A model generated the notes under the pieces. The model was not told the origin of the DNA and did not search any database. It saw only the letters and a list, made by a program, of their open reading frames with translations. From a virus (Duplodnaviria > Caudoviricetes), in the IMG/VR virus record IMGVR_UViG_3300048998_000202: a stretch of DNA of 64,000 nucleotides. One strand, given 5' to 3'. The position numbers and the translations under genes are program-made. Below are positions 1 through 64,000 of the stretch, piece by piece. The number at the start of each line of letters is the position of its first letter. Within the stretch, counting starts at the first letter, position 1.

Positions 1-116
1 CCACCCGGAGGTGATCCCCTTCTCCCTGCCGTGCCTTACCCGGCCCTGCCTAGCCATGCCACACCGCACCACGCCCCGCAGGTCTTGACGTTATCAAGAC
101 CCTTCGGAGCCGTCAA
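1..116 (-). ncRNA. GGY-NN pentamer guide-like RNA unit A with own promoter (3' end runs off the window)
   Basis: Minus strand: TTGACG-17 nt-TAACGT, then caagacc-tgcGG and 10 perfect GGY-NN pentamers (ggcgt ggtgc ggtgt ggcat ggcta ggcag ggccg ggtaa ggcac ggcag), then the start of a GC hairpin. Confidence 0.8.
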
Positions 117-120
117 TGAC

Positions 121-248
121 GAAGGGGCCCTCCGTAGAGGACCCCTTCTCCTATGCCAAACCTAGCCATACCCTACCCTGCCACGCCAAACCTAGCCAAG
201 CCATGCCCTGCAAGACTTGACTCTGTCAGCTCCTACGGCATCTGTCAA
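121..248 (-). ncRNA. GGY-NN pentamer guide-like RNA unit B
   Basis: TTGACA-17 nt-CAGAGT promoter, leader caagtcttgcAG, 11 perfect GGY-NN pentamers (207-153) and terminator hairpin GAAGGGGTCCTC-tacg-GAGGGCCCCTTC. Confidence 0.82.
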
Positions 249-253
249 CGACG

Positions 254-353
254 GAGGGGCCCCACCGTAGTGGAGCCCCTCTCCCATGCCCGGCCTTACC
301 CAGCCCTGCCTTGCCTCACCTCGGCCAGCCGTACCGAGACCTTGACTGTATCA
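254..353 (-). ncRNA. GGY-NN pentamer guide-like RNA unit C
   Basis: TGATACAGTCA box just after the stop codon of the 357-1226 gene, 10 pentamers (335-286, one variant gccga) and hairpin GAGGGGCTCCAC-tacg-GTGGGGCCCCTC. Confidence 0.78.
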
Positions 354-356
354 GGA

Positions 357-1226
357 TCAGTAGAACCGGGACCAGTACCGGGGCCGCGCCGCCACCGAGC
401 CCGCCATGCGGGTAGGCCCGTACCTGCCGTAGACGCCGCCCGAGATCAGGACGGCCGGGCGTCCGAGACCCATCTGGCTGATCTTGAAGACATCGAGCTG
501 GGACTTGGCGGCCTGCTCCTCCTCCATGAGGACGTCCCGCCAGCGCTGGACGTAGTCCCGGCGGTCCAGTCGGGAGACGTTGCCGGAGCCCTGGAACATG
601 GGCTGCTCGGTGTAGGAGCGGATCAGGTGCTTGAGGGTCTCGATCCAGGTCATGGCCTCCAGCAGCGGGCCCCACTGGGGATAGGGGAACTGCGCTCCCC
701 CGTCGCCGTCCACGGTGAAGGTCTGGAAGGGCTGCGCGATGGTGTTCATGCGCCCGAGCGCGATGCGCATCAGTTCGGCGATCCGGCCCCGGCCGAACTT
801 CGACTGGACGTAGGTCGTCAGGTTGGGGCCGCCACCTGGGGAGTCGATGGTGTCGGCGATGCGGACCATGACGCGCTCGATGATGTCTTTCATCGGGACC
901 ACCAGGCCGTCGTACGACGGGGCGGCCGGGCCGATCTCGATGCCGGACTCGTAGTACTCCTGCTGACCGGTCAGCAGGTATGTCCAGGCCAGGGTGTAGG
1001 AGCCCGGGACGGAGGTCTCCACGCTGTTGAAGGTCGCCGAGTAGTCGCCGGTCGCGTTGTGGGTGGCCAGCCGGGAGAAGATCTCGTTGCCGGTGTTCTC
1101 GGAGACCATGGTGAGGGTGACCCCGGCGTCGGCATCTATCGGGACCTGGTTCTGGAGGATCTTCAGTCCCACCACGTCCACGGCGTACTGCGATACGTAC
1201 TGCCGATCGTTCCAGTACAAGGCCAT
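357..1226 (-). CDS. virion structural protein, probable head-tail connector/neck
   Basis: 289-aa ORF with phage-like codon usage, in the late operon downstream of the capsid genes. Function inferred from position only. Confidence 0.55.
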   Translation of the reverse strand: MALYWNDRQYVSQYAVDVVGLKILQNQVPIDADAGVTLTMVSENTGNEIFSRLATHNATGDYSATFNSVETSVPGSYTLAWTYLLTGQQEYYESGIEIGPAAPSYDGLVVPMKDIIERVMVRIADTIDSPGGGPNLTTYVQSKFGRGRIAELMRIALGRMNTIAQPFQTFTVDGDGGAQFPYPQWGPLLEAMTWIETLKHLIRSYTEQPMFQGSGNVSRLDRRDYVQRWRDVLMEEEQAAKSQLDVFKISQMGLGRPAVLISGGVYGRYGPTRMAGSVAARPRYWSRFY

Positions 1227-1235
1227 GGTCGAGTC

Positions 1236-1889
1236 CTAGCGGTCGGTCGCGTTGACGAACATGGCCAGGATGCGGCTGGTGCTCAGCGTCATGGAAGAGC
1301 CGGTGGGCGAAGCGGTGATCTGGATGCCGACCGAGTGGGAGCCCGCGCTGATGTTGCGTACGCCCAGGACCGGGATGGTCGTGGACCAGTGACCGGTGCC
1401 GAAGGTGGAGTTGTCGGGCCAGTTGGTCAGGACGTACTCCGCCATGGTGGCGTCGAAGGCCGACACCGCGCCGTCGATCAGGATGCGGTTGGTACCGCCG
1501 ATGAAGCCCCGGGTGGGCAGGCTGAACTCGTTGGTACCGATGCACAGCAGGCTACCGGGCCGGTTCACGGTGAAAGTACCGATGGTGTAGCTGACGACGG
1601 TGTTGTGGTTGATGGTGGCGTTGGGCCGCAGAGCGCCCCACCACACGGCCGGGCCGTAGAGCATCTCGCGCCAGGTGGTGCCGTTCCACATCAGGGTACG
1701 GCGGGTGTCCGTCTCGATGATCTGCATGCCCGTCTGGCCCGCACCCCAGGACGGCCGGGTGGTGGACGTGCATATCCAGTCGCCCGTGTGCTGGTCCAGG
1801 ATGTTGAAGTTCTGGACGAAGTCGGTCCGCAGGAACGGGTCCGACCCGTCGGGGATCTTGATCCCCATGTGCTGGCTGGTGGTGGACAT
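1236..1889 (-). CDS. virion structural protein (minor tail/fiber-like)
   Basis: 217-aa ORF with N-terminal 'MGIKIPDGSDPF..NFNILD', typical of fiber attachment segments, and a beta-rich C-terminus. Preceded by the late promoter motif. Confidence 0.55.
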   Translation of the reverse strand: MSTTSQHMGIKIPDGSDPFLRTDFVQNFNILDQHTGDWICTSTTRPSWGAGQTGMQIIETDTRRTLMWNGTTWREMLYGPAVWWGALRPNATINHNTVVSYTIGTFTVNRPGSLLCIGTNEFSLPTRGFIGGTNRILIDGAVSAFDATMAEYVLTNWPDNSTFGTGHWSTTIPVLGVRNISAGSHSVGIQITASPTGSSMTLSTSRILAMFVNATDR

Positions 1890-2029
1890 CCGCTCCCGAT
1901 CCTCTCGTGGTGACCTTCACCCCTTCCGGGGCGACCTGCGGTAGCCGACAGGACCGGTCGGGGCGACTACCAATAGATGTGCGAGGAGCCCCGTACGTCA
2001 GGTTCGTACGGGGCTCCTCACGTCCGACA

Positions 2030-3415
2030 TCAGGAAACGGTGACGTTGCCCGACGCGGCGGAGGTGGTCGTGGAGACCGATCCCTGGGCCCCCACGGTGG
2101 CGGTGTCCACATGGCCGGTGGTCAGCGCGGTGAAGTCGTTGCTCAAGACGTTGCCCGCCACGGTGTGGACGGTGGTGTCCTGGCCTCCCAGGGTGACGAT
2201 GTAGTTGATCGGGGCGCCCGAGGACGGTGCGGACCACACGACGTGGATGGTGCCCGCCGACGGGCTGGTGACCGTCGGGGCCGCCGGGGCGGTGGGCTTG
2301 CCGAAGGCCGCCGAGGCACTGGAGGTGGCGTTGGCGACCGCGCCGTTGGAAGTGACCGTGGCCGTGATGGCGGTGGCGCTGGCGACTCCGGTGAAGGTGG
2401 TCGTCAGAGTCCCGGCGGCCACGGTCTTGGTCTGGCCGGACGACAGGGTCACCGTGTAGCTGAGCACGGTGCCGCCGGACGTCGGGGCGACCCAGGTGGC
2501 CACCACGCCGCCCACGGTGGCGTTGCCGGACAGGACGACGCTCGTGGGGGCGCCGGGGCGACCCTGGAGGCCGGAGCCCGACTTGATGGTGCCGTCGGCG
2601 CCGTAGATGGGGTTCTGGGCCCAGTAGGGGTCCAGGCCGCCGGGCTTGCCGACGTCCGGCTCATCCGGGTTGTACGGCGTCACGGAGGCCGAGGCGGTGC
2701 CCAGCGGGCCGTTGCCGTTGCGGTTCCGGGCCAGCACCTGGAAGGTGTACGCCTGGTCGGGGACCAGGTTCTGGACGGTGACGGTGGTGACGCCCCGGCC
2801 GGTGTAGGTGGTGCCGCCGGTCGAGCCGACCACCACGTATCCCAGGACGGGCGCGGTGGCATGCGGGTCGGCCACGGTGGCCCACGTGACGCTCGCCGTA
2901 CGGGCTCCGGCGGCCACGGTGGGGGTACCGGCGGGGGCGACCGGTACGAGGGCGCTGACGGGCCCGATGGCACCGATGTTGCCCGACTCCAGGGTGCCGC
3001 TGAGGTTCTGGGCGTAGTCGGTGCGCACCGATCCGTCGGAGATCGGGGTGTCGGTCCGAGTGGTGTCGGCGCCTCCTGCGGCGCCCACGAGGCCGACGGT
3101 GAGGGTCGGGGCCCGGTACGCCTGGGTGACTCCGGAGGTCTGGGGCCAGCCGATCATGCCGGTCTCGACGGTGCCCGCCAGCAGAGGCGGAGGGGTCGGG
3201 GTGTACGGGCCGTTGGTGGCGTTGGTCGCTGAGGTGTCCGGAGTGCCGGTCAGCGTGCCACCGGTCTGGACGTTGCTGCCGCCGCCGCCAGCGCCGGAGT
3301 TGGCGGTGTCGGTGTTGGACGCGCGGTCTTGGGTTCCACGGGGGGCAGCACCGGCATTTCCGGTCACACCCTCGGTGTCGATCTCCTGACCCGAGTATCC
3401 GGGCGGTGTGGTCAT
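2030..3415 (-). CDS. fibronectin type III repeat virion protein
   Basis: Three Fn3-like modules (e.g. VTWATV..VLGYVV..VQNLVPDQAYTFQVLARNRNGNGP; WVAPTSGGTVLSYTVT; WSAPSSGAPINYIVT). Confidence 0.8.
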   Translation of the reverse strand: MTTPPGYSGQEIDTEGVTGNAGAAPRGTQDRASNTDTANSGAGGGGSNVQTGGTLTGTPDTSATNATNGPYTPTPPPLLAGTVETGMIGWPQTSGVTQAYRAPTLTVGLVGAAGGADTTRTDTPISDGSVRTDYAQNLSGTLESGNIGAIGPVSALVPVAPAGTPTVAAGARTASVTWATVADPHATAPVLGYVVVGSTGGTTYTGRGVTTVTVQNLVPDQAYTFQVLARNRNGNGPLGTASASVTPYNPDEPDVGKPGGLDPYWAQNPIYGADGTIKSGSGLQGRPGAPTSVVLSGNATVGGVVATWVAPTSGGTVLSYTVTLSSGQTKTVAAGTLTTTFTGVASATAITATVTSNGAVANATSSASAAFGKPTAPAAPTVTSPSAGTIHVVWSAPSSGAPINYIVTLGGQDTTVHTVAGNVLSNDFTALTTGHVDTATVGAQGSVSTTTSAASGNVTVS

Positions 3416-3443
3416 GGTGCTGCTCCCTCGGGGACTCGGTGTA

Positions 3444-4064
3444 CTACTGCTTTGCGGCGGTGGAGGACGAGGTGGTCTTCTTCGCTGCGGTCTTCTTGGC
3501 GGGAGTCGCTTCGCGGCGCTCCTGGCCCTTCTGGGCGGCTACGGCCTCGTCCTGCGGGTTGGAGGCCCCGGCGATGACCTGCTGCCCGTAGGACTCGCTC
3601 TGGCCGCTGTCAGGGACCTGGGTGATTCCGGCGTCCACTCCGCTGGCGTCCCCCGCCACGTTGGGACTGCGGGGAGCGTCCGGGGCCGCCCCGGTGTCGT
3701 TCCCCGGCGCGATGATGTTCCCGCCGTGCTCGGGGACGCCGCCGTTTTCGACGGTCTGCTGCGGGAGGTTCTGGGCGACGGCGGTGGCCTCCTCGTGCTT
3801 GAGCAGGCCGCGCACCTCCTCCACGATGTCGGCGGTGCGCTCGCGCACGACGGCCTCCACCTTGGCCACGACCCGTTCCACATCACCGAAGATGCGAGTG
3901 GTGCCGGACACGCGCTCGTTGTGGCCGCCGCCGGTACCGGAGGTCTCCAGGGTGCCGGTCATGGCCGTAGGGTCCGGGATGTGATCGACGGATTCCTGGT
4001 AGCCAGTGGCCGCCGGGGAGTCCTCCGGGATCTCGGAGTTCTGGTTCTCAGGCTGTTCTGTCAT
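3444..4064 (-). CDS. hypothetical acidic/low-complexity late protein with Lys/Ala-rich tail
   Basis: 206-aa ORF with RBS, ending in PAKKTAAKKT. Confidence 0.6.
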   Translation of the reverse strand: MTEQPENQNSEIPEDSPAATGYQESVDHIPDPTAMTGTLETSGTGGGHNERVSGTTRIFGDVERVVAKVEAVVRERTADIVEEVRGLLKHEEATAVAQNLPQQTVENGGVPEHGGNIIAPGNDTGAAPDAPRSPNVAGDASGVDAGITQVPDSGQSESYGQQVIAGASNPQDEAVAAQKGQERREATPAKKTAAKKTTSSSTAAKQ

Positions 4065-4077
4065 GTGTCGCCCCTTC

Positions 4078-4614
4078 TCAGTCGCGCTCGCGGTTGCCGA
4101 TGTTCACTCGGACCCACTTGGTCTTGGCCTGCTCGCCCGTGGTGTCCACCTCCGGCACGTACTGAAGCGCGAGCCCCTTGTGGCGGGGGCACAGCGGGGG
4201 GATGTCCTTCAGCAGCTTCTCGGAGATGGCCACGGCTTCTTCACAGGTACCGATGCCCCGCGAATCCGGGCCGACGCAGAACGCGCTGACGGTGTCCCGG
4301 CTGGTCGGCTTCTCGATCGTTGCCTGGATGTTCTCCTTGGCCCCGTCCTGACGCCGACGGAAGGCGTCCACCTGACGGCTCAGAGCCTCGACCACCTCGG
4401 GGTCGGACTCCTCGTCCATCAGCTCCACGACGCCACGGGCCAGGGCGCGCTTGAACGCGACCGACTCCAGGACGGCTTCGGGGATGTACTGGATGTCGTC
4501 TCCGGAGGGGTCGCCGCTGGCGGCCCACTCCACGGAGTGGGTCCCCTTGACGTCCGAGGCGAGGACGGTGACGCCGTCCATCAGGTTGCGGGCAACGATC
4601 GAGCCGACAGGCAT
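4078..4614 (-). CDS. hypothetical late protein with C-terminal Cys/His (Zn) motif
   Basis: 178-aa ORF behind the late promoter motif at 4642-4676. Confidence 0.6.
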   Translation of the reverse strand: MPVGSIVARNLMDGVTVLASDVKGTHSVEWAASGDPSGDDIQYIPEAVLESVAFKRALARGVVELMDEESDPEVVEALSRQVDAFRRRQDGAKENIQATIEKPTSRDTVSAFCVGPDSRGIGTCEEAVAISEKLLKDIPPLCPRHKGLALQYVPEVDTTGEQAKTKWVRVNIGNRERD

Positions 4615-4855
4615 GAGGGTCTCCGTTCGTGAAGGTCTTCTCGTCCTTTACGCGGAGTCGTCACGGGTCCAACAGGAAAGGCCCCGGCCCGGGGGTACCG
4701 GGGCCAGGGCCTTTCGTGGACGATCGGCGCCACGACTCAGGTCCGTGGGGGACGGAAGGAATCGGCGCCGCCTCGTGCACGGGGAGCGTGGCACGGTGGG
4801 GTAGACGCTGTCAAGGCGAATGTGTTCCACTGGAGAGATGGAAGATCAGCACACG

Positions 4856-5077
4856 ATGCAGACAGACACCCCCACCGACGACCTGAAGCTGTACGGGATC
4901 TCCGAGCTGGCGGATCGCTGGAAGGTCTCTAAGCAGCGGGCTGACGAGATCGCCTCCAAGCGCCTCCCACAGCCCCTCACGCTCAAGATGGGCCGCATCT
5001 GGACAGAACTCCAGGTGGAGAACTTCGAGAGAGGGTGGGTCCGTAAGACGGGGCGTCACATCGTCCCCAGGACTTGA
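4856..5077 (+). CDS. small AlpA/excisionase-like HTH DNA-binding protein
   Basis: LYGISELADRWKVSKQRADEI...LPQP..LKMGRIW is an AlpA-like wHTH pattern. Start could be 4838. Lies directly upstream of the RNA array. Confidence 0.7.
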   Translation: MQTDTPTDDLKLYGISELADRWKVSKQRADEIASKRLPQPLTLKMGRIWTELQVENFERGWVRKTGRHIVPRT

Positions 5078-5163
5078 TATCGTCAGGGGTTACTGGGCTC
5101 GGCAGGGCTAGGTAGGGCAGGACTGGGCACGGCATGGGAGGGGCTTCCTACGGGGAGCCCCTC
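5075..5163 (+). ncRNA. GGY-NN guide-like RNA unit D
   Basis: TGATATCGTCA box, pentamers 5096-5135 (one variant gactg) and hairpin GAGGGGCTTCC-tacg-GGGAGCCCCTC. Confidence 0.75.
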
Positions 5164-5168
5164 AGCCG

Positions 5169-5262
5169 TTGACAGGCGCTCTTGGGAGTGACAGAGTCAG
5201 GTCTTGCAGGACCACACGTGGGCGTGTGGAGAAGGGGCGCTTCTTCCAGGAGGCGCCCCTTC
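5169..5262 (+). ncRNA. array unit E: same promoter/leader but hairpin body instead of pentamers
   Basis: TTGACA-17-CAGAGT, caggtcttgcag, hairpin CCACACG-tggg-CGTGTGG and terminator GAAGGGGCGC..GCGCCCCTTC. Confidence 0.6.
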
Positions 5263-5267
5263 GTCGT

Positions 5268-5422
5268 TTGACAGACCGGCACGGGGGTGACAAAGTCAGG
5301 TCTTGCATGATGGGAAGGACACACGGTTGGTTTCTGAGGCCGGAACCGTGTGGATGCGATCGGCCCTCAAGGCCGTGGACGCGTCCGAAGGCCCCCTCTG
5401 AAGATTCCTGGAGGGGGCCTTC
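5268..5422 (+). ncRNA. array unit F: same promoter/leader, two-hairpin structured RNA
   Basis: TTGACA-17-CAAAGT, caggtcttgca, stems CACACGGTT/AACCGTGTG and GGATGCG..CGGCC/GGCCG..CGCGTCC, then terminator GAAGGCCCCCTC/GAGGGGGCCTTC. Confidence 0.6.
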
Positions 5423-5428
5423 GTTCGT

Positions 5429-5557
5429 TTGACCGGACGACATTAGGGCTGACAGGGTCAGTTCTTACAGGGCACCGTCTGGTTGGGCACGGTAAGGCAT
5501 GGTGGGGTAAGGCACGGCTGGGCAGGGGAGGGCGACCATCTTCGGATGGTCGCCCTC
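5429..5557 (+). ncRNA. GGY-NN guide-like RNA unit G
   Basis: TTGACC-18-CAGGGT, 11 pentamers at 5471-5525 (one variant cgtct) and a UUCG-capped terminator. Confidence 0.8.
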
Positions 5558-5563
5558 AGCCGT

Positions 5564-5706
5564 TTGACAGGTGCGGGTGGAGCTGACAGAGTCAAGTCTT
5601 GCAGGGCCGGGCCCGGTAGGGCGTGGTTTGGCGTGGTGTGGTTGGGCAACGCATGGCATGGCATGGCAGGGGAAAGGCCCCAGGATTTTAAAATCCTGGG
5701 GCCTTT
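5564..5706 (+). ncRNA. GGY-NN guide-like RNA unit H
   Basis: TTGACA-17-CAGAGT, 13 pentamers at 5605-5669 (one variant cgcat) and terminator GAAAGGCCCCAGGATTTTAAAATCCTGGGGCCTTTC. Confidence 0.8.
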
Positions 5707-5708
5707 CG

Positions 5709-5841
5709 TTACGCCCTGAAGGAACTGATAGAGTCATGGTCTCGGCAGGCCGAGGCTAGGTAAGGCACGGCGGGGCAAGGCACCGCCCGGTAGGGCAAGG
5801 CATGGGGAAGGCCCCCTCGGATTCTCCCGAGGGGGCCTTCC
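5709..5841 (+). ncRNA. GGY-NN guide-like RNA unit I (decodes to major capsid gene motif)
   Basis: TGATAGAGTCA box, 12 pentamers at 5744-5803 (variants gccga, cgccc) and a terminator convergent with the capsid gene. Confidence 0.82.
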
Positions 5842-5866
5842 GTTGTCCTGAAGCGACTACTCTCCG

Positions 5867-6856
5867 TCACGCCTTGGTGATCGTCGCGATGCCCCTGGGG
5901 TTCAAAATGGACATATTGACCATTTCGTCAAATACCCATCCCTTCCAGAAGGCTTCGACCATGTGGTTCTCTTCCACGTCCAAACTGTACAGAACGGGGA
6001 AAACGCCCAAGAAGTTGGGCTCCGGGGTGAGGAAGACCTTGCCCTGCGGGACGATGATCGACCGCTGGATCTGGAACTCGCCGAACGAGGTGATGGTCTC
6101 GCCCGCGACGACCCGGTCCTTGAAGGCCCAGCCCGTCTGGTTGATGTCCCACCGGTACAGGTCCCGGAAGTCGAACGGGTTGATCAGGATCCGCGCCGAC
6201 TGGAGCTCGTGCATGTCCGTCATGGCGACGGCCGAGTACAGCGAGCCCGGCGTCAGGTAGCCCGACGCCTCGGTGATGTTGTGGTTCGGGGTGACCGTGT
6301 GGTCCGGGCGGGTGGCGTAGTCCGTCAGCGCCGCCTGGAGCAGTACGAGCAGCCGGGTGTCCTCCTGCTTGAGGATCGCCTGCTTGGTCTCGTCCTGGGC
6401 CTGCTCGACTGCGTTGATACGCAGGTAGAACAGGTCCTCCTTGCGGATCGCGGGGCGCGAGGCGATACGGAAGAACCGCACCGGAACGCGCTTGCCCTCG
6501 AACGGAGTCACACGGACTTCGCCCTCGGTGCCGGACATGATGTACGCCTGGCCCAGGTCGTCCCACACGTCGTACTCGACGGGGGTACCCGGGGTGACCG
6601 GGTCCTCCACGAGCACGTTGCGGGTGATGCCCTGGTAGCGGAGCTTGAGCTGGATGGGACCGACCATCCCGACGCCCAGACGGCGGATGCCGCCGGTCTC
6701 GTCGGAGAGGATCAGCGCCATCTTCTTGACCTTCGCCTCATGCGTGAGAGGCGCGGCCTTCTCCCGGCGGGCGAGGATCGCGGAGGCGTAGTCGTCGGAC
6801 TTCTTGGCCACACGGCCACGGAGCGACGAGGTTGCGGCGAGAGTCTGAGTCGGCAT
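5867..6856 (-). CDS. major capsid protein (HK97 fold)
   Basis: 329 aa with capsid-like sequence (GPIQLKLRYQGITRNVLVED, QAILKQEDTRL, C-terminal ILNPRGIATI). Follows scaffold and decoration genes. Confidence 0.85.
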   Translation of the reverse strand: MPTQTLAATSSLRGRVAKKSDDYASAILARREKAAPLTHEAKVKKMALILSDETGGIRRLGVGMVGPIQLKLRYQGITRNVLVEDPVTPGTPVEYDVWDDLGQAYIMSGTEGEVRVTPFEGKRVPVRFFRIASRPAIRKEDLFYLRINAVEQAQDETKQAILKQEDTRLLVLLQAALTDYATRPDHTVTPNHNITEASGYLTPGSLYSAVAMTDMHELQSARILINPFDFRDLYRWDINQTGWAFKDRVVAGETITSFGEFQIQRSIIVPQGKVFLTPEPNFLGVFPVLYSLDVEENHMVEAFWKGWVFDEMVNMSILNPRGIATITKA

Positions 6857-6866
6857 CAGTCAGCTC

Positions 6867-7391
6867 CTAGTACTTCTGACGAAGGCCACCGATGGTGATC
6901 TTCGTGGCGGAGTTGACCTTGAGGAGCCGGGCGACCGGCTGCACCGTCAGAGCGGTGACGACGCTGCCGTTGGTGGCCAGCGCGAGCTTCCCGCGACCGG
7001 TGCCGGTGGCGGCGCCGTAGATGAGCGTCTCGGTACCGTCACCCGGCTCGGTCCAGCTCTGGGTGGATTCGAAGGCCGGGGCGAGGATCTCGAACTCGGC
7101 GTCCGGGGCGAGCTTCCACACCGCGAAGGTGTTGATGCCCGACTCCAGTGGTTCGTCGATGCCGTCGCCACCCACGTACAGGGCGCCCAGGCCGTAGGGG
7201 ATGCTGCTGGTCGCGCCCACGAGAGACACGTTCTCCCCGGCGGTCTTCATGAAGACCATTCCCGGCCAGATCGGGACACTGCGGTCCCAAGCGGCGTCCA
7301 GGAAGCAGCTCGCGGGCGTGGATTGGGTCCAGCCGTAGAGCGGTCGGATCGTGCGCTTGATGTACGACGTTGCCATCTTCGTACGAAGCAC
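6867..7391 (-). CDS. capsid decoration/cement protein (putative)
   Basis: ~175-aa beta-rich ORF between scaffold and capsid genes. GTG start after GGGAGGGG. Confidence 0.6.
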   Translation of the reverse strand: MLRTKMATSYIKRTIRPLYGWTQSTPASCFLDAAWDRSVPIWPGMVFMKTAGENVSLVGATSSIPYGLGALYVGGDGIDEPLESGINTFAVWKLAPDAEFEILAPAFESTQSWTEPGDGTETLIYGAATGTGRGKLALATNGSVVTALTVQPVARLLKVNSATKITIGGLRQKY

Positions 7392-7584
7392 TACAACCCC
7401 TCCCATCTCATCTATTCGGACATATGGGCCGTCTGCTCGATGTCCGATACGAGACGGGCCCTTCTCACCCCTTTCGGGGGCTCAGACCGGGGAAGACAGG
7501 ATCAAGGGGGACGGAAACATGCCGCAGCCCCCTCCCGGGATGACGGGAGGGGGCTGACGGGAGCTAGTTGAAGAAGTCGGGGTC

Positions 7585-8493
7585 CTAGTCGAAGAGGGAC
7601 TCGGCGTCTTCGTCGGTCAGGCCCACCGCTCCGGCGACGGAGGTGATGGGCGCGGGCTGGGTCACCAGGGAGGGCATGGTGCGCTGGACACCCGGGGCGT
7701 TGGACGCGGCCCGGGGCACCAGGCCCTGCGGACGGGCCTGGCGTGCGGCGGCCTTGGTCACCTGCGACAGGGTGGCGATCTCGTGGCGGATCATCGCCTC
7801 GCTCATGTTCCGGTCGGACTCGATCGAGGCGGCCACCGCGAACTCGTCGCCTCGGGCCAGTCCGGCGGTGATGCGGTGGCGGGCCAGCCGCATGGAGGCC
7901 AGGGTCCGGTTGCGGGAGCCGGTCTGGCTCATCTCGCCCGAACGCGGCGGGGTGGTGCCCTGCTGCGCGGACGGTCCGAAAGCCGGGTTCAGCGGGTAGG
8001 CGGTCTCGGGGTTCATCGGGTCGCCCACGCGCACGTCGGTCTCGATGCGGGTGGTGTCCGGCGGGGTGTGGGTCTCGGTCCCGGCGACCGGCGCACTCAC
8101 GTTGAGGAGCTGATTGAACGGCGCGGTCGGCAGCGTGACGCCCGGGTCCATGGGGGTGGCGGTCGTCTCGGCCGCGACGCCCTGGTTGGCACCGGGGGTC
8201 TGCCCGATCTGGTTCGGGTTGTCGTACGCCTCCGGGGTGGCGGCCTGCTCGGTGGTCTCCACCGGGGCCTCGGAGGGCGGGTTGGGCACCGGCTGGGCAG
8301 GGTTGTCGATGTCGGCCTGACGCTTGATCGCGTCGACCTCCTTCGTGACACCGGCCAGCCGGGCGACGTAGGCGAGCTGGAGGCCCTGGATGGTGAGCTG
8401 GCGCTCCAGTTCGGTGTTGCGGGCCTCCACGGTGCGGAGGTTCTTCTGCTGGCTCGCCATGGCCTGCATGAGCGGGCGGTTGCCACTTGCCAT
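7585..8493 (-). CDS. scaffolding-like head protein
   Basis: N-terminal coiled coil, Pro-rich linker and acidic C-terminus (DEDAESLFD). Lies between protease and capsid genes. Confidence 0.6.
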   Translation of the reverse strand: MASGNRPLMQAMASQQKNLRTVEARNTELERQLTIQGLQLAYVARLAGVTKEVDAIKRQADIDNPAQPVPNPPSEAPVETTEQAATPEAYDNPNQIGQTPGANQGVAAETTATPMDPGVTLPTAPFNQLLNVSAPVAGTETHTPPDTTRIETDVRVGDPMNPETAYPLNPAFGPSAQQGTTPPRSGEMSQTGSRNRTLASMRLARHRITAGLARGDEFAVAASIESDRNMSEAMIRHEIATLSQVTKAAARQARPQGLVPRAASNAPGVQRTMPSLVTQPAPITSVAGAVGLTDEDAESLFD

Positions 8494-8571
8494 GAGATGT
8501 ACTTCCTCTGGTCGGGCTCGCGGCAAGCCGAGAGCTTTACGTCTTCACCCCTTACGGGGACTACTGGCAGA

Positions 8572-11500
8572 TCAGACAGGCATCGGCAGCGGCGTTTCGC
8601 CCTGCTCTTCGGCGGGGCTCATGAGCTGCCCCTGACCACAGTTGGGGCAGACGTCGCCCGCCTGGACTCCGTCGGGGGTGGCCTCTCCCGTCGGCGGCAG
8701 GATCGAGGTGTCCATGTCGACGCTCACCGGGTTGGTGGCGTCGGCCTGGAATCCGCACGCCGGACATTCGAGGTCCGGTACGCCATCGCCGGGGGTACCG
8801 GGGACTCCCTGGCCCGCGTCCGGGTTGGGGATCTGTCCGTCGGTGTCCAGGTCCTGAGGTCCGGCCGGGCCCTCGGGACCTGTCGGCTGGCCGGGTCCCT
8901 GGGGCGTGTCGGGCCCTGGGGTGAACGGCTGGCCGTCACTGCTGACCGCGTCGGCCGGGAGGGCCTGCGGTCCGATCGGCATTCCGTCGGGTCCGACCAT
9001 CATCTGCTGGCCGGGCTGCTGGAGCGGCTGTCCGTCGGGTCCGAGCATGGCCGGGTCGACTGGTGCCCCCAGCTCGTTCGGATCCTGCGGCTGGCCGTCC
9101 GGGCCGAGCGCGTTGGGATCCTGGGGCGAGTCTCCGCCCATCGGGTCGCCGCCCGGCTGTACCTCGGCCTGTACTTCACCGGGGAGTGTGCCGGGCTGCT
9201 GACCCTGGTCCGCAGCGTCGGGGTTGACGGGGTTGCCGTTCTCGTCCAGGGCCGCCGGGTCGGCCGGGTTTTCGACCGGCTGTCCGTCAGGTCCGATCTG
9301 ATTGGGGTTGGCCGGATCCTGGAACTCTGCGACGTCCTTCCGCAGGTCCATCTGTCGGGCCTTCTCCAGGTCGGGGTCCTGGAACATCTTGGGGGGTGCG
9401 ACGTAGCTGCACACCTGGCAGGTGGCGCCGTCGAAGGTGTCGCGGTCACCGCACACCGGGCAGGCGTCCTCGCGCAGGGTGTCCACGTCCTCGGGGGCCT
9501 TCGTCTCGCCGTAGGCCAGTTTGCGGCCCAGCAGGCGACGAGAATCCTCGGGGGGAGTAGCCCCCCGGCCCGTCTGGAGACCCTTGCCGTTCTCGGTGGC
9601 GAACGGGGAGTGCACCGGGGCTGGGTCGTAATGGGCCGCAGCGTGATCCAGCATGGCGGAGGCCACTCCTCGTCGCTTGAGGTTGTCGTCCACACCGATC
9701 CAGTTGATATGGCCAGCGGGCTTGACGTGCCAGGAGTCCGCGTGGCCATTCATGCCGCAGTGGTCGCAGTGCTGATCGGGCCGGAAGTCGTCAGGTCCCT
9801 TCTCGTCCCAGTACTCCTCGCGCTTCTTGGTCCACTCCAGCTTCCCGACCTGCTGCCTGTCGGGAGTGTGGGCGCGCAGCACGTGGTACTTGTAGTCCGG
9901 TCCACCGTGGTACGTGAAGTGCAGGCCCTCCGGCAGATCACCACTGGCCCCGGCCACATGGGAGTTCGCCGGGGGCTGGTGCAGGTCCGGATTGTGCTCG
10001 CGGCTGAGGTCCTGCCAGGTCTTGCGCTGGTTGCGCTGCACGGTGTTGCGGCCCTTCTGACCGCCTGAGGTGTCACCCTCGGCGTTCAGGCGCTGCCGGG
10101 CGAGCCAGGTGACGGCCTGCACCTCGTGCGGGGGCACTTCGCGGCCCTCACGGTCGGAGATGACCGCTGCGGCCTTGCGGTAGTGGTTGGCCACGACCTC
10201 GTAGTGCTTGCGGTTCTGCGAAGGGAAGCCCTTGACGTCGTCGGCGTTCAGACGGCGCCCGGCGGCGACGGACAGGGCATGACGATCCACGACGACCTTG
10301 TCCGAAGGCTCCTTGGGCTTTCCTGCCGCCGCGTCCTCAGGGCTCTGGGGCTTGTTACCGCCGTGCTCGATCAGGGAGGCGAAGTCCTGCGTCTTGGGCC
10401 CCTTGAGGGCTTCCTGGTGGTTCATGCCGTCCATGACCTTCTGGGCGGCGTTGGCGTGACTGCCCATCACCATGATGCCCTCGCCCTTGCCGACGGCCCG
10501 CTGCTCGTGGAAGGCCCGCGCGGCGTTGTGCTGGTTGGCCCACCAGCCCTGCTGCGGGGAGTAGGCGGAGAGGACGCCTGCGCCCTTGTGGGCGGCTTCG
10601 GCGTCGCTCTTGATGCGGGGATCCAGTTTGGCGATGGACTTGGCCACCAGGTGGGCGTCGGGGTACCAGCGTTTGCCCTGCGCCTTCTCCTCGCTGGTGG
10701 CCTGGTCCCAGTGGTCCACGACGTGGTGGTGGGACAGGCCCATCTCCTTGAACCACGGATGGTCCTCGGGTGGCGTGGCCGCCGCACCCTCGGCCATCAG
10801 ATCGGCCAGGGTGACGCGGGAGCCGGTGGCGGCAATCTGCCTCACCACGGAGTCCGGGATCTCCTCCGGAGTGGGGTACGACTTCGAACGCGCCCTGTGG
10901 GTGGTGACGAAGTGGCCGTCACCGTCCTGCTTGAGACCGACCTCGGCGAAACGCGGGTCCTTCTTGGCGGCCTCGAACATCCGGTCCTGGGCGTACCCGG
11001 AGCCCTCGGGAGTCTTCCCGGGGTCTTTGGCCTTGGGCGGCCAGTTGGTGGCGCGTGCCCCGTGATAGGGAGCCTTCTCGCCGTATTCATCCGGGGTGTC
11101 GGAGAGGGGGGACTTCGCCACGTAGGCGTGGATCTTCTTGATCCCTGCGGCCTTGGCCGCCTCGGTCCGGTGGTGGCCGTCGGCGACCTGGAAGACGCCG
11201 TGCCGGTGTACGAGGACGACCGGTGGCATCTGCTCGGGGTTGTCCCGGTACCCCTCGGCAGCGTGCTGGACGCGGTAGTCACCGGCCTCGTGGCGCTTGT
11301 GGTCGATGGCGCTCGGGCTGACCATCGCGTGATGGAAGGTCAGGTCATCGATCGAACGCTCGTTGGCGTCAGGGTCGTCGGGGGTGGAGTGGGCCAAGTT
11401 GCTGGCTGCCCATCCGATCATCTCCCCGTCGGCGTGCTCGGCCCGATCGCCGTGGATCTCGGGGTCCCCGTAGATCTCCGGGTGCCGCTCGCCTACCTCG

Positions 11501-12327
11501 TCCCAGGACAGGCCCCGCCCGGCAGTGGTGTTGATGGAGTCAAGACTTGCGGTACTCTGGATCTCGCTCGGCTCGGCTCGGATTGGCTTGGTTGGGCTTG
11601 GCACGGCAAGGTACGGCATGGCATGGGTGGCGGTCTCTCCGGAGGCCGCCACAGCCATTTTCATACCCCGGTCATCGATCCCGGTGAAAAACGCCGTCGG
11701 ATCCGCCGGGGGCTCCACCAGCAGCGAGTTCTCGAAAAACCGCAATCCGTAGCAGGTCTCACGGATGATCTCGCCGATCTTCTGCCCGGAAGCCGTCGTC
11801 CGGTAAAGCGTCATTCCCTTTGATCCAGGGATGTGGGCGCAGTATTCGGCAGGGGTAGTGGCCTTGTTGCCACAGGCGGAGCAGACGGAGAAGGCGACGT
11901 CGGTGCCCATGCTGGTTCTGGCGATGTTGCCGTTCATGATCTCGGCGGCCAGCTTGGGAAAGCGCAGCGCATCGACCTCTTGGAGGACCTCGACCCACCA
12001 GTCCCGGCTGCCGTCGCGGTTGCTGTCCTTGTGCAAAACCGCGTCGATGATCACACCACGGGCGCGCTTGTGATCTTCGTTCGCGTGATTGACGAAGACG
12101 GGCTTACCGATAAACGTCCGGTATCCCTTCTCCAGTTCCTCAGCGGGGAACTCGTCGAAGTTGTCGTTGCACCGGCTGGAGATGGCGCGGGAGCGCACGT
12201 ACAGGTAGCCGGGGCGCACCTCATACGAAAAGTGGTGCCGGTGGGCGAAGCGGCGCAGCTCACGGGCACCCGCGTCCGTGGGGACGAGGGCCTTGGTCAT
12301 GATCTGGGCGCTCGCGTACTTGAGCAT
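8572..12327 (-). CDS. multidomain head protein: prohead protease-like N-terminus + ParB/Srx-like + HhH-glycosylase-like + GNAT + Zn ribbons
   Basis: N-terminal GKPVFVNH..ARGVIIDA..TSMG..CSACGN..YCAHI..FFENSLLVEPPADPTA. ParB-like MPPVVLV..ADGHHR. WY..SAYSPQ..GPK..VVVDRHA..VQAVTW. GNAT RRGVASAML. Several CxxC pairs. Confidence 0.7.
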   Translation of the reverse strand: MLKYASAQIMTKALVPTDAGARELRRFAHRHHFSYEVRPGYLYVRSRAISSRCNDNFDEFPAEELEKGYRTFIGKPVFVNHANEDHKRARGVIIDAVLHKDSNRDGSRDWWVEVLQEVDALRFPKLAAEIMNGNIARTSMGTDVAFSVCSACGNKATTPAEYCAHIPGSKGMTLYRTTASGQKIGEIIRETCYGLRFFENSLLVEPPADPTAFFTGIDDRGMKMAVAASGETATHAMPYLAVPSPTKPIRAEPSEIQSTASLDSINTTAGRGLSWDEVGERHPEIYGDPEIHGDRAEHADGEMIGWAASNLAHSTPDDPDANERSIDDLTFHHAMVSPSAIDHKRHEAGDYRVQHAAEGYRDNPEQMPPVVLVHRHGVFQVADGHHRTEAAKAAGIKKIHAYVAKSPLSDTPDEYGEKAPYHGARATNWPPKAKDPGKTPEGSGYAQDRMFEAAKKDPRFAEVGLKQDGDGHFVTTHRARSKSYPTPEEIPDSVVRQIAATGSRVTLADLMAEGAAATPPEDHPWFKEMGLSHHHVVDHWDQATSEEKAQGKRWYPDAHLVAKSIAKLDPRIKSDAEAAHKGAGVLSAYSPQQGWWANQHNAARAFHEQRAVGKGEGIMVMGSHANAAQKVMDGMNHQEALKGPKTQDFASLIEHGGNKPQSPEDAAAGKPKEPSDKVVVDRHALSVAAGRRLNADDVKGFPSQNRKHYEVVANHYRKAAAVISDREGREVPPHEVQAVTWLARQRLNAEGDTSGGQKGRNTVQRNQRKTWQDLSREHNPDLHQPPANSHVAGASGDLPEGLHFTYHGGPDYKYHVLRAHTPDRQQVGKLEWTKKREEYWDEKGPDDFRPDQHCDHCGMNGHADSWHVKPAGHINWIGVDDNLKRRGVASAMLDHAAAHYDPAPVHSPFATENGKGLQTGRGATPPEDSRRLLGRKLAYGETKAPEDVDTLREDACPVCGDRDTFDGATCQVCSYVAPPKMFQDPDLEKARQMDLRKDVAEFQDPANPNQIGPDGQPVENPADPAALDENGNPVNPDAADQGQQPGTLPGEVQAEVQPGGDPMGGDSPQDPNALGPDGQPQDPNELGAPVDPAMLGPDGQPLQQPGQQMMVGPDGMPIGPQALPADAVSSDGQPFTPGPDTPQGPGQPTGPEGPAGPQDLDTDGQIPNPDAGQGVPGTPGDGVPDLECPACGFQADATNPVSVDMDTSILPPTGEATPDGVQAGDVCPNCGQGQLMSPAEEQGETPLPMPV
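11532..11652 (+). ncRNA. GGY-NN guide-like RNA unit J, antisense inside the protease gene
   Basis: TGATGGAGTCA box, leader caagacttgcgg, pentamers at 11570-11624 (one variant ggatt) and terminator GTGGCGGTCTC-tccg-GAGGCCGCCAC. Confidence 0.78.
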
Positions 12328-12426
12328 GTGCCACCTCCACCCCTTCGCGGCACTGGGCCGGAGCAGGACAGCAGAAGGCCCCAGGGATCGGGGGTGACGA
12401 GGGTCCCTGGGGCCTTCAGGACGACG

Positions 12427-12669
12427 CTAGCTGTCGGTGGATGCTCGCGGCGTGTGCTTGGCGAGATAGCCACCCAGGAAGGTGACGACCGTCGGGGCGA
12501 TGATGAGGATCAGCGTCTGGTCCGTGGCGGGTACCGGGCCGAGCAGATCGTGGTCGGCCTGCACGGCGTTGAGGACGGAGATCAGGATCGAGACGCCGAA
12601 GGTGGCGGCCGTAGCGGCCCAGACCTTCGCCTCGACCTTGAGCTTGGAGATCATCGAGAGCACGGCCAT
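12427..12669 (-). CDS. holin
   Basis: 80 aa with two hydrophobic helices (VEAKVWAATAATF...; PTVVTFLGGYLAKHTPR), typical of Streptomyces phage holins. Abuts the endolysin stop codon. Confidence 0.8.
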   Translation of the reverse strand: MAVLSMISKLKVEAKVWAATAATFGVSILISVLNAVQADHDLLGPVPATDQTLILIIAPTVVTFLGGYLAKHTPRASTDS

Positions 12670-13628
12670 CACGCCACCACCGTGAACTTGCCGGACTCCG
12701 AGGCCAGGCCCTTCAGGCTGGTCTGGCCCGGGATGCCGTTCACGTCGGTGCCGGTCCAGCCCAGCTTGTGCTTCTTGCTGTACGCCTTCTGGTACGCGCT
12801 GTAGGCCGCGATCGTGGTCGTGCCGTAGGCCCCGTCGGCGGCGTACTTGCTGGAGAGGTAGCCGAGTTTGAGCAGAGCGGCCTCCACCGGCTTCACATCG
12901 GCCGGGTGGGAGGCGTGACCCTGGGACGCCTTGGGGTCGGCCTTCGCCGCCGTGATCAGGTTCTTCAAGGACACCGTGGGCTTGACCGCGCCCGTGACCG
13001 GGGTGGTGACGGTGTTGGGTCCGGCCTTGAGCAGGATCGAGGCGATCGGGAAGGCGCCGGGGTCGCCGTGCAGGTTCTCCGGGACGTGCTGGTGGCCGCA
13101 GTGGCCGGAGAAGGACTGCCACTTGGAGCCGGACATCCGGACGCCGTTGCCGGTGCCGTAGGCGGCCGGGTACGCCTTGAACGTCACGACCGACGTCAGG
13201 GGGACGCCGTTGGCGTCGTGCGCCCACTTGGCGAAGACGGCCAGGTCCCGGACCGCCCAGTCGGGCAGTTCCGCCATGTACAGGTGGGGGGTGGTGCCCC
13301 ACTTGGTGTGGGTGGCGGGGTCGCAGGTGCCGACGATCTCCACCTGGACGACGTTGAGGGTGTTGGTCTCCACGCCGCCGGTCAGGTTGACCAGGGCCCG
13401 GCTGGAGCGGTCGAAGTCGAAGTGCTGGTACCAGACCAACTTCTTGTTGGTGAAGTCCGGTACGGCGGTGAGGTTGGGGGCTACGGCACCGCTGGAGTAG
13501 TCGGGCAGCGAGGTGCCCTCGGTGGAGTGCCAGACGACGACCCTGGTCTCCATGACGCTGCTGGAGTACTTGTCCTGATACCAGTGGGCGGTGCTCGCGC
13601 CCGGGTACTTCTGAGGCCCTGTGGACAT
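12669..13628 (-). CDS. endolysin, N-acetylmuramoyl-L-alanine amidase with peptidoglycan-binding domain
   Basis: VVWHSTEG, VQVEIVG and GHQHVPENLHGDPG amidase motifs; C-terminal ADGAYGTTT..AYQ..GIPGQTSL binding domain. Confidence 0.9.
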   Translation of the reverse strand: MSTGPQKYPGASTAHWYQDKYSSSVMETRVVVWHSTEGTSLPDYSSGAVAPNLTAVPDFTNKKLVWYQHFDFDRSSRALVNLTGGVETNTLNVVQVEIVGTCDPATHTKWGTTPHLYMAELPDWAVRDLAVFAKWAHDANGVPLTSVVTFKAYPAAYGTGNGVRMSGSKWQSFSGHCGHQHVPENLHGDPGAFPIASILLKAGPNTVTTPVTGAVKPTVSLKNLITAAKADPKASQGHASHPADVKPVEAALLKLGYLSSKYAADGAYGTTTIAAYSAYQKAYSKKHKLGWTGTDVNGIPGQTSLKGLASESGKFTVVA

Positions 13629-13700
13629 GGGCGCTCCTCTCCTCACCCTTTCAAAGGGGTTGAGGGGGTTCGAACAGGATTCCGGCGTGGGGATCTGGTC

Positions 13701-14525
13701 CTACAGGCGTCGTCTTTCGAAGACTGTCGCGTAGAGCGCGGATGCCATGAACGGCAAGTCCTGGGGCCGGGTGGGGGTGCCCGAGGCGAGGAACCCGGCT
13801 CCGGTGGCCGTAGCGGGCGGACTGACGGAGTCGGTGGGTGTCGGTTCGGGGGGCGAAGAGGTGCAGGTGTAGGACGCTGACGAGGTGTCGGAACCGTCGT
13901 CGGTGGTGCAGGTCTCCGTGGTTCCGTCACTGTGGTGGTAGGTGACGGTGCTGGGCATCGTTCCGGCTGGTCCGGGATCCCCTTGGGGTCCTGCCGGGCC
14001 CGGGTCGCCTTGCGGTCCTGCGGGCCCGGCCGCTCCGGTGGGTCCTGCCGGGCCCTGGGATCCGGGGTCTCCGGCGGTGCCGTCGGCTCCGCTGTTGCCA
14101 TTCGCCCCGGGTGCGCCGGTAGGGCCAGCTTGACCGGCGGCACCCAGGGACCCCTCCGGGCCCGGATTACCGGCCGGACCCGTGGGACCGGGAGGGCCGG
14201 TAGGGCCTGGAGGACCTGTTGGGCCCGGGATTCCCTGGGCTCCGTTTTGACCAGCAATACCGGCCGCGCCCGGTATTCCCTCGATGATCTTCTCCGCTGG
14301 TGGAGCGGAGGGGGTGATGCCGTTATCGGTGAGCTGCTTGCGGGATGAATCCAGGCTCTGGGACAGCTTCGTCACAGCCGTGGCGTTGTCGTTGGCTCGT
14401 TGGGTGGCGACCCGGATCTCGTGGGAGATGTAGATCCCACCCAGCACCATCATGAGGAAGACCGAGATGATGCTGATCTTGAGGATCCGCATCTGATGCC
14501 GGTCGAACCAGGTCGCCTTGTGCAT
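13701..14525 (-). CDS. membrane-anchored collagen-like (Gly-X-Y) protein
   Basis: N-terminal TM helix, coiled coil and a long GPxGPx run. Adjacent to the lysis genes. Confidence 0.75.
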
Positions 14526-14526
14526 C

Positions 14527-14865
14527 TCATGTACCGCCCTTGGAGGAGAAGTAGGCGCTCACGACGATGCCCAATAGCGTCAGCCCAAGTCCAGCCACCG
14601 CGAGGAGATAGTTCCGCACACTGGTCGGGCGACCCTCAAGGACCCCAACGCGGACCTTGAGGGCATTGTGCTCGCTCTGGTTCGCCTTGTCGTTGGTGTC
14701 CCGCTCCAGCTCGGTGAGGCGTCTCTCGTTGGCCCGCTGGTCAGCCATGTAGAGGGCCATCGGCACCATGTCCCGGGCGAGGCGTCCGTCCAGGGCGGCG
14801 TGCTGGTTGTCGTGACGGTCGACGTACCGGTTGAAGTCGTCCTTGCTCAGTGGATCAGTCGGCAC
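14527..14865 (-). CDS. coiled-coil membrane protein, lysis-cassette associated
   Basis: 112 aa with a C-terminal TM helix. Confidence 0.6.
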
Positions 14866-15247
14866 GATGACCTCCGCTGGCGAACCGGCGGGACAGGGCG
14901 TAACGGAAGCAAGTCATGGCCCTCCCCCATCGGTCTAAACGGCTGGCCCTTCAATCTTTCAAGGCGCTGGATCGGTTGCTGACAGTACGACGAAGCCCCC
15001 GCACCAGAGGGTACGGGGGCTTCGTCTGTGGTGTCCTGCCAGAGATCACCAGGTCCTCCACCACTGTAGACCCGGTACCAGAGAAGAGAGCAAGGCAATC
15101 GGTACGGACGTGGTCAAGGACACCCACGTACCTATCGGAAATAGGTGCCGTTAATGTGACGCGTCGTGAGTCATCGTTTCCGACGGTGGCGGTCGGGGAT
15201 TTAAAAATCTCTTGTAGGAGATGCTCCGGTAATCGTTGGTTTTTAGT

Positions 15248-15442
15248 TCAACCTCTCCAGTGCCGACGCGGGTTGATGGGGATCCGATAACCGTCGGCCT
15301 CCTCCTGGAGGATCTTGTCCCCACGCCTGCATCTGTCCCGCACGTAGCGCAGGGCCGCATCCTGGGTGGGAAACTCCTCCCGGATGCGGCCCTGCGTCAC
15401 CGACCACTGGCCGCCGTCCTCTTTGATCACCCAGGCGGCCAT
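15248..15442 (-). CDS. hypothetical protein
   Basis: 64-aa ORF with RBS, co-transcribed behind the operator promoter at 15680-15709. Confidence 0.55.
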   Translation of the reverse strand: MAAWVIKEDGGQWSVTQGRIREEFPTQDAALRYVRDRCRRGDKILQEEADGYRIPINPRRHWRG

Positions 15443-15455
15443 GGCGTCCTTCCGT

Positions 15456-15647
15456 TCAACAGGCGAGGTGGTAGACCCTCCAGGCCCCGGCGGCCTTCTC
15501 CAGGCGCCCCGTCCCGGCGTCCACGCGGTGGCCGCAGCCCTTGTCGCAAAGCTTGGCGAACTTGTTCGGCACGATCTTGGCCGTCACCGTACGCGGTGCA
15601 TTGCCCTCGGCGAGAGCGGCCAGTTCGGGATCGAGAAAGAACGCCAT
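15456..15647 (-). CDS. hypothetical small Zn-binding protein
   Basis: CDKGC..HLAC motif, GGAGG RBS, directly behind the early-type promoter. Confidence 0.6.
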   Translation of the reverse strand: MAFFLDPELAALAEGNAPRTVTAKIVPNKFAKLCDKGCGHRVDAGTGRLEKAAGAWRVYHLAC

Positions 15648-15713
15648 GATGGCCTCCAGTGGAGTCGGGTACTGCTCCCAGCGTACTCCAAGGATTCTTG
15701 GAGTGACAAGGGG

Positions 15714-16112
15714 TTAGAGCATGGCGCGCAGGAGGGTGTTGAGGTCGGCCGGGGACAGGTCCTCCCCGTTGCCCAGGCGCTCGCGCAGCTCACTGACCTT
15801 GCGGTCGGTGTCGCTCATCCCGTAGTAGGGGTCGGGGGTGTGAGCAGTCACGACATCCTGTACGGCGTCCATGTCGGTGTCGCCGAGAATGTACAAGGCC
15901 CGGCCGCTGTCGTCACCGGTCAGTACGACCTGGTAGGCGTTGCGATCGCCGAGGTGGGCGTAGACCTCTTCGATGAGCTGGCGCTGGTGGACGTCTCCGG
16001 TGACCTCCAGGACCTGGGCGTGGCCGTCGAAGGGGATGTGGCCGTCCTGTGGCGGGACGAGCATGCCCTCGACGTCCTCTTCGACGGCGTCTTTGTCGAT
16101 GTTCACGGCCAT
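15714..16112 (-). CDS. hypothetical protein
   Basis: 132-aa acidic ORF overlapping the end of the 1875-aa gene. Confidence 0.6.
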
Positions 16113-19100
16113 GTCGGGTCCTCGTCTTCGTCAAGGGCGGCGTAATGGGTGTCGGCGATGTCGAGCCGGTCCAGGTTGGCGGCCTGCACGCTCGCGCCCT
16201 CGTTGATGATCGCAGCCTGCTCGTGGGGGCTGTAGTTCTTCAGCGCCAGCTTGGAGAGCATCGCACGGGCCTGGAGTGCGATCTCGGCCCCGTCTCCGGT
16301 GCCCCGTACGGGGCTTGAGGAGCCGTCAGAGGACAGGTAGGAGGCGTGGCTCTGGAACTGGGCGATGAGGTCCTCCAGGGACCCCACAGCGGCCGTACGG
16401 GGCGGGGTGAGGGATTCGTCGTCGGTCAGGTCCAGGCCGTCGCCGTCGGTGAAGGGCAGGGCGCCTTCGGGTTCCATGTGAAGGGTGGCCTCGGCGCCAG
16501 GGGTGAGCTCCTGGTGCTCGGGCATACCGGGGTGTCCCGGGGGCATGGCGCCGCCCTCCCCTCCCTTGGGGCCGGAGGGGCGGGGCGGTCCGAATCCCTC
16601 CCCGAGCATGGAGATCGCCTCCGAGGTCATCGGGACGTCCCTCAGGGCCCGCCAGTACGCCGTCACGCCGTTCTCCAGGGGGGTGTCCTCGGTGCCGGGG
16701 CTGGAGGCCAGGGGGTCGTCGGACTGGGCGATCTGCTGGGGGATGGACGCGATCCGGTCGCCCAGTTCGTTGGGGGTGATGGATCCCCAGTTGTCGGGGT
16801 CGGACTGGGAGGCCCAGCCGGTGGAGCCGGGGTTCTCGGCGAGGTTGCGGGGCTTGGTGGGACCCGGGGTGTAGTTCGGTGCGGCCGGAGTGGGCTCTCC
16901 CCAGGGGGAGTTGATCGCGGCCTCGTGGTGGGCGCCGTCAGGGAAGTCGTGCCGCACCCAGTCCCCGTTGCCGCGAGGGCGCCAGGAAACGCCCTTGAGG
17001 TGGACGGGAGCACCGGCTTTCAGAGGGACCTCGGCGTCGTCGTGGTCACCCATGGAGATGACGTCTTGTGCGACCAGTTCTTCGGGGTCGGTCTCGATGT
17101 GCTTCTTGGCCGGGGTGTGGGCGTGCAGCACCACATGGGTGTTGTTGTCACGACTGTCGCTGACGCCTGAGTAGTGGGCGGCCTGGTCCTTGTCCGGCGT
17201 CCAGTGCGTCCCGAGTCCCTGGTCCGAGAGATGCGTCGAGAGGGCCTGGGCTCGCTCCGCGACCGGCCGGGAATCGTCGTGCACCACGCTGTGCACGTCC
17301 GACGGCAAGTGGACCGCCATGCCCCGGTGCAGGGTGTCCCCCAGGCGTGGGTGGATGGAGTCCCAGTCGGTGTAGACGGACTCGTGGGCCCGCTTGGTCT
17401 CGCCGTCGGAGTGCTCACCGTCGTAGCAGTGCTTGTTGTGGCACTGGTAGACGGGATCGCCCCATTCGTCACGGTGGAAGCGAGACCCCTCCTCGTCCTC
17501 CTCATACTCCGGTTCGTGGTGGTCGGGTTCGTCTTGCTCTTGGGCTGCCGTCAGGCCGTGCATGCCCAGCAGGAACGCGAACTCCTCGGGGTCGTGACCC
17601 TGGGCGCGGGACCACTGGGCGAGCGCCACCAGCGGAGTGACCTCGATCTCCCGGGCAGAAGACCGCACCAGCTTGTTGTCGCCGGAATCGATGTCGTAGC
17701 GAAGGACGACCTTCTTCGGCACCCACTCCGGCTTGGCCGAGTCCTCGGTGACGTCCCTGCCGAACATCCCCCGGGACTGGGCCTCGTACTGGAGGGCCAG
17801 AGCGTGGGAGCACATGCGCCCGGCGAACCGCGAGAAGTCGTCGTTGGCGCCCCAGTGGTAAGCGCCCCACTTGCAGCCGCAGGTGTACGTGGCCACCGAG
17901 TGCCGGGAGCCGGGGAAGCGCTGTACCCCGGTCTCGTAGACATGGTGGTCCCCCTGGACCTCGCCGAAGACCACGCCGTCCGAGGCGAGGGTGATGCGGA
18001 CCTTGCCCTCGGAGCGGATGCGCTTGGCCTTGCGCTGGACATCGGCCCACGCCGAGGTGAAGTGGAACCGGAACTCGGGGTCGATTCCGGCTTCGGCGAT
18101 CAGCGCGTACGGATTGAACGCGGCCTTCTTGCGGCCGTTAGTCGGGCGCCCGTCCTCGTCCCACTCGGTGCCGTCGTCATAGGTACCGCCGGAGCCCGTC
18201 ATGGCGTCGGCGTCAGTAGACCCCTGAGAGATGATCTCCTCCTCCGGGGCCTCGTCGGCTATGTCGGCGAACGAGCCGTCCTGCTGGTTGGCCTGCTTAC
18301 GCTGCACCTTCGGGGGCTCGTAGTCCTCGTCCCCCGGGTCCCGGGCCAGGCGGTGCGGTTTGGCCCCGGGGAAGAACAGGTGCTTGTGGTCGATCCAGTC
18401 CCCGACGCGCTTGACGTTGTTCAACAGCGGCTCGCCATCGTGGCCCACCCCCACCATGTGACCCTGGACGAGGTGGCCCGTCTCCGAGGGCCGGTCATTG
18501 CCGTTGAACCTGTTTCTCTCGGCACGAGCAGCCCGACCCTGCATCTCCTCGTGGGTGTCATTGCCGTACTCGTCGTTGAAGGCGTCCATATTGCAGTTGT
18601 CGTCGCAGTACTCGTCGTGCTCGTGCCCACGGGAGTAGTTCGAATCCGGGTCCACGGGGTGTCCATGGTGGTCCAGGTCGTAGACGCTGACGCCGTCTTC
18701 CTTGGCCCCGGTGACATTGTTGGTGGACCGCTCGTCCGCGCGCCAGTCCCCGAAGCGAAGGTAGGTCGGCGAGGGTTCCGCCGCTCCCAGACGACGCTCG
18801 GCGGTGCCGTAGTCGTGCAGGTTCACCGCCCCGATGTGCAGAGCACCGTCGTCGGTGACCTTGTGCACGATGCGGTGACCCCGGGACGCCTTGGTGGCGT
18901 ACCAGCCCTTCAGCGGATGCCGCAGATCATGCGTCTGAAGGTTCGGGGCCCCAGCGGCCAGGGCGTCGATGGTGGCGCCGATCTGCTTCTGGGAGGGCTT
19001 GTCGAGCTTGCCCAGCTCCTTGGCGGCAGCCGGGTGGAAGGTTACAGGCCGAGATTCAGCCGGAGCTGCTCCCACTTCACCGGGGGCTCCTGGCTGTTCT

Positions 19101-21730
19101 CCCGCTCCTGCATCGTCTTGACCAGATCCGGGTCGGGTTCGAGGCTTCCCACGACCCGCAGTCCGTCCTCCGTCATGTACGCCATGGGGCTCGCCTCCGC
19201 TCTGCTCATCAAGTCCACCCTCCAGGGTACTCCAGGAATTGTTGGGGTGCAACGTCTCCACGAAGGCACCCTCGGCCGACATCTGCCCGTAGTGCGACCC
19301 GTCCACCAGGTGGTGGTGGGTGTACTGGCTCGGGTACGACGGCGGGTACTGGGTGTCCGGGTCGGCCGCGCCCTCGGCCCACGAGATGCCGTGGTGCAGG
19401 CCGCCGTTGCCCTCGTGGCCGTGCAGGATCACGTGCGTGGGCGGGTGCGGGTGCGCCCCCTGCTCGTGCAGGGCGTCCGCATCCACGTCCGCGTCGATCT
19501 CCGCGTCGGAGGGGTCCTCGTGGTCGTCGTTGAACAGGTGCGCGTTGCCGACCTTGGAGTACAGGTGCCGCGCCCGATCCACCATCGGCTTGGACTTGTC
19601 GTGGACGAAGGCGTGGTCCTCGGGGCTCAGGTGCACCGCCGCGCCCGTGTGGGTCTCCGGGGCGGGCTTGGGCTCCAGCAGGTGCACGCCCTGCGCCTGG
19701 TGCTCCTCCTGGAGGGCCTGGGCGTCGGAGTGCGAGACGTGCTCGCCCGAGGGCAGGTGGAAGTCCGCCTTCTTGATCGGCGGCCCGTGGTAGCCCTGCT
19801 CGTTCGGGTCGTTGTGGTCGGTCCACACGTGCTCGCCCGGCACGTGTGCGGTCAGCACCGGCCAGTCGTTCTCCGGGTCGTTGTCGTTCGCGGCGTGCTC
19901 GTGGGCGTAGTCGGGGCTGGTGGAGACCCAGTCGCCCTTGTTGATGTCGTGTATCCCGTGCGGGACGGCCCGGTAGATCTGGATGTGCCCGTGGTCCCCG
20001 AAGTGGCTGTGGCCCTCGTCCGGACCGGGCGCCTGGTGCATCATCGAGTACTCACCGGCCGTGACGTGGTGCGCCCAGGGGGCATCCGTCTCCCGGCCCT
20101 CGTGTCCCCACACCGGCTTGGACACCGCCGTCACCCCTGTGATGTGCACCGGAGCGCCCGTACGGACCGTGCGCTCCTGCTCGTGGCCACCGTCGAAGAT
20201 CTCGTGCTGATCAGCGTAGTCCTGCCACTCCGGAGTGCCGTGCTGCACGACGTGCTCGGGATCCACCCGGCCGTGCAGGATCACCCCGTGGGTGTGCGGG
20301 GTGGCGTCGTCCTCGTCCTCCTCGTGGGCCAGGGCGAAGTTGTGCGAGGTGTACGGGTCGGTGGACCAGTGGATGCCCGCCTCGTGCCCCCGGAAGCCCT
20401 TCTGGTTCAGGTAGCCGACCGGATCGGCGTGCAGGCGCTCCACGTCCTCGTCGCTGGCCAGCCCCAGGTTCAGCCCCCGGTGGACCTCCTCGCCGCCGAC
20501 GGAGCCGTGGACCGTACGTCCCTTCTGCACAGTCTTGCCCCGGGTGTAGCTGTCCCACCACGCCTTGCCGTCGTTCGTACGCTCGCCGTGGTCGATCGCG
20601 TGGGGGTGACGACGCTGCATCTCATCCATGAGTGCGGACGCGACCCCCTTGCCCCGGTGCGCCTCGGCAGTGTCGAGACCCTCCACCCGGACCTTCTGGT
20701 TCTTCTTGAACGGCACCAGGTAGGTCAGCGTGCCCATGTGCTCGCCGGTCTCCGGGTGCAGCGCGTGGAGCTTGACCCTGTCGTCGAAGGTGCTGCCGCC
20801 ATAGTCGGCGGTATCGGCAGTGAAGGTCGGCTGCACCTTCTCGGCCGCCGCGTATTTGGCTACACTCGCAGTACCCCGAAGAAAGGCGCTGTCGTGGCCC
20901 GCTCCCCCATGCCCATCCTCGAACGCTTCCTGAGCCACGTCGATGCGTCGCCTGATCCCGAAACCTGCGACATGTGGAACGCCCGGACGAACCGCCTCGG
21001 GTACGGCCAGTTCTGGGACGGCACCTACACCGCCTCCGAACGCCCCCGGATGGTCGATGCCCACCGATGGATCTACCTCCACACCCATGGACCCACGCGC
21101 CTGCATGTACGCCACACGTGCGACATACGCGCCTGCGTCAAGCTCGGGCATCTCATATCCGGCACCCAAGCCGACAACATGCGAGACCGCGACTCCCGAG
21201 GCCGGGGCGTCGTACCCGACATGCGGGGTTTCGCCCGAGGCCACGGCACCAAACTCACCGCTGAGCAGGTGCTGGAGATTCGCACTCGCGCCACCGGCCA
21301 GTGGGGAGAACAGCGCCGCCTCGCCCGGGAGTTCGGAGTGGGTCATCAGACCATCAGCGCGATCCTCTCCGGAAGGCGCTGGGCGGAGTGATCCCATGTG
21401 GACGGGCAGCGCGATGTCGGGCCTGTCGCGCAGTACGTCCGTGAGTTCTTCGTAGTCCTCAGAGGCCAGATGCCCCCCTGCCGCCTGCCGGGTGCCAGTG
21501 GAGTACGGAGAGAGCTGTGAAGGCCCGTACAGGCCCCGTCCAGCCCCACCGTCCAGGATGACGTCATACTCCTCCCCCAAGGCCGGGGAGTAAGTGACCT
21601 CCTCCACCCGCCCGGGGATCCCGTCAACCGTCATCACCCGCTGACCTTGGGAGTACTCGGTGGGGTAGTCCCCCGCCGCCATGCGCGACAGCGCGGTGTC
21701 GTGTGCGCTTTCGCGGCGTCCCAGCCCCAT
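16103..21730 (-). CDS. giant virion cargo/effector polyprotein (GNAT, three ADP-ribosyltransferase-like modules, RelE-like domain, SWIM Zn finger)
   Basis: [19 protein letters not shown]-like HRG..GIHWSTD..EQE, IYRAVP..GDWVSTS..EQGY and LHRG..GTHWT..DAEV. RelE-like [33 protein letters not shown]. Late promoter at 21750-21784. Confidence 0.7.
19042..19209 (-). CDS. overprinted antitoxin-like peptide (55 aa) in an alternative frame of the polyprotein
   Basis: Own TTGCAC/TACCCT promoter with operator (19224-19252) and GGAGG RBS. C-terminus [12 protein letters not shown] ends at the start of the RelE-like domain. Confidence 0.7.
20894..21391 (+). CDS. HNH homing endonuclease nested antisense in the polyprotein gene
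   Basis: [40 protein letters not shown], followed by [29 protein letters not shown] and TACACT -10 upstream. Start may be ATG 20909. Confidence 0.85.
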
Positions 21731-21791
21731 GCGTCCTCCTACCGATCCTCACACCTTCCCGGCACTGGACGTGACTAGGACAGCAGCGCCC

Positions 21792-23186
21792 TCAACCCAC
21801 ACGACCGCCGACGTTGGCGTGACGGACCACGGTATTACTGGCGCTGGCCGCGCTCCACTGCCACGTGATCACCAGATCGTTCGAAATCGTGGTGTTGAAC
21901 GTTGACGTCGCCGTGGGAAAGATGATCTGGTTCGCCCCGATCGAGCCGACAACGGTCAGCGTCTGGTTCTGCCAGAAGGCATTCGTGCACGTGCCCGATC
22001 CCCCGGTCGTCAAGCATACGAAATCGGCCTCCGCGATCACGCCCTTGTTCGCCACGTTGGACGAAGTGACGGTCGGGCCCATCGTCGACAGAAGTGTCCC
22101 GGCGATTCCCCCCAGATACAGCCGCAGCGTGTAGGAGGGAGTACCCGTGACAGAACCCCGCAGCAACGTCCTCATGTGGTAGACGGCGCCTGCCGTCGCG
22201 TCGTTCGCAGGAATCGTCAACGTGGCCACCACCGTCTCCGTGATGGAGTTGCTGATGGTCTGCATCGACGCAGGAGACGGCACAGTGAACTGCCGGATCT
22301 GAGTGGCGAGGACCTTACTGTCCGTATCCAACGTGGCCACCCCGGAAGCGACCGCGAGCTGACTGGTGGGGACGGCATTGATATTCGCAGGAGTGACCGA
22401 AACAACGCCCTGCGACCCGTTGACCGACGTGACCCCAGCATGAACGTGATCACCCCGCGCCGCGCTGTTCGTCGCACCGGCCGCATTGGCCGACCCGATG
22501 GCCACGATGGTGCCGGTAGAGCTGTAGAGCTGCTGGGCGCCGTTGAGCTTGCTGGCGCCGTCCAGCCCCGGCACACCACCCGAAGCGTTCTTCGAGGCGC
22601 TCGCAATATACAGAGTGGTCAGATCCGGAATCTGCGACAGAGGGATCTTGGTACTGCCGTCCAGAGAGGCGACGCCACTGGCCGCCGCCTTCTGGGTCAC
22701 CGCCACGTACATACTGCTCAGGTCCGGAATCTGGGCAGTAGGCACCTTCGTGGAACCGTCCAGAGAGGCGACGCCGCTCGCTGCCGCCTTCTGGGTCGTC
22801 GCGATGTACGTCGCCGATAGATCCGGGATGCGGGCCGTGCCGAAGGTCCCCGAGGAGACCTGGGACGCCGGGAGGGGCGGCACCTGGGCCACGGGGACCA
22901 GCGTGCCGGAGTCCAGGGATGCCACCCCATTGGCCGCCGCCCGGGACGTCTTGGCGACATAAGTGGCATCGGTGAAGATCTGGTCCACCGCGCCGACGGT
23001 GCTCGCGTCCAGTTCGACGTTCCCGATCAGTCCGTTGACGGAGGTGACGCCCTCTACGATCGTCGAAGGCAGCTCCGAGGACGGGATCTTCCCGTCCGAT
23101 CCGAGACTGGCCACACCGCTCGCCGCACCGATCTGGGCGGAAGTAACGAAATCCGATGTGTCGTCCACCGTCAGGTGCTTAGGCAT
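21792..23186 (-). CDS. tail fiber/minor virion protein with internal repeats
   Basis: Repeats of KAAASGVASLDGSTK(V/I)P..QIPDL and GVTSVNG..G.V motifs. Confidence 0.75.
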   Translation of the reverse strand: MPKHLTVDDTSDFVTSAQIGAASGVASLGSDGKIPSSELPSTIVEGVTSVNGLIGNVELDASTVGAVDQIFTDATYVAKTSRAAANGVASLDSGTLVPVAQVPPLPASQVSSGTFGTARIPDLSATYIATTQKAAASGVASLDGSTKVPTAQIPDLSSMYVAVTQKAAASGVASLDGSTKIPLSQIPDLTTLYIASASKNASGGVPGLDGASKLNGAQQLYSSTGTIVAIGSANAAGATNSAARGDHVHAGVTSVNGSQGVVSVTPANINAVPTSQLAVASGVATLDTDSKVLATQIRQFTVPSPASMQTISNSITETVVATLTIPANDATAGAVYHMRTLLRGSVTGTPSYTLRLYLGGIAGTLLSTMGPTVTSSNVANKGVIAEADFVCLTTGGSGTCTNAFWQNQTLTVVGSIGANQIIFPTATSTFNTTISNDLVITWQWSAASASNTVVRHANVGGRVG

Positions 23187-23246
23187 GAGCTGCCACCTCC
23201 GGGCAGGTGTGCTGGTCGCGGGGTTGGTCGGGAGTGCGGGAGTGCA

Positions 23247-25361
23247 TCAGACCTCCTGAAGTCCGGAGGCGTAGAACGTCTCGGGGTCGACCTCGATGTG
23301 GCGGCGTACGCCGACCACCTTGGGGTCGGCGAACTTGCCGATGGGGTCCCACTCGCTCAGCGGCACGTCCTCGGGACGCTCGCGCGGCTGGTGATGCTGG
23401 CGGGCGGCCGTACGGGTGCGTTCGGACTGCCGGAAGAGTGCGGCGGGCTTGGGCATCCCCGCGCGCATCTCGTCGGACTCGGGCGGGCGCTGGCTGCCCT
23501 CTGCGGGGGCCTCACCGCCGGTCTCGGTGCCGTCCACGGGGGTGGCGGGCATGCCGGGCATGGGGACGCCTCCGGCGGGCTGGTCGCCCATGAGGTCCAT
23601 CTGGGTGGGGGCGAGGTTGGGGGTGGGGACGACGTCATCGGTGCCGAGCATGGGGGCGCGCATGCCCTCCATGGCGGGGTTGGCGGGAGCCATGGCCTGC
23701 TGGGCTTGGGGCTGGAAGTCCGTCTTGAGGTCGAGGGGGATGGGCAGGCCCTTGTCCTTGAGGCCCTGGTAGATCTTTTTGCGGGTCTCCTGCTCGGCGA
23801 TGGCGAGCTGGACCTGTTCGTCCTGGGTGCGTTCCACCTCGTCGTCGAAGTCGATGCCGGAGGCGGTGAGGCGGGTCTTCATCGAGACGGGGACGCCTGC
23901 GGCACGCAGGGCCTCGAAGAACTCGCGTTCGGCGGACTCGTCGGTGAGGGACATGGTCTGCATGACCAGCTCGGGGACGAGGAGCTTGGGCTGCTCTACG
24001 ATGCGCTCGTTGCCGGTCTCCTCGTCGATTTCGAGGATCTCTTCCATCTTGACGTAGCGCTTGCCGTTGCGTTCGTCGTAGTCGTAGTGCTCCTGGGCTT
24101 CGGCGACGACCAGGGCGCGCTGGTGGAAGTGGCGCTTGATCATGTCCTGGTAGGTGGTGAGGAGCTGGGAGACCAGGTCGCGGTTGAGGGCGTCGGCGGC
24201 GTAGGTCTCGCCGGAGGAGGCGCCGTTGAGCATGGTCTGGGACAGGCCGAAGGACTGGAGTATGCGATCTTCCAGGCGTTCGAAGTCGGCCGTCATGTCG
24301 GGCATGTTCTCCCGGCCGAAGACGGGTTCCATGGTGACGGCGAAGTTGTGGACGAGGGCGCGGAAGTCGGCGGCGAGGGCGGCGTCCAGGGACTCCATGA
24401 ACTCTTCGAGGTCGTCCGGGGTGGGGATCCAGGGGACCTGGGTGCCGAGGTCGGTGGCGGAGGCGCCGAGTTTGACCAGGACCAGAGGGGTGTAGAGGCG
24501 GTCGGCGATGGCGTCCTGGGCGGCGTTGAGCATCTCTTCCTGCATGACGGCTCGCATGGCGCGCATGAGGATGGGGATGCCGCGTTTGGAGAAGGTGTCG
24601 GCCTTGAACTTCATCTGGCGGAGCAGGATGTTGCTGACGGGCATCATGTCGTCGGCCCCGGCGTAGCGGCTGAGCTCGGGGTAGACCTGCATGAGCTTCT
24701 CGTACTCCCAGGCGGGGGAGCGCTTTTGCATGACCTCGCGGATCGTCTCCGGGAGGCGTATGAGGAAGCGGGGGTCCTTGAGGAAGGCGCTGCGCTGGAC
24801 CATGACGTCGTCGGGGTTGAGGAGTTCTTCGTCGTCCCAGATGCCCAGGGACTCGTTGAAGGTGGCGAAGGGCCATGCTTCGCCGACGGTCCAGTATTCG
24901 CGGCCGACGTCGAGGAGGAATTCGTCGTAGTTGAGGCCGTCTTCGGTGAAGAAGAGGTCTTCGTAGAACTGGGTGACCTGTTCGTCCTTGCAGCGCAGTT
25001 CCATGCCGAGCAGGGGGTACTTGGTGTAGATGTCGATGCATGAGGCGATGACGGGGTGGGTCTGGTAGAGCAGGCGGCAGTAGGTGCGGAGTTGCCGGAG
25101 CTGGGATTCGTCGTCGACCTCGTAGGGGAGGTTGTTCTGCTTCCAGTAGAACAGCGGGTCGCGGGGGCGGCCGGTGGCGAAGGCGGTGCTGGGGGTGGCT
25201 GCGGATCCTTGCTTGCGCATGGAGACGCGGCGGTTGGCCTTCATCTGCTGGGCTTCTGGGGTGCCGTCGGTTTGTGCTGTTGCCCCTCGGGTCATGGCCT
25301 TGCCGAGGCGCGCGAAGGCGGCCTGCTGGTAGGCGTCGGGCTCGGAGGGGGTGTCAGGCAC
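23247..25361 (-). CDS. portal protein
   Basis: 704 aa with portal-like helical segments (CRLLYQTHPVIASCIDIYTKYPL; EYWTVGEAWPF; RGIPILMRA; YTPLVLVKLG). Upstream of the head genes. Confidence 0.75.
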   Translation of the reverse strand: MPDTPSEPDAYQQAAFARLGKAMTRGATAQTDGTPEAQQMKANRRVSMRKQGSAATPSTAFATGRPRDPLFYWKQNNLPYEVDDESQLRQLRTYCRLLYQTHPVIASCIDIYTKYPLLGMELRCKDEQVTQFYEDLFFTEDGLNYDEFLLDVGREYWTVGEAWPFATFNESLGIWDDEELLNPDDVMVQRSAFLKDPRFLIRLPETIREVMQKRSPAWEYEKLMQVYPELSRYAGADDMMPVSNILLRQMKFKADTFSKRGIPILMRAMRAVMQEEMLNAAQDAIADRLYTPLVLVKLGASATDLGTQVPWIPTPDDLEEFMESLDAALAADFRALVHNFAVTMEPVFGRENMPDMTADFERLEDRILQSFGLSQTMLNGASSGETYAADALNRDLVSQLLTTYQDMIKRHFHQRALVVAEAQEHYDYDERNGKRYVKMEEILEIDEETGNERIVEQPKLLVPELVMQTMSLTDESAEREFFEALRAAGVPVSMKTRLTASGIDFDDEVERTQDEQVQLAIAEQETRKKIYQGLKDKGLPIPLDLKTDFQPQAQQAMAPANPAMEGMRAPMLGTDDVVPTPNLAPTQMDLMGDQPAGGVPMPGMPATPVDGTETGGEAPAEGSQRPPESDEMRAGMPKPAALFRQSERTRTAARQHHQPRERPEDVPLSEWDPIGKFADPKVVGVRRHIEVDPETFYASGLQEV

Positions 25362-25656
25362 GGTTGGGCTCCTGGGGGACGATGGCTCGGATGGTGTTGC
25401 CGAAGCAGCGGCGGGCGGGCCAGGGGACGCTGGTGGTGTGTTCCAGGGCGGTGAGCAGGCGGTAGTTGTCTGCGCAGGTGCCGCAGAGGTAGATGTGCTC
25501 CCCCGGCTGCTGGGGCACTTCCACGCGATGGACGATCATGGGCCGGGGGCTGTGGAACTTGCTTCCCTGGCAGTCGTGGTCGTGGGTGGCGGGGGTGCCG
25601 GGCAGGATGGCCGTGGGAGTGTCCTGGATGAGCTGGAGGACCTCCCGGGTGATCAC
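25354..25656 (-). CDS. hypothetical Zn-finger protein
   Basis: HDC..H and LCGTC motifs; coupled to the portal gene. Confidence 0.55.
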   Translation of the reverse strand: MITREVLQLIQDTPTAILPGTPATHDHDCQGSKFHSPRPMIVHRVEVPQQPGEHIYLCGTCADNYRLLTALEHTTSVPWPARRCFGNTIRAIVPQEPNRA

Positions 25657-25832
25657 TGCGGGGTTTCTCCTGCCTGGCGCCGGATGGGCTTGGGGCTGAG
25701 TACTCCTCTGCGGAGGAGTTCGTTGGCCTCGGGGTCGTCGGGGGTGAATTGGACGGCTTCACCTCGGGTGTGGGTGGCGGTGGCGTCGGTGTAGTCCACG
25801 AGGACGTAGAGGGTGCGGGGGGTGTCGGTCAT
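25653..25832 (-). CDS. hypothetical 59-aa protein
   Basis: MTDTPRTLYVLVDY... overlapping both neighbours by 4 bp. Confidence 0.55.
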   Translation of the reverse strand: MTDTPRTLYVLVDYTDATATHTRGEAVQFTPDDPEANELLRRGVLSPKPIRRQAGETPQ

Positions 25833-26485
25833 CGTCGGCCTTCCCGGATGCGGTCGAGCACGGTGTCCCGCTGGGCTGGGGTGGCGTGCTTGATGGCGAG
25901 GTGGCGGAGGTAGTTGTCCCAGTTCATGGGGGTTCCGCTGGCGGTGTGGAGGGTGGAGCCCTTGGCGAAGGGGGGTGCGTTGCCGCCGGAGTCGTCGGGG
26001 TCTTCTTCGGGGTCGTCGGGGTCTTGGTCGTCGCCGAAGGGGTTGGCGTCGTCTTGCTGGTCGTCGCCGGGGGGTATGCCGCCTGCCATGGGGTCGGCCA
26101 TGGGGTCTTGGCCGGGGGCGGCTGGGGGGCCGCCGATCTGGCCGGGCATGCCGGGGACCTGCATGGGCATGCCGTCGATGGTCTGGGGGAAGGCCGGGAA
26201 CTGCGGCTGGACCTGGACGGTGAAGGTGGTGTGGCAGTACTCGCATTCGGTGGTGCGGTCGCTGCGGGCGATGACCTGTCCGGAGCCGCAGAAGGGGCAG
26301 TGGAAGATCGTGGCGCCGTCGCCGGAGTCGTGGGCGGTCTTCTGGTGGGCCACGTGGGGTTCCTTCCGCTCCCGGGCTACTGCTTGGTTGCAGCCCTGGC
26401 AGACCATGCGGCCGTCGTCCAGGCGGGTGCGGGGGATGTGGGGGGATGCTTTGCCCCCGCATCGGTCGCAGAATCTGTCGGCCAC
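25829..26485 (-). CDS. Zn-ribbon protein with Pro/acidic linker
   Basis: CDRC, CQGC, CPFC and CEYC pairs. Late promoter at 26496-26530. Confidence 0.6.
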   Translation of the reverse strand: MADRFCDRCGGKASPHIPRTRLDDGRMVCQGCNQAVARERKEPHVAHQKTAHDSGDGATIFHCPFCGSGQVIARSDRTTECEYCHTTFTVQVQPQFPAFPQTIDGMPMQVPGMPGQIGGPPAAPGQDPMADPMAGGIPPGDDQQDDANPFGDDQDPDDPEEDPDDSGGNAPPFAKGSTLHTASGTPMNWDNYLRHLAIKHATPAQRDTVLDRIREGRR

Positions 26486-26528
26486 GGTCCACCTCCACTC
26501 TTTCGGCGGAGAGGGGGCGGGGTGGACA

Positions 26529-27011
26529 TCAGGAGCTGGTGAAGGCGTCTCGGATGAGGGCGGCTGAGGCGAGGCGGATCATCTCGTCGGCTTCGTCTTC
26601 GTCGAGGTGGCTGGCGAGGGAGGTGAAGGAGGTGCTGGTGCGGATGCGTTCGGCGACGAGGGCGAGGGCGTCTTCGGCGATTTCCTGGAAGGAGGCGAGG
26701 CGGCCGGAGTCGGCCATGGCGTTGAGGAGGGCTTCTGAGCCGCCTTCGTCGTATATCTGGCGGGCGGTGAAGGTGCCGAGTCCGGAGACTTCCAGGGAGT
26801 CGTCCAGGGCGTCTTCTACGGCTCCTTGGCGGGGGGTGAGGGGTTCGAGGTCGGTGGTGTCGTGGGGGTGGACTTGGCCTGTGAGGTTGCCGGTTTTCCA
26901 TTGGACGTGGGCGCAGTGGCCGGAGACGGCCAGGACGGACCCCTGGTCGCCGGGGGTCAGGGGTCCGTCGGGTGGGCCGGTGTAGCGGATGCGGGAGCCG
27001 TCGTGGATCAC
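26529..27011 (-). CDS. hypothetical protein, SH3-like N-terminus
   Basis: GSRIRY..GDQGSVLAV..HVQW pattern. Confidence 0.55.
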   Translation of the reverse strand: MIHDGSRIRYTGPPDGPLTPGDQGSVLAVSGHCAHVQWKTGNLTGQVHPHDTTDLEPLTPRQGAVEDALDDSLEVSGLGTFTARQIYDEGGSEALLNAMADSGRLASFQEIAEDALALVAERIRTSTSFTSLASHLDEDEADEMIRLASAALIRDAFTSS

Positions 27012-27017
27012 AGGCGG

Positions 27018-28421
27018 TTACAGGGCGAGGAGGGGAAGGAGTTCTGCGGCGGCTTCTCCTCCGGCGGCGAGTTCACCTGCTGCGCCTGCTTCTCCGGCGC
27101 CGATGCCCTTGGCGGCTCCCCCGGCTCCGCCTGTTCCGCCTGTTCCGCCTCCGGGGAGTTTGGGCGTGCCGCCGCTGCCGGGGGGCTTCATGTCGGGCGG
27201 GGTCCAGTTTTTGATGGGGCCGGAGATGGGGCCGTCGCCGACGGGTGGGCGGTCACCGTACAGGAGGGGGTTGACGTCCTCGGCGTGTTTGCTGAGGTAG
27301 GTGTCGTAGACCTGTTGGGCGACCTTGCGGCACTGGTGGGCGGAGAGGGTGGGGTTGTACTGGCGGACTTCGGCGGCGATGGCGTCGATCTTGCCGGTGT
27401 CGTCGTCGGGGGGCTGGGCTCCGGTGGGGGTGGAGTTGGCGCCCTGTTGGATGTCGCCACCGTTCATGGCGGGGTCGAACTGGTTGGTGATGCCGTCCAT
27501 GGCCATGCCGGGGCTGCCGATGCCGCCGTCTTCGGGGAATTGGCGGGGTTTGGTGGTTTCGGCGATGCCGCCCTCCATGCCGGGGACGGTGGTGGGGCCT
27601 TGGGGTCCTGCGGGGCCTTGGGGGGTGTCGTCGGGCTGGCCGGTTTGTCCGGGCGGTCCGTCGGGTCCCTGGGGGCCGTCGGGGCCTTGGGGTCCTGGGG
27701 GTTGCTGGCCGGTCGGGTCGGTGGTGGTGTCGTCCTGGATGTCCTCGCCGGGCGTGCCCGGGGCCCCGTCCGCTGCGTGCTTGCGGGCAGGGCTAGGGGC
27801 GAAAGGGGTGGCACCACCCCACGTGAGGGGGTTTTCTCCTGCGGCGATCTTGGCGGCGAGGGTGGAGAACTTTCCGGCCCAGGACAGATGGCTGTCTCCG
27901 GTGTCGTCCTTGTTCCCGTTGTCGTCGGAATCGGAGTCGTCGGAGTCGCTACTGCTGTCTTCGTCGTCACCGTCTCCGGTGTCGTCGCTGTCCTCGTCGG
28001 CGTCGGAGTCGTCGTTGTTGCCGTCTCCGTTGTTGTCGTCGGAGTCGTCATCAGAGGAGTCGTCATCGTCATGGGACTCGTCATGCGAGTCGTCATGGGA
28101 GTCGTCGTCCTTGGATTCCTTGGAATCGTCCCCGGAGTCGTCCTGAGAATCGTCGGCGAAGGGGTTGTCCTTGGCCTCCATCAGCAGGGCGAAGCGCTGA
28201 TCGAAGACGGCGAGGAGGTCTTCGACGGGGACGTTCGCGGCGGTGGCGTGAAGGGTGATGGGTTCGACGGCCAGCGCGACGCGGTCGGTGTATTCCTCGG
28301 GGGATTGGGCCTGGGCGAGGAAGGTCCACAGGCCGGAGCTGGCGTGCTTGGCCATTTCCAGGTTGCGGGCCTTGGTCTCGGCCTCGGCGTCGTAGGACGC
28401 TTCGGTCCAGAGGTCGCTCAT
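27018..28421 (-). CDS. internal head protein (Asp/Ser-rich, low complexity)
   Basis: 467 aa with a long D/S tract and KHA motifs at segment ends. Confidence 0.6.
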   Translation of the reverse strand: MSDLWTEASYDAEAETKARNLEMAKHASSGLWTFLAQAQSPEEYTDRVALAVEPITLHATAANVPVEDLLAVFDQRFALLMEAKDNPFADDSQDDSGDDSKESKDDDSHDDSHDESHDDDDSSDDDSDDNNGDGNNDDSDADEDSDDTGDGDDEDSSSDSDDSDSDDNGNKDDTGDSHLSWAGKFSTLAAKIAAGENPLTWGGATPFAPSPARKHAADGAPGTPGEDIQDDTTTDPTGQQPPGPQGPDGPQGPDGPPGQTGQPDDTPQGPAGPQGPTTVPGMEGGIAETTKPRQFPEDGGIGSPGMAMDGITNQFDPAMNGGDIQQGANSTPTGAQPPDDDTGKIDAIAAEVRQYNPTLSAHQCRKVAQQVYDTYLSKHAEDVNPLLYGDRPPVGDGPISGPIKNWTPPDMKPPGSGGTPKLPGGGTGGTGGAGGAAKGIGAGEAGAAGELAAGGEAAAELLPLLAL

Positions 28422-28431
28422 TTTAAAATCC

Positions 28432-30696
28432 TCACTTCCCCTGGCGGTCGGCCAGGAGACCGGCCTGGACGCGCTGCCGAAAGGCCAGAGTCTGGGCCGC
28501 CATCACTTGATTGTTGGTGGACATGCCGCCGCCCCCGGTGAGGGCGTCGGCGGGGTTGGGCTGTTCGACGGCCTGTCCGGCGCCGGGGACGACGGGGGTG
28601 CCGAAAGGCTCAGCGCCGTTGTAGGGGGACGGGCCGCCGGGGGCGGCTGCGTTCTGTTCTCCGGCGAGGGGGCCGGGGTGGCCGGGGCCGTTGATGGGGG
28701 TGGAGCCGTCGGCGGCCGGAGAGGTGTTCGGGGCCATGGTGGCGAGGTCCATGGAGGTGGAGGCCGTCAGGTACAGGCCGGTGCTGGGGACCTCGTTCTT
28801 GGCCACTACGCGGGCGGTGACGCGCTTGTGGGCGACGATGCGCTCCCCCAGGGCCGGGAACGCCTGTGCGGCGGTCCTGTGGGCTTCTACGAACGCGCCC
28901 TGGTGGTCGGAGTTGTCGGAGATGCCCGCGTACAGGCCCGCCTCGAACTCCTTGGTGCCGGTGGTGACCAGGCGGGTGCCGGGAGTCCAGCGAGAGGCGT
29001 AGCCGTAGCCCTTGCGGAAGTCGGCGTGCTCGCGCTCGGTGGCGGTGGTGATCAGGGAGCTGATCTTGGTTCCGGCGTGGGTGACGCCGTTGCCGGGTCC
29101 GGCCAGGGAGGCGGGGACGTCGGCGGCCGGGGCCTGGGTGGTCTGGTCCACGCCGGAGTAGCCCTGGGCGTACTGCTGGGCCGGGGCGGGGATGGCGCTG
29201 GAGTTGTCGGCGAAGGTGGGGGCCTGCTGGCCGTTGGCGTCAGCGGTCCCGGCTGCTGCTCCCCCGGCGTTGTCCGCTGTGGGCGGGGTGGTGGTGGGGG
29301 TGTTGGCGACGTTCGGCTGCACCACGGCGTGCGGGGTGTCGGAGTTGCCGAACATGTCGGCCTGCTTGCGGCTGGCGGCCTTGGGCTGCTGGGGGGTGCC
29401 GGGGGCGGCGTTGCCGGTGCCGTTGGTGGTCCACTCGTCCTGCATTTCGCCGTCCAAGGGGAAGGCGACGTCGGGCGGGATCGGGGAGGGGGTGTGCGGC
29501 TGGTTGTTGGCGTCCACCGTCTCCTGGATCATCGGCAGGCCGGAGGCTGCCGTCTTGCCCTTGGCGCATCCCTTGCAGACCATGCCCTCGCGGTCGGCCG
29601 CGTTTCCGACGCTGAGGTCAGTCCCGCAGCCGACGCATTTTCCCAGGGAGGCGGCCTTGCTCGCAGTGCGGGCGGCCTGGGCCTGGGTGGCGAGGTACTG
29701 GTCCATGGTCATGGTGTGGCTGATGGCCATGCCGGGTCGGAAGTCCAGGGACGCGGCCTTGGTGTAGTCGGGGCGGTTGCCGCCCTGTTCGGGGGTGCCG
29801 GGGTCGCCGTCGGCCCAGCCGGGGGCGGTGTCGGCCTGCATGCCCTGCGGGGGTGCCCAGGACAGGTCGTTGGTCTCGGAGTGGCCGCCGGGCTTTTCGG
29901 GGGCGCCGCCGTCCGTGCCGGAGCCGCCGCCGACGATCTCCTGGATGAGGGGGGCGCGGTTGGAGTCCTCGGTGCCGGAGACGCCCTGGTTGATGGGGTC
30001 GATCTCGGGGGCGAAGTTGTCGAAGACCTCGGGGTTGAGGGGGGTGGTCTTGGGCTGGTTGTTGCCGTCGATGGTCTGCTGGATCTGGTCCAGGCCGGAG
30101 GCGGCGCTCTTGTGGAGGAACTGGGCGTAGTCCAGGAAGGCGTTCTGGGCGGCTTCGGCCTGGAGGCCGTAGGGTCCGGCGACGCGGCGGGCCATGCCCT
30201 GGGCCTGGATGCCGAATTCCTGGGGGTCGGCCTTGACCATCTGCGGGACGCGGTTGAACCACATGGCGGCTTCGGCGACGACCTTGTTCTGCCACTGGTG
30301 GTCGGGGGCCTCTTCGGTGCCCAGCCAGTCGGTGGCGGCCGTGTGGTGTTCGTGGACCCGTACGGGGGTGAGGGTGTGGGAGACCACGGTGTCGGCGAGG
30401 TCCAGTTCCCGGTCCTGGGCGGCTTGGGCCCGGATCCCGGTGTCGATCTTGGCGATTTCGTCCAGAAGGCGCTCCTGCTCCGAGAAGCTCGAAGCCTTCG
30501 TGAGCGCCCGGACGAGTTCAGCGCGCTTCTGCACAGCTCCTCCAGCAGTAGTCCGGCGGTTGCGGTGCCGGACCTTTCGGTCTTCGGGTGACGGATTGGT
30601 CCGCACCTTGTGACGGCTGCCCATGGGTTCTTGGGCGCGAAGGTCTTGGGCTCCTGTGGGGAGCAGCCAGTACTCGTCGTCGTCCAGGTCGTCCAT
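28432..30696 (-). CDS. internal head/scaffold-like protein
   Basis: Internal repeat (KSAASGLDQIQQTID / KTAASGLPMIQETVD), GGAGGAGG RBS and late promoter at 30707-30741. Confidence 0.6.
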   Translation of the reverse strand: MDDLDDDEYWLLPTGAQDLRAQEPMGSRHKVRTNPSPEDRKVRHRNRRTTAGGAVQKRAELVRALTKASSFSEQERLLDEIAKIDTGIRAQAAQDRELDLADTVVSHTLTPVRVHEHHTAATDWLGTEEAPDHQWQNKVVAEAAMWFNRVPQMVKADPQEFGIQAQGMARRVAGPYGLQAEAAQNAFLDYAQFLHKSAASGLDQIQQTIDGNNQPKTTPLNPEVFDNFAPEIDPINQGVSGTEDSNRAPLIQEIVGGGSGTDGGAPEKPGGHSETNDLSWAPPQGMQADTAPGWADGDPGTPEQGGNRPDYTKAASLDFRPGMAISHTMTMDQYLATQAQAARTASKAASLGKCVGCGTDLSVGNAADREGMVCKGCAKGKTAASGLPMIQETVDANNQPHTPSPIPPDVAFPLDGEMQDEWTTNGTGNAAPGTPQQPKAASRKQADMFGNSDTPHAVVQPNVANTPTTTPPTADNAGGAAAGTADANGQQAPTFADNSSAIPAPAQQYAQGYSGVDQTTQAPAADVPASLAGPGNGVTHAGTKISSLITTATEREHADFRKGYGYASRWTPGTRLVTTGTKEFEAGLYAGISDNSDHQGAFVEAHRTAAQAFPALGERIVAHKRVTARVVAKNEVPSTGLYLTASTSMDLATMAPNTSPAADGSTPINGPGHPGPLAGEQNAAAPGGPSPYNGAEPFGTPVVPGAGQAVEQPNPADALTGGGGMSTNNQVMAAQTLAFRQRVQAGLLADRQGK

Positions 30697-30851
30697 GTGC
30701 CTCCTCCACCCCTTCCCGGCCGGTGGGGGATGTGGGACAGCAAGGAGGGGCTGGAAACGCACTGCGGCCCCCTCCCAGGGGGTGGGAGGGGGCCTGTGTT
30801 AGCAGCGCATCTACGGCGCGTCCCCAGGATCGGGGGTGGGCTGATGGTCTG

Positions 30852-31433
30852 TCAACGGGTGAAGCGGTAGCGGGATTCGGTGGGTCCGGTCTGGCCCTGG
30901 TAGTGGCCGGTCTTGGAGTAGTCGTACATGGGCGGGGTGATGGGTTCGAAGACGATCTGGGCGATGGGCATGCCGGGGTAGAGCAGGACGGAGACCGGGG
31001 CGAGGTTGGCGATCTCCAGGGTGATCTGGCCTTCGAAGCCGGGGTCGATGAATCCGGCGGTGATGTGGACGGCGATGCCCAGGCGGCCGAGGGAGGACTT
31101 GCCTTCCACGCGGGCGGCCATGGCCGGGGACAGGGTGATGGTCTCGGCGGTGGAGGCCAGGATGAACTCGCCGGGGCGCAGGGTGTGGCCGGTGTGCGGC
31201 AGGGTGTGGCCGGTGGTGTGGGTCTGCCAGGAGGGCACCCGGCCGTAGTGGGTGGCGTCGTCGTAGGAGCCGTCGTCGCGGGTGTCGATGGTGTGGACGT
31301 CGGAGCGGAAGATGCGGTAGCCGTCTCCCAGGGTGAGGTCGTAGGAGACGGGTTGGAGGCGGTGGGGGTCGTAGGGGCGGATGCCTATCCAGTCGTCCTG
31401 GACGGCCTTGGCGATCTCGAAGTCATTCAGCAT
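30852..31433 (-). CDS. dcd: dCTP deaminase
   Basis: LQPVSYDLTL, VEGKSSLGRLG, TAGFIDPGFEGQITLEI, GMPIAQ and YQGQ motifs. Confidence 0.95.
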   Translation of the reverse strand: MLNDFEIAKAVQDDWIGIRPYDPHRLQPVSYDLTLGDGYRIFRSDVHTIDTRDDGSYDDATHYGRVPSWQTHTTGHTLPHTGHTLRPGEFILASTAETITLSPAMAARVEGKSSLGRLGIAVHITAGFIDPGFEGQITLEIANLAPVSVLLYPGMPIAQIVFEPITPPMYDYSKTGHYQGQTGPTESRYRFTR

Positions 31434-31652
31434 GTGCTTTTTAAATTCCTCTTCTGGCGGGATCGGTGATGCGGGCGGCTTTCTCGGCGAGCTGCCCCTT
31501 GCGGGTGCGGGCCTTTTCGGGCAGGGGCTCCGGTTCCGGGAAGGGTTCGCCGGGCCACACAAGATGGAGGGGGGCGTTGGCGTGGTAGCCGTAGCAGGGG
31601 GCGGTCTTGTCGCACCGTACGTAATGGTGGTGGGGGTGCGGTTCGCAGCAGT

Positions 31653-31863
31653 TCACAGTCGGTAGAGCCCCTCGGTGACCTGGTCCAGGACGCCCTGCAT
31701 GTTGGCGACCTCCAGGTACTGGACGGCGAGCATGATCTTGTCGGCCGGGGTGATGGTGGCGGGGTCGTTGCCGTGGAGCGTCAAGATGGCGTCCATCCGG
31801 GCCAACAGGGCGAGCAGGGGGATGGAGAGCGAGGCGGGAGGGGTCGGAGCGGCGGTGTCCATG
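31653..31863 (-). CDS. hypothetical protein
   Basis: Short ORF behind the operator promoter at ~31891-31920, with GAGGAGG RBS. Confidence 0.5.
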
Positions 31864-32019
31864 GGGACCTCCTCGTGGCGAGATCCCTTCACCGTACTCC
31901 AAGGTTTCTTGGTAGGGCAAGACTTAGCGGGCATCCCAGACACCCTGGGGTGGCGCTGTACGACTCACCCTCGAAATCGGGTTGCTCCAACCTTGCTTGG
32001 TAGTGCATAGTGAGGCCCG

Positions 32020-32090
32020 GAGCCGGTGCCCAGGCTGGGGTTACTTCACTCTGGTTGGATCGTTCCTCAGCCGCCCGAGAACTCGGCTTC
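32020..32090 (+). ncRNA. short Y RNA (copy 1)
   Basis: 5' CGGTGCCCAGGC..GGTTACTTC and 3' GAACTCGG pair into the Ro-binding stem shared by four tandem units upstream of Ro60. Confidence 0.65.
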
Positions 32091-32125
32091 ACCCTTGACA
32101 ACTCCATACGCTCCACAGCGGTGAT

Positions 32126-32265
32126 GGACATCCGGTGCCCAGGCGCGGGTTACTTCACCTGTTAAGTGAGAGGTCGCCGGTTCGAATCCGGCCCCCGGCT
32201 TCGGCCGGGGTAGCTCAGTGGCTAGAGCGCTAACGTCTCCTGCACCGACTCGAACTCGGATGTCC
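32126..32265 (+). ncRNA. yrlA: YrlA-type Y RNA with permuted tRNA-like domain (copy 2)
   Basis: Terminal stem GGACATCCG/CGGATGTCC, T-arm GCCGG-TTCGAAT-CCGGC, UUCG-closed acceptor stem, then D-arm TAGCTCAGTGGCTAGAGC. Confidence 0.85.
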
Positions 32266-32290
32266 TTCTCCGCTGTGGATCACGCACCGC

Positions 32291-32369
32291 CTTCCCGGTG
32301 CCCAGGCCAGGGCTACTTCCACACGAATCACTCCGTGTTCACGCCTCCGCCGAACTCGAACTCGGGAGG
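32291..32369 (+). ncRNA. short Y RNA (copy 3)
   Basis: CTTCCCGGTGCCCAGGC..GGCTACTTC...CGAACTCGGGAGG; no tRNA-like domain. Confidence 0.65.
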
Positions 32370-32378
32370 GACCAGCTT

Positions 32379-32523
32379 TCACGGTCGGTGCCCAGGCAGT
32401 GGTTACTTCAATGGGACCGTCGGTCGCAGGTTCGAATCCTGTCCTCCCGGCTCTTCGGGAGGTAGCTCAGTTTGGTTGGAGCAGCGGTAGTAAGCCCCAT
32501 CGCCGATTCGAACTCGACCGTGA
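32379..32523 (+). ncRNA. yrlA: YrlA-type Y RNA (copy 4)
   Basis: Terminal stem TCACGGTCG/CGACCGTGA, T-arm GCAGG-TTCGAAT-CCTGT, closed acceptor stem and D-arm TAGCTCAGTTTGGTTGGAGC. Confidence 0.85.
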
Positions 32524-32527
32524 CTCA

Positions 32528-32563
32528 AGGCCCCTCCTCACCTTTACCGAGGAGGGGCCTTTT
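32528..32563 (+). terminator. intrinsic terminator between Y RNA array and Ro60
   Basis: AAGGCCCCTCCTC/GAGGAGGGGCCTT followed by a T run. Confidence 0.75.
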
Positions 32564-32599
32564 GCATGCCCTCCTCCATCCCGCCAGAGAGGATCCACC

Positions 32600-34270
32600 A
32601 TGTCCAAGTTCAACGACGGCAAGGCCAAGGCGGCCGGGCCCAAGTCCCCGATGACCACGACCGGCACCGTCACCAATCACGCGGGCGGTGACGCCCTCAC
32701 CCGCGACGTGCGCTCGGAGCTGTTCCTGACGGCCGTGACCAACATGGTCGGTGAGGACACCTTCTACGAGTCCGCCAAGGACCGCGACGACCGCTTCAGC
32801 GCCCTGGTGCGCCAGGTGGCCGTCACCGACCCCGGGTGGCTGTACCTGTTCCTGGGCTGGCTGCGCAACAGCGCCAACATGCGGTCGGCGTCGGTGGTCG
32901 TGGCGGCCGAGGCGATCAAGGCCCGTCTGGACGCGGGGATCACCTCCACCTTCCAGGTCCTGGACGTTGACCAGATGCACACGATCGGCTCCAAGGACTT
33001 CATCGCGCAGGCCATGGCCCGTGCGGACGAGCCCGGCGAGTTCCTCGCGTACTGGACGTCCAAGTACGGCAGCGGCGGCCCCACCATGGGGCTGCCCAAG
33101 CCGGTCAAGCGCGGTCTGGCGCTGGCGGTGCAGAAGCTGTTCAACGAGTACACCTACGCCAAGTACGGGCAGGCCGACGGCGGTTTCGGGCTGGGCCGGA
33201 TCGTGGATCTCGTCCACCCGGCTCCGAAGGCCCCGTGGCAGGGGGAGTTGTTCGAGCACGCCCTGGACGAGCTGCACAAGCGGGACAAGCCGATCCCGGA
33301 GCACCTGTACATGCTCCAGGAGCGGGCGAAGTTCCTGGCCATGCCGCAGGCGGAGCGCAAGGCGTTCCTGGAGCGTCCCGGGGCGAGTGAGGTGCTCTCC
33401 AAGGCGGGCATCACCTGGGAGGCGCTGTCGGGCTGGCTGGGCGGTGAGCTGGGTGCGAAGTTCTGGGAGAGCCTGATCCCGACCATGGGGTACATGGCAC
33501 TGCTGCGGAACCTGCGCAACTTCGAGAAGGCCGGGATCTCCAGGAGCGCCCGCAAGGCGGTCCAGGAGCGGCTGAGCGACCCGGCGCAGGTGGCCAGGTC
33601 CCGGCAGTTCCCCTTCCGGTTCCTGAGCGCGTACCGGGCCGTACAGAGCGACTGGTGGAGTGAGGCGCTGTCCGAGGCGCTGGACGCCTCCGTGGGCAAC
33701 CTGCCGGAGTTCCGGGGCCGGACGCTGATCCTGGTGGACACCTCCGCTTCGATGCGGAACAAGATCAGCGAGAAGTCCTCGGTGTCGCACGCGGATATCG
33801 GTGCGCTGTTCGGTGTGGCACTGGCCAAGGCCGGGGCCGAGGTGGATCTGTACGGGTTCGCCGACGGCGTCTTCGGGCACAACCTGGCGCAGGGCGGCTC
33901 GGTGCTACGGGGTATCGAGGCGTTCACCGACCGGATCGGCATCGTCGGCCACGGCACCGAGACCGTCAAGTCCCTCAAGCAGACCTACGACGGCCACGAC
34001 CGGGTCGTCCTGGTCACCGACATGCAGGCGTTCGCGGACTACGGCCGCACCTCCTGGGGTGGCTATGCCATGGGCAACCGAGGGTCCAGCCCCACCGTCA
34101 CCACCGCCGTTCCGGCCGGGATCCCGATGTACGGGATCAACCCGAGCGGGTACGCCTCCACGGCGCTGGACCTGTCCATGCCCAACCGGTACGAGATCGG
34201 CGGGTTCTCCGACCAGGTATTCCGGATGATCTCTCTGATCGAGGCCGGGAACGCGGGCTGGCCCTTCTGA
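32600..34270 (+). CDS. rsr: Ro60/TROVE domain RNA-binding protein (Rsr)
   Basis: SELFL..EDTFYE, ANMRS, RADEPGE, MGYMALLRNLRN, SRQFPFRFLSAY, and vWA MIDAS DTSASM. Confidence 0.95.
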   Translation: MSKFNDGKAKAAGPKSPMTTTGTVTNHAGGDALTRDVRSELFLTAVTNMVGEDTFYESAKDRDDRFSALVRQVAVTDPGWLYLFLGWLRNSANMRSASVVVAAEAIKARLDAGITSTFQVLDVDQMHTIGSKDFIAQAMARADEPGEFLAYWTSKYGSGGPTMGLPKPVKRGLALAVQKLFNEYTYAKYGQADGGFGLGRIVDLVHPAPKAPWQGELFEHALDELHKRDKPIPEHLYMLQERAKFLAMPQAERKAFLERPGASEVLSKAGITWEALSGWLGGELGAKFWESLIPTMGYMALLRNLRNFEKAGISRSARKAVQERLSDPAQVARSRQFPFRFLSAYRAVQSDWWSEALSEALDASVGNLPEFRGRTLILVDTSASMRNKISEKSSVSHADIGALFGVALAKAGAEVDLYGFADGVFGHNLAQGGSVLRGIEAFTDRIGIVGHGTETVKSLKQTYDGHDRVVLVTDMQAFADYGRTSWGGYAMGNRGSSPTVTTAVPAGIPMYGINPSGYASTALDLSMPNRYEIGGFSDQVFRMISLIEAGNAGWPF

Positions 34271-34340
34271 TCGCACGGTCCGCCACCGCATGACCAAGGC
34301 CCCCTCTCCACCGCCGTGGAGAGGGGGCCTTGACGGTGTC

Positions 34341-34586
34341 TCAGGTGTCGCTGCGCGGTACCTGGGTGGGGTGCTCGTCCTGCCACGCGCGAACGGTCTG
34401 GATCGTGGTCGAGATCGGGTCCAGGTGCTTTTCCGGAGAACCGTGTTCGCGGCACAGTTCCTGGTAGTGCTCCAGAACCTGCGGCAGCAGGAGGTCCTGC
34501 GACCGGAAGACCACAACGGGCTCGTCCTCCCCGATGGTGCCCTTCTCCAGGGTGACGCGTCCGTACTTCCCGTCGATCGCCATCAA
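34341..34586 (-). CDS. hypothetical protein
   Basis: 81-aa ORF with DEPVVVFRSQD motif. Confidence 0.6.
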   Translation of the reverse strand: MMAIDGKYGRVTLEKGTIGEDEPVVVFRSQDLLLPQVLEHYQELCREHGSPEKHLDPISTTIQTVRAWQDEHPTQVPRSDT

Positions 34587-35188
34587 GCGGTCGGCGGCTG
34601 GTCGCCCGGGGCCGGGGCGGCCGGAGCCTGCGGGGTGACGGCACCCTCGGTGAGGGTGATGGTGGCGACGCCGCCCGGGACGACGTCCACGGCCTCGGTC
34701 ACGGTGATCTGGTTGCCCTGGTCGTCCTGACCGGCGTCGAAGGTGATGACGGCCGAGCCGGGGACGCCCGCCTTGACCACGTAGGTGACACCGGGGGTGG
34801 TGGCCGAGGCGGGGTCGAGCTCGACGGTCGCCACGGTCTCGTCGTCCACGGTCACGGTGATCTGGTCGTCGTTGACCGGGTAGCCCTTGGCGTCGTCGGC
34901 CTCGACGGTCACGCTGAACTGCTCGTTGTCGTGGATCTGCATCGGTGCATCCTCCTGCGGCTGCTGCGTGGTGACGTCACCGATGGTGACGATCCTGATG
35001 GTGGCGGGAGTCCGCTTGGTGACCCACGCGTAGATCTCCTCGGCGATGTCGTATACCGACTCGCTGCCGAAGGTCTGCGGGTTGTGGTTCTTGCGGGCCA
35101 TGTCCAGGCAGGCCAGCCGGAGCTGATTCTCGTGCAGGTTGTCGTCCCACGCGGAGACGAGTTCCGCCTCCATGCCGTCCACGTCCAC
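34583..35188 (-). CDS. hypothetical protein with Ig-like C-terminal half
   Basis: Beta-rich acidic domain from MQIHDNEQ; a second start at 34943 is possible. Confidence 0.55.
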   Translation of the reverse strand: MDVDGMEAELVSAWDDNLHENQLRLACLDMARKNHNPQTFGSESVYDIAEEIYAWVTKRTPATIRIVTIGDVTTQQPQEDAPMQIHDNEQFSVTVEADDAKGYPVNDDQITVTVDDETVATVELDPASATTPGVTYVVKAGVPGSAVITFDAGQDDQGNQITVTEAVDVVPGGVATITLTEGAVTPQAPAAPAPGDQPPTA

Positions 35189-35715
35189 GGATCTCCCTTG
35201 TTCGGCCAGAGTGCAGGGTAAAACACCGCACCCCCTCTAGGCGAGGCCGGGAGGGGGTGCGGTGGGAAACAACAGGTGGCGCACCCGTTACAGACGGCGC
35301 GGTCCGCGCCAGTCGAGGTCCTTATCCGGACAAGATTGGCGTACACCGTTGTCGTCGCGTTCGGCGTAATGCTGGCCGCACGTGCACTCGACGCGGATAT
35401 TGCCCAGCATCATCTCGTTGCGGTGCAGGGGCTTGTGTTCCAGCGGCCCCACGTACTTGGGGCATCCCATCTGGTGCAGGAGCAGCTTGCGGGGTTGGGA
35501 GGGCCGTAAGGCCAACGGGTGGACGGCCCGACAGGAGAAGCACTGTCCGCGCGGCCACTGCTGAGTGACCCTCAGGCGGTCGTACATGGGCGCCAGCAGC
35601 TCTTTCCAGACCGGCTCGACCAGTTCTCCGGGTATGAGCTCCTGGAGACGCTCCAGGGCCTCCAGGCGCTTGCGGACCGTGGGCCAGTTCCGGTCGATGT
35701 TCATCGGCTCGTCGA

Positions 35716-36429
35716 TCACCCGACCAGCACCCCCGCCTTGGCGGTGTCCACCGAGACCCCGGGGCGGCCGAACTTCTTGTCGAACTGGTGGATGCCCCAG
35801 CAGATGCCGTGCAGCGCCCACAGGTACCACCAGTCGTACTCGGTGCACGTGGTGATCCACTCGTAGCACTCGTCGAACTCGAAGTCCGGCGTCTTCGTGG
35901 AGTCGTAGCGGTCGGGCTCGTTGAAGTAGAAGTCGAATTCCAGCAGGGTCCTGATGGCCAGGTCGGCCGCGTGCAGATCCTCGTACATCAGGTGGTTCTC
36001 GACCTCCTGCCGCAGGCGCTCCTCGTGCTCCTTGGGCACGACGTCCTGCTCCACCATGTCGGTGATGTACTGCGCGAGGTCCTCCTGGAAGGTGTCGGTG
36101 TCCCACTTCTCGGCCTGCTCGGAGGAGGACAGCTTCTGCGTCCAGTAGCCGGGGTCGGGGTGCAGCGAGCCGTTCTTTCCGATGCTGTTGCGGAAAGACC
36201 GGAACATGTCCTGGTCTCCGTTGGAGAAGACGTAGGAGTCGCCGTCGCCCCGGAACAGCAGGAAGTTCGGGCCGGTGTGGATCTCGAACCAGTAGGCGCT
36301 GTTCTTGGGGTCCATGAAGCGCAGGTGCCGGTACACCTTGTCGTTGCGCAGCACCTTCATCTTGTGGTCGCGGACCTCAGAGGTGAACCGCTTGCGACTC
36401 TTGGTGAGCTGATCTTTCATGCTGGTCAC
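35716..36429 (-). CDS. conserved phage hypothetical protein
   Basis: HKMKVLRNDKVYRHLRF..YWFEI..GDGDSYVF..YWTQKL..LWALHGICWGI pattern. Confidence 0.65.
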   Translation of the reverse strand: MTSMKDQLTKSRKRFTSEVRDHKMKVLRNDKVYRHLRFMDPKNSAYWFEIHTGPNFLLFRGDGDSYVFSNGDQDMFRSFRNSIGKNGSLHPDPGYWTQKLSSSEQAEKWDTDTFQEDLAQYITDMVEQDVVPKEHEERLRQEVENHLMYEDLHAADLAIRTLLEFDFYFNEPDRYDSTKTPDFEFDECYEWITTCTEYDWWYLWALHGICWGIHQFDKKFGRPGVSVDTAKAGVLVG

Positions 36430-37631
36430 GAGGTCGCCGATCCGTTCTGGAAGATGCGGGCAGCGGCCAAGACATCCTCGAAAAAGCCGCCACCGATACG
36501 GGTCGCCGGGGCGAGGTCGTCCAGGAACGGATTCATCCCGATGATCCAAGCGCGGGCCAGATCGTCGTTCCCGATGATCTCGAAGACCTGTCGGACGCAC
36601 TCCTCCTTCTCGGGGGTGTCCATCAGGCCGACAAGGCCGGGCCACATCGGGGAGTCGCCTACCGCCAGCTCCTTCTCGCGCTCCACGACCTCGTCCAGCC
36701 GGAAGAAGTGGCCGCAGTCCAGGCACGAGCGCGGCGTACGGCCACGGATGGAGATCCACTTCTCGTGCGGGCAGTCGGCCATCGGGATCATGTCCGGCTG
36801 GAGGGCGTCAGTGGGCTCCTGCGGGATCTGGAGGGCCAGGAAGCCCCCGTTGTCCAGGGAGAAGTCCGGGGCCGCCTGGAAGGCCCACGAGGAGCGCTCC
36901 ACGGTCGTGTAGTCGTCCGGGCCCGGCCTGGCATCGAAGGCGGCGATGTGGGTCTTCTGCCACTCCCAGGAGACCCGCTGTTCAGAAGAGGTCTCACGGA
37001 CCACCACTCCCCCACGCCGCGCCCGGTCGCTGTACGTGGTCTTGAAGTTGATGTTCTTCTTGTCCCAGAGCAGCTCCTGCATCTCGGAACTGCTCACGCC
37101 CTGGAGGGTGTGGTGGGAGAAGTGCGCCTGAGCGGCCATGCTGACCGCGTTGCGAATCGCGTCCTTCTGCCGCCACAGGAAGTAGTTGGCCACCTCGATC
37201 CGGGAGGGGATCGTGTAGACCCGACCGTCGAAGACGGCGGGCTTGTTGCCCCGGGGAAGACTCTCGACGTTCTGGCAGGAGCGGTACATGTCGGTGAATT
37301 CACCGGAGGCGATGCTCGCGGCCACCGAGGCCATCTTCTGCACCGAACCACCGAACCAGGGCTCGCTCTGCGGCTCCAGGTCGGCGAGCAGAATCGAGAT
37401 CTCGTCAGACTGGGTGTAGGCGAAGCAGACACCGGACAGCTCCCGACACAGCGCAACGGCGGCCGTGTCCATGGCAGCGATCACGTTGGCGTCGAAGGGC
37501 TTCCCGGCGTTGCGCAGGTGGGTGTGGAAGGCCCGACCATCCACGCGGATGATCGTGTACGTACGGGGCGGCAGGGCCTGTCGGCTCGCCTGCTCGTACC
37601 GCTTCATTCTGTCCCCGAACTCATCGGGCAT
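36426..37631 (-). CDS. thg1: tRNA(His) guanylyltransferase Thg1-like protein with C-terminal extension
   Basis: DRMKRYE, IRVDGRAFH, YTQSDEIS, FDGR and NYFLWRQKDAIRN motifs. Confidence 0.92.
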   Translation of the reverse strand: MPDEFGDRMKRYEQASRQALPPRTYTIIRVDGRAFHTHLRNAGKPFDANVIAAMDTAAVALCRELSGVCFAYTQSDEISILLADLEPQSEPWFGGSVQKMASVAASIASGEFTDMYRSCQNVESLPRGNKPAVFDGRVYTIPSRIEVANYFLWRQKDAIRNAVSMAAQAHFSHHTLQGVSSSEMQELLWDKKNINFKTTYSDRARRGGVVVRETSSEQRVSWEWQKTHIAAFDARPGPDDYTTVERSSWAFQAAPDFSLDNGGFLALQIPQEPTDALQPDMIPMADCPHEKWISIRGRTPRSCLDCGHFFRLDEVVEREKELAVGDSPMWPGLVGLMDTPEKEECVRQVFEIIGNDDLARAWIIGMNPFLDDLAPATRIGGGFFEDVLAAARIFQNGSATS

Positions 37632-37689
37632 GAGGGCTCCTCATCTCTGGCGGGATGTCAAGACTGTACTACACATGGGATTGACGATG

Positions 37690-39920
37690 TCAGGGCATCA
37701 GGGGCATCATGCGGCGGATGGCCATCCGCCGCAAGGTCTCGCGGGCCTCCTGCTCCCGCAGAGCCTTCTCGAAGACCGCGTCCAGTTCAGCGCGGCTCAG
37801 ACCCTCCATGAGCGTGTAGGCCCGACCACCGTCGTGCTCCAGCAGCGCCTCCAGCAGCGAGGCGTAGATGTTCTCCAGTTCCTCGGTCACGTCTCCCCCT
37901 CCATCGCTTCCAGGATCACAGCCGTGGTGACGCTCTTGCCGGGCGCGATGGCGTTGACGCGGCGCTGCATCGTCTCCAGCATCCCGTCGTCCGTTCCGGC
38001 CAGAACCAGGCCCACGATGATCAGGCAGGCGTCCCGGTCTTCCAGGATGACCGGCAGCCACACCTGGTCGTACGACATCGCCCAGCCGCCCATGCGGGTG
38101 TCCAGCGGGCGCAACGCGAACGCCCCTATCTGCTCGTCCTCACCCATGCTGGGACCTCCATACGCATTCCCGGCTGTGCCAGGTGACGCCCATGCCCTCG
38201 TGGCCGCAGTCGCAGTCCACGGTCTTCACTCCGTTCTGATCCAGACCGTGACCGCTCATGCCCTGCCCGCAGGCGCATGTGCAGCTCTCATCGGCCCCCA
38301 GCGGCTCGCACTCGGCATGGCGGCCCGCCCAGCACCTCCAGCCCGGCGCAGGCCCCCACAGCCCCAGGGGATCGTTCAGCTCCCGGTCGGTCCTTATCGT
38401 GTCCGGCTCCCAGGGCATCCTCAGCATCACCACCAGCCGGTCGTGGGCGGCCTTGGAGGACACATTGCGCGGTCCCTCCAGCAGTTCCAGGGCGTACTTG
38501 GCCAGCTTCTTGCGGAAGGCGTCCTCAGCCTCCTCCTGCTCGACCCGCATACGTTTCTGGTCGCTGAGATAGGCCGCTATCTTGTGGATCGCCCGTATGT
38601 CCGGCACCGGCACATGCACCCACTGGTGCTCGCAGCACTCCCCGTAGCGGGGCTTTTGCGGCAGCCGGATCTCCCCCACCGTGGGGCAGAAGTACGGATC
38701 GTTCACCCCTGAGACTCCTTCGCCTCCACCTCAAGCACCGGCACATCCCCAGAATTCAACCGCTTGTTGAGAGCCATCACCGTCCGCTCGGTCAGGGGAG
38801 CGTTGACCTTCTCCGCATAGGTAGCAGCCGCCAGCGCCTCGGGATTGACGATGCGCTCCACCACGGTCACGGTGCCCGGAAGATGACACGAACAGACGCA
38901 CCCGGAACCGCAGAACTTGCACTGCGCAGGGATCTTGTCGCCCTGGGAGCCGGTGTTGGACTGGCAGTAACCGTGCTCGCCGTGACGGCAACCCGTGGAC
39001 AGGTAGCGGTGGCCGCTGCGCTCGATGTACCCGTTGTAAGCCGTGATGGCCGTACGGGCATTGCCCCGCCACATCGTCCAGAACGGGTGGTCCTTGTCGG
39101 GCAGCTCCTCGTGCGGCTCCAGACCCACCGAATTCATCAGATCGTGCCGGGCGAGAGCGGTGGCGACATGCTCCAGCGGGGTGTTCTCACTGACGTGCTC
39201 CCCCACCGGGTGGTGACGCTTGCGGGGGATGGCGTGCGTCTCGTGACAGGCCACGTCGCAGTCGTCGTCACAGTCGCTCGGACAGTCCGCCAGATAGTCG
39301 GTGAGCATCGCCTGGAGGGTGACGGCGTCCTCACGGGTGCAGACGATGCCTTCTGTCTCGGAGCCGTCGGCGGCGTACACGGGCAGATGCAGCAGGCCGT
39401 CGTCCTCGGTGTGGATGGTCTGCGCCCAGATGTAGGCGCACTCGGAGAGGTACTGGTCCCGGTACGTCCTGGCCAACGCCTGGAGCCGCAACAGCTCCTG
39501 CCTGGCCTCGTCCGCATCCGAGGGCATCTTGATCGTGGTGGGGTCCTGCTGGCCCAGGTGGATCAGCGGACCGGTGTACTCGTCGCGGGCCTGGTCGCTG
39601 AGGTACTGCGCGATGGCCTCGATCCCGGGGGTGGAGTAGCCGAGGTAGACGTGCAGTTCGGGATGGGCGCAGCAGACCTTGAAACCACCGTGCCCCGTGG
39701 ACTCGATCTCCCCCACGGTGGGACAGAAGTACAGGTCGCCGACCGACCGCAGATCCCCGATCCCGGGGCACCGTCGCGCAGTGCGGTTGAGCATGTACTT
39801 GTGCGGCGGGTGCGACTTGGTGCGCGTGCACGGCAGGGGCTGCCCCACCGGGTCCAGAGCCGGACAGATGTCGGCGTGGACGTCGGTGGTACCGCAACCG
39901 TCACAAGGCTTCGTCGTCAT
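37690..39920 (-). other. operon of four hypothetical genes (37690-37890, 37887-38147, 38140-38706, 38703-39920), two sharing a YFCPTVGEI Cys/His module
   Basis: Overlapping start/stop codons. 'YFCPTVGEI...CC.H..HV......I..IA.YLSDQ' occurs in both 38140-38706 and 38703-39920. Confidence 0.6.
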
Positions 39921-39982
39921 GGCTCTCCTCTCGACACGGCGAGCCCGGCCCCAGGAAAGGCCGGGCTCCCGCAGGGAATGGA

Positions 39983-40318
39983 TCAGTGCTTGGTCGTGGT
40001 CTTCTTCGCCTTGGTGGTCTTGGCCGCCTTGGGCGTGCTGTACGAGTTCTTGCCGGTCGTGGACGTCGGCGAGGTCGTCTTCTTGCGGTCGTTCTTGCTG
40101 CGGGTGTCGTTGACCACGCAGGGCGCGGCCTCGTGGTGGCTGATCTCGATGCCGTCGCTGTCGGGGGTGTACGAGCAGTAGCGGATACCGTGATAGGTGC
40201 CCACCGGGCTGATCGTGCCGGTGCCGTGACTGCTGGCGCCGCAGGCGGTGGCGAGGGTGCCGAGCGCCATCACCACACCGGTCGCGGCAGTGGCGATCTT
40301 GATCTGACGACGGTTCAT
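39983..40318 (-). CDS. predicted lipoprotein
   Basis: Signal peptide MNRRQIKIATAATGVVMALGTLATA-C (lipobox) and a Lys/Thr-rich tail. Confidence 0.65.
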   Translation of the reverse strand: MNRRQIKIATAATGVVMALGTLATACGASSHGTGTISPVGTYHGIRYCSYTPDSDGIEISHHEAAPCVVNDTRSKNDRKKTTSPTSTTGKNSYSTPKAAKTTKAKKTTTKH

Positions 40319-40615
40319 CGAAGCAACTCCAAGGATTCTCTGGCGGATTGGACATCCGCACGCTACTCCAACAATCCTTGGAGAGTCAAGCAGAAAGCCC
40401 CCTGGTGTCAGGGGGCTTTCTGCTTGCGTCAACGCGACTTCGGGTCAGGACCACCCGGGCCCTTCGGATCGGTCGAGCAACCGCCACGGCGGCAGTCCGG
40501 ATTGGGGCAGGACATGGGGATCACCTCCTTCCACACGAAGGCGGAGGCACCGTTCGCCACCAAGGGGCATGGTGCCGATAACACTGGGCGCAGCACCAGA
40601 TGCGCATGGTCCAGG

Positions 40616-41278
40616 TCACCCGTTCGGTCCCTTCACCTTCGGGATGCCCGGCAACCCCTGCAAGAGGTCCACCGCCATGTTGTACGCCGTCGTGGCGCCC
40701 ATCTTGGTGCCGTCGGTCAAGAAGGTCACCAGGCGCTTCCTGGCGGCCTCCACGGCCTCCTCCACGGCATGGGAGGAAAGAGCCGTCACACCGTTGCCGA
40801 AGTGCGAGGGGTCGTCCTTGGGCTTGTTGCACACCTTGCAGATGTCCACCCAGTGATCGAGCATCACGTTGGTGACCTTCTGGTGGCCGTAGCTGAACCA
40901 GTGCTCACCCCCGTGCGTACGCAGGCCGACGATGATCTCGTCCTTCTCGGTGAGCTGGCGCTCCATCCGCTGGGCCCTCGCCACCGCCTGTTCGGTGTCC
41001 GCAGTCGCCGTCCCCAGGGTTCGACGCAGCCCGTCACGCTCGGCCTTGAGGTCCTCGATCTCGTTCTGGAGGTTCTCGATGTCCTGGCGCTGAAGGGCGT
41101 TCTCTTCCCGGTGCTGATCCAGTTGGGCCAGCACAGCAACCATGTCGTCCCTCTCCAGGGCGTGCGCGGTACGCGGCCATCCCCCCTGCCGGGAGTAAAC
41201 GAACTCCCCAGTCATCGACTGCTCCAGGTACAGCCGCATGCGCTCCTCGGCCGTGACGGCCCTGTCCTCGTCACCCAT
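40616..41278 (-). CDS. coiled-coil hypothetical protein
   Basis: MGDEDRAV... with heptad repeats and CKVC. Confidence 0.55.
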   Translation of the reverse strand: MGDEDRAVTAEERMRLYLEQSMTGEFVYSRQGGWPRTAHALERDDMVAVLAQLDQHREENALQRQDIENLQNEIEDLKAERDGLRRTLGTATADTEQAVARAQRMERQLTEKDEIIVGLRTHGGEHWFSYGHQKVTNVMLDHWVDICKVCNKPKDDPSHFGNGVTALSSHAVEEAVEAARKRLVTFLTDGTKMGATTAYNMAVDLLQGLPGIPKVKGPNG

Positions 41279-41792
41279 CGGTCTTCGCCTCCTGCGGGAT
41301 GTGGGAGATGCCGTCGGCCCCGATGACGCCCTCGGGCTGGATCTGCTTCTGCCACTCCAGCCGGGTGTGCGCCTCACACAGGCCGAACTCCCACGTGGAC
41401 ACGTCCGGTTCGTGGTACGCCGAAAACAGCGACCGCACCCGGTAGTGGGCGTTGAGGACCTCGAAGACCTCCCAGCGACGGGAGCCGGGACCGATGCCCT
41501 CGGTGATGATCGAGCCCTTCTTGTACCGGGGCTCACGGGGCAGGGGCGACACCTCAAAGTCGCCGCCCTCCTGCTGCGCCGTCAGGGCCGCCAGCACCTC
41601 GGGGTTGGCGTGCACCTCGGCGGTGGTCTTCCAGGCGAAGACGAGCTCTTCGGCCTCCATCTCGTAATCCACCCACGTGGGGGCGGACAGCGAGCAATGG
41701 GTGGCATCGAGCTGGAGGTACAACTCCTGCCAGAACCGGGTGCGCTCGTGCTCGGGCAGGAACTTGACCCAGGGAAGGATCTCGTTGCTCAT
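41271..41792 (-). CDS. antitoxin-like (actinobacterial Phd C-terminal-like) protein
   Basis: LPWVKFLPEHERTRFWQEL...AWKTTAEVHANPEVLAAL. Confidence 0.6.
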   Translation of the reverse strand: MSNEILPWVKFLPEHERTRFWQELYLQLDATHCSLSAPTWVDYEMEAEELVFAWKTTAEVHANPEVLAALTAQQEGGDFEVSPLPREPRYKKGSIITEGIGPGSRRWEVFEVLNAHYRVRSLFSAYHEPDVSTWEFGLCEAHTRLEWQKQIQPEGVIGADGISHIPQEAKTDG

Positions 41793-41794
41793 GG

Positions 41795-42010
41795 TCAGTC
41801 CACCGCCTTCTCGGACCGGACCGGCTTGGCGTCGGCGAGGGCCTTGTGGGTGGCGACGACCCCGTCCACGTTGGCCAGGCCCTGCTCCCAGGAGGGCGAC
41901 TCCCCGTCCTCGTCGTAGTCGGGCCGCAGGGCGCTGCCCAGCTTCAGGATGAAGTCGTGGGCCTCGCGCTCGGTCAGGTCGGACAGCCAGGGGAACGCGG
42001 TGCTCTCCAT
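41795..42010 (-). CDS. small paralog of the downstream antitoxin-like domain
   Basis: FPWLSDLTEREAHDFILKL. Confidence 0.5.
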   Translation of the reverse strand: MESTAFPWLSDLTEREAHDFILKLGSALRPDYDEDGESPSWEQGLANVDGVVATHKALADAKPVRSEKAVD

Positions 42011-42373
42011 CGGTACTCCTCAGCAGTGGTCGGTCGGCAGGACAGCGTCAGGGGCGCAGGAAGGGACGGTCTTGACGACGGCAACCCCTGGCGCCTGTGG
42101 TACAGCACTCGGCCCTGGCATGAGGCCCCTGGCGAGAAGCGTCACGGCCAGTACGCCGAAGATGGCGATGGACAGGACGTTGCCGATCAGACGGGGCTGC
42201 CGGTCCCTGCGGATTCGCAGGGCGGGCGTGTAGCTCACGGTGGTGCACTCCTTGACGATGTCAAGACTACTCCAAGGATTGTTGGAGAGTCAAGGGGGAT
42301 GACGGGGTTGACGGAGGCAAGACTAAGCCCCCGCCGTCCACACGGACGAGGGGGCTCGGTCGGGCCGGACCGC

Positions 42374-42718
42374 TCAGCCGGAGACCTTCTGGAGAGTGCC
42401 CTTCGGCGCCTTCCTGATGGCGCTGCCCTCCACGGGCAGGAACCTCTCCCGGTTCATCAGCGCCCGCAGGCTCTTGCCCGGCCGGAACCGCACCTTGCGC
42501 GTCGCCGGAACCAGCACCTTGTGTCCCGTCGCGGGATTGCGCGCCATACGCGCACCGATGTCGACCGCCTCCAGGGTGCCGAAACCGGTGATGGCCACGT
42601 AACCGTTCTCCACCACCTCGCGCACCATCGTGTCGAACACGACCTCGACGGCCTGCTCGGCAGTGAACCGGTTGCCGTGCAGCTCGCGCACACGGTAGAT
42701 GAGTTGGGCCTTGTTCAT
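42374..42718 (-). CDS. HU/IHF family DNA-binding protein
   Basis: MNKAQLI..VAITGFGTL..ARMARNPATG..VPATRKVRFRPGKSLR. Confidence 0.92.
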   Translation of the reverse strand: MNKAQLIYRVRELHGNRFTAEQAVEVVFDTMVREVVENGYVAITGFGTLEAVDIGARMARNPATGHKVLVPATRKVRFRPGKSLRALMNRERFLPVEGSAIRKAPKGTLQKVSG

Positions 42719-42875
42719 GAAACCTCCAGGGTCAGAATCTCTGGCGGGACCAAGCGTACTCACAGGATTGCCGGAGCGCTACCCAACTACCTTTATGGGT
42801 TGGCCTCTTGCAGCGCTCATCGTTTCAGCACACGAAAAGGCCCCGAGGACTAGGTGTCCTCGGGGCCTTTTGTCG

Positions 42876-42949
42876 TAGCGCGGACCAGATTCGAACTGGC
42901 GACCTGTGGGTTATGAGCCCACCGAGCTACCGAACTGCTCCACCGCGCG
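42876..42949 (-). tRNA. tRNA-fMet (CAT)
   Basis: Cloverleaf with anticodon loop CTCATAA, unpaired C1 and GGG/CCC in the anticodon stem. CTGACA-17-TATCGT promoter upstream. Confidence 0.92.
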
Positions 42950-42981
42950 GCTGCCCACGATAGCCGACACGGGAAGCGGTG

Positions 42982-45900
42982 TCAGCTCCGAATCCCTCCC
43001 ACGTCCCGGTTGAACGGGTGCCGCCACTGGTACGTCGCCCTCGGCCCCTTGGCCATGCAGCCGTCGCACGACTCTCCCCATGCCGGGCCCCATCGGTGCT
43101 TTTTGTACGAACAACCACAGAAGCACACATCGTCGTCCATGCTGTTCTGTGGCGCCTCGGGAACCTCCAGGTCCCCCATCAGTCCTCCGGAGGACGGCCG
43201 GGGATGTCCACTCCCCCGCCGAAGCTCGGCCCGTAGTAGCCATTCATGACCCTGTTGAACTTCCGCATCAACCGGATGTGCAGACCGAGCGTCACCGCGC
43301 CGATCAACAGCATGCTCGACAGGAACTGCACGAAGAACGCAGGATCATGGCCCGTGACGGCCTTCCACATCCGGTCTACGAGGACCGAGGCGATCGCTCC
43401 CGTAGCGAGGTTGATCAGAAACCTCTTGGGCGTCCATTCCGGATCGATCCGGCGAACCCACGCGAACATCAGACCTTCGCCCCCTTGAGCTTGGGGTGCT
43501 TCGGGCAGATGTCCCGGCCGAGCTTGTCCTTGCGCCAGCCCTTGAGCTTGGCGCTCTGGCGCAGGATCGCCGCCGTGGTACCGGTCGCCATGCAACCGCG
43601 AGAATCGTCCTGCGGGCACACGTCGCACACCAGCCGGGACACCCCGTCGCTCTTGCTGTAACCCATCAGACCTCTTCCGAAGAGAACTCGTGCCGCCAGT
43701 GGTAGTTGGTGGCACCGCCAAGGGCACCGCACATCTGGCACGAAGCGCCCCACGTGTCGGTGGTCTTGGTGTGCTGACTACGGATGTGCCCACACCTGCA
43801 CACGTCCTCCACCGCGAGGTCCTCGTCCTCCTGCTGCCGGACGGCGTAGGTGGCGTCGATCGCCGCAGCCGTGCCCTGCGCCTCGTCGTACTGCACGAGG
43901 GGGGCACGCATGCCCTCCATGTGAACCGGCGGCGCCTCCTCGGTGAACCACTCGTGGGCCGCCAGGGCAGCCGCCGTCTGGGCCACATTCCTCTTGGACG
44001 CTCCCGGCCCGGCCACCTCAGCGGCCTTCACCCACAGGGGATGCTCCTGCTGCCCGTCCCGGTCGTAGGGGATCTGCCACAGGTCGGCCAGGAGACGCGC
44101 CACGCCCCTCACACGCTCGTCGGGGACACCCGGCGGCACGATGGCCCTCAAACGGTCCAGGAAGTCCTCCTGGGGGCTCTCAGGGGCTTCGTTGAAGGCG
44201 TGGTACTCGTCAGTCCCACTGCACTCGGTGCAGTAGTCCTTGGAACCCTCCTCCGGCAACGATGCGGTGTGCCGCTCCTCGGCGTGGTGGCAGACGGAGC
44301 ACATCAGCTCCGGCACAGCGGGGACGTCCTTGTCGGGCGCGTGCCGGTCCGGGTGGCAGCAGTCCTGGCCGTCGCACACGCAGGGGAAGTCGTGGTTGCC
44401 GAAGTGGCAGCACTGACAGTTCCTGCGGGTCGCCTTCAGCACCAGTTCGGGGTACTTCTCCCGCCACTCCTTCCCGGCCTCGTGGTAGAGGGACGCCCCC
44501 TTCTCCCAGCGTTCGGGCACGCCCTCGATGTAGTCGTCCAGCAGGCCGCGCAGCTCCATGGCGTGGAACAGGCTCAGATGGGCCGTGGCCTCCTCGGGCT
44601 TGATGCCCCGGTGCTCGTCGGCGAGACAGACGTTCAGCCACACGTGAGGGCCTCTGGCCGCAGAGGACTCGTACACTCGCAGCCGGTGACCGTGGTCGGT
44701 CTCTACGGCCCCGTACTGCTCGAAGCCCCGCTCGCTCAGTTCGGCCATCACAGCACCGCCAGGGCGAACTCGTGGCGCCACGAGCGCTCATCGTCGCTGG
44801 GGCACTGCACGCACTGCGCCCCACCGAGCTTGGTGGCGTCCTCGTGGGCCTTACGGGCGCAGCCACAGATGCAGATGTCCTCGGGGCTGCCGGTGCCGTC
44901 CTCGGGGGCCGCCTGGACATTCGTCGAGAGCGCGATCTGGTGCAGGTGACCCTGGGCCCATCCGAGGTGGGCCGCCTCGTCCTTATCGCACCTGACGCAC
45001 GAGATTCCGGACGGCTCGGACAGAGGGGTGGCCGTCTGTCGACTGCTCTGCGCCAGCCGCTCCTTGGCCTTGCGAATCTCGCTGGCCCGCAAGGCTCCGA
45101 TGTCGACCTGGGTCATCCGGAAGACATCCCCGGGCTCCATGAACGCGGCATCACGCTGGTCACGACCAGCGGCGCTACGGATGGTCTCCAGCATCCCTTC
45201 CAGGGTGTCGATCACCGCGCTGAGACCGTTGATCGTGGTCTCGTTGCGCTTCATCTGGGCCTCGTACTGCTCCTTCGTACGGTCGAAGCCCTTGAGCAGC
45301 TCCTGCTGCTGACGGTCGTGAGCGGCCTTCACCTCACGTACCGCCTGCGCCCATTCGTCGTCCAGCGCGTTCAGGGCCCGCACGATCTCGGGGATCGTGG
45401 GGAGTCGGTCGGACATACGCCCTCCTCGGGTCTCTGGCAGGTGCCCAAAGTACTCCAAGGATTGTTGGAGAGTCAAGCAGGCTTTTTAAAATGCAGAAAG
45501 CCGCCTCCCGGGAAGGGGAGACGGCCTCTATGCACGACGTGAACGCGCAGAACGATGCTACATGCTGCGGGCCTTGACGATGAGGGGAACCAGCACCCAG
45601 CACAACAGGCCGAATGCCACCAGGTTGCTCCACCCGGCATACCGGGGAGCGGCACCCGCAGAGGTGCGCCATCCCCACCCCAGTGCCCCGGCGAAGAGGA
45701 AGAGCACGGCGGCCAGCACATACAGGATCAGATACAAGGCGTCCATGCGGTGCGTATGCCCCCGCAGTTGTCAGGTACTCGAAGTGTTCTTGAGTACCTG
45801 CTCCTCCCCCAGCTCCCGCTCGCGCTGCTTGAGCTGGGCCACGTCGAACCGGGCCAGCAGACGCCCCTGCCGGGAGAACAGCACGGTCACGGCCTCCAGT

Positions 45901-48900
45901 ACCCCCTCGCGCCACTTGGTGTTGGAGCGCAGCCGACGGTAGGGGCCGGGCCTCATGGTGATCGCGATGACCTCCTTGTGGGCCAGCGCCATAAGATTGG
46001 CCTCGTGCACGGCCAGGACCGCCTTGGCCTCCTGGGTGTCGTACCCCCAGTGGGACTTCAGGGCGTTGACGATGTGGAGCTCTCGGAGTTCCGGCGTCAT
46101 TTCCTTCAGCTTCATCATGATCTCCTTCGGAACATCTCTGGCAGTTTGGGTAGCATACACCCAGAATTGTTGGAGTGACAAGGGGCTCAATGTGTGCTTA
46201 CGGCACCGTGATCACAATGGGTCCCGAAGACGTCGGCTCAGGGGTGGGCGACACCGACTCCGAGGGCACACCGGACGAGGACTCCGAAGGACTCGGGCTG
46301 CCCGTGCCGCCAGTGGGAGTGGGGACAGGCGTAGAGATGGGCGTGGGTGCGGACGAAGGCTGCGGTGCCGTCGTAGGGGCTTGGACGGGGGCTGTGGGCT
46401 CCGGGGAGTCCTCCACGGGACTCGGGGAGGCACCAGGGCTCACCGAGGGCGCAGAAGGCGCCGACAGGGGCACGGCTATCACCGCCGGGGACGAGGGGAG
46501 CACGGAGGGCGCAGGAGCCGCGTAGGACTGGGTGGACGGCTCGGGACCCTGCGGATACTCCCGGGTCACCACCGGCACCACCGATTCCCGGGACTGCGGC
46601 ATATCCGACCTCCATCCGGACCGCACCATCGCGTACGACGCGAACCCCAGCACCACCACCGAGGCCGCCATCGCCGCCAGCAGGTGGTCTCCACGCCTGA
46701 TCGGCATTCTCGGGCCCTTCGTCGGCCGGGGCGGACGCATCGCCGGGTGCCTGCCGTAGTAGTGGTCGAACAACGGGGTGTGCACCAGATGCGGGGCGTC
46801 CATGGTCAGTATCGGATCGTTGATCAGATGCGGGGGCAGCACCGGCATTTCTGGCAGCAGGGGCACGAGGGGAACGACCGGGATCGAGGGGATCTCCTGG
46901 GTCACCGCGTCATCCGGATCGTGGTCCAGCTCCGGGAAACTCGGGACCGGCAACTCCAACGTGTGTTCGGCTGTGCGCTCGGCATCGTCCATGGGATCAA
47001 ACTCCTCTTCTGGCGGGATCAGGAGAATACGAACGGCCCGGATCTTTTCCAGACCCGGGCCGTTCGACACATGGTCAGCTCAGTGCGCAGGGCACTGCGA
47101 GCTGAGGCACCGGTGCGTGTAGCACCACTCGGGGTCGCGCTCGGGGTCCTTCGGAGGCTCCGGGGGCGGGGGCGGAGTCGGGGGACTGGCCATCTACTGC
47201 TCCTCGGTGGTGCCGTCCAGGAACACCAGGAAGACACTCGCGTCCTCCACGACATCCGTGGCCTTGGTGTCCTTGGACATCACTCCCCCGCGCTTGACCT
47301 CCACCAGCCGCAGAGCCCACTCCAGGGCCTGCACCCGGTCACCGCGACAGATGCGCGGGGACGCGGATATGGCTTCGTCCTTCAGCGCGGTCGTCAGCGC
47401 GTCGTACTGCTCCTCGGTGGGTTCCTGCGGCAGCAGGGAGTCGGAGACCCGGGGATACCGCGAGGGGTGGAGTTTGGCCGGGAGGATCTGGATGTCGGCG
47501 TTGGCCTCGTCCTGCTCCTCGATCTCGTCCGCCAAATGACGGGCATCGGCGTAGGTGTCCTCGATGTCGGTGTCCCTCTGCTCCCCCGCGAACAGGTAGC
47601 GCACGAAGGAGGGGCCGGTGCGTTCCAGATAGTGCTCCTGGGTGATGACCGCGTGGACGGTGTGTCCCTCGTCCTCCAGGCGAGCGGCCTCCAGATACGC
47701 CTCACTCTGGGTCGAGATACGACTGAACAGCGTGCTGCTCGTGTTCTTCGCCAGGAACATCACCCGGTACTCGCCGGGCTCCTCGGACTCTTGGATCTGC
47801 TTGTCAGACATGGTCGTCCTCCGTGACCCGGCGACTCATGGCCACCTTCCACAGCGAGGCGACCGCCAGGGCTCCGACGAAGGACAAGCAGCCCATGAGG
47901 ATGAAGTACCCCCACAAGGGCCCACTCAGGGCCGCCGCGAAACACGCCAGCCCCATGACCACAAGCGCCGCCGTCATCATCCGGAACATCCGAGTGACCA
48001 GGGCCCCCGACCACGAACGCTCCTTGCGGTGCCGGAAGATCAGCACCACCGTGTAGACGGTCAGGCCCAGGGCCACGAAGACCAGCCCCCACGCCACGTT
48101 CTCCATATCGCTCCTCACGTGTTCACGGCCGCCGTACGACGGCGTCCCTCGAACTTCTTGGCCCACTTGCGTAGGCGCTTCTTGGTGTTGTCTCCCCCGC
48201 CGTTGATCCACCACAGGTGGAGGAAGATCCCGAGGAAAACGGCGGCGATCAGGGAATCCACCGTGTCGGGAACCAACACGGTGTCCTTGAGGAGGAACAG
48301 CCCCATAGCCGCAGAACCCAACCCATAGAAGGTCCTCAAACCGAAACGGCCCTGCACGAACAGAATGAGGACGCCCAGCAGGAGAGCATCGAGCACAAAC
48401 GCGAACATCAAATTCAGATCCACACGGATCTCCTCAACGTCGGTATCTCTGGCGTGAGTTCACGCTACCCCAAGAATCCTTGGAGTGGCAAGGTGGCGGA
48501 CGGGAAGCCTTCGAATCTAAGGCCCCGACCCTTGGACCCGACCCATACGACCGAAGGCCAGACCGGAGTCTGGCCTTCGAATCAGTCCTCGCCGTACGCC
48601 TTGCTCCGGCTGTACCGACGCTTCACCCCGATCTTCTTCAGCACCGACCACGGCACCTTGTCGATCGTCTTCGCACCCTTGTACTTGCCGGGCTTGCACA
48701 ACGCGCAGCCCTTCCAGCTCGTGTGCGGGCTCTGCTTGACCATATGGACCCCTTAGGGCCTCGCCCCGCCTTGGGGCTGAGGCGGGGACGGGAAGGTCTC
48801 CCACGAGCTGCTCATCAGCAGTCCCAGCACCTCCTGTTGTGGCGGGCACAGAAACCGTCGTAGACCTTGGCGCTCCAGCAGGGCAGCAGCAGACGGTGTG

Positions 48901-50084
48901 ACAGATGGACGCAGCGCGGATACAGGAAGAGACGGCGAGGGCTCTTCACCACGCGCAGATAGATGCGCTTAGGGCGTCCCATCACCGTCCTCCTGGTCGG
49001 GATCGAAGGTGCCGATCTGCTCCCACTGCCCGGTCGCCGGGTCGTGGTCCCAGGTCGTGTCTATGCCCTCGTTGGGGTCTTTCTCGGGCGGTTGCTCGGT
49101 CATGTCGTCATCCCATCAGAAGACGTCAGGTAACAGCGCTCCAGATCAGCACACCCACCACGATGTAGAAGCACAGCATGAGGATCGACCAGAAAACGAA
49201 CGGGTTGCTACGGGGCACAGCGGCCTCCTCGGCCTCAGTCGTGAGGAACAGCGGCCTCGTGGCCCGAGGCCACCCGTACCCTGCGCTCCGCCTCACGTAC
49301 GGCGGCCAGCAGGTGGGTGCGGCGCTCCCAGAAGTCGTCGATGACGGCCCGCTGCTCCTCTGAGCGCTGATCGACGGGAACGTCCAGGGCTCGCAGGACC
49401 GGGTCGTCCTTGGGGTTGTGGTGCTTGGTCTCCTCTATGAAGGAGAACCAGGCGGCACGGGCCTGGTCGCGCTGGTCCCACAGATTGATCAGGTCGGCCA
49501 CTACAGCGCCTCGTTGAGCTCGGGCATCAGCGTGCAGGCCACGGTTTCCCGCAGGTTGGGCCCTCGGCCACCGGTTCCGACGAGGTTGAGGACCACTCCT
49601 TCCAGGTCCACGCCCCACAGTTCCGCGATGCACACCATCCGGGCGGCGACCAGGAAGGCGGAGAGTTGCTCCTCCGACGCCCCCTGGAGTCGCAGATCGT
49701 CCATGGACGATTCCAGGGCCCTCGCCGAGACTTCTTCCAGATGGTCGTAGAGCGCTTGCTGGTCCGGACTCATCCCGAGGGGGATGCCGATCGGCTCGAT
49801 GACCATCTCCACCTGCATCGGCGTCCGAGGACGGACAGCACGCGGTGCACCGGGCTTACGGCTGCTTCCCATGATCAGAACCCCATTCCGTCGTAGCTTC
49901 CGTCTAGGTAACGACGGACGTGGGCCAGGGTGTGCACGTTCGCAGCGACCACCTGGTCCAGATACCCCAGGCAGTTCTCGATGCGCTTTTGAAGGATCTT
50001 GGTGTCCGGATCAGTGCTCTTGCGGACTAAGGCGATCAGGGCGAGCGCAAGCTCCTCGTCCGTCTGCTGAGCGGCCTCGGGCAT
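42982..50084 (-). other. cluster of ~20 small hypothetical early/middle genes (several Cys/His-rich, several membrane proteins)
   Basis: Coupled minus-strand ORFs, e.g. 43666-44748, 44748-45416, 45558-45746, 46198-46992, 47194-47811, 48115-48423 and 49501-49872. No recognisable family. Confidence 0.55.
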
Positions 50085-50254
50085 GCGGTCTCCTGGCGGG
50101 TGAGATTTTAAAAAGATGTGACTGGACTCTCCGACGGCTCTTGCGAGCCACGCACCCACATGGGGCTGGATATCTCTCGGGGTGGGAGCTTGCCTCCAGA
50201 TGTCCCGAGCCTTACCAGCGCCCATCCCATATCCAGTCTGGTGGGTCCCTAGCG

Positions 50255-50328
50255 CTCCTCCGGCAGGGTTCGAACCTGCGACCGTCGCCTTAACAGGGCG
50301 CTGCTCTGGCCAACTGAGCTACGGAGGA
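50255..50328 (-). tRNA. tRNA-Asn (GTT)
   Basis: Acceptor TCCTCCG/CGGAGGA, anticodon loop CTGTTAA and T-loop TTCGAAC. Confidence 0.92.
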
Positions 50329-50367
50329 CCGTGTGCCGGGATTGTGGCTCCCGGCGGGCCATTGAGG

Positions 50368-50973
50368 CTAGCGGATACCCGCCTGAGCGAGGGCCGCGAA
50401 GTACTTCGGCAGAGCGGCCTTGACGGCCTCGGCGACGTCGTTCTGGCCGAAGGAGGGGAACCGGCGGAAGTCGGTGACCCAGGCGTCGAAGTCAATGGGG
50501 GCGTAGTAGCCATCGGTCATCGAGCGGCCGTAGCCCACGTAGCCCCAGTACGCAGCCCGCTCGAACGTCTTGGGGCTGAAGACCTGGCCCAGCTCCTGGG
50601 CGATACCGTCGCGACTGACGAAGACGGTCCGCAGGCCCCGCGCCCTGGCGAAGTCCCAGGCGCCTTCCCGCGTGGTCTCACTCATTCCGGCCCAGTTCAT
50701 CGGGTGCGAGTTCTTGGGCTCGACCTCGGTGATCGTGACCGTGTTCTCGTCTTCGGCGACCCGGAAGGCCCGGTGCTCGTTCTTGCTGACCTCGCTCCAC
50801 GGGAGGTTGATGGCGACGGTGCTACCGAGGCCGTGCAGACTCACGTTGGCGGCCCAGGCGGTGGACTTGACGGTGATCGAGCCCTGGGTCGGCTGGGCCG
50901 AGTGGCCCTTCACCGCGTAGGAAACGGTCACGCGGGTACCGACGGGGAGCTGGGTGGTGGTCTGCTGCGCCAT
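50368..50973 (-). CDS. early hypothetical protein
   Basis: First gene behind the promoter/leader cassette at ~50977-51040. Confidence 0.6.
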   Translation of the reverse strand: MAQQTTTQLPVGTRVTVSYAVKGHSAQPTQGSITVKSTAWAANVSLHGLGSTVAINLPWSEVSKNEHRAFRVAEDENTVTITEVEPKNSHPMNWAGMSETTREGAWDFARARGLRTVFVSRDGIAQELGQVFSPKTFERAAYWGYVGYGRSMTDGYYAPIDFDAWVTDFRRFPSFGQNDVAEAVKAALPKYFAALAQAGIR

Positions 50974-51051
50974 GGTGGCCTCCAGAGGAGTCGTCGTGCT
51001 GACAGGGTCAACACTACTCCGGGAATCCTTGGAGCGTCAACCCCTTTGCCG

Positions 51052-51459
51052 TCACGCCTTCTTGATGTACACGGCATAGGCGGGTCCGGCGAACTCCACG
51101 AGATGCACGTGTCCGTTCCCCACGAAGTACTCCGGTGCCAGGAGGTACTTGGCCTCTACGCCCTTCACCGCACACGAGCTACCGTCCTTGGGAAACAACA
51201 GCTCCAGGATGATCTCGATCGGCACCTGCGGATACGGACCGGTGCACTTGTAGATGAACGCCCCCTTCGGGCACCCACAGGGCCCGTCGGCCATGGCGCA
51301 CTTCATCTTGGCCAGAAGCGTCAGGGTGCCCGAGGGCACCTTGTCGGCCCACGCCTGGACATACGCGAGAGCCACGGCCTTGGCGTCCAGCCCCTGCGAC
51401 TCGTAGGAGGCGTAGACGGTACTGATCGGGACGGTGATACCGCCGGACATGTTAGCCAC
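51052..51459 (-). CDS. early hypothetical protein
   Basis: Behind the promoter cassette at ~51463-51527. Confidence 0.55.
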   Translation of the reverse strand: MANMSGGITVPISTVYASYESQGLDAKAVALAYVQAWADKVPSGTLTLLAKMKCAMADGPCGCPKGAFIYKCTGPYPQVPIEIILELLFPKDGSSCAVKGVEAKYLLAPEYFVGNGHVHLVEFAGPAYAVYIKKA

Positions 51460-51531
51460 GAGGCCCTCCTGTGGAGTCGTCCTGCTGACAAAGTCAACAC
51501 TACTCTAGGAATCCTTGGAGAATCAAGCCCT

Positions 51532-51969
51532 TCAGGTGAGGGCCTCCAGGATGTCCACGATGGGATTGCGCCACTCGGGATCTACCAGCGCGGAGCGCAT
51601 CTGCCTCAGCAAACGCTCCATGGCCCGCTTGGCCAGCGCCACCAGTTTGGGCGTGGGCTCGTCCAGCTCGATGGTGTACCAGGTGTCCGTGGCCTCGTCG
51701 TGACCCTGCGCATAGGGGTTGTTGGTGAACTGCCCCTTGCCCGTCTTGCGGTCGGCCACGTAGGCGGCCGAAGCCACCGCCTCCTCGATCTCACCCGGAA
51801 ACTCGTACCGGGCGTCGAAGTCCGTTGCCGTGAACTTCAGCTCCAAGTACGCGCCCAGAGTGGCCGTCAGCAGGTCGGTGCGGGCCTGCGTGTCGGTGCA
51901 GTGCTCCACCGCCCCGGCGAAGTCGGCGGCGTGGTCGCTGTCGAACGGCCCGGTGCCCCAGCAGCCCAT
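51532..51969 (-). CDS. DUF4259 family protein
   Basis: N-terminal MGCWGTGPFDSDHAADF signature. Confidence 0.8.
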   Translation of the reverse strand: MGCWGTGPFDSDHAADFAGAVEHCTDTQARTDLLTATLGAYLELKFTATDFDARYEFPGEIEEAVASAAYVADRKTGKGQFTNNPYAQGHDEATDTWYTIELDEPTPKLVALAKRAMERLLRQMRSALVDPEWRNPIVDILEALT

Positions 51970-52319
51970 CAGAGGACGACCGTCTGGAAGGTCTCCACGG
52001 CGGTGTCGTGGACGCCCCAGTCACCGTTGCTGTCCGAGGAGACCAGGTACATCCCCACGACCCGGTCGGGGTTCTTCTGGGCGTCGCCCCAGGACAGGTC
52101 GATCCGGTGGATGGCCAGGTCCTTCTGGAAACCGATGATCCGGACGACGTGGCCCCCGTGGATCTCCGGGAACTCCACGCTGCCCTTGTTGTCGGCGTGG
52201 ATCGGGTACGGGAGCTGGGTGCCCACGTGACCGTCATCGGTGATCATGTCGATGCGCGGGGCGGGCTGAATCTTGAACATGGGCATGGATACTCCCTGGT
52301 CCGACGACTATCTCTGGCG

Positions 52320-52392
52320 TACCCCCGACCGGATTCGAACCGGCACCTCCGGATTGAGAATCCGACGGGACTGCCATTGCCTCCACAGGGGC
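52320..52392 (-). tRNA. tRNA-Glu (CTC)
   Basis: Anticodon loop TTCTCAA, T-arm GCCGG-TTCGAAT-CCGGT and acceptor GCCCCTG/CGGGGGT. Confidence 0.85.
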
Positions 52393-52429
52393 GTGGGGCG
52401 GGATCACGGCTCCCGCCGGGCCATCGTGC

Positions 52430-52750
52430 TCAGGCGTCGGGGTACAAGCAGAGCACCGTGCCGCAGTAGGGCTCCGCGAAGACACCCTGGGGGAAGTCTT
52501 CGGCGGCCGGAGTCTCCACGAGGGCGTCGGCCATCGCCGACAGGTCCTTGTCGATACCTCCCTGGGGGCTGCTGAGCGTCCACTCGAAGGGGCCGTCGTC
52601 CCAACAGATCGCCCAGTGCTGGCCGTCCCACGCTTCGACCAGCTTCGGAGCGTAGTCCTCGCCGTCCGCCTCGATATAGACCTTGTACTGGCCCTTGACG
52701 GCCTTCAGAGCCTGCTCGGCGAGTTCACGGGAGATCGGCTTGACCGTCAT
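52430..52750 (-). CDS. early hypothetical protein
   Basis: WAICWDDGPFEW..GVFAEPY pattern; behind a promoter cassette. Confidence 0.6.
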   Translation of the reverse strand: MTVKPISRELAEQALKAVKGQYKVYIEADGEDYAPKLVEAWDGQHWAICWDDGPFEWTLSSPQGGIDKDLSAMADALVETPAAEDFPQGVFAEPYCGTVLCLYPDA

Positions 52751-53012
52751 GAGGTCCTCCAGAGGAGTCGGTGTCGTGTTGACAAGGTCAACGCTACTAC
52801 AAGGATTGTTGGAGTGTCAACACCTATCCCTGAGGCTCCCAAGGGGCCGGGCCCAGTTTGGCCTTGGCCAGAAGGCAGAACGAAGCCGGGACAAGCAGAC
52901 CGGTCTCGATGTCACTGCACGTCTCACAGATCTCGGCCGGGATGGTGTGCCGGGAATCCCCCTCCGGCCGGTAGATGATCGGCGTGTGGTCGTCGGTGTT
53001 CACGATGGCTCC

Positions 53013-53420
53013 TCAGCAGGTCTCGAAGACGTCATGGGGTGCATAGATACCGCCGTGGGGGTTCTGGGGGTCGGTGGTCACCAGCAGGCACGTACCGTCC
53101 CCCTGAGGCTCCCAGTGGTCCACGGTGACCCAGGAGGACCACGGACGGCCCTCCACGGTGTCCTCCAGCTTGATGCGCGTACCCGGTGTGGCCCGGTAAG
53201 CGGTGGTGAGCTTCGCATAGCCCGCACCGGGCTCCCTGCGGCGCTCCACCGTCTTGGCCATGAGCCGTACCCCGCTCACCAGCCGGGTCCGGCGGAAGAA
53301 CTCCTGCCGGGCCCGGTCCAGGGCGCTGGGGACGAGATCGGCAGCTACCTCGAAGGACTCCTCGGTCAGCAGACGGCCGTTGAACGTCGTCGCGACAAGT
53401 CCGATGCGGTAGTACGCCAT
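53013..53420 (-). CDS. early hypothetical protein
   Basis: Behind the promoter cassette at ~53425-53487. Confidence 0.55.
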   Translation of the reverse strand: MAYYRIGLVATTFNGRLLTEESFEVAADLVPSALDRARQEFFRRTRLVSGVRLMAKTVERRREPGAGYAKLTTAYRATPGTRIKLEDTVEGRPWSSWVTVDHWEPQGDGTCLLVTTDPQNPHGGIYAPHDVFETC

Positions 53421-53534
53421 CAGGGCCTCCAGGGGAGTCAGGGAATTGACTCCATCAAGGCTACTCCAAGGATTCCTAGAGAGGCAAACACGACGCCCCC
53501 AGGAACTCCCCAGAGGCGTCGGCGTACGGCCGGG

Positions 53535-54350
53535 CTACCGCCGCTTGCCCTGGGGCTCGTTGCGGCGCCTGAGCGTCTTCTCGTAGTCCTCCAGGCGGGC
53601 CTTGGCGATGCGCGAGCGGTTCTTCGTCCGCAGCACGATGCCCTCGGCCCGGCCCAGACCGGTGTCGTCCAGGGCGACCTGGGTGGTCGGCAGAGCCTGC
53701 TCCAGCCACTCCTGCATGCGCTCCACGGACTGCGGCAGACCGGAGCCCTTCACGGTGCCCAGGCGGGGCGTGAGGCCCATCTTCAGAGCCTCGGCGGCAC
53801 GCAACATGGTGGCCTCGGTGGCGAACGTCTGACCGCCGTGGTCGCGCCAGGAGGCGATCTCCTCGCGGGGCTTGTCGAGCACGTCCAGCGGCACGAAGGC
53901 GACGTCGAACAGCCGGGCGCCCATCTCGGTGCCCTTGGTGTAGTTCTTGGCAGCGCCGCCGATCTTGGACCCATAGACCTCGAAGAAGAACACCTGGGCG
54001 TGCTTGGGGTACTGCGCCCCGTACACGGCCTGCCACTTGACGACGCGCTCGGCGTAAGGGATGGCCACGTGGGCGGCACCGTTGAGCGCGGTGGGCACGA
54101 TCCGGTCGCCCTTGGCGTAGATCAGCTCCTCGCGGATGCCGATGAAGTAGTCCCCATCGGGCAGCAGGACGATACGGAAGTTGGCGCCGTCCACCTTCTC
54201 GGTGAGCACCACGTCCTCGTCAGGATCGATCTCCGCGAACGGGCCGAGGTCCTCGGTCAGGGAACCCCGGTCGCCGAGCACGTGGTAGGTCTCAATCGAG
54301 GGGTACTTGGTGGCAGAGTTCAGCTCCACGAACTTGCTCAGATCGAACAT
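53535..54350 (-). CDS. ATP-dependent RNA ligase (Rnl2-like nucleotidyltransferase)
   Basis: Motifs I TEKVDGAN, III FFEVYG, IIIa LFDV, IV AEGIVLR and V IAK. Confidence 0.85.
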   Translation of the reverse strand: MFDLSKFVELNSATKYPSIETYHVLGDRGSLTEDLGPFAEIDPDEDVVLTEKVDGANFRIVLLPDGDYFIGIREELIYAKGDRIVPTALNGAAHVAIPYAERVVKWQAVYGAQYPKHAQVFFFEVYGSKIGGAAKNYTKGTEMGARLFDVAFVPLDVLDKPREEIASWRDHGGQTFATEATMLRAAEALKMGLTPRLGTVKGSGLPQSVERMQEWLEQALPTTQVALDDTGLGRAEGIVLRTKNRSRIAKARLEDYEKTLRRRNEPQGKRR

Positions 54351-55201
54351 GGTTCTCCTCGGCAGGATGAATGGCCCTCTCACCACCTCAAGCCCCGACT
54401 CCACGAAGGAGCGGGGCAGAGAGGGGAAGGGGATCAGACGCCGTCAGGCACGACGTGGAAGAAGTTGTGGTCCTCGTTGAGGTTCACCACGCGGTAGCCG
54501 CGCTCCTGAAGCATCTCCGCGATCAGGCGCACCTCGGGGCTCAGCGGACGCCCCTCCACCATGTTGCTGCGGGTGCCGTCGTCCTCCGTCCCGTCGTGGG
54601 CCCAGCAGATGAAGGCCACGGGCTTCATGTCCCACTTCGTCGGGCTGACGACCCAACCCCCATGTACCGGCATGTTGGCCCGCTTGTGCTCGGTGCCTTC
54701 GAAGAGCTGCCTCACGAGGCGGGAGATCGTCGGGAGGTGGGGGTTCTTCGCCATCGTGGTCTCCTGAGGAGTCGTCGTGCTGACAGAGTCAACTCTACTC
54801 CAGGAATCCTTGGAGATACAAGCCCTCAGGCCCCAGGATTTTAAAATCCTGGGGCCTGAGGGGTCCCGCGACGACTACTTGGTGTCGGGGATCGGACTGT
54901 CGTTGCCGTCGGAGTCCGGCATGTTCTCGATGCCCTGGACGATCTCGCCGATCTGGCGGAGATCCTCCGGCTCCAGCTCAGGCCACTCGTCTCCCGGCAT
55001 GTTCGGGGTCGCTCTCAGAAGTCATCATCCTCTCCGTGGAGAGAGCGCATGGCGTCGCCGTAGTGCTCCCAGTTGTCCACTCCGGCCGCCTCCAGGGCGG
55101 CCAACTTGCGCGAATCCGTACGGAGCTGCTTCAGCTCCTCGGCCGAGACCTCGACCGAAACGGATTCGTTGTCCTGCGGGGCCATAGGCCCTCCCGTCCA
55201 C

Positions 55202-55651
55202 TCAGACGCGGCCGTAGTGCCGCTGACCGCTGTACTCGCCGATAGGGGCGACGACGACCTTGTAACCCCGGTAGGAACCGGTGTTGGCGTTGACGATCTT
55301 GCCGCTGCCCACGTAGATGCCCACGTGGCTTATCGACTTCACGCCGCCGAAGAACACCAGGTCACCGGGCTTCATCTGCGAGTAGTAGATGTGGTGCACG
55401 TGGTTGAACTGGGCCTGCGCCGTACGCGAGAGGGTCTTGCCCACCGACTTGTACGAGTAGTACGTCAGGCCCGAGCAGTCGAACTTCGACGGGCCCGCAG
55501 CGCCGTACTGGTACGGCGAGCCCTGTTTGCTCTTGGCCACACTCAGGGCCCGGGACTCCAGACTCGTGGCCGCGCTGGCCTGAGGGGCCACGGCGATACC
55601 GCCTACGGTGGCCGCGAGAGCGGCTGCGATAACGGCTGCGGTCTTGTTCAC
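55202..55651 (-). CDS. secreted NlpC/P60 peptidoglycan endopeptidase
   Basis: Signal peptide plus GSPYQYGAAGPSKFDCSGL, PGDLVFF and HVGIYVG. Confidence 0.92.
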   Translation of the reverse strand: MNKTAAVIAAALAATVGGIAVAPQASAATSLESRALSVAKSKQGSPYQYGAAGPSKFDCSGLTYYSYKSVGKTLSRTAQAQFNHVHHIYYSQMKPGDLVFFGGVKSISHVGIYVGSGKIVNANTGSYRGYKVVVAPIGEYSGQRHYGRV

Positions 55652-55747
55652 GGGAAGCTCCTTGGTGCTCGAAGGTGCGGTCCCGGCAGTACACCGGGAC
55701 CGCAGCGTTCCTGAGGGCGTTCGGGAAGTTCTGTGAGACTGGTCTCG

Positions 55748-56317
55748 CTAGTTGTCGGTCTTCCAGGGGCCCTGAACGGCGATCTGCTCGCCCAGGTCGA
55801 GACGGCGCGTGTCTCCGTCGCGCCGGGTGTGGGTAACGATGACGGGGGTGATCCACTTCCCGTCGCGGTAGACCTGGTTCTCACCCTCGGAGAGGGTCAC
55901 GGCCGCGATGGTCCAGGCCGCCTCGTAGCCCTCACGCACCGGCCAGTACCGGTAGCCGGGGCGGAAGTCCTCGGCCGCGATGGTGTAGATCTTCGAGGCG
56001 GCCTCTTCCAGGGGGGTCTGGTCCTGGACCTCGTCGTCCTCGCCCTCATCCTCGTACGCAGCCTCCAGGGCCTCGGCGAGGATGTAGCGCCCAGCGGCGT
56101 GACGGGGACGCTCCAAGCCCAGGTGGGCCCATCCGGCCTCAGCGAGGTAGTGGCCGCGCGTCCCGTTGGGCATCTGGCCGTACCCGATCAACTTGCGGTC
56201 CATCAGCGCGGCGATGGTGCCCGTAGCGGCCTCCACGCCGTACAGCAGCCAGCCGCCGCCATCCTCGGCCATCTCGGCAAGCACCCGGTCCATCACCTTG
56301 CTGGTCTTGATCGCCAT
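55748..56317 (-). CDS. early hypothetical protein (wHTH-like N-terminus)
   Basis: TIAALMDRKLI..YLAEAG; behind a promoter cassette. Confidence 0.55.
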   Translation of the reverse strand: MAIKTSKVMDRVLAEMAEDGGGWLLYGVEAATGTIAALMDRKLIGYGQMPNGTRGHYLAEAGWAHLGLERPRHAAGRYILAEALEAAYEDEGEDDEVQDQTPLEEAASKIYTIAAEDFRPGYRYWPVREGYEAAWTIAAVTLSEGENQVYRDGKWITPVIVTHTRRDGDTRRLDLGEQIAVQGPWKTDN

Positions 56318-56973
56318 GCTGGCCTCCTGCGGAGTCGTCGTCCTGACAGAGTCAACGCTACTACAAGGATTGTTGGAGAGTCAACACGAACGCCCCCACC
56401 GGTTGCGGTGGAGGCGTTCGTGCAGGTCGCACTACGGCTTCGGGTCGCTGCCCCCATGACCGCCCTCGTTGTCCGGCCTCACCGGCTCGGGATACGACTG
56501 CGGAGGAGCCTCATCGGGAGAGTCGTCATGATCCTTGTCGTAGTCGCGTCCTCCATCGGACGCCGGGGTACCCGTCATCTCAGTGCCTCCTCGGCGCTTC
56601 CCCAGTCGAAGGGTGAGGATCGTCATGGCCGGGCAGAGTACCCGCCTGGGCCTCTTCCTCGCTCTGTTGGTCATCCACGATCGGCTCGTGTTCGTCGGAC
56701 ACTGGACTACTCCTTCGTCAACTACAGGCGGGACAGCGACTCGTATCGCCATCAGTGCAGGTGTGCCGGGGCTCGGGATTCGTCGGCGCTGGAGTCCTCG
56801 GCAACGGGAAGGGGATTATCTCGGCGTCATCGTCCTTGGGCTCTTCCCCAGACATGACCTCTCCCTAGTGATGCGGTAGAGGAGCCGTGACGGCCACGAG
56901 GACCGTCACGGCCATCAGCAGGCTCGCGAGAGCCAGCAGGAGCACATCGTGCACCACAGCGCGGACGCTGGGG

Positions 56974-57141
56974 TCAGACACGGCGGCGACGGAAACGAGG
57001 CGCCAAGTGGAACAGGGCATAGCCCACGGCCACAAAGGCGACGGCAGTGAAGAACATCCCGAGGCTGTTCATCCCACCCGTGTGCGCGAGGGTCGCTCCC
57101 CCACCAGCGACGGCAGTGCCGCCAGCAACGTTCTGGTACAT
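56974..57141 (-). CDS. 55-aa peptide consisting of a LAHTG sortase-type sorting signal, TM helix and Arg tail
   Basis: AGAAGGAG RBS; MYQNVAGGTAVAGGGATLAHTGGMNSLGMFFTAVAFVAVGYALFHLAPRFRRRRV. Below the ORF-track size cutoff. Confidence 0.7.
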   Translation of the reverse strand: MYQNVAGGTAVAGGGATLAHTGGMNSLGMFFTAVAFVAVGYALFHLAPRFRRRRV

Positions 57142-57156
57142 GGTAATGATCTCCTT

Positions 57157-58263
57157 CTAGGACCAGCGGATCTCGGTGCCCCGCAAGTGCCGGGCAAGCG
57201 AGGTGATGAAAACGGTCTGGCGAAACAGGTCGTACAGAAACTCCGGAATGAGCAGGGAGGCCACAAGAGCCCCTCTCCATCCAGCATTGCGAGCCGTAAA
57301 GGCCCTCTCGCAAGCAAAGAAAGCCATGAAGGCCATCCACAGGGGCTGGTTCATCAGATCGAACCTCTGCCACCCCACGGCGCAGGTCAGCAGGACGGCA
57401 TAGACCATCCACAGCGCAGTGAAAACGATATTGGCCCCAGAGATCCACTGGCGCAGAATCATCGGTCGGGTGATCGGCGTCCTGCCGTAGCGGCGAAGCT
57501 CTACCATGCCGCCCTGCACCCACCGAATGCGCTGGATCCACAAGCTCTTGATGGTCGGCATCATGTCCGTGATGCACCGGCAGTGAGGCGAGGCCACCGT
57601 CCGAAATCCGAGGGTCTTGATCGCTATGGTCAGCTCCATGTCTTCGCTGATCGACCCCGTGTTGTACATGGCCGGTCCACCAGGGAGCCGCTTCTGCGTA
57701 CGGGCCTGAATCACCGCTCGGATGACACGCACCGTTAGCACCTGCGCAGCGCCGGAGAGGTTCAGGGTCCGACCATTTCGACGATCAGTCATACGCGAAT
57801 AGCGCGCGTACTCATTGTGCTGGAGCTGCTCGACCACGCTCCACGTGGGTTCCGTATCGAAAGTCGGCCCTACCGCGTCGTAGTCACCCTTCAAGAGCCT
57901 TTCGGCATTCTCCAAGAAGGTGGGCGCCAACAAGGTATCGGCATCCGCCATGACCACGATGTCGCTCTCCTGGAGATACGGGAGCATCCACACCAACGGC
58001 TGGTTCACCGCGCCAGAACGCTTCTCGGTATTCCCCTTCGTAACGAAGACCGAAGCACCCGCATGACGAGCCAACTCCTCGGTGTCATCCGTGCAGTTGT
58101 CGGCAGACACCAAGATCACATCAGGGGTTCGCGTCTGCTTGTGAAGAGCCAGCACCGACTGCGCTATGTACTCGGCCTCGTTGTGCGCAGGAAGTATGAC
58201 CACCATGCGAGCAGGTCCTCCTCCCCCACCATGCAAGAGGGCAGGAACCCTCTCGATAGGCAT
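57157..58263 (-). CDS. family 2 processive glycosyltransferase
   Basis: ILPAHNE, ADNCTD, DADT, SEDMELT and QRIRW (D,D,D,QxxRW) motifs with C-terminal TM helices. Confidence 0.92.
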   Translation of the reverse strand: MPIERVPALLHGGGGGPARMVVILPAHNEAEYIAQSVLALHKQTRTPDVILVSADNCTDDTEELARHAGASVFVTKGNTEKRSGAVNQPLVWMLPYLQESDIVVMADADTLLAPTFLENAERLLKGDYDAVGPTFDTEPTWSVVEQLQHNEYARYSRMTDRRNGRTLNLSGAAQVLTVRVIRAVIQARTQKRLPGGPAMYNTGSISEDMELTIAIKTLGFRTVASPHCRCITDMMPTIKSLWIQRIRWVQGGMVELRRYGRTPITRPMILRQWISGANIVFTALWMVYAVLLTCAVGWQRFDLMNQPLWMAFMAFFACERAFTARNAGWRGALVASLLIPEFLYDLFRQTVFITSLARHLRGTEIRWS

Positions 58264-58574
58264 GGTCACGAGATCCTCCTGAAGAGTCGACTGGCAGGAC
58301 AGAGGGCGCCGGGGAGAACCCGACGCCCTTGATTCTGTCATCACCTTACTCCAAGGATCCTTGGAGTGTCAACTCAGGTGGAAATGCAGGTGATCATGTG
58401 CCACCACCGCGACGACGAAGGCCACTGCGAGGACCAAGGTGCCGAAGAAGCCGAAGAAGAAGGGGAGGAGGATCTCCAACTCCCAACGACGTACCAGCCC
58501 CCAAATGAAGGTCAGCACACAGACCACGATGAGCAGCGCCTCCAAGGAGCCGAAGACCCAGAGTATGGAGGACA

Positions 58575-58766
58575 TCAGGCGGCCACCGTGGCCATCGGCA
58601 GGAACTCGGTCCACGCCTGGGCCGAGAAGACCAGCACCGGCCCCCGACCCAGATCCTTGGTGTCACGGATCTGCACGGTCCCGTCTCCGCTGATGCGGGC
58701 CTCCACGCAGTTGTTGGCGCCCGTCGAGTACGAGGACGTGAACCAGTCCCCCGAGATCTCGTTCAT
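58575..58766 (-). CDS. DUF397 (BldB-like) protein
   Basis: WFTSSYS..NNCVEA..VQIRDTK..GPVLVFSAQAWTEFL. Confidence 0.9.
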   Translation of the reverse strand: MNEISGDWFTSSYSTGANNCVEARISGDGTVQIRDTKDLGRGPVLVFSAQAWTEFLPMATVAA

Positions 58767-58798
58767 GCTTCCTTCCTTCTTCGTGTCGGCCGTCGTCC

Positions 58799-61700
58799 TC
58801 AGGGCAGTGGCGGAAACGTCTTGAGCATCTCGATGCCCAGCGTTCGCTGGTCGTCGCTCAGGCCCACGCCCTGGACGATGCCCATGGCCGTCTGCCGGGT
58901 GGTGACCGCGTCGTCGTCCGAGGTGGCCAGGTAACGGTGGACGGCTCCCAGGGTCCGCAGGGCCACTCCCGGCATTGTCTGGTTGAGCTTGGCCACCGCC
59001 TCCATGAGGCGGCCGTGGGCCGTCGTGGTGTCGTACTGAGGGATCTTCAGATCCTCGACCAGAGCGTCCAGCACCTCGAAGGAGTGGATGCTCTCCTCGA
59101 TCAGATCCCCGGTCAGGGGGATCTGCCGCAGGGCCTTCAGATGGCGCTCCAGGGTGTACCTGAGGTGCTCGTACAGGTCCTTGTACGGGGAGGGCAGGGT
59201 CATCTCGGGACCGGCGGTGGCAGGGGCGCTCACGCTTTCCACCCCCGCATCCACAGGATGTCGTAGCCGTTGGGGTCGGCTGCCTCCACGGCGGCGTCCC
59301 AGGTGTCGGCATCCACAGTCTCGTCCGCGCCGGAGTTGCGGTAGGACTCCCGGACCTCGTACGCCCGGGTCTTCAGGCGGGCCAGGACGACGTCCTGAGC
59401 AGCCCCCACGATCTTCTCCAGGTTGCGCCTCAGTTCGGCCTCGACCTCGTTGGAGAGAGGGGTCGTGATCTCCAGGTCGACCACGGCGTCCGACAACAGC
59501 TCTTCCAGTTCGGCCTCGGCCCGCCCGATGGCGGTGATCTTCGCTTTCGTGTTCATGTCGTCTTTCTGTCGGGATCGTTCTGCGCCAGCAGTTCTCCGTC
59601 GGACCAGTACTCCAGGCCCAGACGTCTGAGCAGGGTCCGAGTGCGGAATACGGGACGGGCGCGGGTGTACTGCTCAATGAGGACTTGACGATGCCGGATC
59701 ATCACGGCATCCATCGAGCGGATCACCTCTTCCATCTCTGGTTGCGGGAAGCCGTTGGCCCGCATGGCCTCTAAGGAGGCCCAGATGCGGACGGCGTTGA
59801 CGAAGGGGTCCTGATGGCCGTTGATGTCGTCGGGCTGATCCGGGGCGGGCAGGCTCACGTGGCAGGACTCTCGGGATGGTCGCGGTGTTCGGACTACCCC
59901 TTCAACGGGACGAGTTCGCCGAAGGTGATGGTCTGTACCGGAAACGGGCAAGGGCCCGGACCACGAGGGTCACGGGCCACCTGCTCGGACGACGAACCGT
60001 CAGGCGATCTTGCGGTGGGAGTCGTACTCCAGCTCGTTGTCCAGGCGGGAGCGACCGGCCTCGGTGACGGAGAAGAACGCCCCCTTGATCTCGACCAGGC
60101 CCTCGGCGGCCAGGCCGCGCAGGCCCGCCATCAGCTCAGGGGTGGTGTAGTCGAAGCCCCAGTCCTCGCCGCCGTCGGTGTCGTAGGCGCAGTTGTACTC
60201 GGCGAGGGTGACCAGGACGCGGTCCTTGAGGTACTGGGGGGCGCCGGGGGCTACGGCGTGGCACTCCCGGCCGGAAAAGCGGTAGGGGAGGTCGGCGACC
60301 CAGGGCATCGGGTCCGTGGCGTGACGGGGCTCGTAGCGGACCGGGATGCCGTCGTGCGGCTGGAGGGAGATCACGATGGTCTTACCCTCGCGCTGCGCCT
60401 TGAGCAGTTCCCGGGTGTAGTTCCGCTTCGCCATGACGGCCTCCGAAGGAGTCGATGTGGTCTTGATGGAGTCAACATTACTCTAGGAATTCCTAGAGTG
60501 TCAACGGGCACCGGAAGACTTTCTCCGGTGCCCGTTGAGCAGTTCCTCAGTACTCGCCGTCTTCGATCAGGGTGTCGTCCCAGCCCCACTCGCGGGCCTT
60601 GTCGAAACCGATACCGCCCTTGAGGCCATAGTGGTTGTCGCCCATCAGGGCCACGTAGCCATCGGCCACCAGGTTGTCGAGGCAGAGCTTGGTGTAATGC
60701 ACGTTCCGATAGTGCCAACCGCCGTCGGGCGTCCACTCGCCGTTCTGCTCGGCGAGCATCACCAGAGTGATGCGCAGATCCGCGTCCGGAGGACGGGGCA
60801 ACTTGGGGGCCACCAACTTCCGGCCCTCCTCGGTGATGCGATACGCCACCCGAGAGGGGCCATAGCCCTTGACCTTCTCCGCCAGACCACGAGCCGCCAA
60901 GGAGGCCAGCACGCGCTTGGTGGTGGACACGTTGCTCCAGGTCCAGCCGCAGCCGGGGTACCACTGGCCACCGTGCCGCACGAGCTCCTCCAGCACACCC
61001 TCCTGCACACGACCCAGCGAGAGGACCTTGTCGTCCTTGGGAGTGTGCGCCTTGACCTCGGACACCGGGGCCTGGACGGGCTGCGCGGTCTCCTTGGCCG
61101 CCACCACGAGGTTCGTGTCCTTGTCGCGGGTGACCGTGTAGCGCACGCTCAGGACCTTCTCCATGGCGTCGGTCCTGATCGCCGTGTTGTCGGCGTCGCC
61201 GTGGCGGAAATTGCTCGTCACGCGCCACTCCACAACGATCTTGTCCCACGCGTTGGTGCGTACCGTGTAGCCCTCGGTCCAACCGTCACAGATGCGACCC
61301 CGCGTCTTGTGACTGCGCTGGAAGCCCTGCTGGCCGAGGTAGCGGCTGACGGTGTTGGCGCGAAGCGTGCTCACAAGAGCCTCCTGGGGAGTCGTTGTCC
61401 TGACAGAGTCAACTCTACTCCTAGGATTCCTGGAGTGTCAAGAAGATTTTAAAATGACGAGACCTCACAGATCGGCGACTGCGAGGTCTCGTGCTCATGA
61501 TGGAGTCAACATCTCCGCCTCAGCAAGGGCAAAGGCCCAGCCGGTGCGGACGATCATTCTTCCTGGACACCCATGGCCTCCCGGGCCCGCCGGATGATCT
61601 CCGTCATGGTGGCCGTCCGACGGTCCTGGAACCCCTGGCTCTCGGGGTCCGGGTCGTCCAGGGTGAGGACCCAGGCCACGAAGTCGTGGACCAGCCCCGG

Positions 61701-63846
61701 CATCTGACGAGTCAGCGCCACGTAGTCGTCCGTCGACAGGTGCAGCTCGACGTTCTTGGTGTCGTCGGTCCCCCAGTCGCCGTCCCGGCCGTCCTCTCCG
61801 GCCACCCAGCGGGGCTCAGGGACGAGGATCAGGGCCTTGTCGGCCCGCAGTATGACGCGGGGTCTCTCGTGGCTCACTACGGCTCCCTGGTGGTGTCGGC
61901 GTCCAGGATCTGACAGTTGCTCACTTACCGAGGGAGAACTTGTCCAGCAGCGGCGTCAGGATCTCCATGGCGTGATCCATGGCCTCCTCGGCAGCGTCCT
62001 TGCTCTTGCGCATCTGGGACAGGCGGCGCATCACCTTCACGCCCGCGCGGCCCAGGTCCCGGCGGATGCTCTCGCGGGGGAGCTTCTGGAGGGCGGTCTC
62101 GACCTTCTCGATCAGGAGCTCCAGGTAGTACGCGGAGATCTCCTTCTGGAGGGCCTCGATCTGCTTGTCGTCCAGGAAGAGCCGGATGGTGCCGTCGTCG
62201 AGATTGCTGTCCTCCTCGTACCAGGTGTTGTCCGGCAGGAGGAGCACCGTGTCGCCCTCGGCGTTCTTGTGGACGGTGATCGGAGGGATGGTCGTGTTCT
62301 CAGGCACGAAGAGATCCTTTCGTCGGAGTCGGGCTCCAGCCGGACTCGGTGTTGTCGTACATCTGCTGGCGCTCGTTCCAGTCGTCCAGGAGCTGCTGGG
62401 CGCCTTCAAGAGTCGGATTGACCGCAAGGTGGCGGAGACCCTCTCGGACTTCCGCCACGCGGTCGGGGATTATCACGCGGTCTTGGGCTGAGCGAGCATC
62501 AGGGTGGCGGAACTGTGCATGCTGCTCTTGGGCAGCGAGGTGTGCAACTTGCGGTTCAGCAGCGCGTTCATGGTGTTGCCGTTACCCCGGTCACCGCAGT
62601 CGTGGCCGTTGCTCTGGTCGCTGTGGCGGTAACTAGAGCCACCGCCCCAGCCGCTGGAGTAGCTGTAGTGGCCCTCGGCGATGCAGCGCAGGATGTTCTG
62701 CTGCTTCTCCGGCATCGTGCGCTGGTAACGCTCCAGGAGGATCGCCAGGCGCCGCTTCTGCTCGACGAAGAACTCCGTCTCGGTGTCGCGCACGGTGGGC
62801 TGGACCAGCTTGGCCAGGTCGGGCAGGCGCAAGGCGACCGCCGGGACGTAGACGTCGGCTTGGATCACATCCAGGTCCTGGACCGGTTCCTTGGCGTGCT
62901 TCCGGGTGTACTCGGAACTGTTGGCAAGATCCCTGCGGTACTTGGCCTCCACGATGGCCTGCTGACGCAGGTACTCACCGATGCGGGCACGGGCAGGAGC
63001 GATCTCGTCCCGACGGGCCTTCAGGGCCAGGGTGACGAGGGCCAGGTCATCCGCGATCTCGCCTTCACCAGGCGAAGACAAAAACTCCTGCGCCTTCTGG
63101 ACCGCCAGTTCGATCAGGTCGTCCTCGCCCAACTCGGCGTACTGGGAGGACCTCCGGATCCGGGTCCCCTGGATCAGGTCCAAGACCTCCCGACCCGTGT
63201 CGATCAACTCCATGCCCCAAGTGCCAGGACCGTCTACTCCCACCAGGGGAGAAGTCAGGAGCTTGTTCAGAAGCGCCTTACCGGGGATCTTCAGACACAG
63301 CCTCTCCCGGTCAGCATCGACCACCGGGCCCTCGAAGACCATCTGGTATTCGGTACCGTCCTCGTCCCGCATGCGCTCCAGGACGACGATCTCGTTTTGG
63401 GAGAGACAGACGGTACGACCAGAACTCAGGGTGAAGGTGCGGGGGATGAACACGGGCTCGGTCGCCATGGTGGCCTCCGGGGGAGTCGGGATCTCTGGCA
63501 AGGACGACATTACTACAAGGATTGTTGGAGTGCAACCCCATGATCCCCGCGATCAGGGGCGGATGACCGGCACGTAGACGAAGGCGCCGATGAAGTACTG
63601 ACCCGTCGTTGGGTCCTTCTGGCAGGGCTCGATGTGCCGCAGGAACGCCGAACGAACGATGCGCTCCATCTCCGGTCCGACCACAGAGTAAACGCGACCG
63701 TCCACCATGAGCGGACCTCCGGTTCCCGCACGCTCACGGGCCTCCCGGAAGATCTTGGTGCGATGTTCGCTCAGCTCTTTCACCCGGGATTCCAGCGGGG
63801 CGTCGGCAGGGCGGTGTATCTCGTAACGGGCCATTGGGTTCTCCAC
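58799..63846 (-). other. cluster of early hypothetical genes, several with wHTH-like 'L..L...GLV' modules (59230-59556, 60000-60434, 60547-61374, 61554-61877, 61921-62307, 62473-63468, 63553-63834)
   Basis: Minus-strand ORFs with GGAGG RBS behind promoter cassettes at ~60470, 61400 and 63505. Confidence 0.55.
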
Positions 63847-64000
63847 AAGACAGGGCCGCCCCCGAGGGGGCGGCCCGAGGGGGCGGTCAGAAGGCCAGTT
63901 CGTCCCGGATGAAGTCCTTCAGCTCGGCGCCGACCTCCGAGAAGCGGAACCACTCGCCCCGGCCGTACCCCTTGGTCTTGTACTCGCCGTTGGAGTAGAA

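What the first reader, a model, noticed from the sequence alone, without database searches (positions are those of the whole stretch)
1..11652. Programmable RNA-guide system: GGY-NN pentamer RNAs encode gapped, wobble-skipping targets
Seen: eight units (A-C at 1-353 minus; D, G, H, I at 5075-5841 plus; J at 11532-11652 plus) share one layout. Each has a TGAY-NNN-GTCA box on the -10 element (often with TTGACA 17-18 nt upstream), a short leader, 8-13 pentamers with constant GGY and free NN, and a terminator hairpin. The NN strings differ between units, like CRISPR spacers interleaved with the repeat. Read as NN-x-NN-x and reverse-complemented, they give codon positions 1-2 of sensible peptides in four of the eight units (see next findings). 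Inference: these are guides for an oligomeric RNA-binding protein that grips GGY and presents NN, skipping every third base so that wobble mutations cannot escape. From memory, unverified, this matches the recently reported VIPR RNAs with a Cas7/RAMP-like partner. Here each guide is its own transcription unit, scattered among virion genes.
Basis: partly seen in the sequence, partly recalled or inferred. Interest (0 to 1): 0.97.

Follow-up and report, generated by a model that had tools for sequence, protein, structure and literature searches.

The report
Actinophage VIPR guide-RNA cassettes
The GGY-NN repeat units are guide-RNA genes of a VIPR system, a CRISPR-like phage silencing system first described in 2026 preprints, so this is a new example of a known kind; two guides appear aimed at the capsid and protease genes of sister phages.

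Summary
Eight GGY-NN pentamer cassettes lie at the stated places; a 2nd-order Markov model of the window expects 0.05.

The units match the published VIPR guide RNAs (vrRNAs; bioRxiv 10.64898/2026.04.26.720920).

The partner gene lies just outside the window. On a contig that carries window gene 357-1226 exactly, a 192-aa protein sits about 220 nt beyond the left edge. It matches the solved SUSP1 Vipr structure (PDB 36pp, E=3.7e-35) and keeps the GGY-binding residues. A vap1-like gene follows it.

Each cassette reads as promoter, short leader, 8-13 pentamers and a GC hairpin that resembles a terminator.

Under the published one-base-skip rule:
- Guide I matches the major capsid gene of sister phages at 20-22 of 24 positions, and the phage's own copy at only 18.
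- Guide J matches the protease-like gene of a relative at 18 of 18 (first nine units), and its own copy at 16.
- The core of guide C spells helicase motif III, RLYMTATP.
- Five guides have no target yet.

Skip lengths 0, 2 and 3 and shuffled guides give nothing comparable.

Expression is untested. This scan has found VIPR on other DNA more than 200 times. Verdict: a new member of a known kind, of modest interest.

The parts
247..353 (-). vrRNA cassette A: box 353-343 (TGATACAGTCA), pentamers 335-286, hairpin tail to about 247
120..228 (-). vrRNA cassette B: box 228-218 with TTGACA upstream, 11 pentamers 207-153, hairpin tail
1..96 (-). vrRNA cassette C: box 96-86, pentamers 80-26, tail runs over the left edge. 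The guide core GG GT GC GT AT TA AG CG is shared with guides of two related phages. It spells the antisense of helicase motif III, RLYMTATP.
5075..5172 (+). vrRNA cassette D: box 5075-5085, 8 pentamers 5096-5135, hairpin tail
5189..5270 (+). Cassette E: same promoter, leader and tail, but a CACACG/CGTGTG hairpin in place of pentamers. Function unknown.
5288..5432 (+). Cassette F: same promoter and terminator, two internal hairpins, no pentamers. Function unknown.
5450..5568 (+). vrRNA cassette G: box 5450-5460, 11 guide units within the 13-unit run 5471-5535, hairpin tail
5584..5712 (+). vrRNA cassette H: box 5584-5594, 13 pentamers 5605-5669, hairpin tail
5726..5846 (+). vrRNA cassette I: box 5726-5736, 12 pentamers 5744-5803, hairpin tail. 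It ends about 20 nt from the stop of the major capsid gene, which runs towards it.
11532..11665 (+). vrRNA cassette J: box 11532-11542 with no -35, long leader, 11 pentamers 11570-11624, hairpin. It lies antisense and in frame inside the linker of the 1251-aa ORF.
5982..6016 (+). The phage's own copy of the guide-I site in its capsid gene (peptide NFLGVFPVLYSL): 18 of 24, the poorest match among 12 relatives
12074..12105 (+). The phage's own copy of the guide-J site in the protease-like domain (VFVNHANED): 17 of 22, or 16 of 18 over the first nine units
5867..6856 (-). Major capsid protein gene (329 aa)
8572..12327 (-). 1251-aa structural polyprotein-like ORF (phrog_2774; protease-like domain at aa 57-206) that hosts cassette J
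4820..5077 (+). 85-aa ORF whose stop codon lies in the box of cassette D. It is conserved just upstream of the guide arrays in relatives. A possible regulator, but no family match.
357..1226 (-). 289-aa structural gene (phrog_2791). This anchor links the window to the vipr-vap operon beyond the left edge.

Best explanation
The eight pentamer units are vrRNA genes of a type II-like VIPR system carried by a large (estimated 150 kb or more) actinobacterial myophage.

The vipr gene (192 aa) and a vap1-like gene (196 aa) lie just beyond the window's left edge. They sit downstream of cassettes A-C and a fourth cassette.

Each cassette looks like a transcription unit of its own: a promoter whose -10 lies in the TGAY-NNN-GTCA box, a short leader, 8-13 GGY-NN units, and a GC hairpin with a U-run. 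The hairpin would serve both as the 3' tail and as the terminator.

By analogy with the published SUSP1 system, one Vipr protomer binds each repeat, hides GGY and presents NN. The filament pairs NN with double-stranded DNA while skipping every third base, and so blocks transcription.

Inferred from matches found here:
- Guides I and J are aimed at conserved motifs of the capsid and protease-like genes of sister phages. The phage's own copies differ at the letters the guides read.
- Guide C, the only one shared with relatives, is aimed at motif III of an SF2 DEAH helicase. That family includes Type ISP restriction enzymes and helicases of actinomycete plasmids.
- Guides A, B, D, G and H have no known target.
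For: Shown here:
- The arrays are far beyond chance.
- P0128 lies about 580 nt downstream of the gene for the window's 289-aa protein (exact match) on one Logan contig. JGI contig L001 equals window 1-1782 with 0 mismatches. L014, from the same metagenome, carries vipr and vap.
- P0128 aligns over its whole length with PDB 36pp 'SUSP1 Vipr protein' at E=3.7e-35. H17, K33, R138, D177 and R179 are conserved, and W178 is Y.
- Vap shares weak similarity with the DNA-binding protein next to vipr in Gordonia phage MakoManhole (E=2e-6) and a GYR(V/I) motif with the wV8 neighbour.
- Relatives carry the same parts.

Skip rule:
- Guide I scores 20-22 of 24 in relatives' capsid genes at skip 1 only. Shuffled guides reach at most 19, and skips 0, 2 and 3 at most 17.
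- Guide J scores 18 of 18 over its first nine units in L249 and 17 of 18 in G006.
- The guide C core gives 66 of 70 IMG/VR hits in RLYMTATP. It scores 18-19 of 22 on Streptomyces plasmid helicases.

Established knowledge: the mechanism comes from bioRxiv 10.64898/2026.04.26.720920 and .720927.
Against:
- The vipr gene is outside the window. It is linked through metagenome contigs that are identical over the overlap, not through the window's own assembly.
- The tail is a plain hairpin, not the SUSP1 pseudoknot.
- Five guides have no match in 0.5 Mb of relatives, nor in exact scans of IMG/VR for three of them.
- Guide J alone is not above shuffled guides within the relatives held (17-18 against a maximum of 17-18).
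- Guide I also matches a PD-(D/E)XK nuclease motif (SDYKTGKTPRKM) at 24 of 24 in 45% GC viral contigs, so its true target is ambiguous.
- Full-length guides I and C have no exact match in 596 Gb of reference genomes.
- The phage's own capsid site differs by Leu/Ser codon-family switches, but these are common across the whole gene (p=0.14).
Confidence: 0.9

Rival explanations
1. Self-regulation. Guides I and J act on the phage's own capsid and protease-like genes, which they adjoin, for example to delay late gene expression. They would not be aimed at relatives.
For: The best in-window matches of I and J are the phage's own genes, 180 and 450 nt from the guide genes. Over the first nine units, J matches its own gene at 16 of 18. 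If the first two units of I are locked in the 5' hairpin seen, the own-gene match rises to 17 of 20.
Against: The own copies are the poorer matches: 18 of 24 against 20-22, and 16 of 18 against 17-18. The published surveys found no self-targets at 80% or more. Published guides aimed at relatives show the same pattern of lower self-scores.
Confidence: 0.1
2. Guide I is aimed at a PD-(D/E)XK (Cas4/RecB-like) nuclease gene of unrelated phages, read in sense as SDYKTGKTPRKM. The capsid match would be an accident of antisense codon compatibility.
For: 24 of 24 in at least two sequence variants of 43-45% GC viral contigs, inside a PF12705 nuclease gene. DYKTGK is the conserved core of the nuclease hits.
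Against: - Those contigs have 43-45% GC, against 66% here, and show no link to this phage's habitat or host.
- No high-GC nuclease gene matched, and there is no exact hit in reference genomes.
- The scan itself fixed the central 18 letters, so only 6 letters were free.
- The capsid match is independently significant (about 2e-4 by a random-sequence estimate of my own over roughly 1e6 sites, not a tool output) and lies next to the guide.
Confidence: 0.25
3. The pentamer RNAs are not VIPR guides but another class of GG-rich small RNA, such as protein sponges, or DNA-level repeats.
For: No transcript or binding data exist for this phage. Cassettes E and F show that the same promoter-terminator frame can carry non-guide RNAs.
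Against: - A Vipr homologue with conserved GGY-contact residues is encoded beside the array.
- The same pairing recurs in relatives.
- A complete relative without vipr has no arrays.
- Matches appear only at skip 1.
Confidence: 0.03

Closest known systems
Type II VIPR of Escherichia phage SUSP1 and the Pseudomonas fulva prophage (bioRxiv 10.64898/2026.04.26.720920, .720927)
   Same: - Vipr protein of about 190-200 aa, alignable end to end (36% identity to Felixounavirus homologues in tblastn), with the GGY-contact residues kept.
- A small vap1-like neighbour.
- vrRNAs of GGY-NN repeats with a structured 3' tail, placed both upstream and downstream of the genes.
- Matches follow the one-base skip, with the skipped base on the codon wobble position.
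   Different: - High-GC actinophage host range.
- The tail is a sequence-variable GC hairpin with a U-run that resembles an intrinsic terminator, not the conserved pseudoknot.
- Every guide seems to have its own promoter.
- Twelve or so cassettes are spread over three places up to 11.5 kb apart.
- One cassette lies inside a coding frame.
- Two cassettes lack pentamers.
Solo vrRNAs of F5 satellites and VIPR-null SUSP1-family phages (bioRxiv 10.64898/2026.10.15.759431)
   Same: Guide genes lie away from vipr. The guides are aimed at close relatives, with lower scores on the phage's own genome.
   Different: This genome is VIPR-positive. The apparent targets are virion genes (capsid, protease-like), not vipr, vrRNAs or satellite genes.
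Class 1 CRISPR-Cas crRNA with Cas7 backbone
   Same: A RAMP-fold protein polymerises on a guide RNA, and a thumb flips bases out at regular intervals.
   Different: There are no repeat-spacer array, no cas genes and no adaptation module. The guide is read two letters in five, and the target two in three.
VIPR locus of Gordonia phage MakoManhole (PQ184807), gp78 and gp77
   Same: Nearest Vipr in an isolated phage (54% identity), with a DNA-binding neighbour and GGY-NN arrays on both sides.
   Different: Its arrays are flanked by a tRNA-like element rather than by a promoter box and hairpin terminator. It is a 61 kb phage unrelated in its virion genes.

Membership tests
VIPR system (type II-like) | Vipr protein: a small RAMP with RRM core, G-loop and thumb | tested here: met
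   P0128 against PDB 36pp_D gives E=3.7e-35 over residues 4-188. H17, K33, R138, D177 and R179 are conserved, and W178 is Y. The gene lies outside the window, on a contig that carries the window's 289-aa protein exactly.
VIPR system (type II-like) | vrRNA with 9-16 tandem GGY/NN repeats, GGY conserved and NN hypervariable | tested here: met
   Eight tracts of 8-13 units, against 0.05 expected by chance. NN strings are unique except for the guide C family.
VIPR system (type II-like) | Structured 3' tail after the repeats (a pseudoknot in the SUSP1 clade) | tested here: inconclusive
   All units end with GGCA(T/G), GGGAG-like letters and a stable hairpin whose stem sequence differs in every unit. 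No conserved loop that could form a pseudoknot was seen by eye.
VIPR system (type II-like) | Accessory vap gene next to vipr, DNA-binding in type II | tested here: met
   A 196-aa gene starts 44 nt after vipr (L014 736-1326). It has a coiled-coil C-terminus and no Pfam family. It shows weak homology to MakoManhole gp77 'DNA binding protein' (E=2e-6) and shares a motif with the wV8 neighbour.
VIPR system (type II-like) | Targets follow the one-base skip rule | tested here: met
   Guides I and J exceed or equal shuffled controls only at skip 1. The skipped base falls on the codon's third position. Five guides remain without a target.
VIPR system (type II-like) | vrRNAs are expressed as about 100-nt RNAs and co-purify with Vipr | not testable with these tools
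VIPR system (type II-like) | Type assignment by Vipr phylogeny among the seven published types | not tested
   No sequences of types I and III-VII were to hand. 'Type II-like' rests on similarity to SUSP1 Vipr and on the vap1-like partner.
CRISPR-Cas | Repeat-spacer array with cas genes | tested here: not met
   TRF and Rfam find no CRISPR repeats in the window. The protein-family scans covered only ten ORFs of the first 14 kb and named no cas gene there.

The most novel reading that the evidence does not exclude
The guides form kin-directed 'poison and antidote' modules. Guide I sits beside the phage's own capsid gene, and guide J sits inside its own protease-like gene. Each is aimed at the allele that sister phages carry, while the linked own allele differs at the letters the guide reads. 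Recombinants would then inherit weapon and immunity together.

A second arm would be guide C, kept in three relatives while all other guides turn over. It would silence an SF2 helicase of a host restriction system or of a resident linear plasmid.
Probability: 0.25. Interest if true: 0.6.

Novelty: new member of a known kind. Interest (0 to 1): 0.33.

Why it matters
The finding extends VIPR, so far studied in E. coli and Pseudomonas phages, to a family of large high-GC actinophages. It also gives concrete, testable guide-target pairs.

If guides I and J do silence the virion genes of sister phages, VIPR would act in direct competition between close relatives that co-infect a host. Self-protection would then come from differences, several of them synonymous, in the letters that the guides read.

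The compact promoter-guide-terminator cassette is a simple natural format for expressing single guides. That includes one cassette tolerated inside a reading frame.

None of this changes the known mechanism.

Tried and rejected
- No near-identical phage in GenBank, and no whole genome is held for the window.
- The simple sigma-70 and terminator scan is not suited to this genome and found nothing useful.
- Rfam has no family for the units or for E and F.
- Exact one-base-skip scans of IMG/VR found nothing for guides H and G. For guide B they found only AT-rich chance hits.
- Full-length guides I and C have no exact match in the reference genomes.
- No guide other than I, J and C scored above shuffled guides on the window, on three fully fetched relative contigs (one of them a complete genome) plus five shorter loci, on a 135 kb high-GC phage, or on about 1 Mb of other fetched loci.
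- I tested whether the guide-I site in the capsid gene is enriched for Leu/Ser codon-family switches. It is not (4 of 4 against 21 of 36, p=0.14).
- I tested whether the helicase and nuclease motifs belong to one protein. They do not (0 of 58).
- Two further 15-of-16 matches of relatives' guides were left as unassessed.
- Host genus could not be set. The nearest isolated phages infect Mycobacterium, Gordonia and Rhodococcus, at only 60% capsid identity.


Full report
**What is there.** The window is 66% GC phage DNA. Reading the named stretches and a register-aware scan of both strands confirm eight tracts of GGY-NN pentamers:
- minus strand: 335-286, 207-153, 75-26
- plus strand: 5096-5135, 5471-5535, 5605-5669, 5744-5803, 11570-11624

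Runs of five or more perfect GGY units occur 8 times, the longest being 11. In 100 second-order Markov surrogates the mean was 0.05 and no run exceeded 5.

Each tract is preceded by TGAY-NNN-GTCA. It is followed by GGCA(T/G), a GGGAG-like stretch, and a perfect 11-16 bp GC hairpin with a U-rich run. The hairpin sequence differs in every unit.

- Units B, C, E, F, G and H have TTGAC(A/G/C) 14-15 nt before the box.
- Units A, D, I and J lack it, and all four have a TGAT-type box. A, D and I read TGnTAnnGT, an extended -10; J reads TGATGGAGT.

This pattern is coherent for real promoters, but it is inference from sequence.

The box itself is a genome-wide motif: 35 matches against 3.75 expected, including 12 sites that are not guides.

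Two units, E and F, share the frame but carry hairpins in place of pentamers. Rfam knows none of these RNAs.

**What it is.** VIPR systems were described in 2026 preprints. They consist of a small RAMP protein, Vipr, and vrRNAs of 9-16 GGY/NN repeats with a structured 3' tail. One protomer binds each repeat, GGY is hidden and NN is presented. Double-stranded DNA is read while every third base is skipped, and the result is transcriptional silencing.

The window itself encodes no Vipr, but its genome does.
- The 289-aa product of 357-1226 (P0001) is found letter for letter on a 9.2 kb Logan contig. There it is followed, after about 580 nt, by a 192-aa gene (P0128), a 196-aa gene and a 587-aa gene.
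- JGI contig L001 is identical to window 1-1782. It runs 75 nt further and shows the start of a fourth cassette.
- L014, from the same metagenome, shows the end of that cassette, a promoter, vipr and vap.
- P0128 aligns over its full length with the solved SUSP1 Vipr (PDB 36pp, E=3.7e-35). The residues that the structure paper names as GGY and skip-base contacts are H17, K33, R138, D177, W178 and R179. All are conserved except W178, which is Y here.
- The neighbour has a coiled-coil C-terminus and belongs to no Pfam family. It shows weak homology to the DNA-binding protein beside vipr in Gordonia phage MakoManhole, and it shares a GYR(V/I) motif with the SUSP1-type neighbour in phage wV8.

I therefore file the locus as a type II-like VIPR system. 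The type itself was not tested on the published tree.

**Relatives.** The virion genes place the phage among large actinobacterial myophages. Its capsid protein is 60% identical to those of Mycobacterium phage Myrna, Rhodococcus phage Finch and Gordonia phage Skog. Closer relatives exist only in metagenomes.
- Several carry vipr, vap and guide cassettes of the same design. L012 has 12 cassettes in 20 kb. G001 has vipr and vap inside the island beside the capsid gene.
- G005, a complete 166 kb relative, has neither vipr nor any array. This ties the arrays to the protein.
- Guides turn over fast. Among 38 guides from seven genomes (the window's phage counted once), only the guide C family is shared.

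**Targets.** I scored every guide as NN-x-NN on both strands, with shuffled guides and skips 0, 2 and 3 as controls.

*Guide I* gives 20-22 of 24 in the capsid genes of relatives, at the peptide NFLGVFPVLYSL, with the skipped base on the wobble position. Shuffled guides reach 19 at most and other skips 17 at most.
- The phage's own allele, 180 nt from the guide gene, scores 18. This is the lowest of twelve relatives.
- Five of its six mismatched letters fall in Leu (CTN/TTR) and Ser (TCN/AGY) codon-family switches.
- Such switches are common across the whole gene (p=0.14), so there is no proof of selection at this site.

*Guide J* lies antisense in the linker of the 1251-aa ORF. It sits where relatives have a linker of variable length and no cassette. 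It fits the motif VFVNHxNED of that same gene.
- It scores 16 of 18 on its own copy, 17 of 18 in G006, and 18 of 18 in a 69% GC relative, L249.
- The last one or two units of every guide are GGCA(T/G) and never match. They may belong to the tail.

*Guide C*'s core gave 70 exact hits in IMG/VR, and 66 of them fall in one motif, RLYMTATP. This is motif III of Type ISP restriction-modification enzymes. The same motif occurs in DEAD/DEAH 'helicase associated domain' helicases, which are very common on Streptomyces, Kitasatospora and Micromonospora plasmids (419 of 755 plasmid records). On these the window's guide scores 18 of 22 and its L012 counterpart 19 of 22.

**Caveats on targets.**
- Guide I also reads in sense as SDYKTGKTPRKM. 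It matches a PD-(D/E)XK nuclease gene at 24 of 24 in 43-45% GC viral contigs. I favour the capsid reading because of habitat, GC content and adjacency, but I cannot exclude the other.
- Matches to widely conserved motifs can arise without being the selected target. An earlier claim of this kind in this scan partly fell.
- Guides A, B, D, G and H have no target.
- Full-length guides I and C have no exact match in the reference genomes.

**Verdict.** VIPR is in print, and this scan has already met it in more than 160 genomes. One earlier case was a solo guide beside the phage's own altered copy of its target. This is therefore a new member of a known kind.

The points that go beyond the preprints' main text are:
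- the self-contained promoter-guide-terminator cassettes
- a cassette nested in a reading frame
- the two non-guide cassettes
- the apparent aiming of guides at the virion genes of sister phages

All of these need RNA and binding data, which the tools could not supply.

Noticed in passing
window 5189-5270 and 5288-5432 (+): Two cassettes (E, F) have the guide-type promoter, leader and terminator but hold hairpins that share a CACACG/CGTGTG stem in place of pentamers. Relatives share only their promoter and terminator parts. A similar box followed by a non-pentamer RNA comes after vap at L014 1326-1430.
   Followed up: partly
window 42253, 51000, 51486, 52780, 54781, 56344, 61401 (box positions): A conserved promoter sits upstream of minus-strand genes: TTGAC, an inverted repeat ctccaaggattccttggag, then TAGTGT. 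It is followed at once by the palindrome TGAC-NNN-GTCA. The vipr gene in L014 has the same promoter without the palindrome. The palindrome could be an operator shared by the guides and these genes.
   Followed up: partly
window 4820-5077 (+): An 85-aa ORF with a helix-turn-helix-like stretch (WKVSKQR) ends inside the box of cassette D. It is conserved just upstream of the guide arrays in L012, G001, G002 and L007. It matches no family.
   Followed up: partly
L148 (Gordonia phage MakoManhole) 1650-1693 and about 3000-3050: In this isolated actinophage the GGY-NN arrays beside vipr are flanked by a tRNA-like T-arm element (GGTTCGACTCC). This suggests processing by tRNA enzymes rather than separate promoters.
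   Followed up: no
G005 (IMGVR_UViG_3300036780_000209, 166498 nt): A complete sister phage (89% capsid identity) has neither vipr nor any GGY-NN array. It would be a natural VIPR-null comparator and a possible victim (guide I scores 20 of 24).
   Followed up: partly
window 42876-42949, 50255-50328, 52320-52392 (-): Three tRNA genes lie among the minus-strand genes.
   Followed up: no
L277 (Streptomyces mirabilis plasmid pI): On this linear plasmid the helicase that carries the motif read by the guide C family (here RLYLTATP) lies directly after the terminal protein gene tpgA1. It is therefore a telomere-associated helicase of a linear replicon.
   Followed up: no
window 22619-22826: A 99-nt tandem repeat, 2.1 copies at 77% identity, lies inside a 464-aa minus-strand ORF (21792-23186).
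   Followed up: no

What the first reader, a model, noticed from the sequence alone, without database searches (positions are those of the whole stretch)
21..80. Guide A decodes to SF2 helicase motif III: (V)(F/L)RLY(M/I)TATP
Seen: NN including the leader tgcGG = GG GT GC GT AT TA AG CG AA AC AG. Reverse-complemented as codon positions 1-2, this reads L-V-F/L-R-L-Y-I/M-T-A-T-P. Established: TATP is SF2 motif III. From memory, RLY(M/L)TATP is typical of Type ISP restriction-modification helicases and Streptomyces TtrA-like helicases. No such gene is in this window. Inference: the guide targets a host defence or plasmid helicase gene, so the system may also act as RNA-guided anti-defence.
Basis: inference. 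Interest (0 to 1): 0.88.

Follow-up and report, generated by a model that had tools for sequence, protein, structure and literature searches.

The report
Phage guide RNA aimed at helicase gene
Positions 21-80 are the repeat tract of a phage VIPR guide RNA, a kind of system first described in 2026, and its two-letter code spells the conserved motif III of TtrA-type helicase genes at the ends of Streptomyces linear plasmids and chromosomes, so the phage probably silences those genes.

Summary
On the minus strand, 80-21 reads tgc-GG followed by ten GGY-NN pentamers, with the NN exactly as listed.

It is one of at least 8 promoter + pentamer tract + hairpin units in an actinophage. This is the VIPR/vrRNA system published in 2026 (bioRxiv 10.64898/2026.04.26.720920). 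In that system the NN pair with DNA while skipping every third base, usually the codon wobble.

Related phages carry a Vipr protein 39% identical to the protein of coliphage SUSP2. In this phage a 192-aa and a 196-aa gene follow the array just outside the window. Only their lengths could be seen.

Decoded by the published rule, the guide specifies (L)V(F/L)RLY(I/M)TATP:
- The 8-dinucleotide core found 70 sites in IMG/VR, against 5 for a reversed control. Of these, 68 lie in frame as RLYMTATP, the motif III of Type ISP restriction enzymes or of ResIII + HA helicases.
- In 401 Streptomyces genomes, about 157 sites matched with at most 2 mismatches, against 1 control site. Most lie 1-2 kb from replicon ends, some beside tap-tpg.
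- A related phage carries an offset guide with the same 8 dinucleotides. It matches a sister helicase subfamily 22/22.

The best match for guide A is 19/20; no perfect target was found. The anti-defence idea is not shown. The system is known; the target class appears new.

The parts
21..80 (-). Repeat tract of vrRNA 'guide A'. It consists of the leader tgc plus NN1 (GG, 77-76), then ten GGY-NN pentamers (75-26), then gga-ga (25-21), which begins the tail. The NN are GG GT GC GT AT TA AG CG AA AC AG.
   Evidence: Direct reading and pentamer scans. The last NN is A[G/T] in almost all guides of this family, so it probably belongs to the constant tail.
1..20 (-). 5' half of the tail or terminator hairpin of guide A. 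The window edge cuts it. The full 13-bp stem is visible in L001:1763-1790.
   Evidence: Sequence of L001. RNA fold: -52.5 kcal/mol, z = -4.0, with a hairpin of 13 pairs.
84..116 (-). Promoter-like element of guide A. It has TTGACG (116-111), a 17-nt spacer and TAACGT (93-88), lying within the conserved box TGAyAnnGTCAAG (96-84).
   Evidence: The box is invariant across 10 aligned units from this phage and L007. The simple E. coli-type consensus scan does not call it, so promoter function is inferred.
117..353 (-). Guides B (tract 153-212) and C (tract 281-330) with their hairpins. They lie upstream in the same tandem array. C follows directly after the stop codon of the 289-aa structural gene (357-1226).
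5075..5841 (+). Second cluster of units with the same promoter box, opposite in orientation to the flanking structural genes. It holds four pentamer guides and two units without pentamers. The last guide (I) matches the capsid genes of related phages.
11532..11652 (+). Solo guide unit J, antisense inside the 1251-aa ORF (8572-12327, minus strand).

Best explanation
Positions 21-80 (minus strand) are the variable tract of a VIPR guide RNA (vrRNA) of an actinophage.

Inferred from the SUSP1 system:
- The RNA is about 90 nt. It is made from its own promoter and ends in a GC-rich hairpin.
- Copies of the small RAMP-like Vipr protein bind one per pentamer. They flip out each GGY and present the NN dinucleotides.
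- The filament pairs with double-stranded DNA whose target strand reads NN-x-NN-x, forms an R-loop triplex and blocks transcription.
- The vipr gene is the 192-aa ORF that follows the four-unit array just left of the window.

Shown here:
- The NN of guide A specify the codons (V)(F)RLYMTATP. This is motif III of the SF2 helicase motor shared by TtrA-family helicases (ResIII + Helicase_C + tandem HA domains) and Type ISP restriction enzymes.
- The best natural matches, 19/20 informative bases with the nine 5' units perfect, are ttrA-like genes. They lie 1-2 kb from the ends of Streptomyces linear chromosomes and linear plasmids.

Inferred:
- The host is a Streptomyces.
- The phage uses this guide to silence ttrA-type terminal-transfer helicase genes of linear replicons. 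That would be warfare against a rival mobile element, or against host DNA transfer, rather than classical anti-restriction.
For: (1) System identity.
- The pentamer grammar matches the published vrRNA description: 9-16 YNNGG repeats, one-base skip, skip at the wobble position.
- The Vipr-like protein of related phages (P0001) is 39% identical to SUSP2 gp040 over 186 aa, E = 7e-49. SUSP2 gp040 is flanked by GGT-NN arrays.
- Residues H18, K34, R138, D177 and R179 are invariant in 22 homologues. They correspond to the functional residues H17, K33, R138, D177 and R179 of SUSP1 Vipr.
- The accessory protein P0002 resembles SUSP2 gp039, E = 1e-6.
- In this phage, 192-aa and 196-aa genes follow the array. 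The same synteny is seen in L007, where the 192-aa gene is P0011.

(2) The rule works in this phage family. Guide I matches the capsid genes of relatives 21/24, against 18/24 for the phage's own capsid gene. The encoded peptide is identical, and shuffled guides give 0 hits.

(3) The target.
- 68 of 70 IMG/VR sites are in-frame RLYMTATP, against 5 control sites.
- Among 83 exact 9-dinucleotide sites in GTDB genomes, 28 are actinobacterial genes (nearly all Streptomyces) reading IHDNxRIPA[AD]FRLYMTATPRIL.
- These proteins are ResIII + Helicase_C + 4xHA, and the motif closes the ResIII domain.
- In L093 and L116 they sit next to tap and tpg.
- About 157 sites against 1 control were found in 401 Streptomyces genomes, many at both chromosome ends.
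- 380 Streptomyces plasmid records carry the family near an end.
- TtrA is described as a subtelomeric conjugation helicase with HA domains.

(4) Independent support from a second phage.
- L007 carries an offset guide sharing 8 consecutive NN: 0 of 16 NN bases changed, against 5 of 27 scaffold bases.
- Its decode is LRLYMTATPRI. The upstream differences are synonymous or conservative (TTx vs CTx, GT vs AT).
- It matches a sister HA-helicase subfamily 22/22.

(5) Guide A has no target within the window.
Against: - No perfect 10- or 11-dinucleotide target was found in IMG/VR, in 185,579 species genomes or in JGI metagenomes.
- The commonest telomeric allele reads DFRLYLTATP (18/20).
- The mismatches fall in the tail-proximal units. 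In SUSP1, DNA engagement appears to start at that end, so tolerance of these mismatches is unknown.
- The phage's own vipr gene was not seen as sequence, only as a 192-aa entry in a gene table.
- Expression of the guide is inferred. The simple promoter and terminator scans are negative, and no RNA data were available.
- The host is not established.
- No benefit to a phage from silencing ttrA is known.
Confidence: 0.6

Rival explanations
1. The real target is a helicase gene of a rival phage, satellite or other element that has not been sampled and that reads exactly VFRLYMTATP. On this view the Streptomyces ttrA matches are only homologous near-misses.
For: - Published VIPR targets are mostly satellites, prophages and rival VIPR loci.
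- Guide I of this phage targets the capsid genes of relatives.
- Guide A's unit 10 (AC, pairing with GT = Val) fits none of the telomeric alleles, but it does fit a third HA-helicase subfamily, PAVRRLYMTATP.
- Two IMG/VR proviral contigs carry ResIII + HA helicases.
Against: - No exact match in IMG/VR, GTDB genomes or JGI metagenomes.
- The helicase family is essentially absent from 50,697 cultured phage records.
- No match with 3 or fewer mismatches in two related viral contigs.
Confidence: 0.22
2. RNA-guided anti-defence. The guide silences Type ISP restriction-modification genes, or other defence helicases that share motif III, to protect the phage.
For: - 66 of the 70 IMG/VR core hits carry the Type ISP-style context; those tested have the full Type ISP architecture.
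- Actinobacterial Type ISP genes (L115, L118, L134) match guide A 18/20 and the L007 guide 21/22. Mycobacterium Type ISP genes match the L007 guide 22/22.
Against: - Most Type ISP genes have K/R codons where guide A specifies V and F/L, giving 16 of the 20 guide positions.
- The best and most numerous matches are TtrA-like proteins without nuclease or methylase domains.
- Transcriptional silencing cannot remove enzyme that is already present when the phage DNA enters. This point rests on established knowledge of restriction-modification systems.
Confidence: 0.1
3. The resemblance has no function. Either the tract is a decayed or inactive guide, or the pentamer RNAs do something other than DNA targeting, for example acting as a protein sponge or a G-rich structure.
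For: - No expression or binding data exist for this phage.
- The best target has a mismatch.
- Rfam has no family for these units.
Against: - Enrichment is 14-fold to about 150-fold over controls.
- The NN are conserved across two phages while the scaffold bases drift.
- An intact promoter box and hairpin are present.
- Vipr homology is clear.
- Guide I behaves as the rule predicts.
Confidence: 0.05

Closest known systems
Type II VIPR system of Escherichia phage SUSP1/SUSP2 (Felixounavirus relatives): Vipr + Vap1 + vrRNAs (bioRxiv 10.64898/2026.04.26.720920, 10.64898/2026.04.26.720927 and 10.64898/2026.10.15.759431)
   Same: - The guides are GGY-NN pentamer RNAs of 9-13 units, each with its own promoter and a structured 3' end, arranged in tandem arrays next to the genes.
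- The protein is about 190 aa and 39% identical, with the same RNA-contacting residues.
- A small accessory protein with a GVGY[KR]VV motif follows.
- Targets follow the one-base-skip rule, with the skip at the wobble position.
- Another guide of the same phage targets relatives.
   Different: - The host is a high-GC actinobacterium, probably Streptomyces, and the phage is a Myrna-like myovirus (capsid 60% identical).
- The scaffold is mostly GGC rather than GGT.
- The tail is a simple terminator hairpin, whereas SUSP1 has a pseudoknot.
- Arrays are scattered at three places, including one inside a coding region.
- The predicted target of this guide is not a satellite or prophage regulator. 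It is the catalytic motif III of a helicase carried by linear plasmids and chromosome ends.
Class 1 CRISPR-Cas effector complexes (Cas7 backbone filaments with periodic flipped bases)
   Same: An RRM/RAMP protein polymerises along a guide RNA. A thumb interrupts guide-target pairing at regular intervals. DNA binding is RNA-guided.
   Different: There is no CRISPR array, no repeat-spacer processing and no adaptation genes. The guide information is non-contiguous (2 of every 5 RNA bases, 2 of every 3 DNA bases). According to the cited papers no PAM is needed.
Telomeric type I-E CAST spacers that match ttrA in Streptomyces (bioRxiv 10.1101/2024.11.13.623437)
   Same: This is another RNA-guided system, carried by a mobile element, whose guides converge on ttrA at Streptomyces telomeres.
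   Different: Its guides are CRISPR spacers used for transposon homing, not a phage-borne silencing system. Pairing is contiguous.

Membership tests
VIPR system (vrRNA + Vipr) | Guide RNA made of 9-16 tandem YNNGG (GGY-NN) pentamers, with conserved GGY and hypervariable NN | tested here: met
   Guide A has 11 units. There are 8 tracts in the window and about 25 distinct tracts in related phages. GGY is constant and no two NN strings are the same.
VIPR system (vrRNA + Vipr) | Constant structured 3' tail after the repeat tract, and a separate transcription unit | tested here: inconclusive
   A 13-bp GC hairpin follows the tract, and a conserved promoter-like box precedes each unit. No pseudoknot is evident, and consensus scans call neither a promoter nor a terminator. 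No RNA data are available.
VIPR system (vrRNA + Vipr) | Adjacent gene for a ~20 kDa RAMP-like Vipr protein | tested here: inconclusive
   For this phage only a gene table is available. A 192-aa gene and then a 196-aa gene lie about 0.6 kb after the 289-aa gene; their DNA could not be fetched. For syntenic relatives the feature is met: P0001 and P0011 are 39% identical to SUSP2 gp040, E = 7e-49.
VIPR system (vrRNA + Vipr) | Vipr residues that hold GGY and the DNA (SUSP1 H17, K33, R138, D177, R179) | tested here: met
   H18, K34, R138, D177 and R179 are invariant in 22 actinobacterial or phage homologues. The pairwise alignment with SUSP2 places them in register.
VIPR system (vrRNA + Vipr) | Natural targets obey the one-base-skip rule at 80% or more NN match, with the skip on the codon wobble | tested here: met
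   Guide A matches 19/20 (95%), or 19-20/22, in frame in ttrA-like genes. The L007 guide matches 22/22. Guide I matches 21/24 in relatives' capsid genes.
VIPR system (vrRNA + Vipr) | No self-targeting at 80% or more | tested here: met
   The best score in the 64-kb window is 14/20, equal to shuffled guides. The rest of the genome is not available.
VIPR system (vrRNA + Vipr) | Vipr-vrRNA ribonucleoprotein forms and represses transcription at the target | not testable with these tools
   Needs biochemistry or a reporter assay.
Target: SF2 helicase motif III | TAT/SAT-type motif at the end of RecA-like domain 1 | tested here: met
   RLYMTATP lies at the last positions (about 153-163 of 164) of the Pfam ResIII match and at the end of the DEAD match, in all 14 proteins tested.
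Target: TtrA-family terminal helicase of Streptomyces linear replicons | ResIII/DEAD + Helicase_C + tandem HA domains, in a subtelomeric position, often near tap-tpg | tested here: met
   Domains were confirmed. Tap (NF047542) and Tpg (NF047541) lie next to the gene in L093 and L116. Sites lie 0.1-2 kb from both ends of complete chromosomes and of 380 Streptomyces plasmid records.
Target: Type ISP restriction-modification enzyme | Mrr-like nuclease + ResIII helicase + coupler + N6 methylase + specificity domain in one polypeptide | tested here: not met
   The architecture is present in the IMG/VR and Mycobacterium hits. However, the genes that fit guide A best lack the nuclease, coupler, methylase and specificity domains. 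Type ISP genes fit guide A only 16 of the 20 guide positions, up to 18/20.

The most novel reading that the evidence does not exclude
A lytic actinophage carries a VIPR guide written against the protein-level consensus of a helicase motor motif.

One RNA could then silence the terminal-transfer helicase (ttrA) on both telomeres of the Streptomyces chromosome and on resident linear plasmids or telomeric transposons. It might also silence the homologous Type ISP restriction genes.

This would be RNA-guided warfare of phage against plasmid or host, aimed at a catalytic motif that cannot mutate away. Related phages have retuned the same guide to different helicase subfamilies.
Probability: 0.35. 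Interest if true: 0.75.

Novelty: new member of a known kind. Interest (0 to 1): 0.62.

Why it matters
VIPR was described only in 2026, and experiments exist only for coliphage and Pseudomonas systems. Their guides hit satellites, prophage regulators or rival VIPR loci.

This window shows the system in a Myrna-like actinophage. It also gives a concrete, testable natural target of a different kind: the invariant motif III of TtrA-type helicases at the ends of Streptomyces linear plasmids and chromosomes.

Two points follow:
- Skipping the wobble base lets a guide be written against a protein motif that the target cannot change. A second phage has kept the same 16 guide bases while the scaffold drifted, and has tuned the flanks to a sister helicase subfamily.
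- If confirmed, this would link phage infection to control of linear-plasmid transfer in Streptomyces. It would also provide a compact silencing tool native to high-GC actinobacteria.

Tried and rejected
- First ideas were dropped. Before the literature search I considered a TRAP-like 11-mer ring-binding decoy RNA and a two-tetrad G-quadruplex. Both were abandoned once the VIPR papers and the Vipr homology explained the GGY-NN grammar.
- Rfam gathering scan: only 3 tRNAs, and no family for the units.
- megablast and blastn of window 1-6000 against cultured phages: no match.
- Exact full-guide patterns: 0 hits for 11 NN in IMG/VR, 0 for 11 NN in GTDB genomes, and 0 for 10 NN in JGI metagenomes.
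- Guide A against two related viral contigs, 3 or fewer mismatches: 0 hits.
- Fetching this phage's own vipr gene failed:
  - The exact 49-mer search in IMG/VR found nothing.
  - The Logan contig is listed without DNA, and L001 ends 100 nt beyond the window.
  - The exact 54-mer search in metagenome contigs found nothing.
  - P0005, P0011, P0029 and P0085 all turned out to belong to other phages.
- The E. coli-type promoter and terminator scan of 1-420 found 0 sites. The promoter is therefore inferred from the conserved box only.
- Other window guides (B, C, D, G, H, J) were scored against the loci fetched for guide A. None scored above shuffle level, so guides do not converge on the ttrA loci.
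- No structure prediction, structure search or complex prediction was run. Sequence homology to SUSP2 was already decisive.

Full report
**What is at 21-80.** On the minus strand the stretch reads tgc-GG followed by ggc-GT, ggt-GC, ggt-GT, ggc-AT, ggc-TA, ggc-AG, ggc-CG, ggt-AA, ggc-AC, ggc-AG and then gga-ga.
- Upstream, at 116-88, lie TTGACG, a 17-nt spacer and TAACGT. These sit inside a box, TGAyAnnGTCAAG, that is invariant in ten aligned units.
- Downstream a 13-bp GC hairpin begins at position 19 and runs over the window edge. It is complete in the metagenome contig L001 and folds at -52.5 kcal/mol, z = -4.0.
- The window holds at least eight such units: three in tandem at 1-353 (minus strand), a cluster at 5075-5841 (plus strand) and one at 11532-11652 (plus strand).
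- L001 shows a fourth tandem unit just beyond the window.

**Context.** The window is the structural region of a large actinophage with 66% G+C.
- The major head protein (5867-6856, minus strand) is about 60% identical to that of Mycobacterium phage Myrna and other cluster C-like myoviruses.
- There is no nucleotide match in cultured phages.

**What kind of thing it is.** A literature search found three 2026 preprints on VIPR systems.
- vrRNAs consist of 9-16 YNNGG repeats.
- Vipr, a ~20 kDa RAMP-like protein, binds one protomer per repeat and flips out GGY.
- The NN pair with DNA while skipping every third target base, which in natural targets is almost always the codon wobble.
- Binding silences transcription, and natural targets are rival mobile elements.

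**Evidence that this phage family carries the system.**
- The related viral contig L006 has, between its capsid gene and the next structural gene, an array, then a 193-aa gene (P0001), a 178-aa gene (P0002), and more arrays.
- P0001 has about 700 homologues without any Pfam domain.
- It is 39% identical over 186 residues (E = 7e-49) to gp040 of Escherichia phage SUSP2. That gene is flanked by GGT-NN arrays.
- The residues shown by cryo-EM and mutagenesis to hold GGY and the DNA in SUSP1 Vipr are H17, K33, R138, D177 and R179. They correspond to invariant H18, K34, R138, D177 and R179 in the actinobacterial family.
- P0002 resembles SUSP2 gp039, the vap1 position.
- For the phage of the window itself, only a gene table from a Logan contig could be seen. 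It lists the 289-aa gene, a gap that holds the arrays, then genes of 192, 196 and 587 aa. The same order occurs in the 160-kb contig behind L007, where the 192-aa gene is the Vipr homologue P0011.
- So the system is VIPR, closest to the SUSP type. The presence of vipr in this very phage is inferred from synteny and gene length.

**Does the published rule hold in this family?** Yes.
- Guide I (window 5726-5830) scores 21/24 on the major capsid genes of L007 and L002, 20/24 on L003 and L005, and only 18/24 on the phage's own capsid gene (5982-6016).
- All of these encode the same peptide, NFLGVFPVLYSL. The differences are Leu and Ser codon-family switches.
- Shuffled guides give no hit.

**The decode of guide A.** By the rule, the target strand is CTn GTn TTn CGn CTn TAn ATn ACn GCn ACn CC, which reads L V (F/L) R L Y (I/M) T A T P.
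- The last NN is A[G/T] in nearly all guides and is usually unpaired in the matches I could inspect. The informative guide is therefore probably ten dinucleotides: V (F/L) R L Y (I/M) T A T P.

**Tests of the decode.**

1. IMG/VR core search.
   - The eight-dinucleotide core gives 70 exact sites, against 5 for the pattern read backwards.
   - Of the 70, 68 are in frame as [KR]RLYMTATP[RK]I.
   - The proteins are Type ISP restriction-modification enzymes (Mrr_cat_2, ResIII, Helicase_C, ISP_coupler, N6_Mtase, Type_ISP_C) or ResIII + Helicase_C + HA helicases. The motif closes the ResIII domain, which makes it SF2 motif III.

2. GTDB species genomes.
   - The nine-dinucleotide pattern YTn + core gives 83 sites in the 185,579 species genomes. 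About 45 are in Streptomyces.
   - Twenty-eight actinobacterial genes read IHDNxRIPA[AD]FRLYMTATPRIL and match guide A at 19-20 of 22 positions. All nine 5' units are perfect.
   - They are ~900-aa ResIII + Helicase_C + 4xHA proteins.
   - In L093 and L116 they lie next to the telomere genes tap and tpg.

3. Streptomyces genomes.
   - In 401 genomes the ten-dinucleotide pattern with at most 2 mismatches hits 127 genomes (about 157 sites), against one control site.
   - In complete assemblies the sites lie 0.1-2 kb from both chromosome ends, for example 881 and 8,935,184 of one 8.9-Mb chromosome.

4. Phage and plasmid collections.
   - The helicase segment is essentially absent from 50,697 cultured phage records.
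   - It is present in 407 plasmid records, 380 of them Streptomyces, almost always within 2 kb of a record end.
   - This is the position and architecture described for TtrA, the terminal-transfer (conjugation) helicase of Streptomyces linear replicons.

**A second phage.** L007 carries, in the same array position, a guide whose NN are AT CG GG GT GC GT AT TA AG CG AG AT.
- Eight consecutive dinucleotides are identical to guide A, in a register shifted by two units. Five of the 27 scaffold bases in the shared stretch differ, but none of the 16 NN bases do.
- Its decode is (I/M) L R L Y (I/M) T A T P R (I/M). It extends the motif to TATPR, as in real helicases.
- Where the two guides differ, the changes are TTx versus CTx (both can be Leu) and GT versus AT (Val versus Ile/Met).
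- Without its constant last unit the L007 guide matches 22/22. The matches are a sister subfamily of Streptomyces HA helicases (PAKLRLYMTATPRIF: L085, L099, L100, L126, L143, L148 and others) and Type ISP genes of Mycobacterium (L096, L108, L158).
- This pattern is what selection on a coding target predicts.

**Limits.**
- No perfect 10- or 11-dinucleotide site for guide A exists in IMG/VR, the GTDB species genomes or the JGI metagenome contigs.
- The commonest telomeric allele has Leu instead of Met (DFRLYLTATP, 18/20). A third Streptomyces HA-helicase subfamily (PAVRRLYMTATP) also scores 18/20.
- The mismatches lie in the tail-proximal units. In SUSP1 the DNA-bound filament resolves from the 3' end toward the 5' end, so their effect cannot be judged.
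- Expression, RNP formation, silencing and the host are all inferred.
- The host inference rests on three points: the guide's best matches (28 exact F-type, 9-unit sites) are almost only in Streptomyces; there are Vipr homologues in Streptomyces genomes; and L007 carries a DUF397 gene.

**Interpretation.**
- I rate the identity of the stretch as a vrRNA at about 0.95.
- I rate the statement that its code specifies helicase motif III of the TtrA/Type ISP motor at about 0.85.
- I rate the statement that ttrA-type genes of linear replicons are the biological target at about 0.55.
- The anti-defence reading is weak. TtrA is not a known defence gene, and PADLOC models match only its motor module. 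Type ISP genes mostly fit guide A worse (16 of the 20 guide positions, up to 18/20). Silencing cannot remove enzyme already made.
- A better analogy is the published case in which SUSP1 VIPR immobilises a satellite by silencing its recombinase. Silencing ttrA would immobilise linear plasmids or telomeric elements, or stop end-first DNA transfer, during infection. That step is inference.

**Novelty.** The system is known from the 2026 preprints. None of the three mentions actinobacteria, helicases or restriction genes as targets.
- I file the finding as a new member of a known kind with a new predicted target class.
- This scan had already noted the same stretch in another window, and had noted the system as a whole.

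Noticed in passing
window 5726-5830 (+) and 5982-6016; L007:2876-2910; L002:4563-4597: Guide I matches the major capsid genes of related phages 21/24 but the phage's own capsid gene only 18/24. All encode the same peptide, NFLGVFPVLYSL. The own gene differs by Leu and Ser codon-family switches, which looks like self-avoidance while attacking relatives.
   Followed up: yes
window 153-212 (-); L184 (Streptomyces genome G065:C2:76795-76826): Guide B decodes to (N)YILLTNYKML. It matches PDILLTNYKML 19/22 in a DEAD/ResIII helicase in 1 of 101 Streptomyces genomes, with 0 control hits. A second guide of the array may therefore also aim at a helicase motif.
   Followed up: partly
window 5160-5260 and 5265-5430 (+): Two units have the same promoter box and terminator hairpins but no GGY-NN tract. 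One holds a short hairpin. The other is a ~110-nt body beginning with ATGATG. Their function is unknown.
   Followed up: no
window 11532-11652 (+), inside ORF 8572-12327 (-): A complete guide unit (box, pentamers, hairpin) lies antisense within the linker of a 1251-aa protease/MuF-like structural ORF without breaking its frame.
   Followed up: no
all guides in the window and in L002, L006, L007, L009: The last dinucleotide before the tail is almost always AG or AT, and it is usually mismatched in the target alignments. 'AC AG' recurs at the 3' end of several guides. The final unit therefore looks like part of a constant handle rather than guide information.
   Followed up: partly
L084, L086, L087, L089, L090, L094, L105, L129, L157 and others (Bacteroidota, Gemmatimonadota, Leptospira): About 20 of the 83 exact genome hits are not helicases. 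They share a different conserved context (..T[FL]RLYITATPA.., often with stop codons nearby). This suggests a conserved gene on the opposite strand (GVAVMYSRK reading) or a conserved non-coding element.
   Followed up: no
L007:8690-9900: In the related phage the array between the 289-aa gene and vipr has six guide units interspersed with small ORFs, one of them DUF397. Both here and in L006 the array location differs between phages: after the tail-region gene, or next to the capsid gene.
   Followed up: no
window 42875-42949, 50254-50328, 52319-52392 (-): Three phage tRNA genes: Met-CAT, Asn-GTT and Glu-CTC.
   Followed up: no

Follow-up and report, generated by a model that had tools for sequence, protein, structure and literature searches.

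A putative VIPR guide RNA of an uncultivated phage matches a conserved motif of DruE-like defence helicases

Introduction

VIPR (Viral Interference Programmable Repeat) systems, CRISPR-related silencers of genes that were described in 2026, are the closest described counterparts of the locus analysed here. Vipr, a small RAMP protein, polymerises along a vrRNA of 9–16 YNNGG repeats, burying GGY and exposing the two remaining bases (NN), which pair with double-stranded DNA such that one target base, mostly the wobble position of a codon, is skipped between pairs (10.64898/2026.04.26.720920, 10.64898/2026.04.26.720927, 10.64898/2026.10.15.759431). Either strand is described as targetable, a PAM as unnecessary, and transcriptional repression as the outcome, and the natural targets, called at an NN match of at least 80%, are satellites, prophages, and other VIPR systems (10.64898/2026.04.26.720920, 10.64898/2026.04.26.720927, 10.64898/2026.10.15.759431). 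The best-characterised VIPRs are of type II and come from a prophage of Pseudomonas fulva and from Escherichia phage SUSP1; with the SUSP1 complex, DNA unwinding begins at the 3′ end of the vrRNA and runs 3′ to 5′ (10.64898/2026.04.26.720920, 10.64898/2026.04.26.720927, 10.64898/2026.10.15.759431).

Several anti-phage systems also bear on the locus. Druantia DruE is a very large SF2 helicase with DEAD, Helicase_C, and MZB/DUF1998 domains, and its operon partners differ by type: DruA-D in type I, DruM/F/G in type II, and DruH in type III. The core of DISARM consists of the helicase DrmA, DrmB (DUF1998), and DrmC (PLD), to which class 1 adds DrmD (SNF2) and DrmMI. Type ISP restriction-modification enzymes unite an Mrr-like nuclease, an SF2 helicase, a coupler, an N6-methyltransferase, and a specificity domain in a single polypeptide. 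On the phage side, Seed et al. reportedly described in 2013 a CRISPR-Cas system of Vibrio phage ICP1 that is directed against the PLE anti-phage island.

Here, we describe guide B, a pentamer-repeat element near the left end of a 64,000-nucleotide stretch of an uncultivated viral genome (IMGVR_UViG_3300048998_000202; this whole stretch is referred to below as the window), and the family of bacterial helicase genes that its exposed dinucleotides match.

Results

Anatomy of the guide B cassette

Guide B lies on the minus strand at 153–212 and consists of a leader unit, TGCAG (208–212, minus strand), followed by a body of eleven GGYNN pentamers (153–207, minus strand), so that the minus strand read from 212 to 153 is TGCAG GGCAT GGCTT GGCTA GGTTT GGCGT GGCAG GGTAG GGTAT GGCTA GGTTT GGCAT. 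The AG of the leader is the first NN and completes a CAGGG repeat in the YNNGG register, and the full NN series is AG AT TT TA TT GT AG AG AT TA TT AT, the last eleven dinucleotides being those of the pentamers; the first-pass annotation had listed the full series identically, base for base. A run of eleven GGY units without a single flaw cannot be chance. In the YNNGG register, which the VIPR authors use, the last unit (CATAG) is imperfect.

Upstream of the guide, a −35-like hexamer, TTGACA, is legible at 243–248 (minus strand) and is followed after 17 nt by a −10-like hexamer, CAGAGT (220–225, minus strand), within a conserved box, GACAGAGTCAAGTCTTGCAG, whose conservation suggests a promoter role. 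This box is found in exact form before guides B and H and before the fourth left-hand cassette (contig L001), with variants of it before the other units, and a TTGAC(A/G/C) box stands at matching spacing upstream of most cassettes, the exceptions being C and I. Downstream, the 3′ tail (118–152, minus strand) begins with AGGA and continues into a hairpin with a 12-bp GC-rich core stem at 148–121, as indicated by RNA folding and by its recurrence across cassettes; the region of the predicted transcript (214–108) folds at −44.3 kcal/mol (z = −2.75). The hairpin probably serves as both vrRNA tail and terminator. Simple scanners applied to positions 1–420 called neither a sigma-70 promoter nor a terminator for guide B, the latter because the hairpin is without a T-run, and both elements are therefore proposed from their recurrence among the cassettes. 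The expected RNA would be ∼100 nt long, with a leader of ∼5 nt, 12 YNNGG/GGYNN repeats, and the hairpin tail.

Guide B also contains an internal 30-nt near-duplication at 155–211 (TRF period 30, 1.9 copies, 85% match), through which units 7–12 (AG AG AT TA TT AT) resemble units 1–6 (AG AT TT TA TT GT); the resemblance may record guide birth by duplication, or be chance. Other readings of the pentamers were considered as well. A sponge RNA wrapping a TRAP-like ring protein, with the NN positions as mere spacers, was dropped in light of the VIPR literature, and small-peptide coding or G-quadruplex formation was considered from the sequence alone; TAG and TAA are frequent in the pentamers.

Relationship to VIPR systems

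Judged by its sequence features, the element at 153–212 is the guide part of a VIPR vrRNA. Like the SUSP1 and P. fulva VIPRs, it would give a phage-borne transcript of ∼100 nt with a number of GGY/NN repeats between 9 and 16, here eleven perfect GGY units plus the leader unit, and a structured 3′ tail; this tail is a plain GC-rich hairpin, whereas that of the SUSP1 clade is a pseudoknot. In both cases, NN would carry the specificity under a one-base-skip rule aligned to the codon wobble position, and the array is apparently adjoined by a small vipr gene together with an accessory gene.

The evidence for adjoining genes comes from related loci and from a second assembly of the same phage. Eight consecutive units, (GGYNN)x8, occur in at least 120 uncultivated viral contigs, most of which carry several arrays, and one family of ∼200-aa proteins adjoins the arrays in 83 of the 120 array-bearing contigs fetched. 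A profile built from 30 of these proteins matches PDB entry 36PP, “SUSP1 Vipr protein” (E 1e-37). A profile search with other Vipr proteins gave 3645 matches, and the 120 of these listed belong to another clade. The vipr gene of the present phage is placed to the left of the window, outside it: on a 9.2-kb Logan contig from this phage, co-oriented genes for 192-aa and 196-aa proteins directly follow the left array. To judge from the gene table, they are apparently of the size and in the position expected for vipr and vap.

Among the 120 IMG/VR loci (L002–L121), some arrays are laid out as spaced cassettes and others as runs of up to 142 pentamers (L019), and a second small-protein family, probably one of the vap accessory families, adjoins the arrays in 27. 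Proteins of 178 aa and 206 aa that adjoin the right-hand array of the window gave no PDB sequence match.

Source phage and other cassettes of the window

The window has a composition of 66% G+C and encodes an fn3 tail-type protein and a cement protein, and its only Rfam matches are three tRNAs. Its major capsid protein shares ∼60% identity with the corresponding proteins of Mycobacterium phage Myrna, Rhodococcus phage Finch, and Gordonia phage Skog, and because of this kinship the host is probably a member of the Mycobacteriales, with Mycobacteriaceae as the likely family; the source phage is probably an uncultivated myovirus of this order and a relative of Myrna, Finch, and Skog. GGYNN arrays are absent from these three cultured relatives, no near match to the window was found among deposited phages, and the cassette leader had no match in IMG/VR or in metagenome contigs.

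Eight pentamer units, all with distinct NN series, are present in the window. Guides A, B, and C lie on the minus strand within 26–340, where guide A (26–80) has a leader, TGCGG, and 10 pentamers, and guide C occupies 286–340; a fourth left-hand cassette lies just past the window edge on a metagenome contig (L001) identical to the left end. The plus strand holds four units at 5096–5803 and one at 11570–11624. The former belong to a right-hand array of common cassette design (5070–5830, plus strand) that contains four pentamer cassettes and two non-pentamer bodies, and the latter is the isolated guide J, located by the pentamer scan (11565–11624, plus strand). A similar GC-rich hairpin closes every cassette in the window, and the final unit of every guide is AT or AG.

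The two non-pentamer cassettes of the right-hand array (5160–5440, plus strand) share the promoter box, the leader (GACAGAGTCAGGTCTTGCAG and GACAAAGTCAGGTCTTGCAT), and the terminal hairpin, and have as bodies a short hairpin in one and ∼100 nt in the other; from their layout they look like other small RNAs under the same type of promoter. Guide I (5739–5803, plus strand) matches DNA of its own phage at ∼5979 (5979–6016, plus strand), in the region of the major capsid gene; 20 of 26 NN bases match, the best of 200 shuffled guides reaching 19. The guide J cassette (11532–11652, plus strand) lies antisense inside a 1251-aa stop-to-stop ORF (8572–12327, minus strand), which probably represents two genes that flank the vrRNA cassette. 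Guide A has a tail (window 1–25; L001 1757–1790) that contains GGAGAAGGGGATCACCTCC, within which GATCACCTCC is identical to the anti-Shine-Dalgarno region at the 16S rRNA 3′ end; here, it is probably just one arm of the hairpin.

Guide B decodes to a helicase motif

The reverse complement of the guide B NN series, with one base skipped between dinucleotides, is AT.AA.TA.AT.CT.CT.AC.AA.TA.AA.AT.CT, which translates as (I/M)(K/N)Y(I/M)LLT(K/N)Y(K/N)(I/M)L; the nine 5′-proximal units give AT.CT.CT.AC.AA.TA.AA.AT.CT, or ILLTNYKML. The first-pass annotation had proposed both this decoding and a gapped two-base code, the latter being the published one-base-skip rule of VIPR. The nine-unit pattern, one of 16^9 possible, had at least 120 matches among ∼185,000 prokaryotic species represented by one genome each. 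In 117 of the 120 matches listed, it was in frame in giant ORFs bearing (P/A)PDILLTNYKMLD(Y/Q/H/L/F/M)LL, with 18 of 18 bases matching over nine contiguous, wobble-aligned units. The search that the annotation had suggested as a check thus returned matches that were neither out of frame nor scattered over unrelated families, and the decoding as ILLTNYKML stands. Where the fetched 8-kb locus spans the whole gene, the target ORFs are ∼2000–2200 aa long. The matches span many phyla, and among those listed many are from Actinomycetota, including Mycolicibacterium, Rhodococcus, Nocardia, Tsukamurella, Corynebacterium, and Streptomyces.

Within the match, the leader AG and the first eight pentamers are complementary to codon positions 1 and 2 of ILLTNYKML, the leader AG pairing with the CT of the final Leu codon in all 117 family matches; this ninth matched unit, TGCAG, departs from the canonical GGY form and is at most ∼5 nt from where the RNA is predicted to start. 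Units 10–12 (TA TT AT), at the 3′ end of the vrRNA, where SUSP1 unwinding starts, mismatch the target. No family member extends the match, because PPD or APD almost always precedes the motif. The loss of fit at the 3′ end, also remarked upon in the annotation, is thus real: overall, 19 of 24 NN bases match (79%), just below the cut-off of at least 80% applied by the VIPR authors, and the match is 19 of 22 (86%) without the imperfect last unit.

In viral contigs, the nine-unit pattern gave 30 matches, three of them in frame in large ORFs with PDILLTNYKMLD and the remainder AT-rich non-coding noise; the motif-bearing gene also occurs on viral or proviral contigs (L130, L132, L136). The other nine-unit window of guide B, at its 3′ end, gave 14 viral matches, which were AT-rich with in-frame stops and had no common family. 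No self-target of guide B was found in the window, the best site matching at 14 of 24 NN bases, below the mean of shuffled guides, and the guide B sequence was not found elsewhere in viral and metagenome contigs. None of ∼480 guides from other VIPR loci matched the DruE-like helicase family, and guides A, C, D, G, H, I, and J gave nothing above the shuffled-guide null against the helicase islands.

The target helicase, its distribution, and its genomic context

Four full-length target proteins (2123–2204 aa) were scanned, and all contained DEAD, Helicase_C, and MZB (PF09369, formerly DUF1998) domains, with best PADLOC matches to the Druantia DruE3 and DruE1 models (E 1e-74 to 1e-88 over both models, the top match of each protein lying between 1e-82 and 1e-88); a match to DrmA was far weaker (E 1e-19). 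These assignments agree with the first-pass annotation, in which PDILLTNYxML was given as a conserved motif of large DUF1998/DruE-like helicases. ILLTNYKML lies near residue 210 of the ∼2100-aa helicase and is nearly invariant.

The exact guide B site was present in 15 of 401 Mycobacteriales genomes, once per genome, the reversed-pattern control giving 0, and in 16 of 151 Mycobacteriaceae genomes. Allowing up to two mismatches, 29 of the 151 Mycobacteriaceae genomes carried a site, and the reversed pattern gave a single match. One-mismatch sites in Mycobacteriaceae encode LLLTNYKML or use a TTG Leu codon, and most two-mismatch sites belong to a paralogue with ILLTNY[A/V/R]ML, two bases off guide B, which in nine genomes lies on the same contig 12–15 kb from the better site (G430:C14, G467:C1, G482:C2, G500:C1, G428:C1, G480:C3, G501:C10, G521:C12, and G458:C87). 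Cultured strains with an exact site include Rhodococcus rhodnii NBRC 100604, Nocardia asiatica NBRC 100129, Tsukamurella asaccharolytica HKU71, and Corynebacterium variabile NBRC 15286.

Genomic context was assessed in 20-kb stretches around eight sites, with neighbouring genes scanned in three (L272, L274, L275). In the scanned islands, the operon order is a DrmD-like SNF2 gene (E 1e-88 to 1e-94), a gene for a DrmMI-like or Type IIG-like methyltransferase of ∼1550 aa, and then the target helicase; a UvrD-like or GajB-like helicase also scored among the neighbours, the target helicase being followed by a UvrD-like helicase in L272 and by a gene of similar size in L278. The partners DruA-D, DruH, and DruM/F/G were not seen in these three islands, and a PLD-type DrmC was not identified in them. 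The target thus resembles Druantia DruE in size and domain content but stands in an island without the Druantia operon partners, and the island resembles DISARM in that neighbours score as DrmD and DrmMI but differs from it in that a single polypeptide carries both the helicase and the DUF1998 part. On gene content, the target locus is a defence island with a DruE-like helicase in a DISARM-like neighbourhood, canonical for neither system.

Guides A and C

The eight 5′ units of the adjacent guide A decode to CG.CT.TA.AT.AC.GC.AC.CC, or RLYMTATP. In viral contigs, 68 of 70 matches to this pattern were in frame, nearly all in long ORFs (up to ∼1800 aa), and most read (K/R)RLYMTATP(R/K). Two of the target proteins were scanned; Mrr_cat_2, ResIII, ISP_coupler, and Type_ISP_C domains were found, together with N6_Mtase in one, and both proteins scored ∼2280–2300 bits against the PADLOC model REase_MTase_IIG. 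By this domain content, the guide A targets tested have the architecture of Type ISP restriction-modification enzymes, to which the family is assigned. RLYMTATP corresponds to helicase motif III of Type ISP enzymes. The exact guide A site was present in 18 of 151 Mycobacteriaceae genomes (control 0), and in three genomes (G001, G422, G458) it occurs together with an exact guide B site. The two guides have a common layout, with the 5′ units matched (eight in A and nine in B) and the last three unmatched.

The eight-unit 5′ window of guide C gave 14 viral matches, AT-rich and without a coherent family. The first-pass annotation had taken two adjacent guides to spell helicase motifs, which holds for A and B, and had extended this to an anti-host-defence role for the left array as a whole; since guide C and the right-hand guides did not fit the islands of the A and B targets, that description is supported for two guides and not for the whole array.

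Discussion

Proposed role of guide B

The best explanation of these observations, to which we assign a probability of roughly 0.6, is that guide B is the guide of a vrRNA that silences a DruE-like helicase gene, as a form of programmable counter-defence. The phage probably employs guide B to switch off this defence gene, as inferred from the match and from the behaviour of characterised VIPRs; binding at the guide B site in vivo and a benefit to the phage would follow from the same reasoning. Filament assembly, the skip rule, and silencing are taken from the VIPR literature, and the cassette anatomy, the match, the identity, context, and distribution of the target, and the controls come from the present data.

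In outline, a dedicated promoter would drive minus-strand transcription of the guide B cassette, and the vrRNA would be coated by one Vipr protomer per repeat, with GGY buried and NN presented, by analogy with SUSP1 and P. fulva. On the coding strand of the helicase gene, the first nine NN units would then pair with positions 1 and 2 of the ILLTNYKML codons, the skipped base being the wobble position, and the Vipr-vrRNA filament would block RNA polymerase ∼640 bp into the gene, preventing transcription of the helicase and of any downstream gene. We speculate that, with the block lying after the methyltransferase gene, the helicase would be turned off and protective methylation would continue. 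Helicase protein made before infection would survive such transcriptional silencing. Given the skipped wobble base and the near-invariance of the motif, a single guide would fit the gene across many species, and the skip would also leave synonymous mutations without effect as an escape from guide B.

Alternative explanations

The leading alternative, which we nevertheless regard as unlikely, is that the DruE-like island is carried by a competing mobile element, such as a prophage, an integrative element, or a satellite, and that guide B serves inter-element competition. The published natural targets of VIPR are satellites, prophages, and other VIPR systems, and guide B would differ in having a host-type anti-phage defence helicase as its target; the occurrence of the motif gene on the three viral or proviral contigs noted above, and its presence in only ∼4–11% of species genomes, as for mobile accessory DNA, also point in the direction of a mobile carrier. 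The target, however, is a defence-type helicase accompanied by a methyltransferase and an SNF2 protein and not a replication, regulatory, or structural gene, and silencing a mobile-borne defence gene would still be counter-defence from the phage's side. A somewhat less credible possibility is that the match is historical, in that guide B has decayed, its 3′ units no longer fit, and the complex cannot open the DNA. This would account for the confinement of all mismatches to the three 3′ units, where the SUSP1 VIPR is described as starting to unwind, and it agrees with the resemblance of units 10–12 (TA TT AT) to a diverged copy of units 4–6 (TA TT GT). Guide B does differ from characterised VIPRs in that only the 5′ nine of its twelve units match the target, but guide A has the same layout, with eight units matched and three unmatched at the 3′ end, which speaks for a trait of this VIPR clade and against the decay of a single guide. 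Moreover, nine matched units equal the shortest natural vrRNAs (9–16 repeats), and the last unit is probably structural, because it is AT or AG in every guide.

That the true target is unsampled and that guide B shares 18 gapped bases with the helicase motif by coincidence appears improbable. The full-length match does fall under the published 80% cut-off, the NN positions of guide B are AT-rich and include the internal near-duplication, and guide B alone among the window guides matches the helicase island. Against this, out of 16^9 patterns guide B lands in frame on the conserved motif of a single family in 117 of the 120 matches listed, the reversed-pattern controls yielded 0 in 401 genomes and one match in 151, and two other windows taken from real guides (the 3′ window of guide B and guide C) were without coherent matches; the adjacent guide A behaves alike on a second defence helicase, 5′-matched and 3′-unmatched. 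An action of the vrRNA on helicase mRNA instead of DNA, as an antisense RNA, is very unlikely and the least probable of the readings weighed here. It would be compatible with guides A and B both being complementary to the coding strand, and hence to mRNA, but characterised VIPR complexes bind double-stranded DNA and target and repress from either strand, and two of two guides in one orientation has a chance probability of 0.25.

Implications for counter-defence

Silencing of a host defence gene by guide B, the reading preferred here, would not add a new kind of element, VIPR being already known; what would be new is the target class inferred from the decoded guides, namely host defence helicases. 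Word searches of the discovery paper and the satellite-competition paper (10.64898/2026.04.26.720920 and 10.64898/2026.10.15.759431) gave no mention of Druantia, anti-defence, or counter-defence, and in neither are helicases or host defence named as something that a vrRNA targets.

The ICP1 system and the guide B system are alike in being phage-carried, RNA-guided, and aimed at a host-resident anti-phage element. They differ in that ICP1 uses a Type I-F CRISPR-Cas with contiguous spacers and spacer acquisition that destroys DNA, whereas guide B recognition is gapped and believed to be non-cutting, and in that ICP1 targets one particular island, whereas guide B would target a conserved protein-coding motif.

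The common layout of guides A and B provides a handle on which vrRNA repeats target recognition needs. More tentatively, and at slightly less than even odds in our estimation, the VIPR of this phage may be a programmable, broad-spectrum counter-defence system in which at least two guides are directed against invariant motifs of host immune helicases (DruE-/DISARM-like and Type ISP), the wobble skip would provide for many hosts and deny synonymous escape, and restriction would be turned off with methylation left on. If guides are indeed directed against conserved motifs of host defence helicases, they would represent a new class of counter-defence, RNA-guided silencing of immune genes, and the wobble-skipping code would serve breadth across hosts and not only the blocking of a single rival's escape.

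What the first reader, a model, noticed from the sequence alone, without database searches (positions are those of the whole stretch)
286..5669. Four guides (C, D, G, H) with unassigned targets: testable predictions
Decoded the same way, C = (I/M)R(F/L)(H/Q)L(F/L)SS(H/Q)V, D = (I/M)V(H/Q)LLYL(D/E)(H/Q), G = L(H/Q)V(F/L)P(I/M)(F/L)V(H/Q)(S/R)VL and H = L(I/M)(I/M)(I/M)(F/L)(H/Q)TT(K/N)TLGRL. I found no convincing match in this window. The last pentamer is GGCAT or GGCAG in every guide, so it is probably structural rather than targeting.
Basis: partly seen in the sequence, partly recalled or inferred. Interest (0 to 1): 0.7.

Follow-up and report, generated by a model that had tools for sequence, protein, structure and literature searches.

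The report
Phage VIPR guide RNAs, two targets found
The four "guides" are real guide RNAs of a VIPR system (a CRISPR-like, RNA-guided DNA-silencing device described in 2026) in a Streptomyces phage; two of them probably aim at an anti-phage defence gene cluster of the host, and two still have no target.

Summary
C, D, G and H are four of at least nine short cassettes: promoter box, 8-13 GGY-NN pentamers, GC hairpin.

The kind is already known. These are vrRNAs of a VIPR system (bioRxiv 10.64898/2026.04.26.720920 and .720927). The NN dinucleotides pair with DNA while every third target base is skipped. Sister guides confirm the rule here:
- E matches the capsid gene of related phages (22-23 of 24-26 nt).
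- B spells PDILLTNYKML of Druantia druE (at least 120 exact genome hits).
- A hits ttrA-like helicase genes in 96 of 151 Streptomyces genomes.

New for this finding: C and D land 5.8 kb apart in one Streptomyces defence island.
- C lies in a TmtA-like ATPase-helicase gene: 8 consecutive NN, 18/20 nt.
- D lies in the adjacent UvrD-like gene, about 105 nt upstream of drmA: 14/14 nt over its seven true units. Permutation p is about 0.003 in loci chosen by C alone.

G and H stay unassigned after all searches. The conserved last unit GGCA(T/G) never pairs, so it is probably structural. The vipr gene lies just outside the window and could not be read. The scan had already seen VIPR loci in other genomes.

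The parts
254..350 (-). vrRNA cassette C. It has a -10-like TACAGT (345-350), a leader unit (336-340), 10 GGY-NN units (286-335, the last being GGCAT) and a 12-bp hairpin (254-281).
   Evidence: Alignment of cassettes, unit parsing, fold z = -3.3. Candidate target is a TmtA-like defence gene.
5075..5163 (+). vrRNA cassette D. It has a -10-like box (5075-5083), a leader unit TACTG (5091-5095), 8 units (5096-5135, one imperfect GACTG, the last GGCAT) and an 11-bp hairpin (5138-5163).
   Evidence: Candidate target is a UvrD-like gene next to drmA.
5429..5557 (+). vrRNA cassette G. It has TTGACC (5429-5434), an 18-nt spacer, CAGGGT (5453-5458), a leader unit TACAG (5466-5470), 11 units (5471-5525, the last GGCAG) and a 13-bp hairpin (5528-5557).
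   Evidence: No target found.
5564..5707 (+). vrRNA cassette H. It has TTGACA (5564-5569), a 17-nt spacer, CAGAGT (5587-5592), a leader unit TGCAG (5600-5604), 13 units (5605-5669, the last GGCAG) and a 16-bp hairpin (5672-5707).
   Evidence: No target found.
1..250 (-). Sister cassettes A (units 26-75) and B (units 153-207) of the same tandem set. A fourth cassette and the 192-aa and 196-aa genes (putative vipr and vap) lie beyond the window start.
   Evidence: Targets: A to ttrA-like helicase genes; B to druE.
5710..5850 (+). Sister cassette E (u9), with 12 units at 5744-5803. It is convergent with the major capsid gene at 5867-6856 (-).
   Evidence: It matches the capsid gene of relatives at 22-23 nt, but the phage's own gene at only 20/26.
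11532..11660 (+). Sister cassette J (u10), with 11 units at 11570-11624. It lies antisense inside the 1251-aa ORF 8572-12327 (-).

Best explanation
C, D, G and H are guide RNAs (vrRNAs) of a VIPR system carried by a large Myrna-like myovirus of Streptomyces.

How each is made: each is read from its own SigA-type promoter box as an RNA of roughly 75-110 nt. The RNA has a short conserved leader, 8-13 GGY-NN units, a fixed last unit GGCA(T/G) and a GC hairpin.

How it works, by analogy with the solved E. coli and Pseudomonas systems (inferred, not shown here): one Vipr protomer binds each GGY and exposes the NN. The NN pair with double-stranded DNA while every third target base is skipped. The filament then blocks transcription.

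Targets: shown here by sequence, C and D both match one Streptomyces defence island. C lies inside a TmtA-like sacsin-ATPase/SF2-helicase gene. D lies at the 3' end of the adjacent UvrD-like helicase gene, about 105 nt upstream of drmA. I read these two as anti-defence guides (about 55% likely). G and H are intact guides whose targets are not in the data searched; they are most likely rival phages or rare defence or mobile genes. The last unit belongs to the 3' handle, not to the guide.
For: - Architecture: 86 units with G1 83, G2 83 and Y3 85, and variable NN. A shared promoter box and leader. Perfect 11-16 bp terminal hairpins. This matches the published vrRNA definition of 9-16 GGY/NN repeats plus an invariable tail.
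- Gene layout: a contig of the same phage shows the 289-aa gene, 580 nt of cassettes, then 192-aa and 196-aa genes.
- Code validated in this phage: E gives 23/26 nt on the Myrna capsid gene and 22-23 on relatives, against a null maximum of 19. B has at least 120 exact genome hits, all in a ~2000-aa ORF with PPDILLTNYKMLD; the one tested scores DruE 1e-82. A hits 96/151 Streptomyces genomes, against about 33 control hits.
- NN under selection: the orthologue of A in a relative keeps 7 NN while the Y positions change.
- C: 13 of 21 hits in 151 Streptomyces genomes are one orthologous site. The best has 8 consecutive NN and 18/20 nt, with NN on codon positions 1-2 of a TmtA-like gene (PADLOC 1.5e-40).
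- D: an independent genome-wide search puts 8 of 31 hits at one orthologous site. In at least 5 genomes this site lies 5.77 kb from the C site.
- D in C-selected loci: in nine loci chosen only by C, D reaches 15/16, and 14/14 over its seven true units. Permutation p = 0.004 and 0.0025; 0 of 500 random guides do as well.
- Island genes: TmtA-like, UvrD/GajB-like (3.9e-26), DrmA (2.6e-242).
Against: - The vipr gene itself was not seen; its DNA lies outside the window and could not be fetched.
- No expression data exist.
- C alone is at background. It had 21 hits against about 55 control hits, and I estimate about 1-3 chance hits with 2 or fewer mismatches in that search. No TmtA-like protein among 120 fits more than 8 of 11 positions.
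- D's NN fall on codon positions 2-3, not 1-2. Its TA match depends on a rare GTA codon present in only 3 of 9 loci.
- The orthologous hits are not independent events, so the co-localisation counts as roughly one event.
- G and H found nothing in any collection searched.
Confidence: 0.8

Rival explanations
1. All four are working VIPR guides, but the C and D hits in the defence island are coincidence. Their true targets, like those of G and H, are rival phages, satellites or plasmids not present in the data searched. This would fit the published picture of VIPR as inter-phage warfare.
For: - Published natural targets are satellites, prophages and other VIPR loci.
- E and J of this phage aim at structural genes of related phages.
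- C's hit count does not exceed the reversed-pattern control.
- D is short, and its site is in codon phase 2-3.
Against: - Two independently searched guides fall 5.77 kb apart in the same island in at least 5 genomes. D reaches p of about 0.003 in loci chosen by C alone.
- B unambiguously targets a host defence gene, and A a chromosomal or plasmid helicase gene. Host genes are therefore in this phage's repertoire.
Confidence: 0.3
2. Some of the four (especially G and H) are decayed, spare or decoy guides with no current target. For example, they could be recently duplicated cassettes drifting, or RNAs that only soak up Vipr.
For: - G and H gave no hit above control in any search.
- Each of C, D, G and H carries one imperfect unit (GCCGA, GACTG, CGTCT, CGCAT).
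- H ends in three identical GGCAT units.
Against: - Promoter box, leader, GGY register and hairpin are all intact in G and H.
- Imperfect units also occur in E, and there they still pair in register with the capsid target.
- The searches covered only a small sample of actinophage and plasmid diversity.
Confidence: 0.12
3. The pentamer tracts are not guides at all. They would be protein-sponge RNAs (triplet plus spacer, as in TRAP-binding RNA) or G-quadruplex RNAs, with the NN as neutral spacers.
For: The GG-every-5-nt periodicity alone would fit both ideas. This was my first reading.
Against: - The NN of E, B and A spell conserved gene motifs far beyond chance.
- NN are conserved between orthologous cassettes while Y varies.
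- The published biochemistry and structures explain the pattern.
Confidence: 0.02

Closest known systems
Type II VIPR system of Escherichia phage SUSP1 and the Pseudomonas fulva prophage (bioRxiv 10.64898/2026.04.26.720920; 10.64898/2026.04.26.720927)
   Same: - GGY-NN repeat guides of 9-16 units and about 100 nt.
- Two small adjacent genes, with several guides in tandem plus others elsewhere.
- 1-nt-skip matching, mostly with the skip on wobble positions.
- Targets on either strand, and no self-target at 80% or more.
   Different: - The host is Streptomyces and the phage is a Myrna-like myovirus.
- Every guide has its own SigA-type promoter box.
- The 3' tail is a plain GC hairpin preceded by a fixed GGCA(T/G) unit, not the pseudoknot of the SUSP1 clade.
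- Cassettes sit at three sites, one of them antisense inside a gene.
- Assigned targets include host defence genes (druE; the TmtA-like/UvrD-like island) and ttrA-like helicases, not only rival mobile elements.
- The Vipr protein was not seen, and the VIPR type is unassigned.
Solo vrRNAs of satellites and VIPR-null phages (bioRxiv 10.64898/2026.10.15.759431)
   Same: vrRNA cassettes occur away from any vipr gene. Here the clusters at 5075-5850 and 11532-11660 are far from the vipr site, and relatives G001 and G004 carry arrays with no vipr in the fragments held.
   Different: This phage appears to carry its own vipr. Its dispersed cassettes are therefore probably extra guides of a complete system, not hijackers.
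Class 1 CRISPR crRNA-Cas7 filaments
   Same: A RAMP protein polymerises on a guide RNA, and a thumb breaks the duplex periodically.
   Different: - Period of 5 nt with 2 paired, against 6 nt with 5 paired.
- No CRISPR array, no adaptation genes, no PAM.
- Silencing rather than cleavage in the characterised types.
Phage anti-defence factors (protein inhibitors of defence systems; RNA anti-CRISPRs)
   Same: If C, D and B work as read, the outcome is the same: host immunity is disabled.
   Different: The mechanism would be RNA-guided transcriptional silencing of the defence genes themselves. It would be aimed at conserved codon positions so that many alleles are covered. I found no description of this for VIPR in the three preprints read.

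Membership tests
VIPR system (vrRNA component) | RNA with 9-16 tandem units of conserved GGY alternating with hypervariable NN | tested here: met
   C has 10, D 8 (9 with the leader unit), G 11 and H 13 units. Over 86 units G1 is 97%, G2 97% and Y3 99%, and NN is variable.
VIPR system (vrRNA component) | Repeat tract followed by an invariable, structured 3' tail | tested here: met
   A fixed GGCA(T/G)-(G/A)GG motif, then a perfect 11-16 bp hairpin in every cassette. It is a hairpin, not the pseudoknot of the SUSP1 clade.
VIPR system (vrRNA component) | Expressed as discrete ~100-nt small RNAs that co-purify with Vipr | not testable with these tools
   Only promoter-like boxes and hairpins are predicted.
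VIPR system | Adjacent vipr gene encoding a minimal RAMP (RRM core, G-loop, thumb), ~20 kDa | not testable with these tools
   A contig of the same phage shows 192-aa and 196-aa genes right after the cassettes, but no DNA was available. Relatives fetched lack the insertion.
VIPR system | Targets follow the 1-nt-skip rule with at least 80% NN match, above shuffled guides | tested here: met
   - Sister guides: E 23/26, B 18/18 over 9 NN in at least 120 genomes, A 0-2 mismatches in 96/151 genomes.
- C 18/22 and D 15/18 at the defence island.
- G and H: not met in anything searched.
VIPR system | No self-target at 80% NN or more in the carrying genome | tested here: met
   In the 64-kb window the best self match is E on the phage's own capsid gene, 20/26 (77%). 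C, D, G and H are at null level. The rest of the genome was not available.
VIPR type I-VII assignment | Vipr phylogeny plus vap family | not tested
   The protein sequences could not be obtained.

The most novel reading that the evidence does not exclude
This Streptomyces phage uses its VIPR mainly as a programmable anti-defence weapon. Guides C and D would silence a TmtA-like/UvrD-like/DrmA defence island and guide B would silence Druantia druE. Each is aimed at conserved sequence so that one guide covers many host alleles. G and H would be further anti-defence or anti-rival guides against genes not yet sampled. That would make VIPR the first RNA-guided system known to be used by a virus to switch off host immunity genes.
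Probability: 0.45. Interest if true: 0.85.

Novelty: new variant of a known kind. Interest (0 to 1): 0.62.

Why it matters
VIPR was described only in 2026 and only as a weapon between mobile elements. This example is a high-GC actinophage with at least nine separately promoted guides. One guide spells a Druantia helicase motif exactly. Two of the four 'orphan' guides converge on a single defence island.

If that reading is right, phages can programme transcriptional silencing of host immune genes with ~100-nt RNAs. Guide repertoires could then be read as a catalogue of the defences and rivals a phage meets. The case also gives concrete, cheap tests: the two predicted target sites, and the non-pairing last unit.

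Tried and rejected
- **First reading.** My first reading was a TRAP-like protein sponge or G-quadruplex RNA. I dropped it once the VIPR papers and the E, B and A targets were in hand.
- **Known families.** Rfam finds only 3 tRNAs. Megablast against phages finds nothing.
- **Related phage DNA, all at null level for C, D, G and H.**
  - window
  - Myrna, 165 kb, plus four IMG/VR relatives
  - five metagenome loci
  - a 181-kb Streptomyces phage-like contig piece
  - Streptomyces phage Frankenweenie, 200 kb
  - a 157-kb relative's 22 kb
- **IMG/VR exact scans.**
  - G with 10 NN, H with 11 and 9 NN, and A with 9 NN: 0 hits.
  - C 8-NN seed: 12 hits. G 8-NN seed: 38 hits. All are in contigs of 55% GC or less, with no convincing extension, which is chance level.
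- **Convergence test.** The 120 druE loci hold no other guide's site. The flanks of the defence island hold no A, G or H site.
- **Genome samples for G.**
  - 0 hits in 401 Actinomycetes genomes and 0 in 151 Streptomyces genomes.
  - The 5' half gives 2 hits against 1 control; one is in a UPF0182-like membrane protein gene.
- **Genome samples for H.**
  - 1 hit against 1 control in 301 Actinomycetes genomes.
  - 1 hit in a FAD-oxidoreductase motif in Streptomyces.
  - The 5' half gives 4 hits against about 19 control.
- **Peptide-versus-HMM search.** It fails even for the positive control B.
- **Attempts to fetch vipr.** The Logan contig has no DNA. Neighbouring-gene homologues lead to relatives without the insertion. 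A 193-aa gene next to an array in G004 reads as dCTP deaminase from its motifs, not as Vipr.
Full report
**What is there**

The window is a 66% GC phage. Its major capsid protein (5867-6856, minus strand) is about 60% identical to that of Mycobacterium phage Myrna and relatives. It also has a cement protein and a protease-like giant ORF.

Ten short cassettes share a promoter-like box, TTGACA, a 17-18 nt spacer and (T/C)A(G/C)(A/G)GT, followed by a leader ending in ..CTTGCAG. Eight of them then carry 8-13 pentamers and a perfect GC hairpin. They sit at three sites:
- 1-350, minus strand: A, B, C.
- 5075-5850, plus strand: D, G, H, E, plus two cassettes with no pentamers.
- 11532-11660, plus strand: J, antisense inside the 1251-aa ORF.

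Over 86 units the first three positions are G, G and pyrimidine in 97-99% of cases, while positions 4-5 vary.

**What kind of thing it is**

Notes from this scan pointed to three 2026 preprints, which I read. They describe VIPR systems:
- A minimal RAMP protein (Vipr) polymerises on a vrRNA made of 9-16 GGY-NN units.
- It hides each GGY and presents the NN.
- The NN pair with double-stranded DNA while every third target base is skipped.
- Binding on either strand silences transcription, and no PAM is needed.
- Natural targets were called at 80% NN match or better.

The cassettes here fit the RNA definition. A 9-kb contig of the same phage shows the gene order: 289-aa gene, about 580 nt of cassettes, a 192-aa gene, a 196-aa gene, then a 587-aa gene. 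This is the expected vipr/vap position, just outside the window. I could not obtain that DNA, so the protein half of the membership test is open.

**Does the code work in this phage?**

I scored every position of both strands with the NNx pattern and used permuted guides as the null, the same design as in the third preprint.
- **Guide E.** It matches the capsid gene of Myrna at 23/26 nt, of IMG/VR relatives at 22-23/26, and of a 157-kb relative at 22/24. It matches the phage's own capsid gene at only 20/26. No permutation exceeded 19.
- **Guide B.** Written as ILLTNYKML with G/C wobble, it gave at least 120 exact hits in species genomes. Every hit lies in a ~2000-aa ORF reading PPDILLTNYKMLD. 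The one tested is DruE of Druantia (PADLOC 1e-82; DEAD, Helicase_C and MZB domains).
- **Guide A.** It hit 96 of 151 Streptomyces genomes, with about 150 hits against about 33 control hits. The hits read (F)RLY(M/L)TATP. Many lie 1-5 kb from both ends of linear chromosomes, which I take from their telomere-proximal position to be ttrA-like helicase genes; no family search was run on them.
- **Selection on NN.** A related phage keeps seven NN of guide A while the pyrimidine positions differ, so selection acts on the NN.

These results also fix the host as Streptomyces. Consistent with that, the only isolated phage in the phage collection with a homologue of the tail protein encoded next to the VIPR site is a Streptomyces phage, and the protein has homologues in Streptomyces assemblies.

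**The four guides of this finding: nothing in phage data**

In the window, in Myrna, in all related fragments and in a 200-kb Streptomyces phage, none of the four rises above the null. Exact seed scans of IMG/VR gave nothing, or only low-GC chance hits.

**Guide C**

In 151 Streptomyces genomes C gave 21 hits at 3 or fewer mismatches, fewer than the reversed-pattern control. However, 13 of them are one orthologous site. The best has eight consecutive perfect NN, 18/20 nt.

The site lies in a ~1590-aa gene with NN on codon positions 1-2, peptide GF(H/Q)LFS(S/P)HV. The gene scores as TmtA (Tiamat) in PADLOC (1.5e-40). It has a sacsin-type ATPase domain followed by a DEAD/DEAH helicase, and is common in Streptomyces and Kitasatospora.

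**Guide D**

D was searched independently and gave 31 hits. Eight are one orthologous site. In at least five genomes this site lies 5.77 kb from the C site on the same contig.

In nine loci fetched only because of their C hit, D reaches 15/16 nt, and 14/14 over its seven true units. The permutation p-values are 0.004 and 0.0025, and none of 500 random guides does as well.

The D site is at the 3' end of a UvrD/GajB-like helicase gene, about 105 nt upstream of a DrmA gene (PADLOC 2.6e-242).

**Weighing C and D**

C and D therefore converge on one three-gene defence island, as published vrRNA sets converge on one locus. The caveats are:
- C alone is not significant.
- D pairs in codon phase 2-3, and its TA match relies on a GTA codon found in three of nine loci.
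- The orthologous hits count as about one event.

I put the anti-defence reading of C and D at about 55%.

**G and H**

Neither gave anything above control. The searches covered 401 or 301 Actinomycetes genomes and 151 Streptomyces genomes. Full-length and 5'-half patterns were both tried. The druE loci and the island and its flanks were also empty.

The few single hits fall in housekeeping genes and match control rates. Both cassettes are structurally intact. The likeliest reading is that their targets are phages, plasmids or rare genes not in the data searched.

**The last unit**

GGCA(T/G) ends every cassette here and in relatives. It is unpaired at the best sites of B, C, D, E and J, while the other units pair at about 80-90%. 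It therefore belongs to the 3' handle. The leader-derived dinucleotide does pair in B and E, and half-pairs in C and D.

**Verdict**

The observation and the code are right, and the kind is known (VIPR). This scan had already met VIPR loci in other genomes.

What is new here is the variant: Streptomyces, individually promoted guides, a hairpin tail and dispersed cassettes. Also new is the evidence that this phage's guides, including C and D, are aimed at host defence genes.

Noticed in passing
window 153-207 (-), guide B; loci L082-L201: Guide B's nine 5' NN spell ILLTNYKML. At least 120 exact hits across Actinomycetota and other high-GC bacteria all lie in DruE-like (Druantia) genes at PPDILLTNYKMLD. 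Its three 3' units do not pair.
   Followed up: yes
window 26-75 (-), guide A: Guide A matches (F)RLY(M/L)TATP in 96 of 151 Streptomyces genomes. The hits often lie 1-5 kb from both chromosome ends, which points to ttrA-like telomere-proximal helicase genes (inferred from position; not checked with a family search). Two genomes have 0 mismatches.
   Followed up: partly
window 5744-5803 (+), guide E; own capsid gene 5979-6016: Guide E matches the capsid gene of related phages at 22-23 nt, but the phage's own gene at only 20/26. This looks like self/non-self discrimination by a few codon changes.
   Followed up: yes
window 5160-5425 (+): Two cassettes share the same promoter box and hairpin terminators but carry no pentamers. 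One is a ~50-nt hairpin RNA. The other is ~110 nt and may hold a small ORF. Their function is unknown.
   Followed up: no
window 4820-5077 (+): An 85-aa ORF lies directly upstream of, and co-oriented with, the plus-strand guide cluster. It has no Pfam or PHROG hit. It could be a regulator or accessory protein of the cluster.
   Followed up: no
window 11532-11660 (+): A complete guide cassette (J) lies antisense inside the 1251-aa protease-like ORF without breaking its frame. Its best match is in the same gene family (18/24 on the phage's own gene, p about 0.04).
   Followed up: partly
L079 640-1026; G004 (L017-L020) 24731-26412 and 59529-59563; G001 6562-6606: Related phages carry cassettes with the same promoters and terminators but almost entirely different NN. 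In the fragments held, no vipr gene is seen near them, so some may be solo vrRNAs.
   Followed up: partly
Streptomyces phage Frankenweenie OQ921725.1 96575-96614 (-) and 42970-43001: The phage has an 8-unit GGY-NN tract, and a 17/22 partial match of guide B in a helicase-like motif (p about 0.007). Neither was examined further.
   Followed up: no
window 42875-42949, 50254-50328, 52319-52392 (-): Three phage tRNA genes: Met, Asn and Glu.
   Followed up: no
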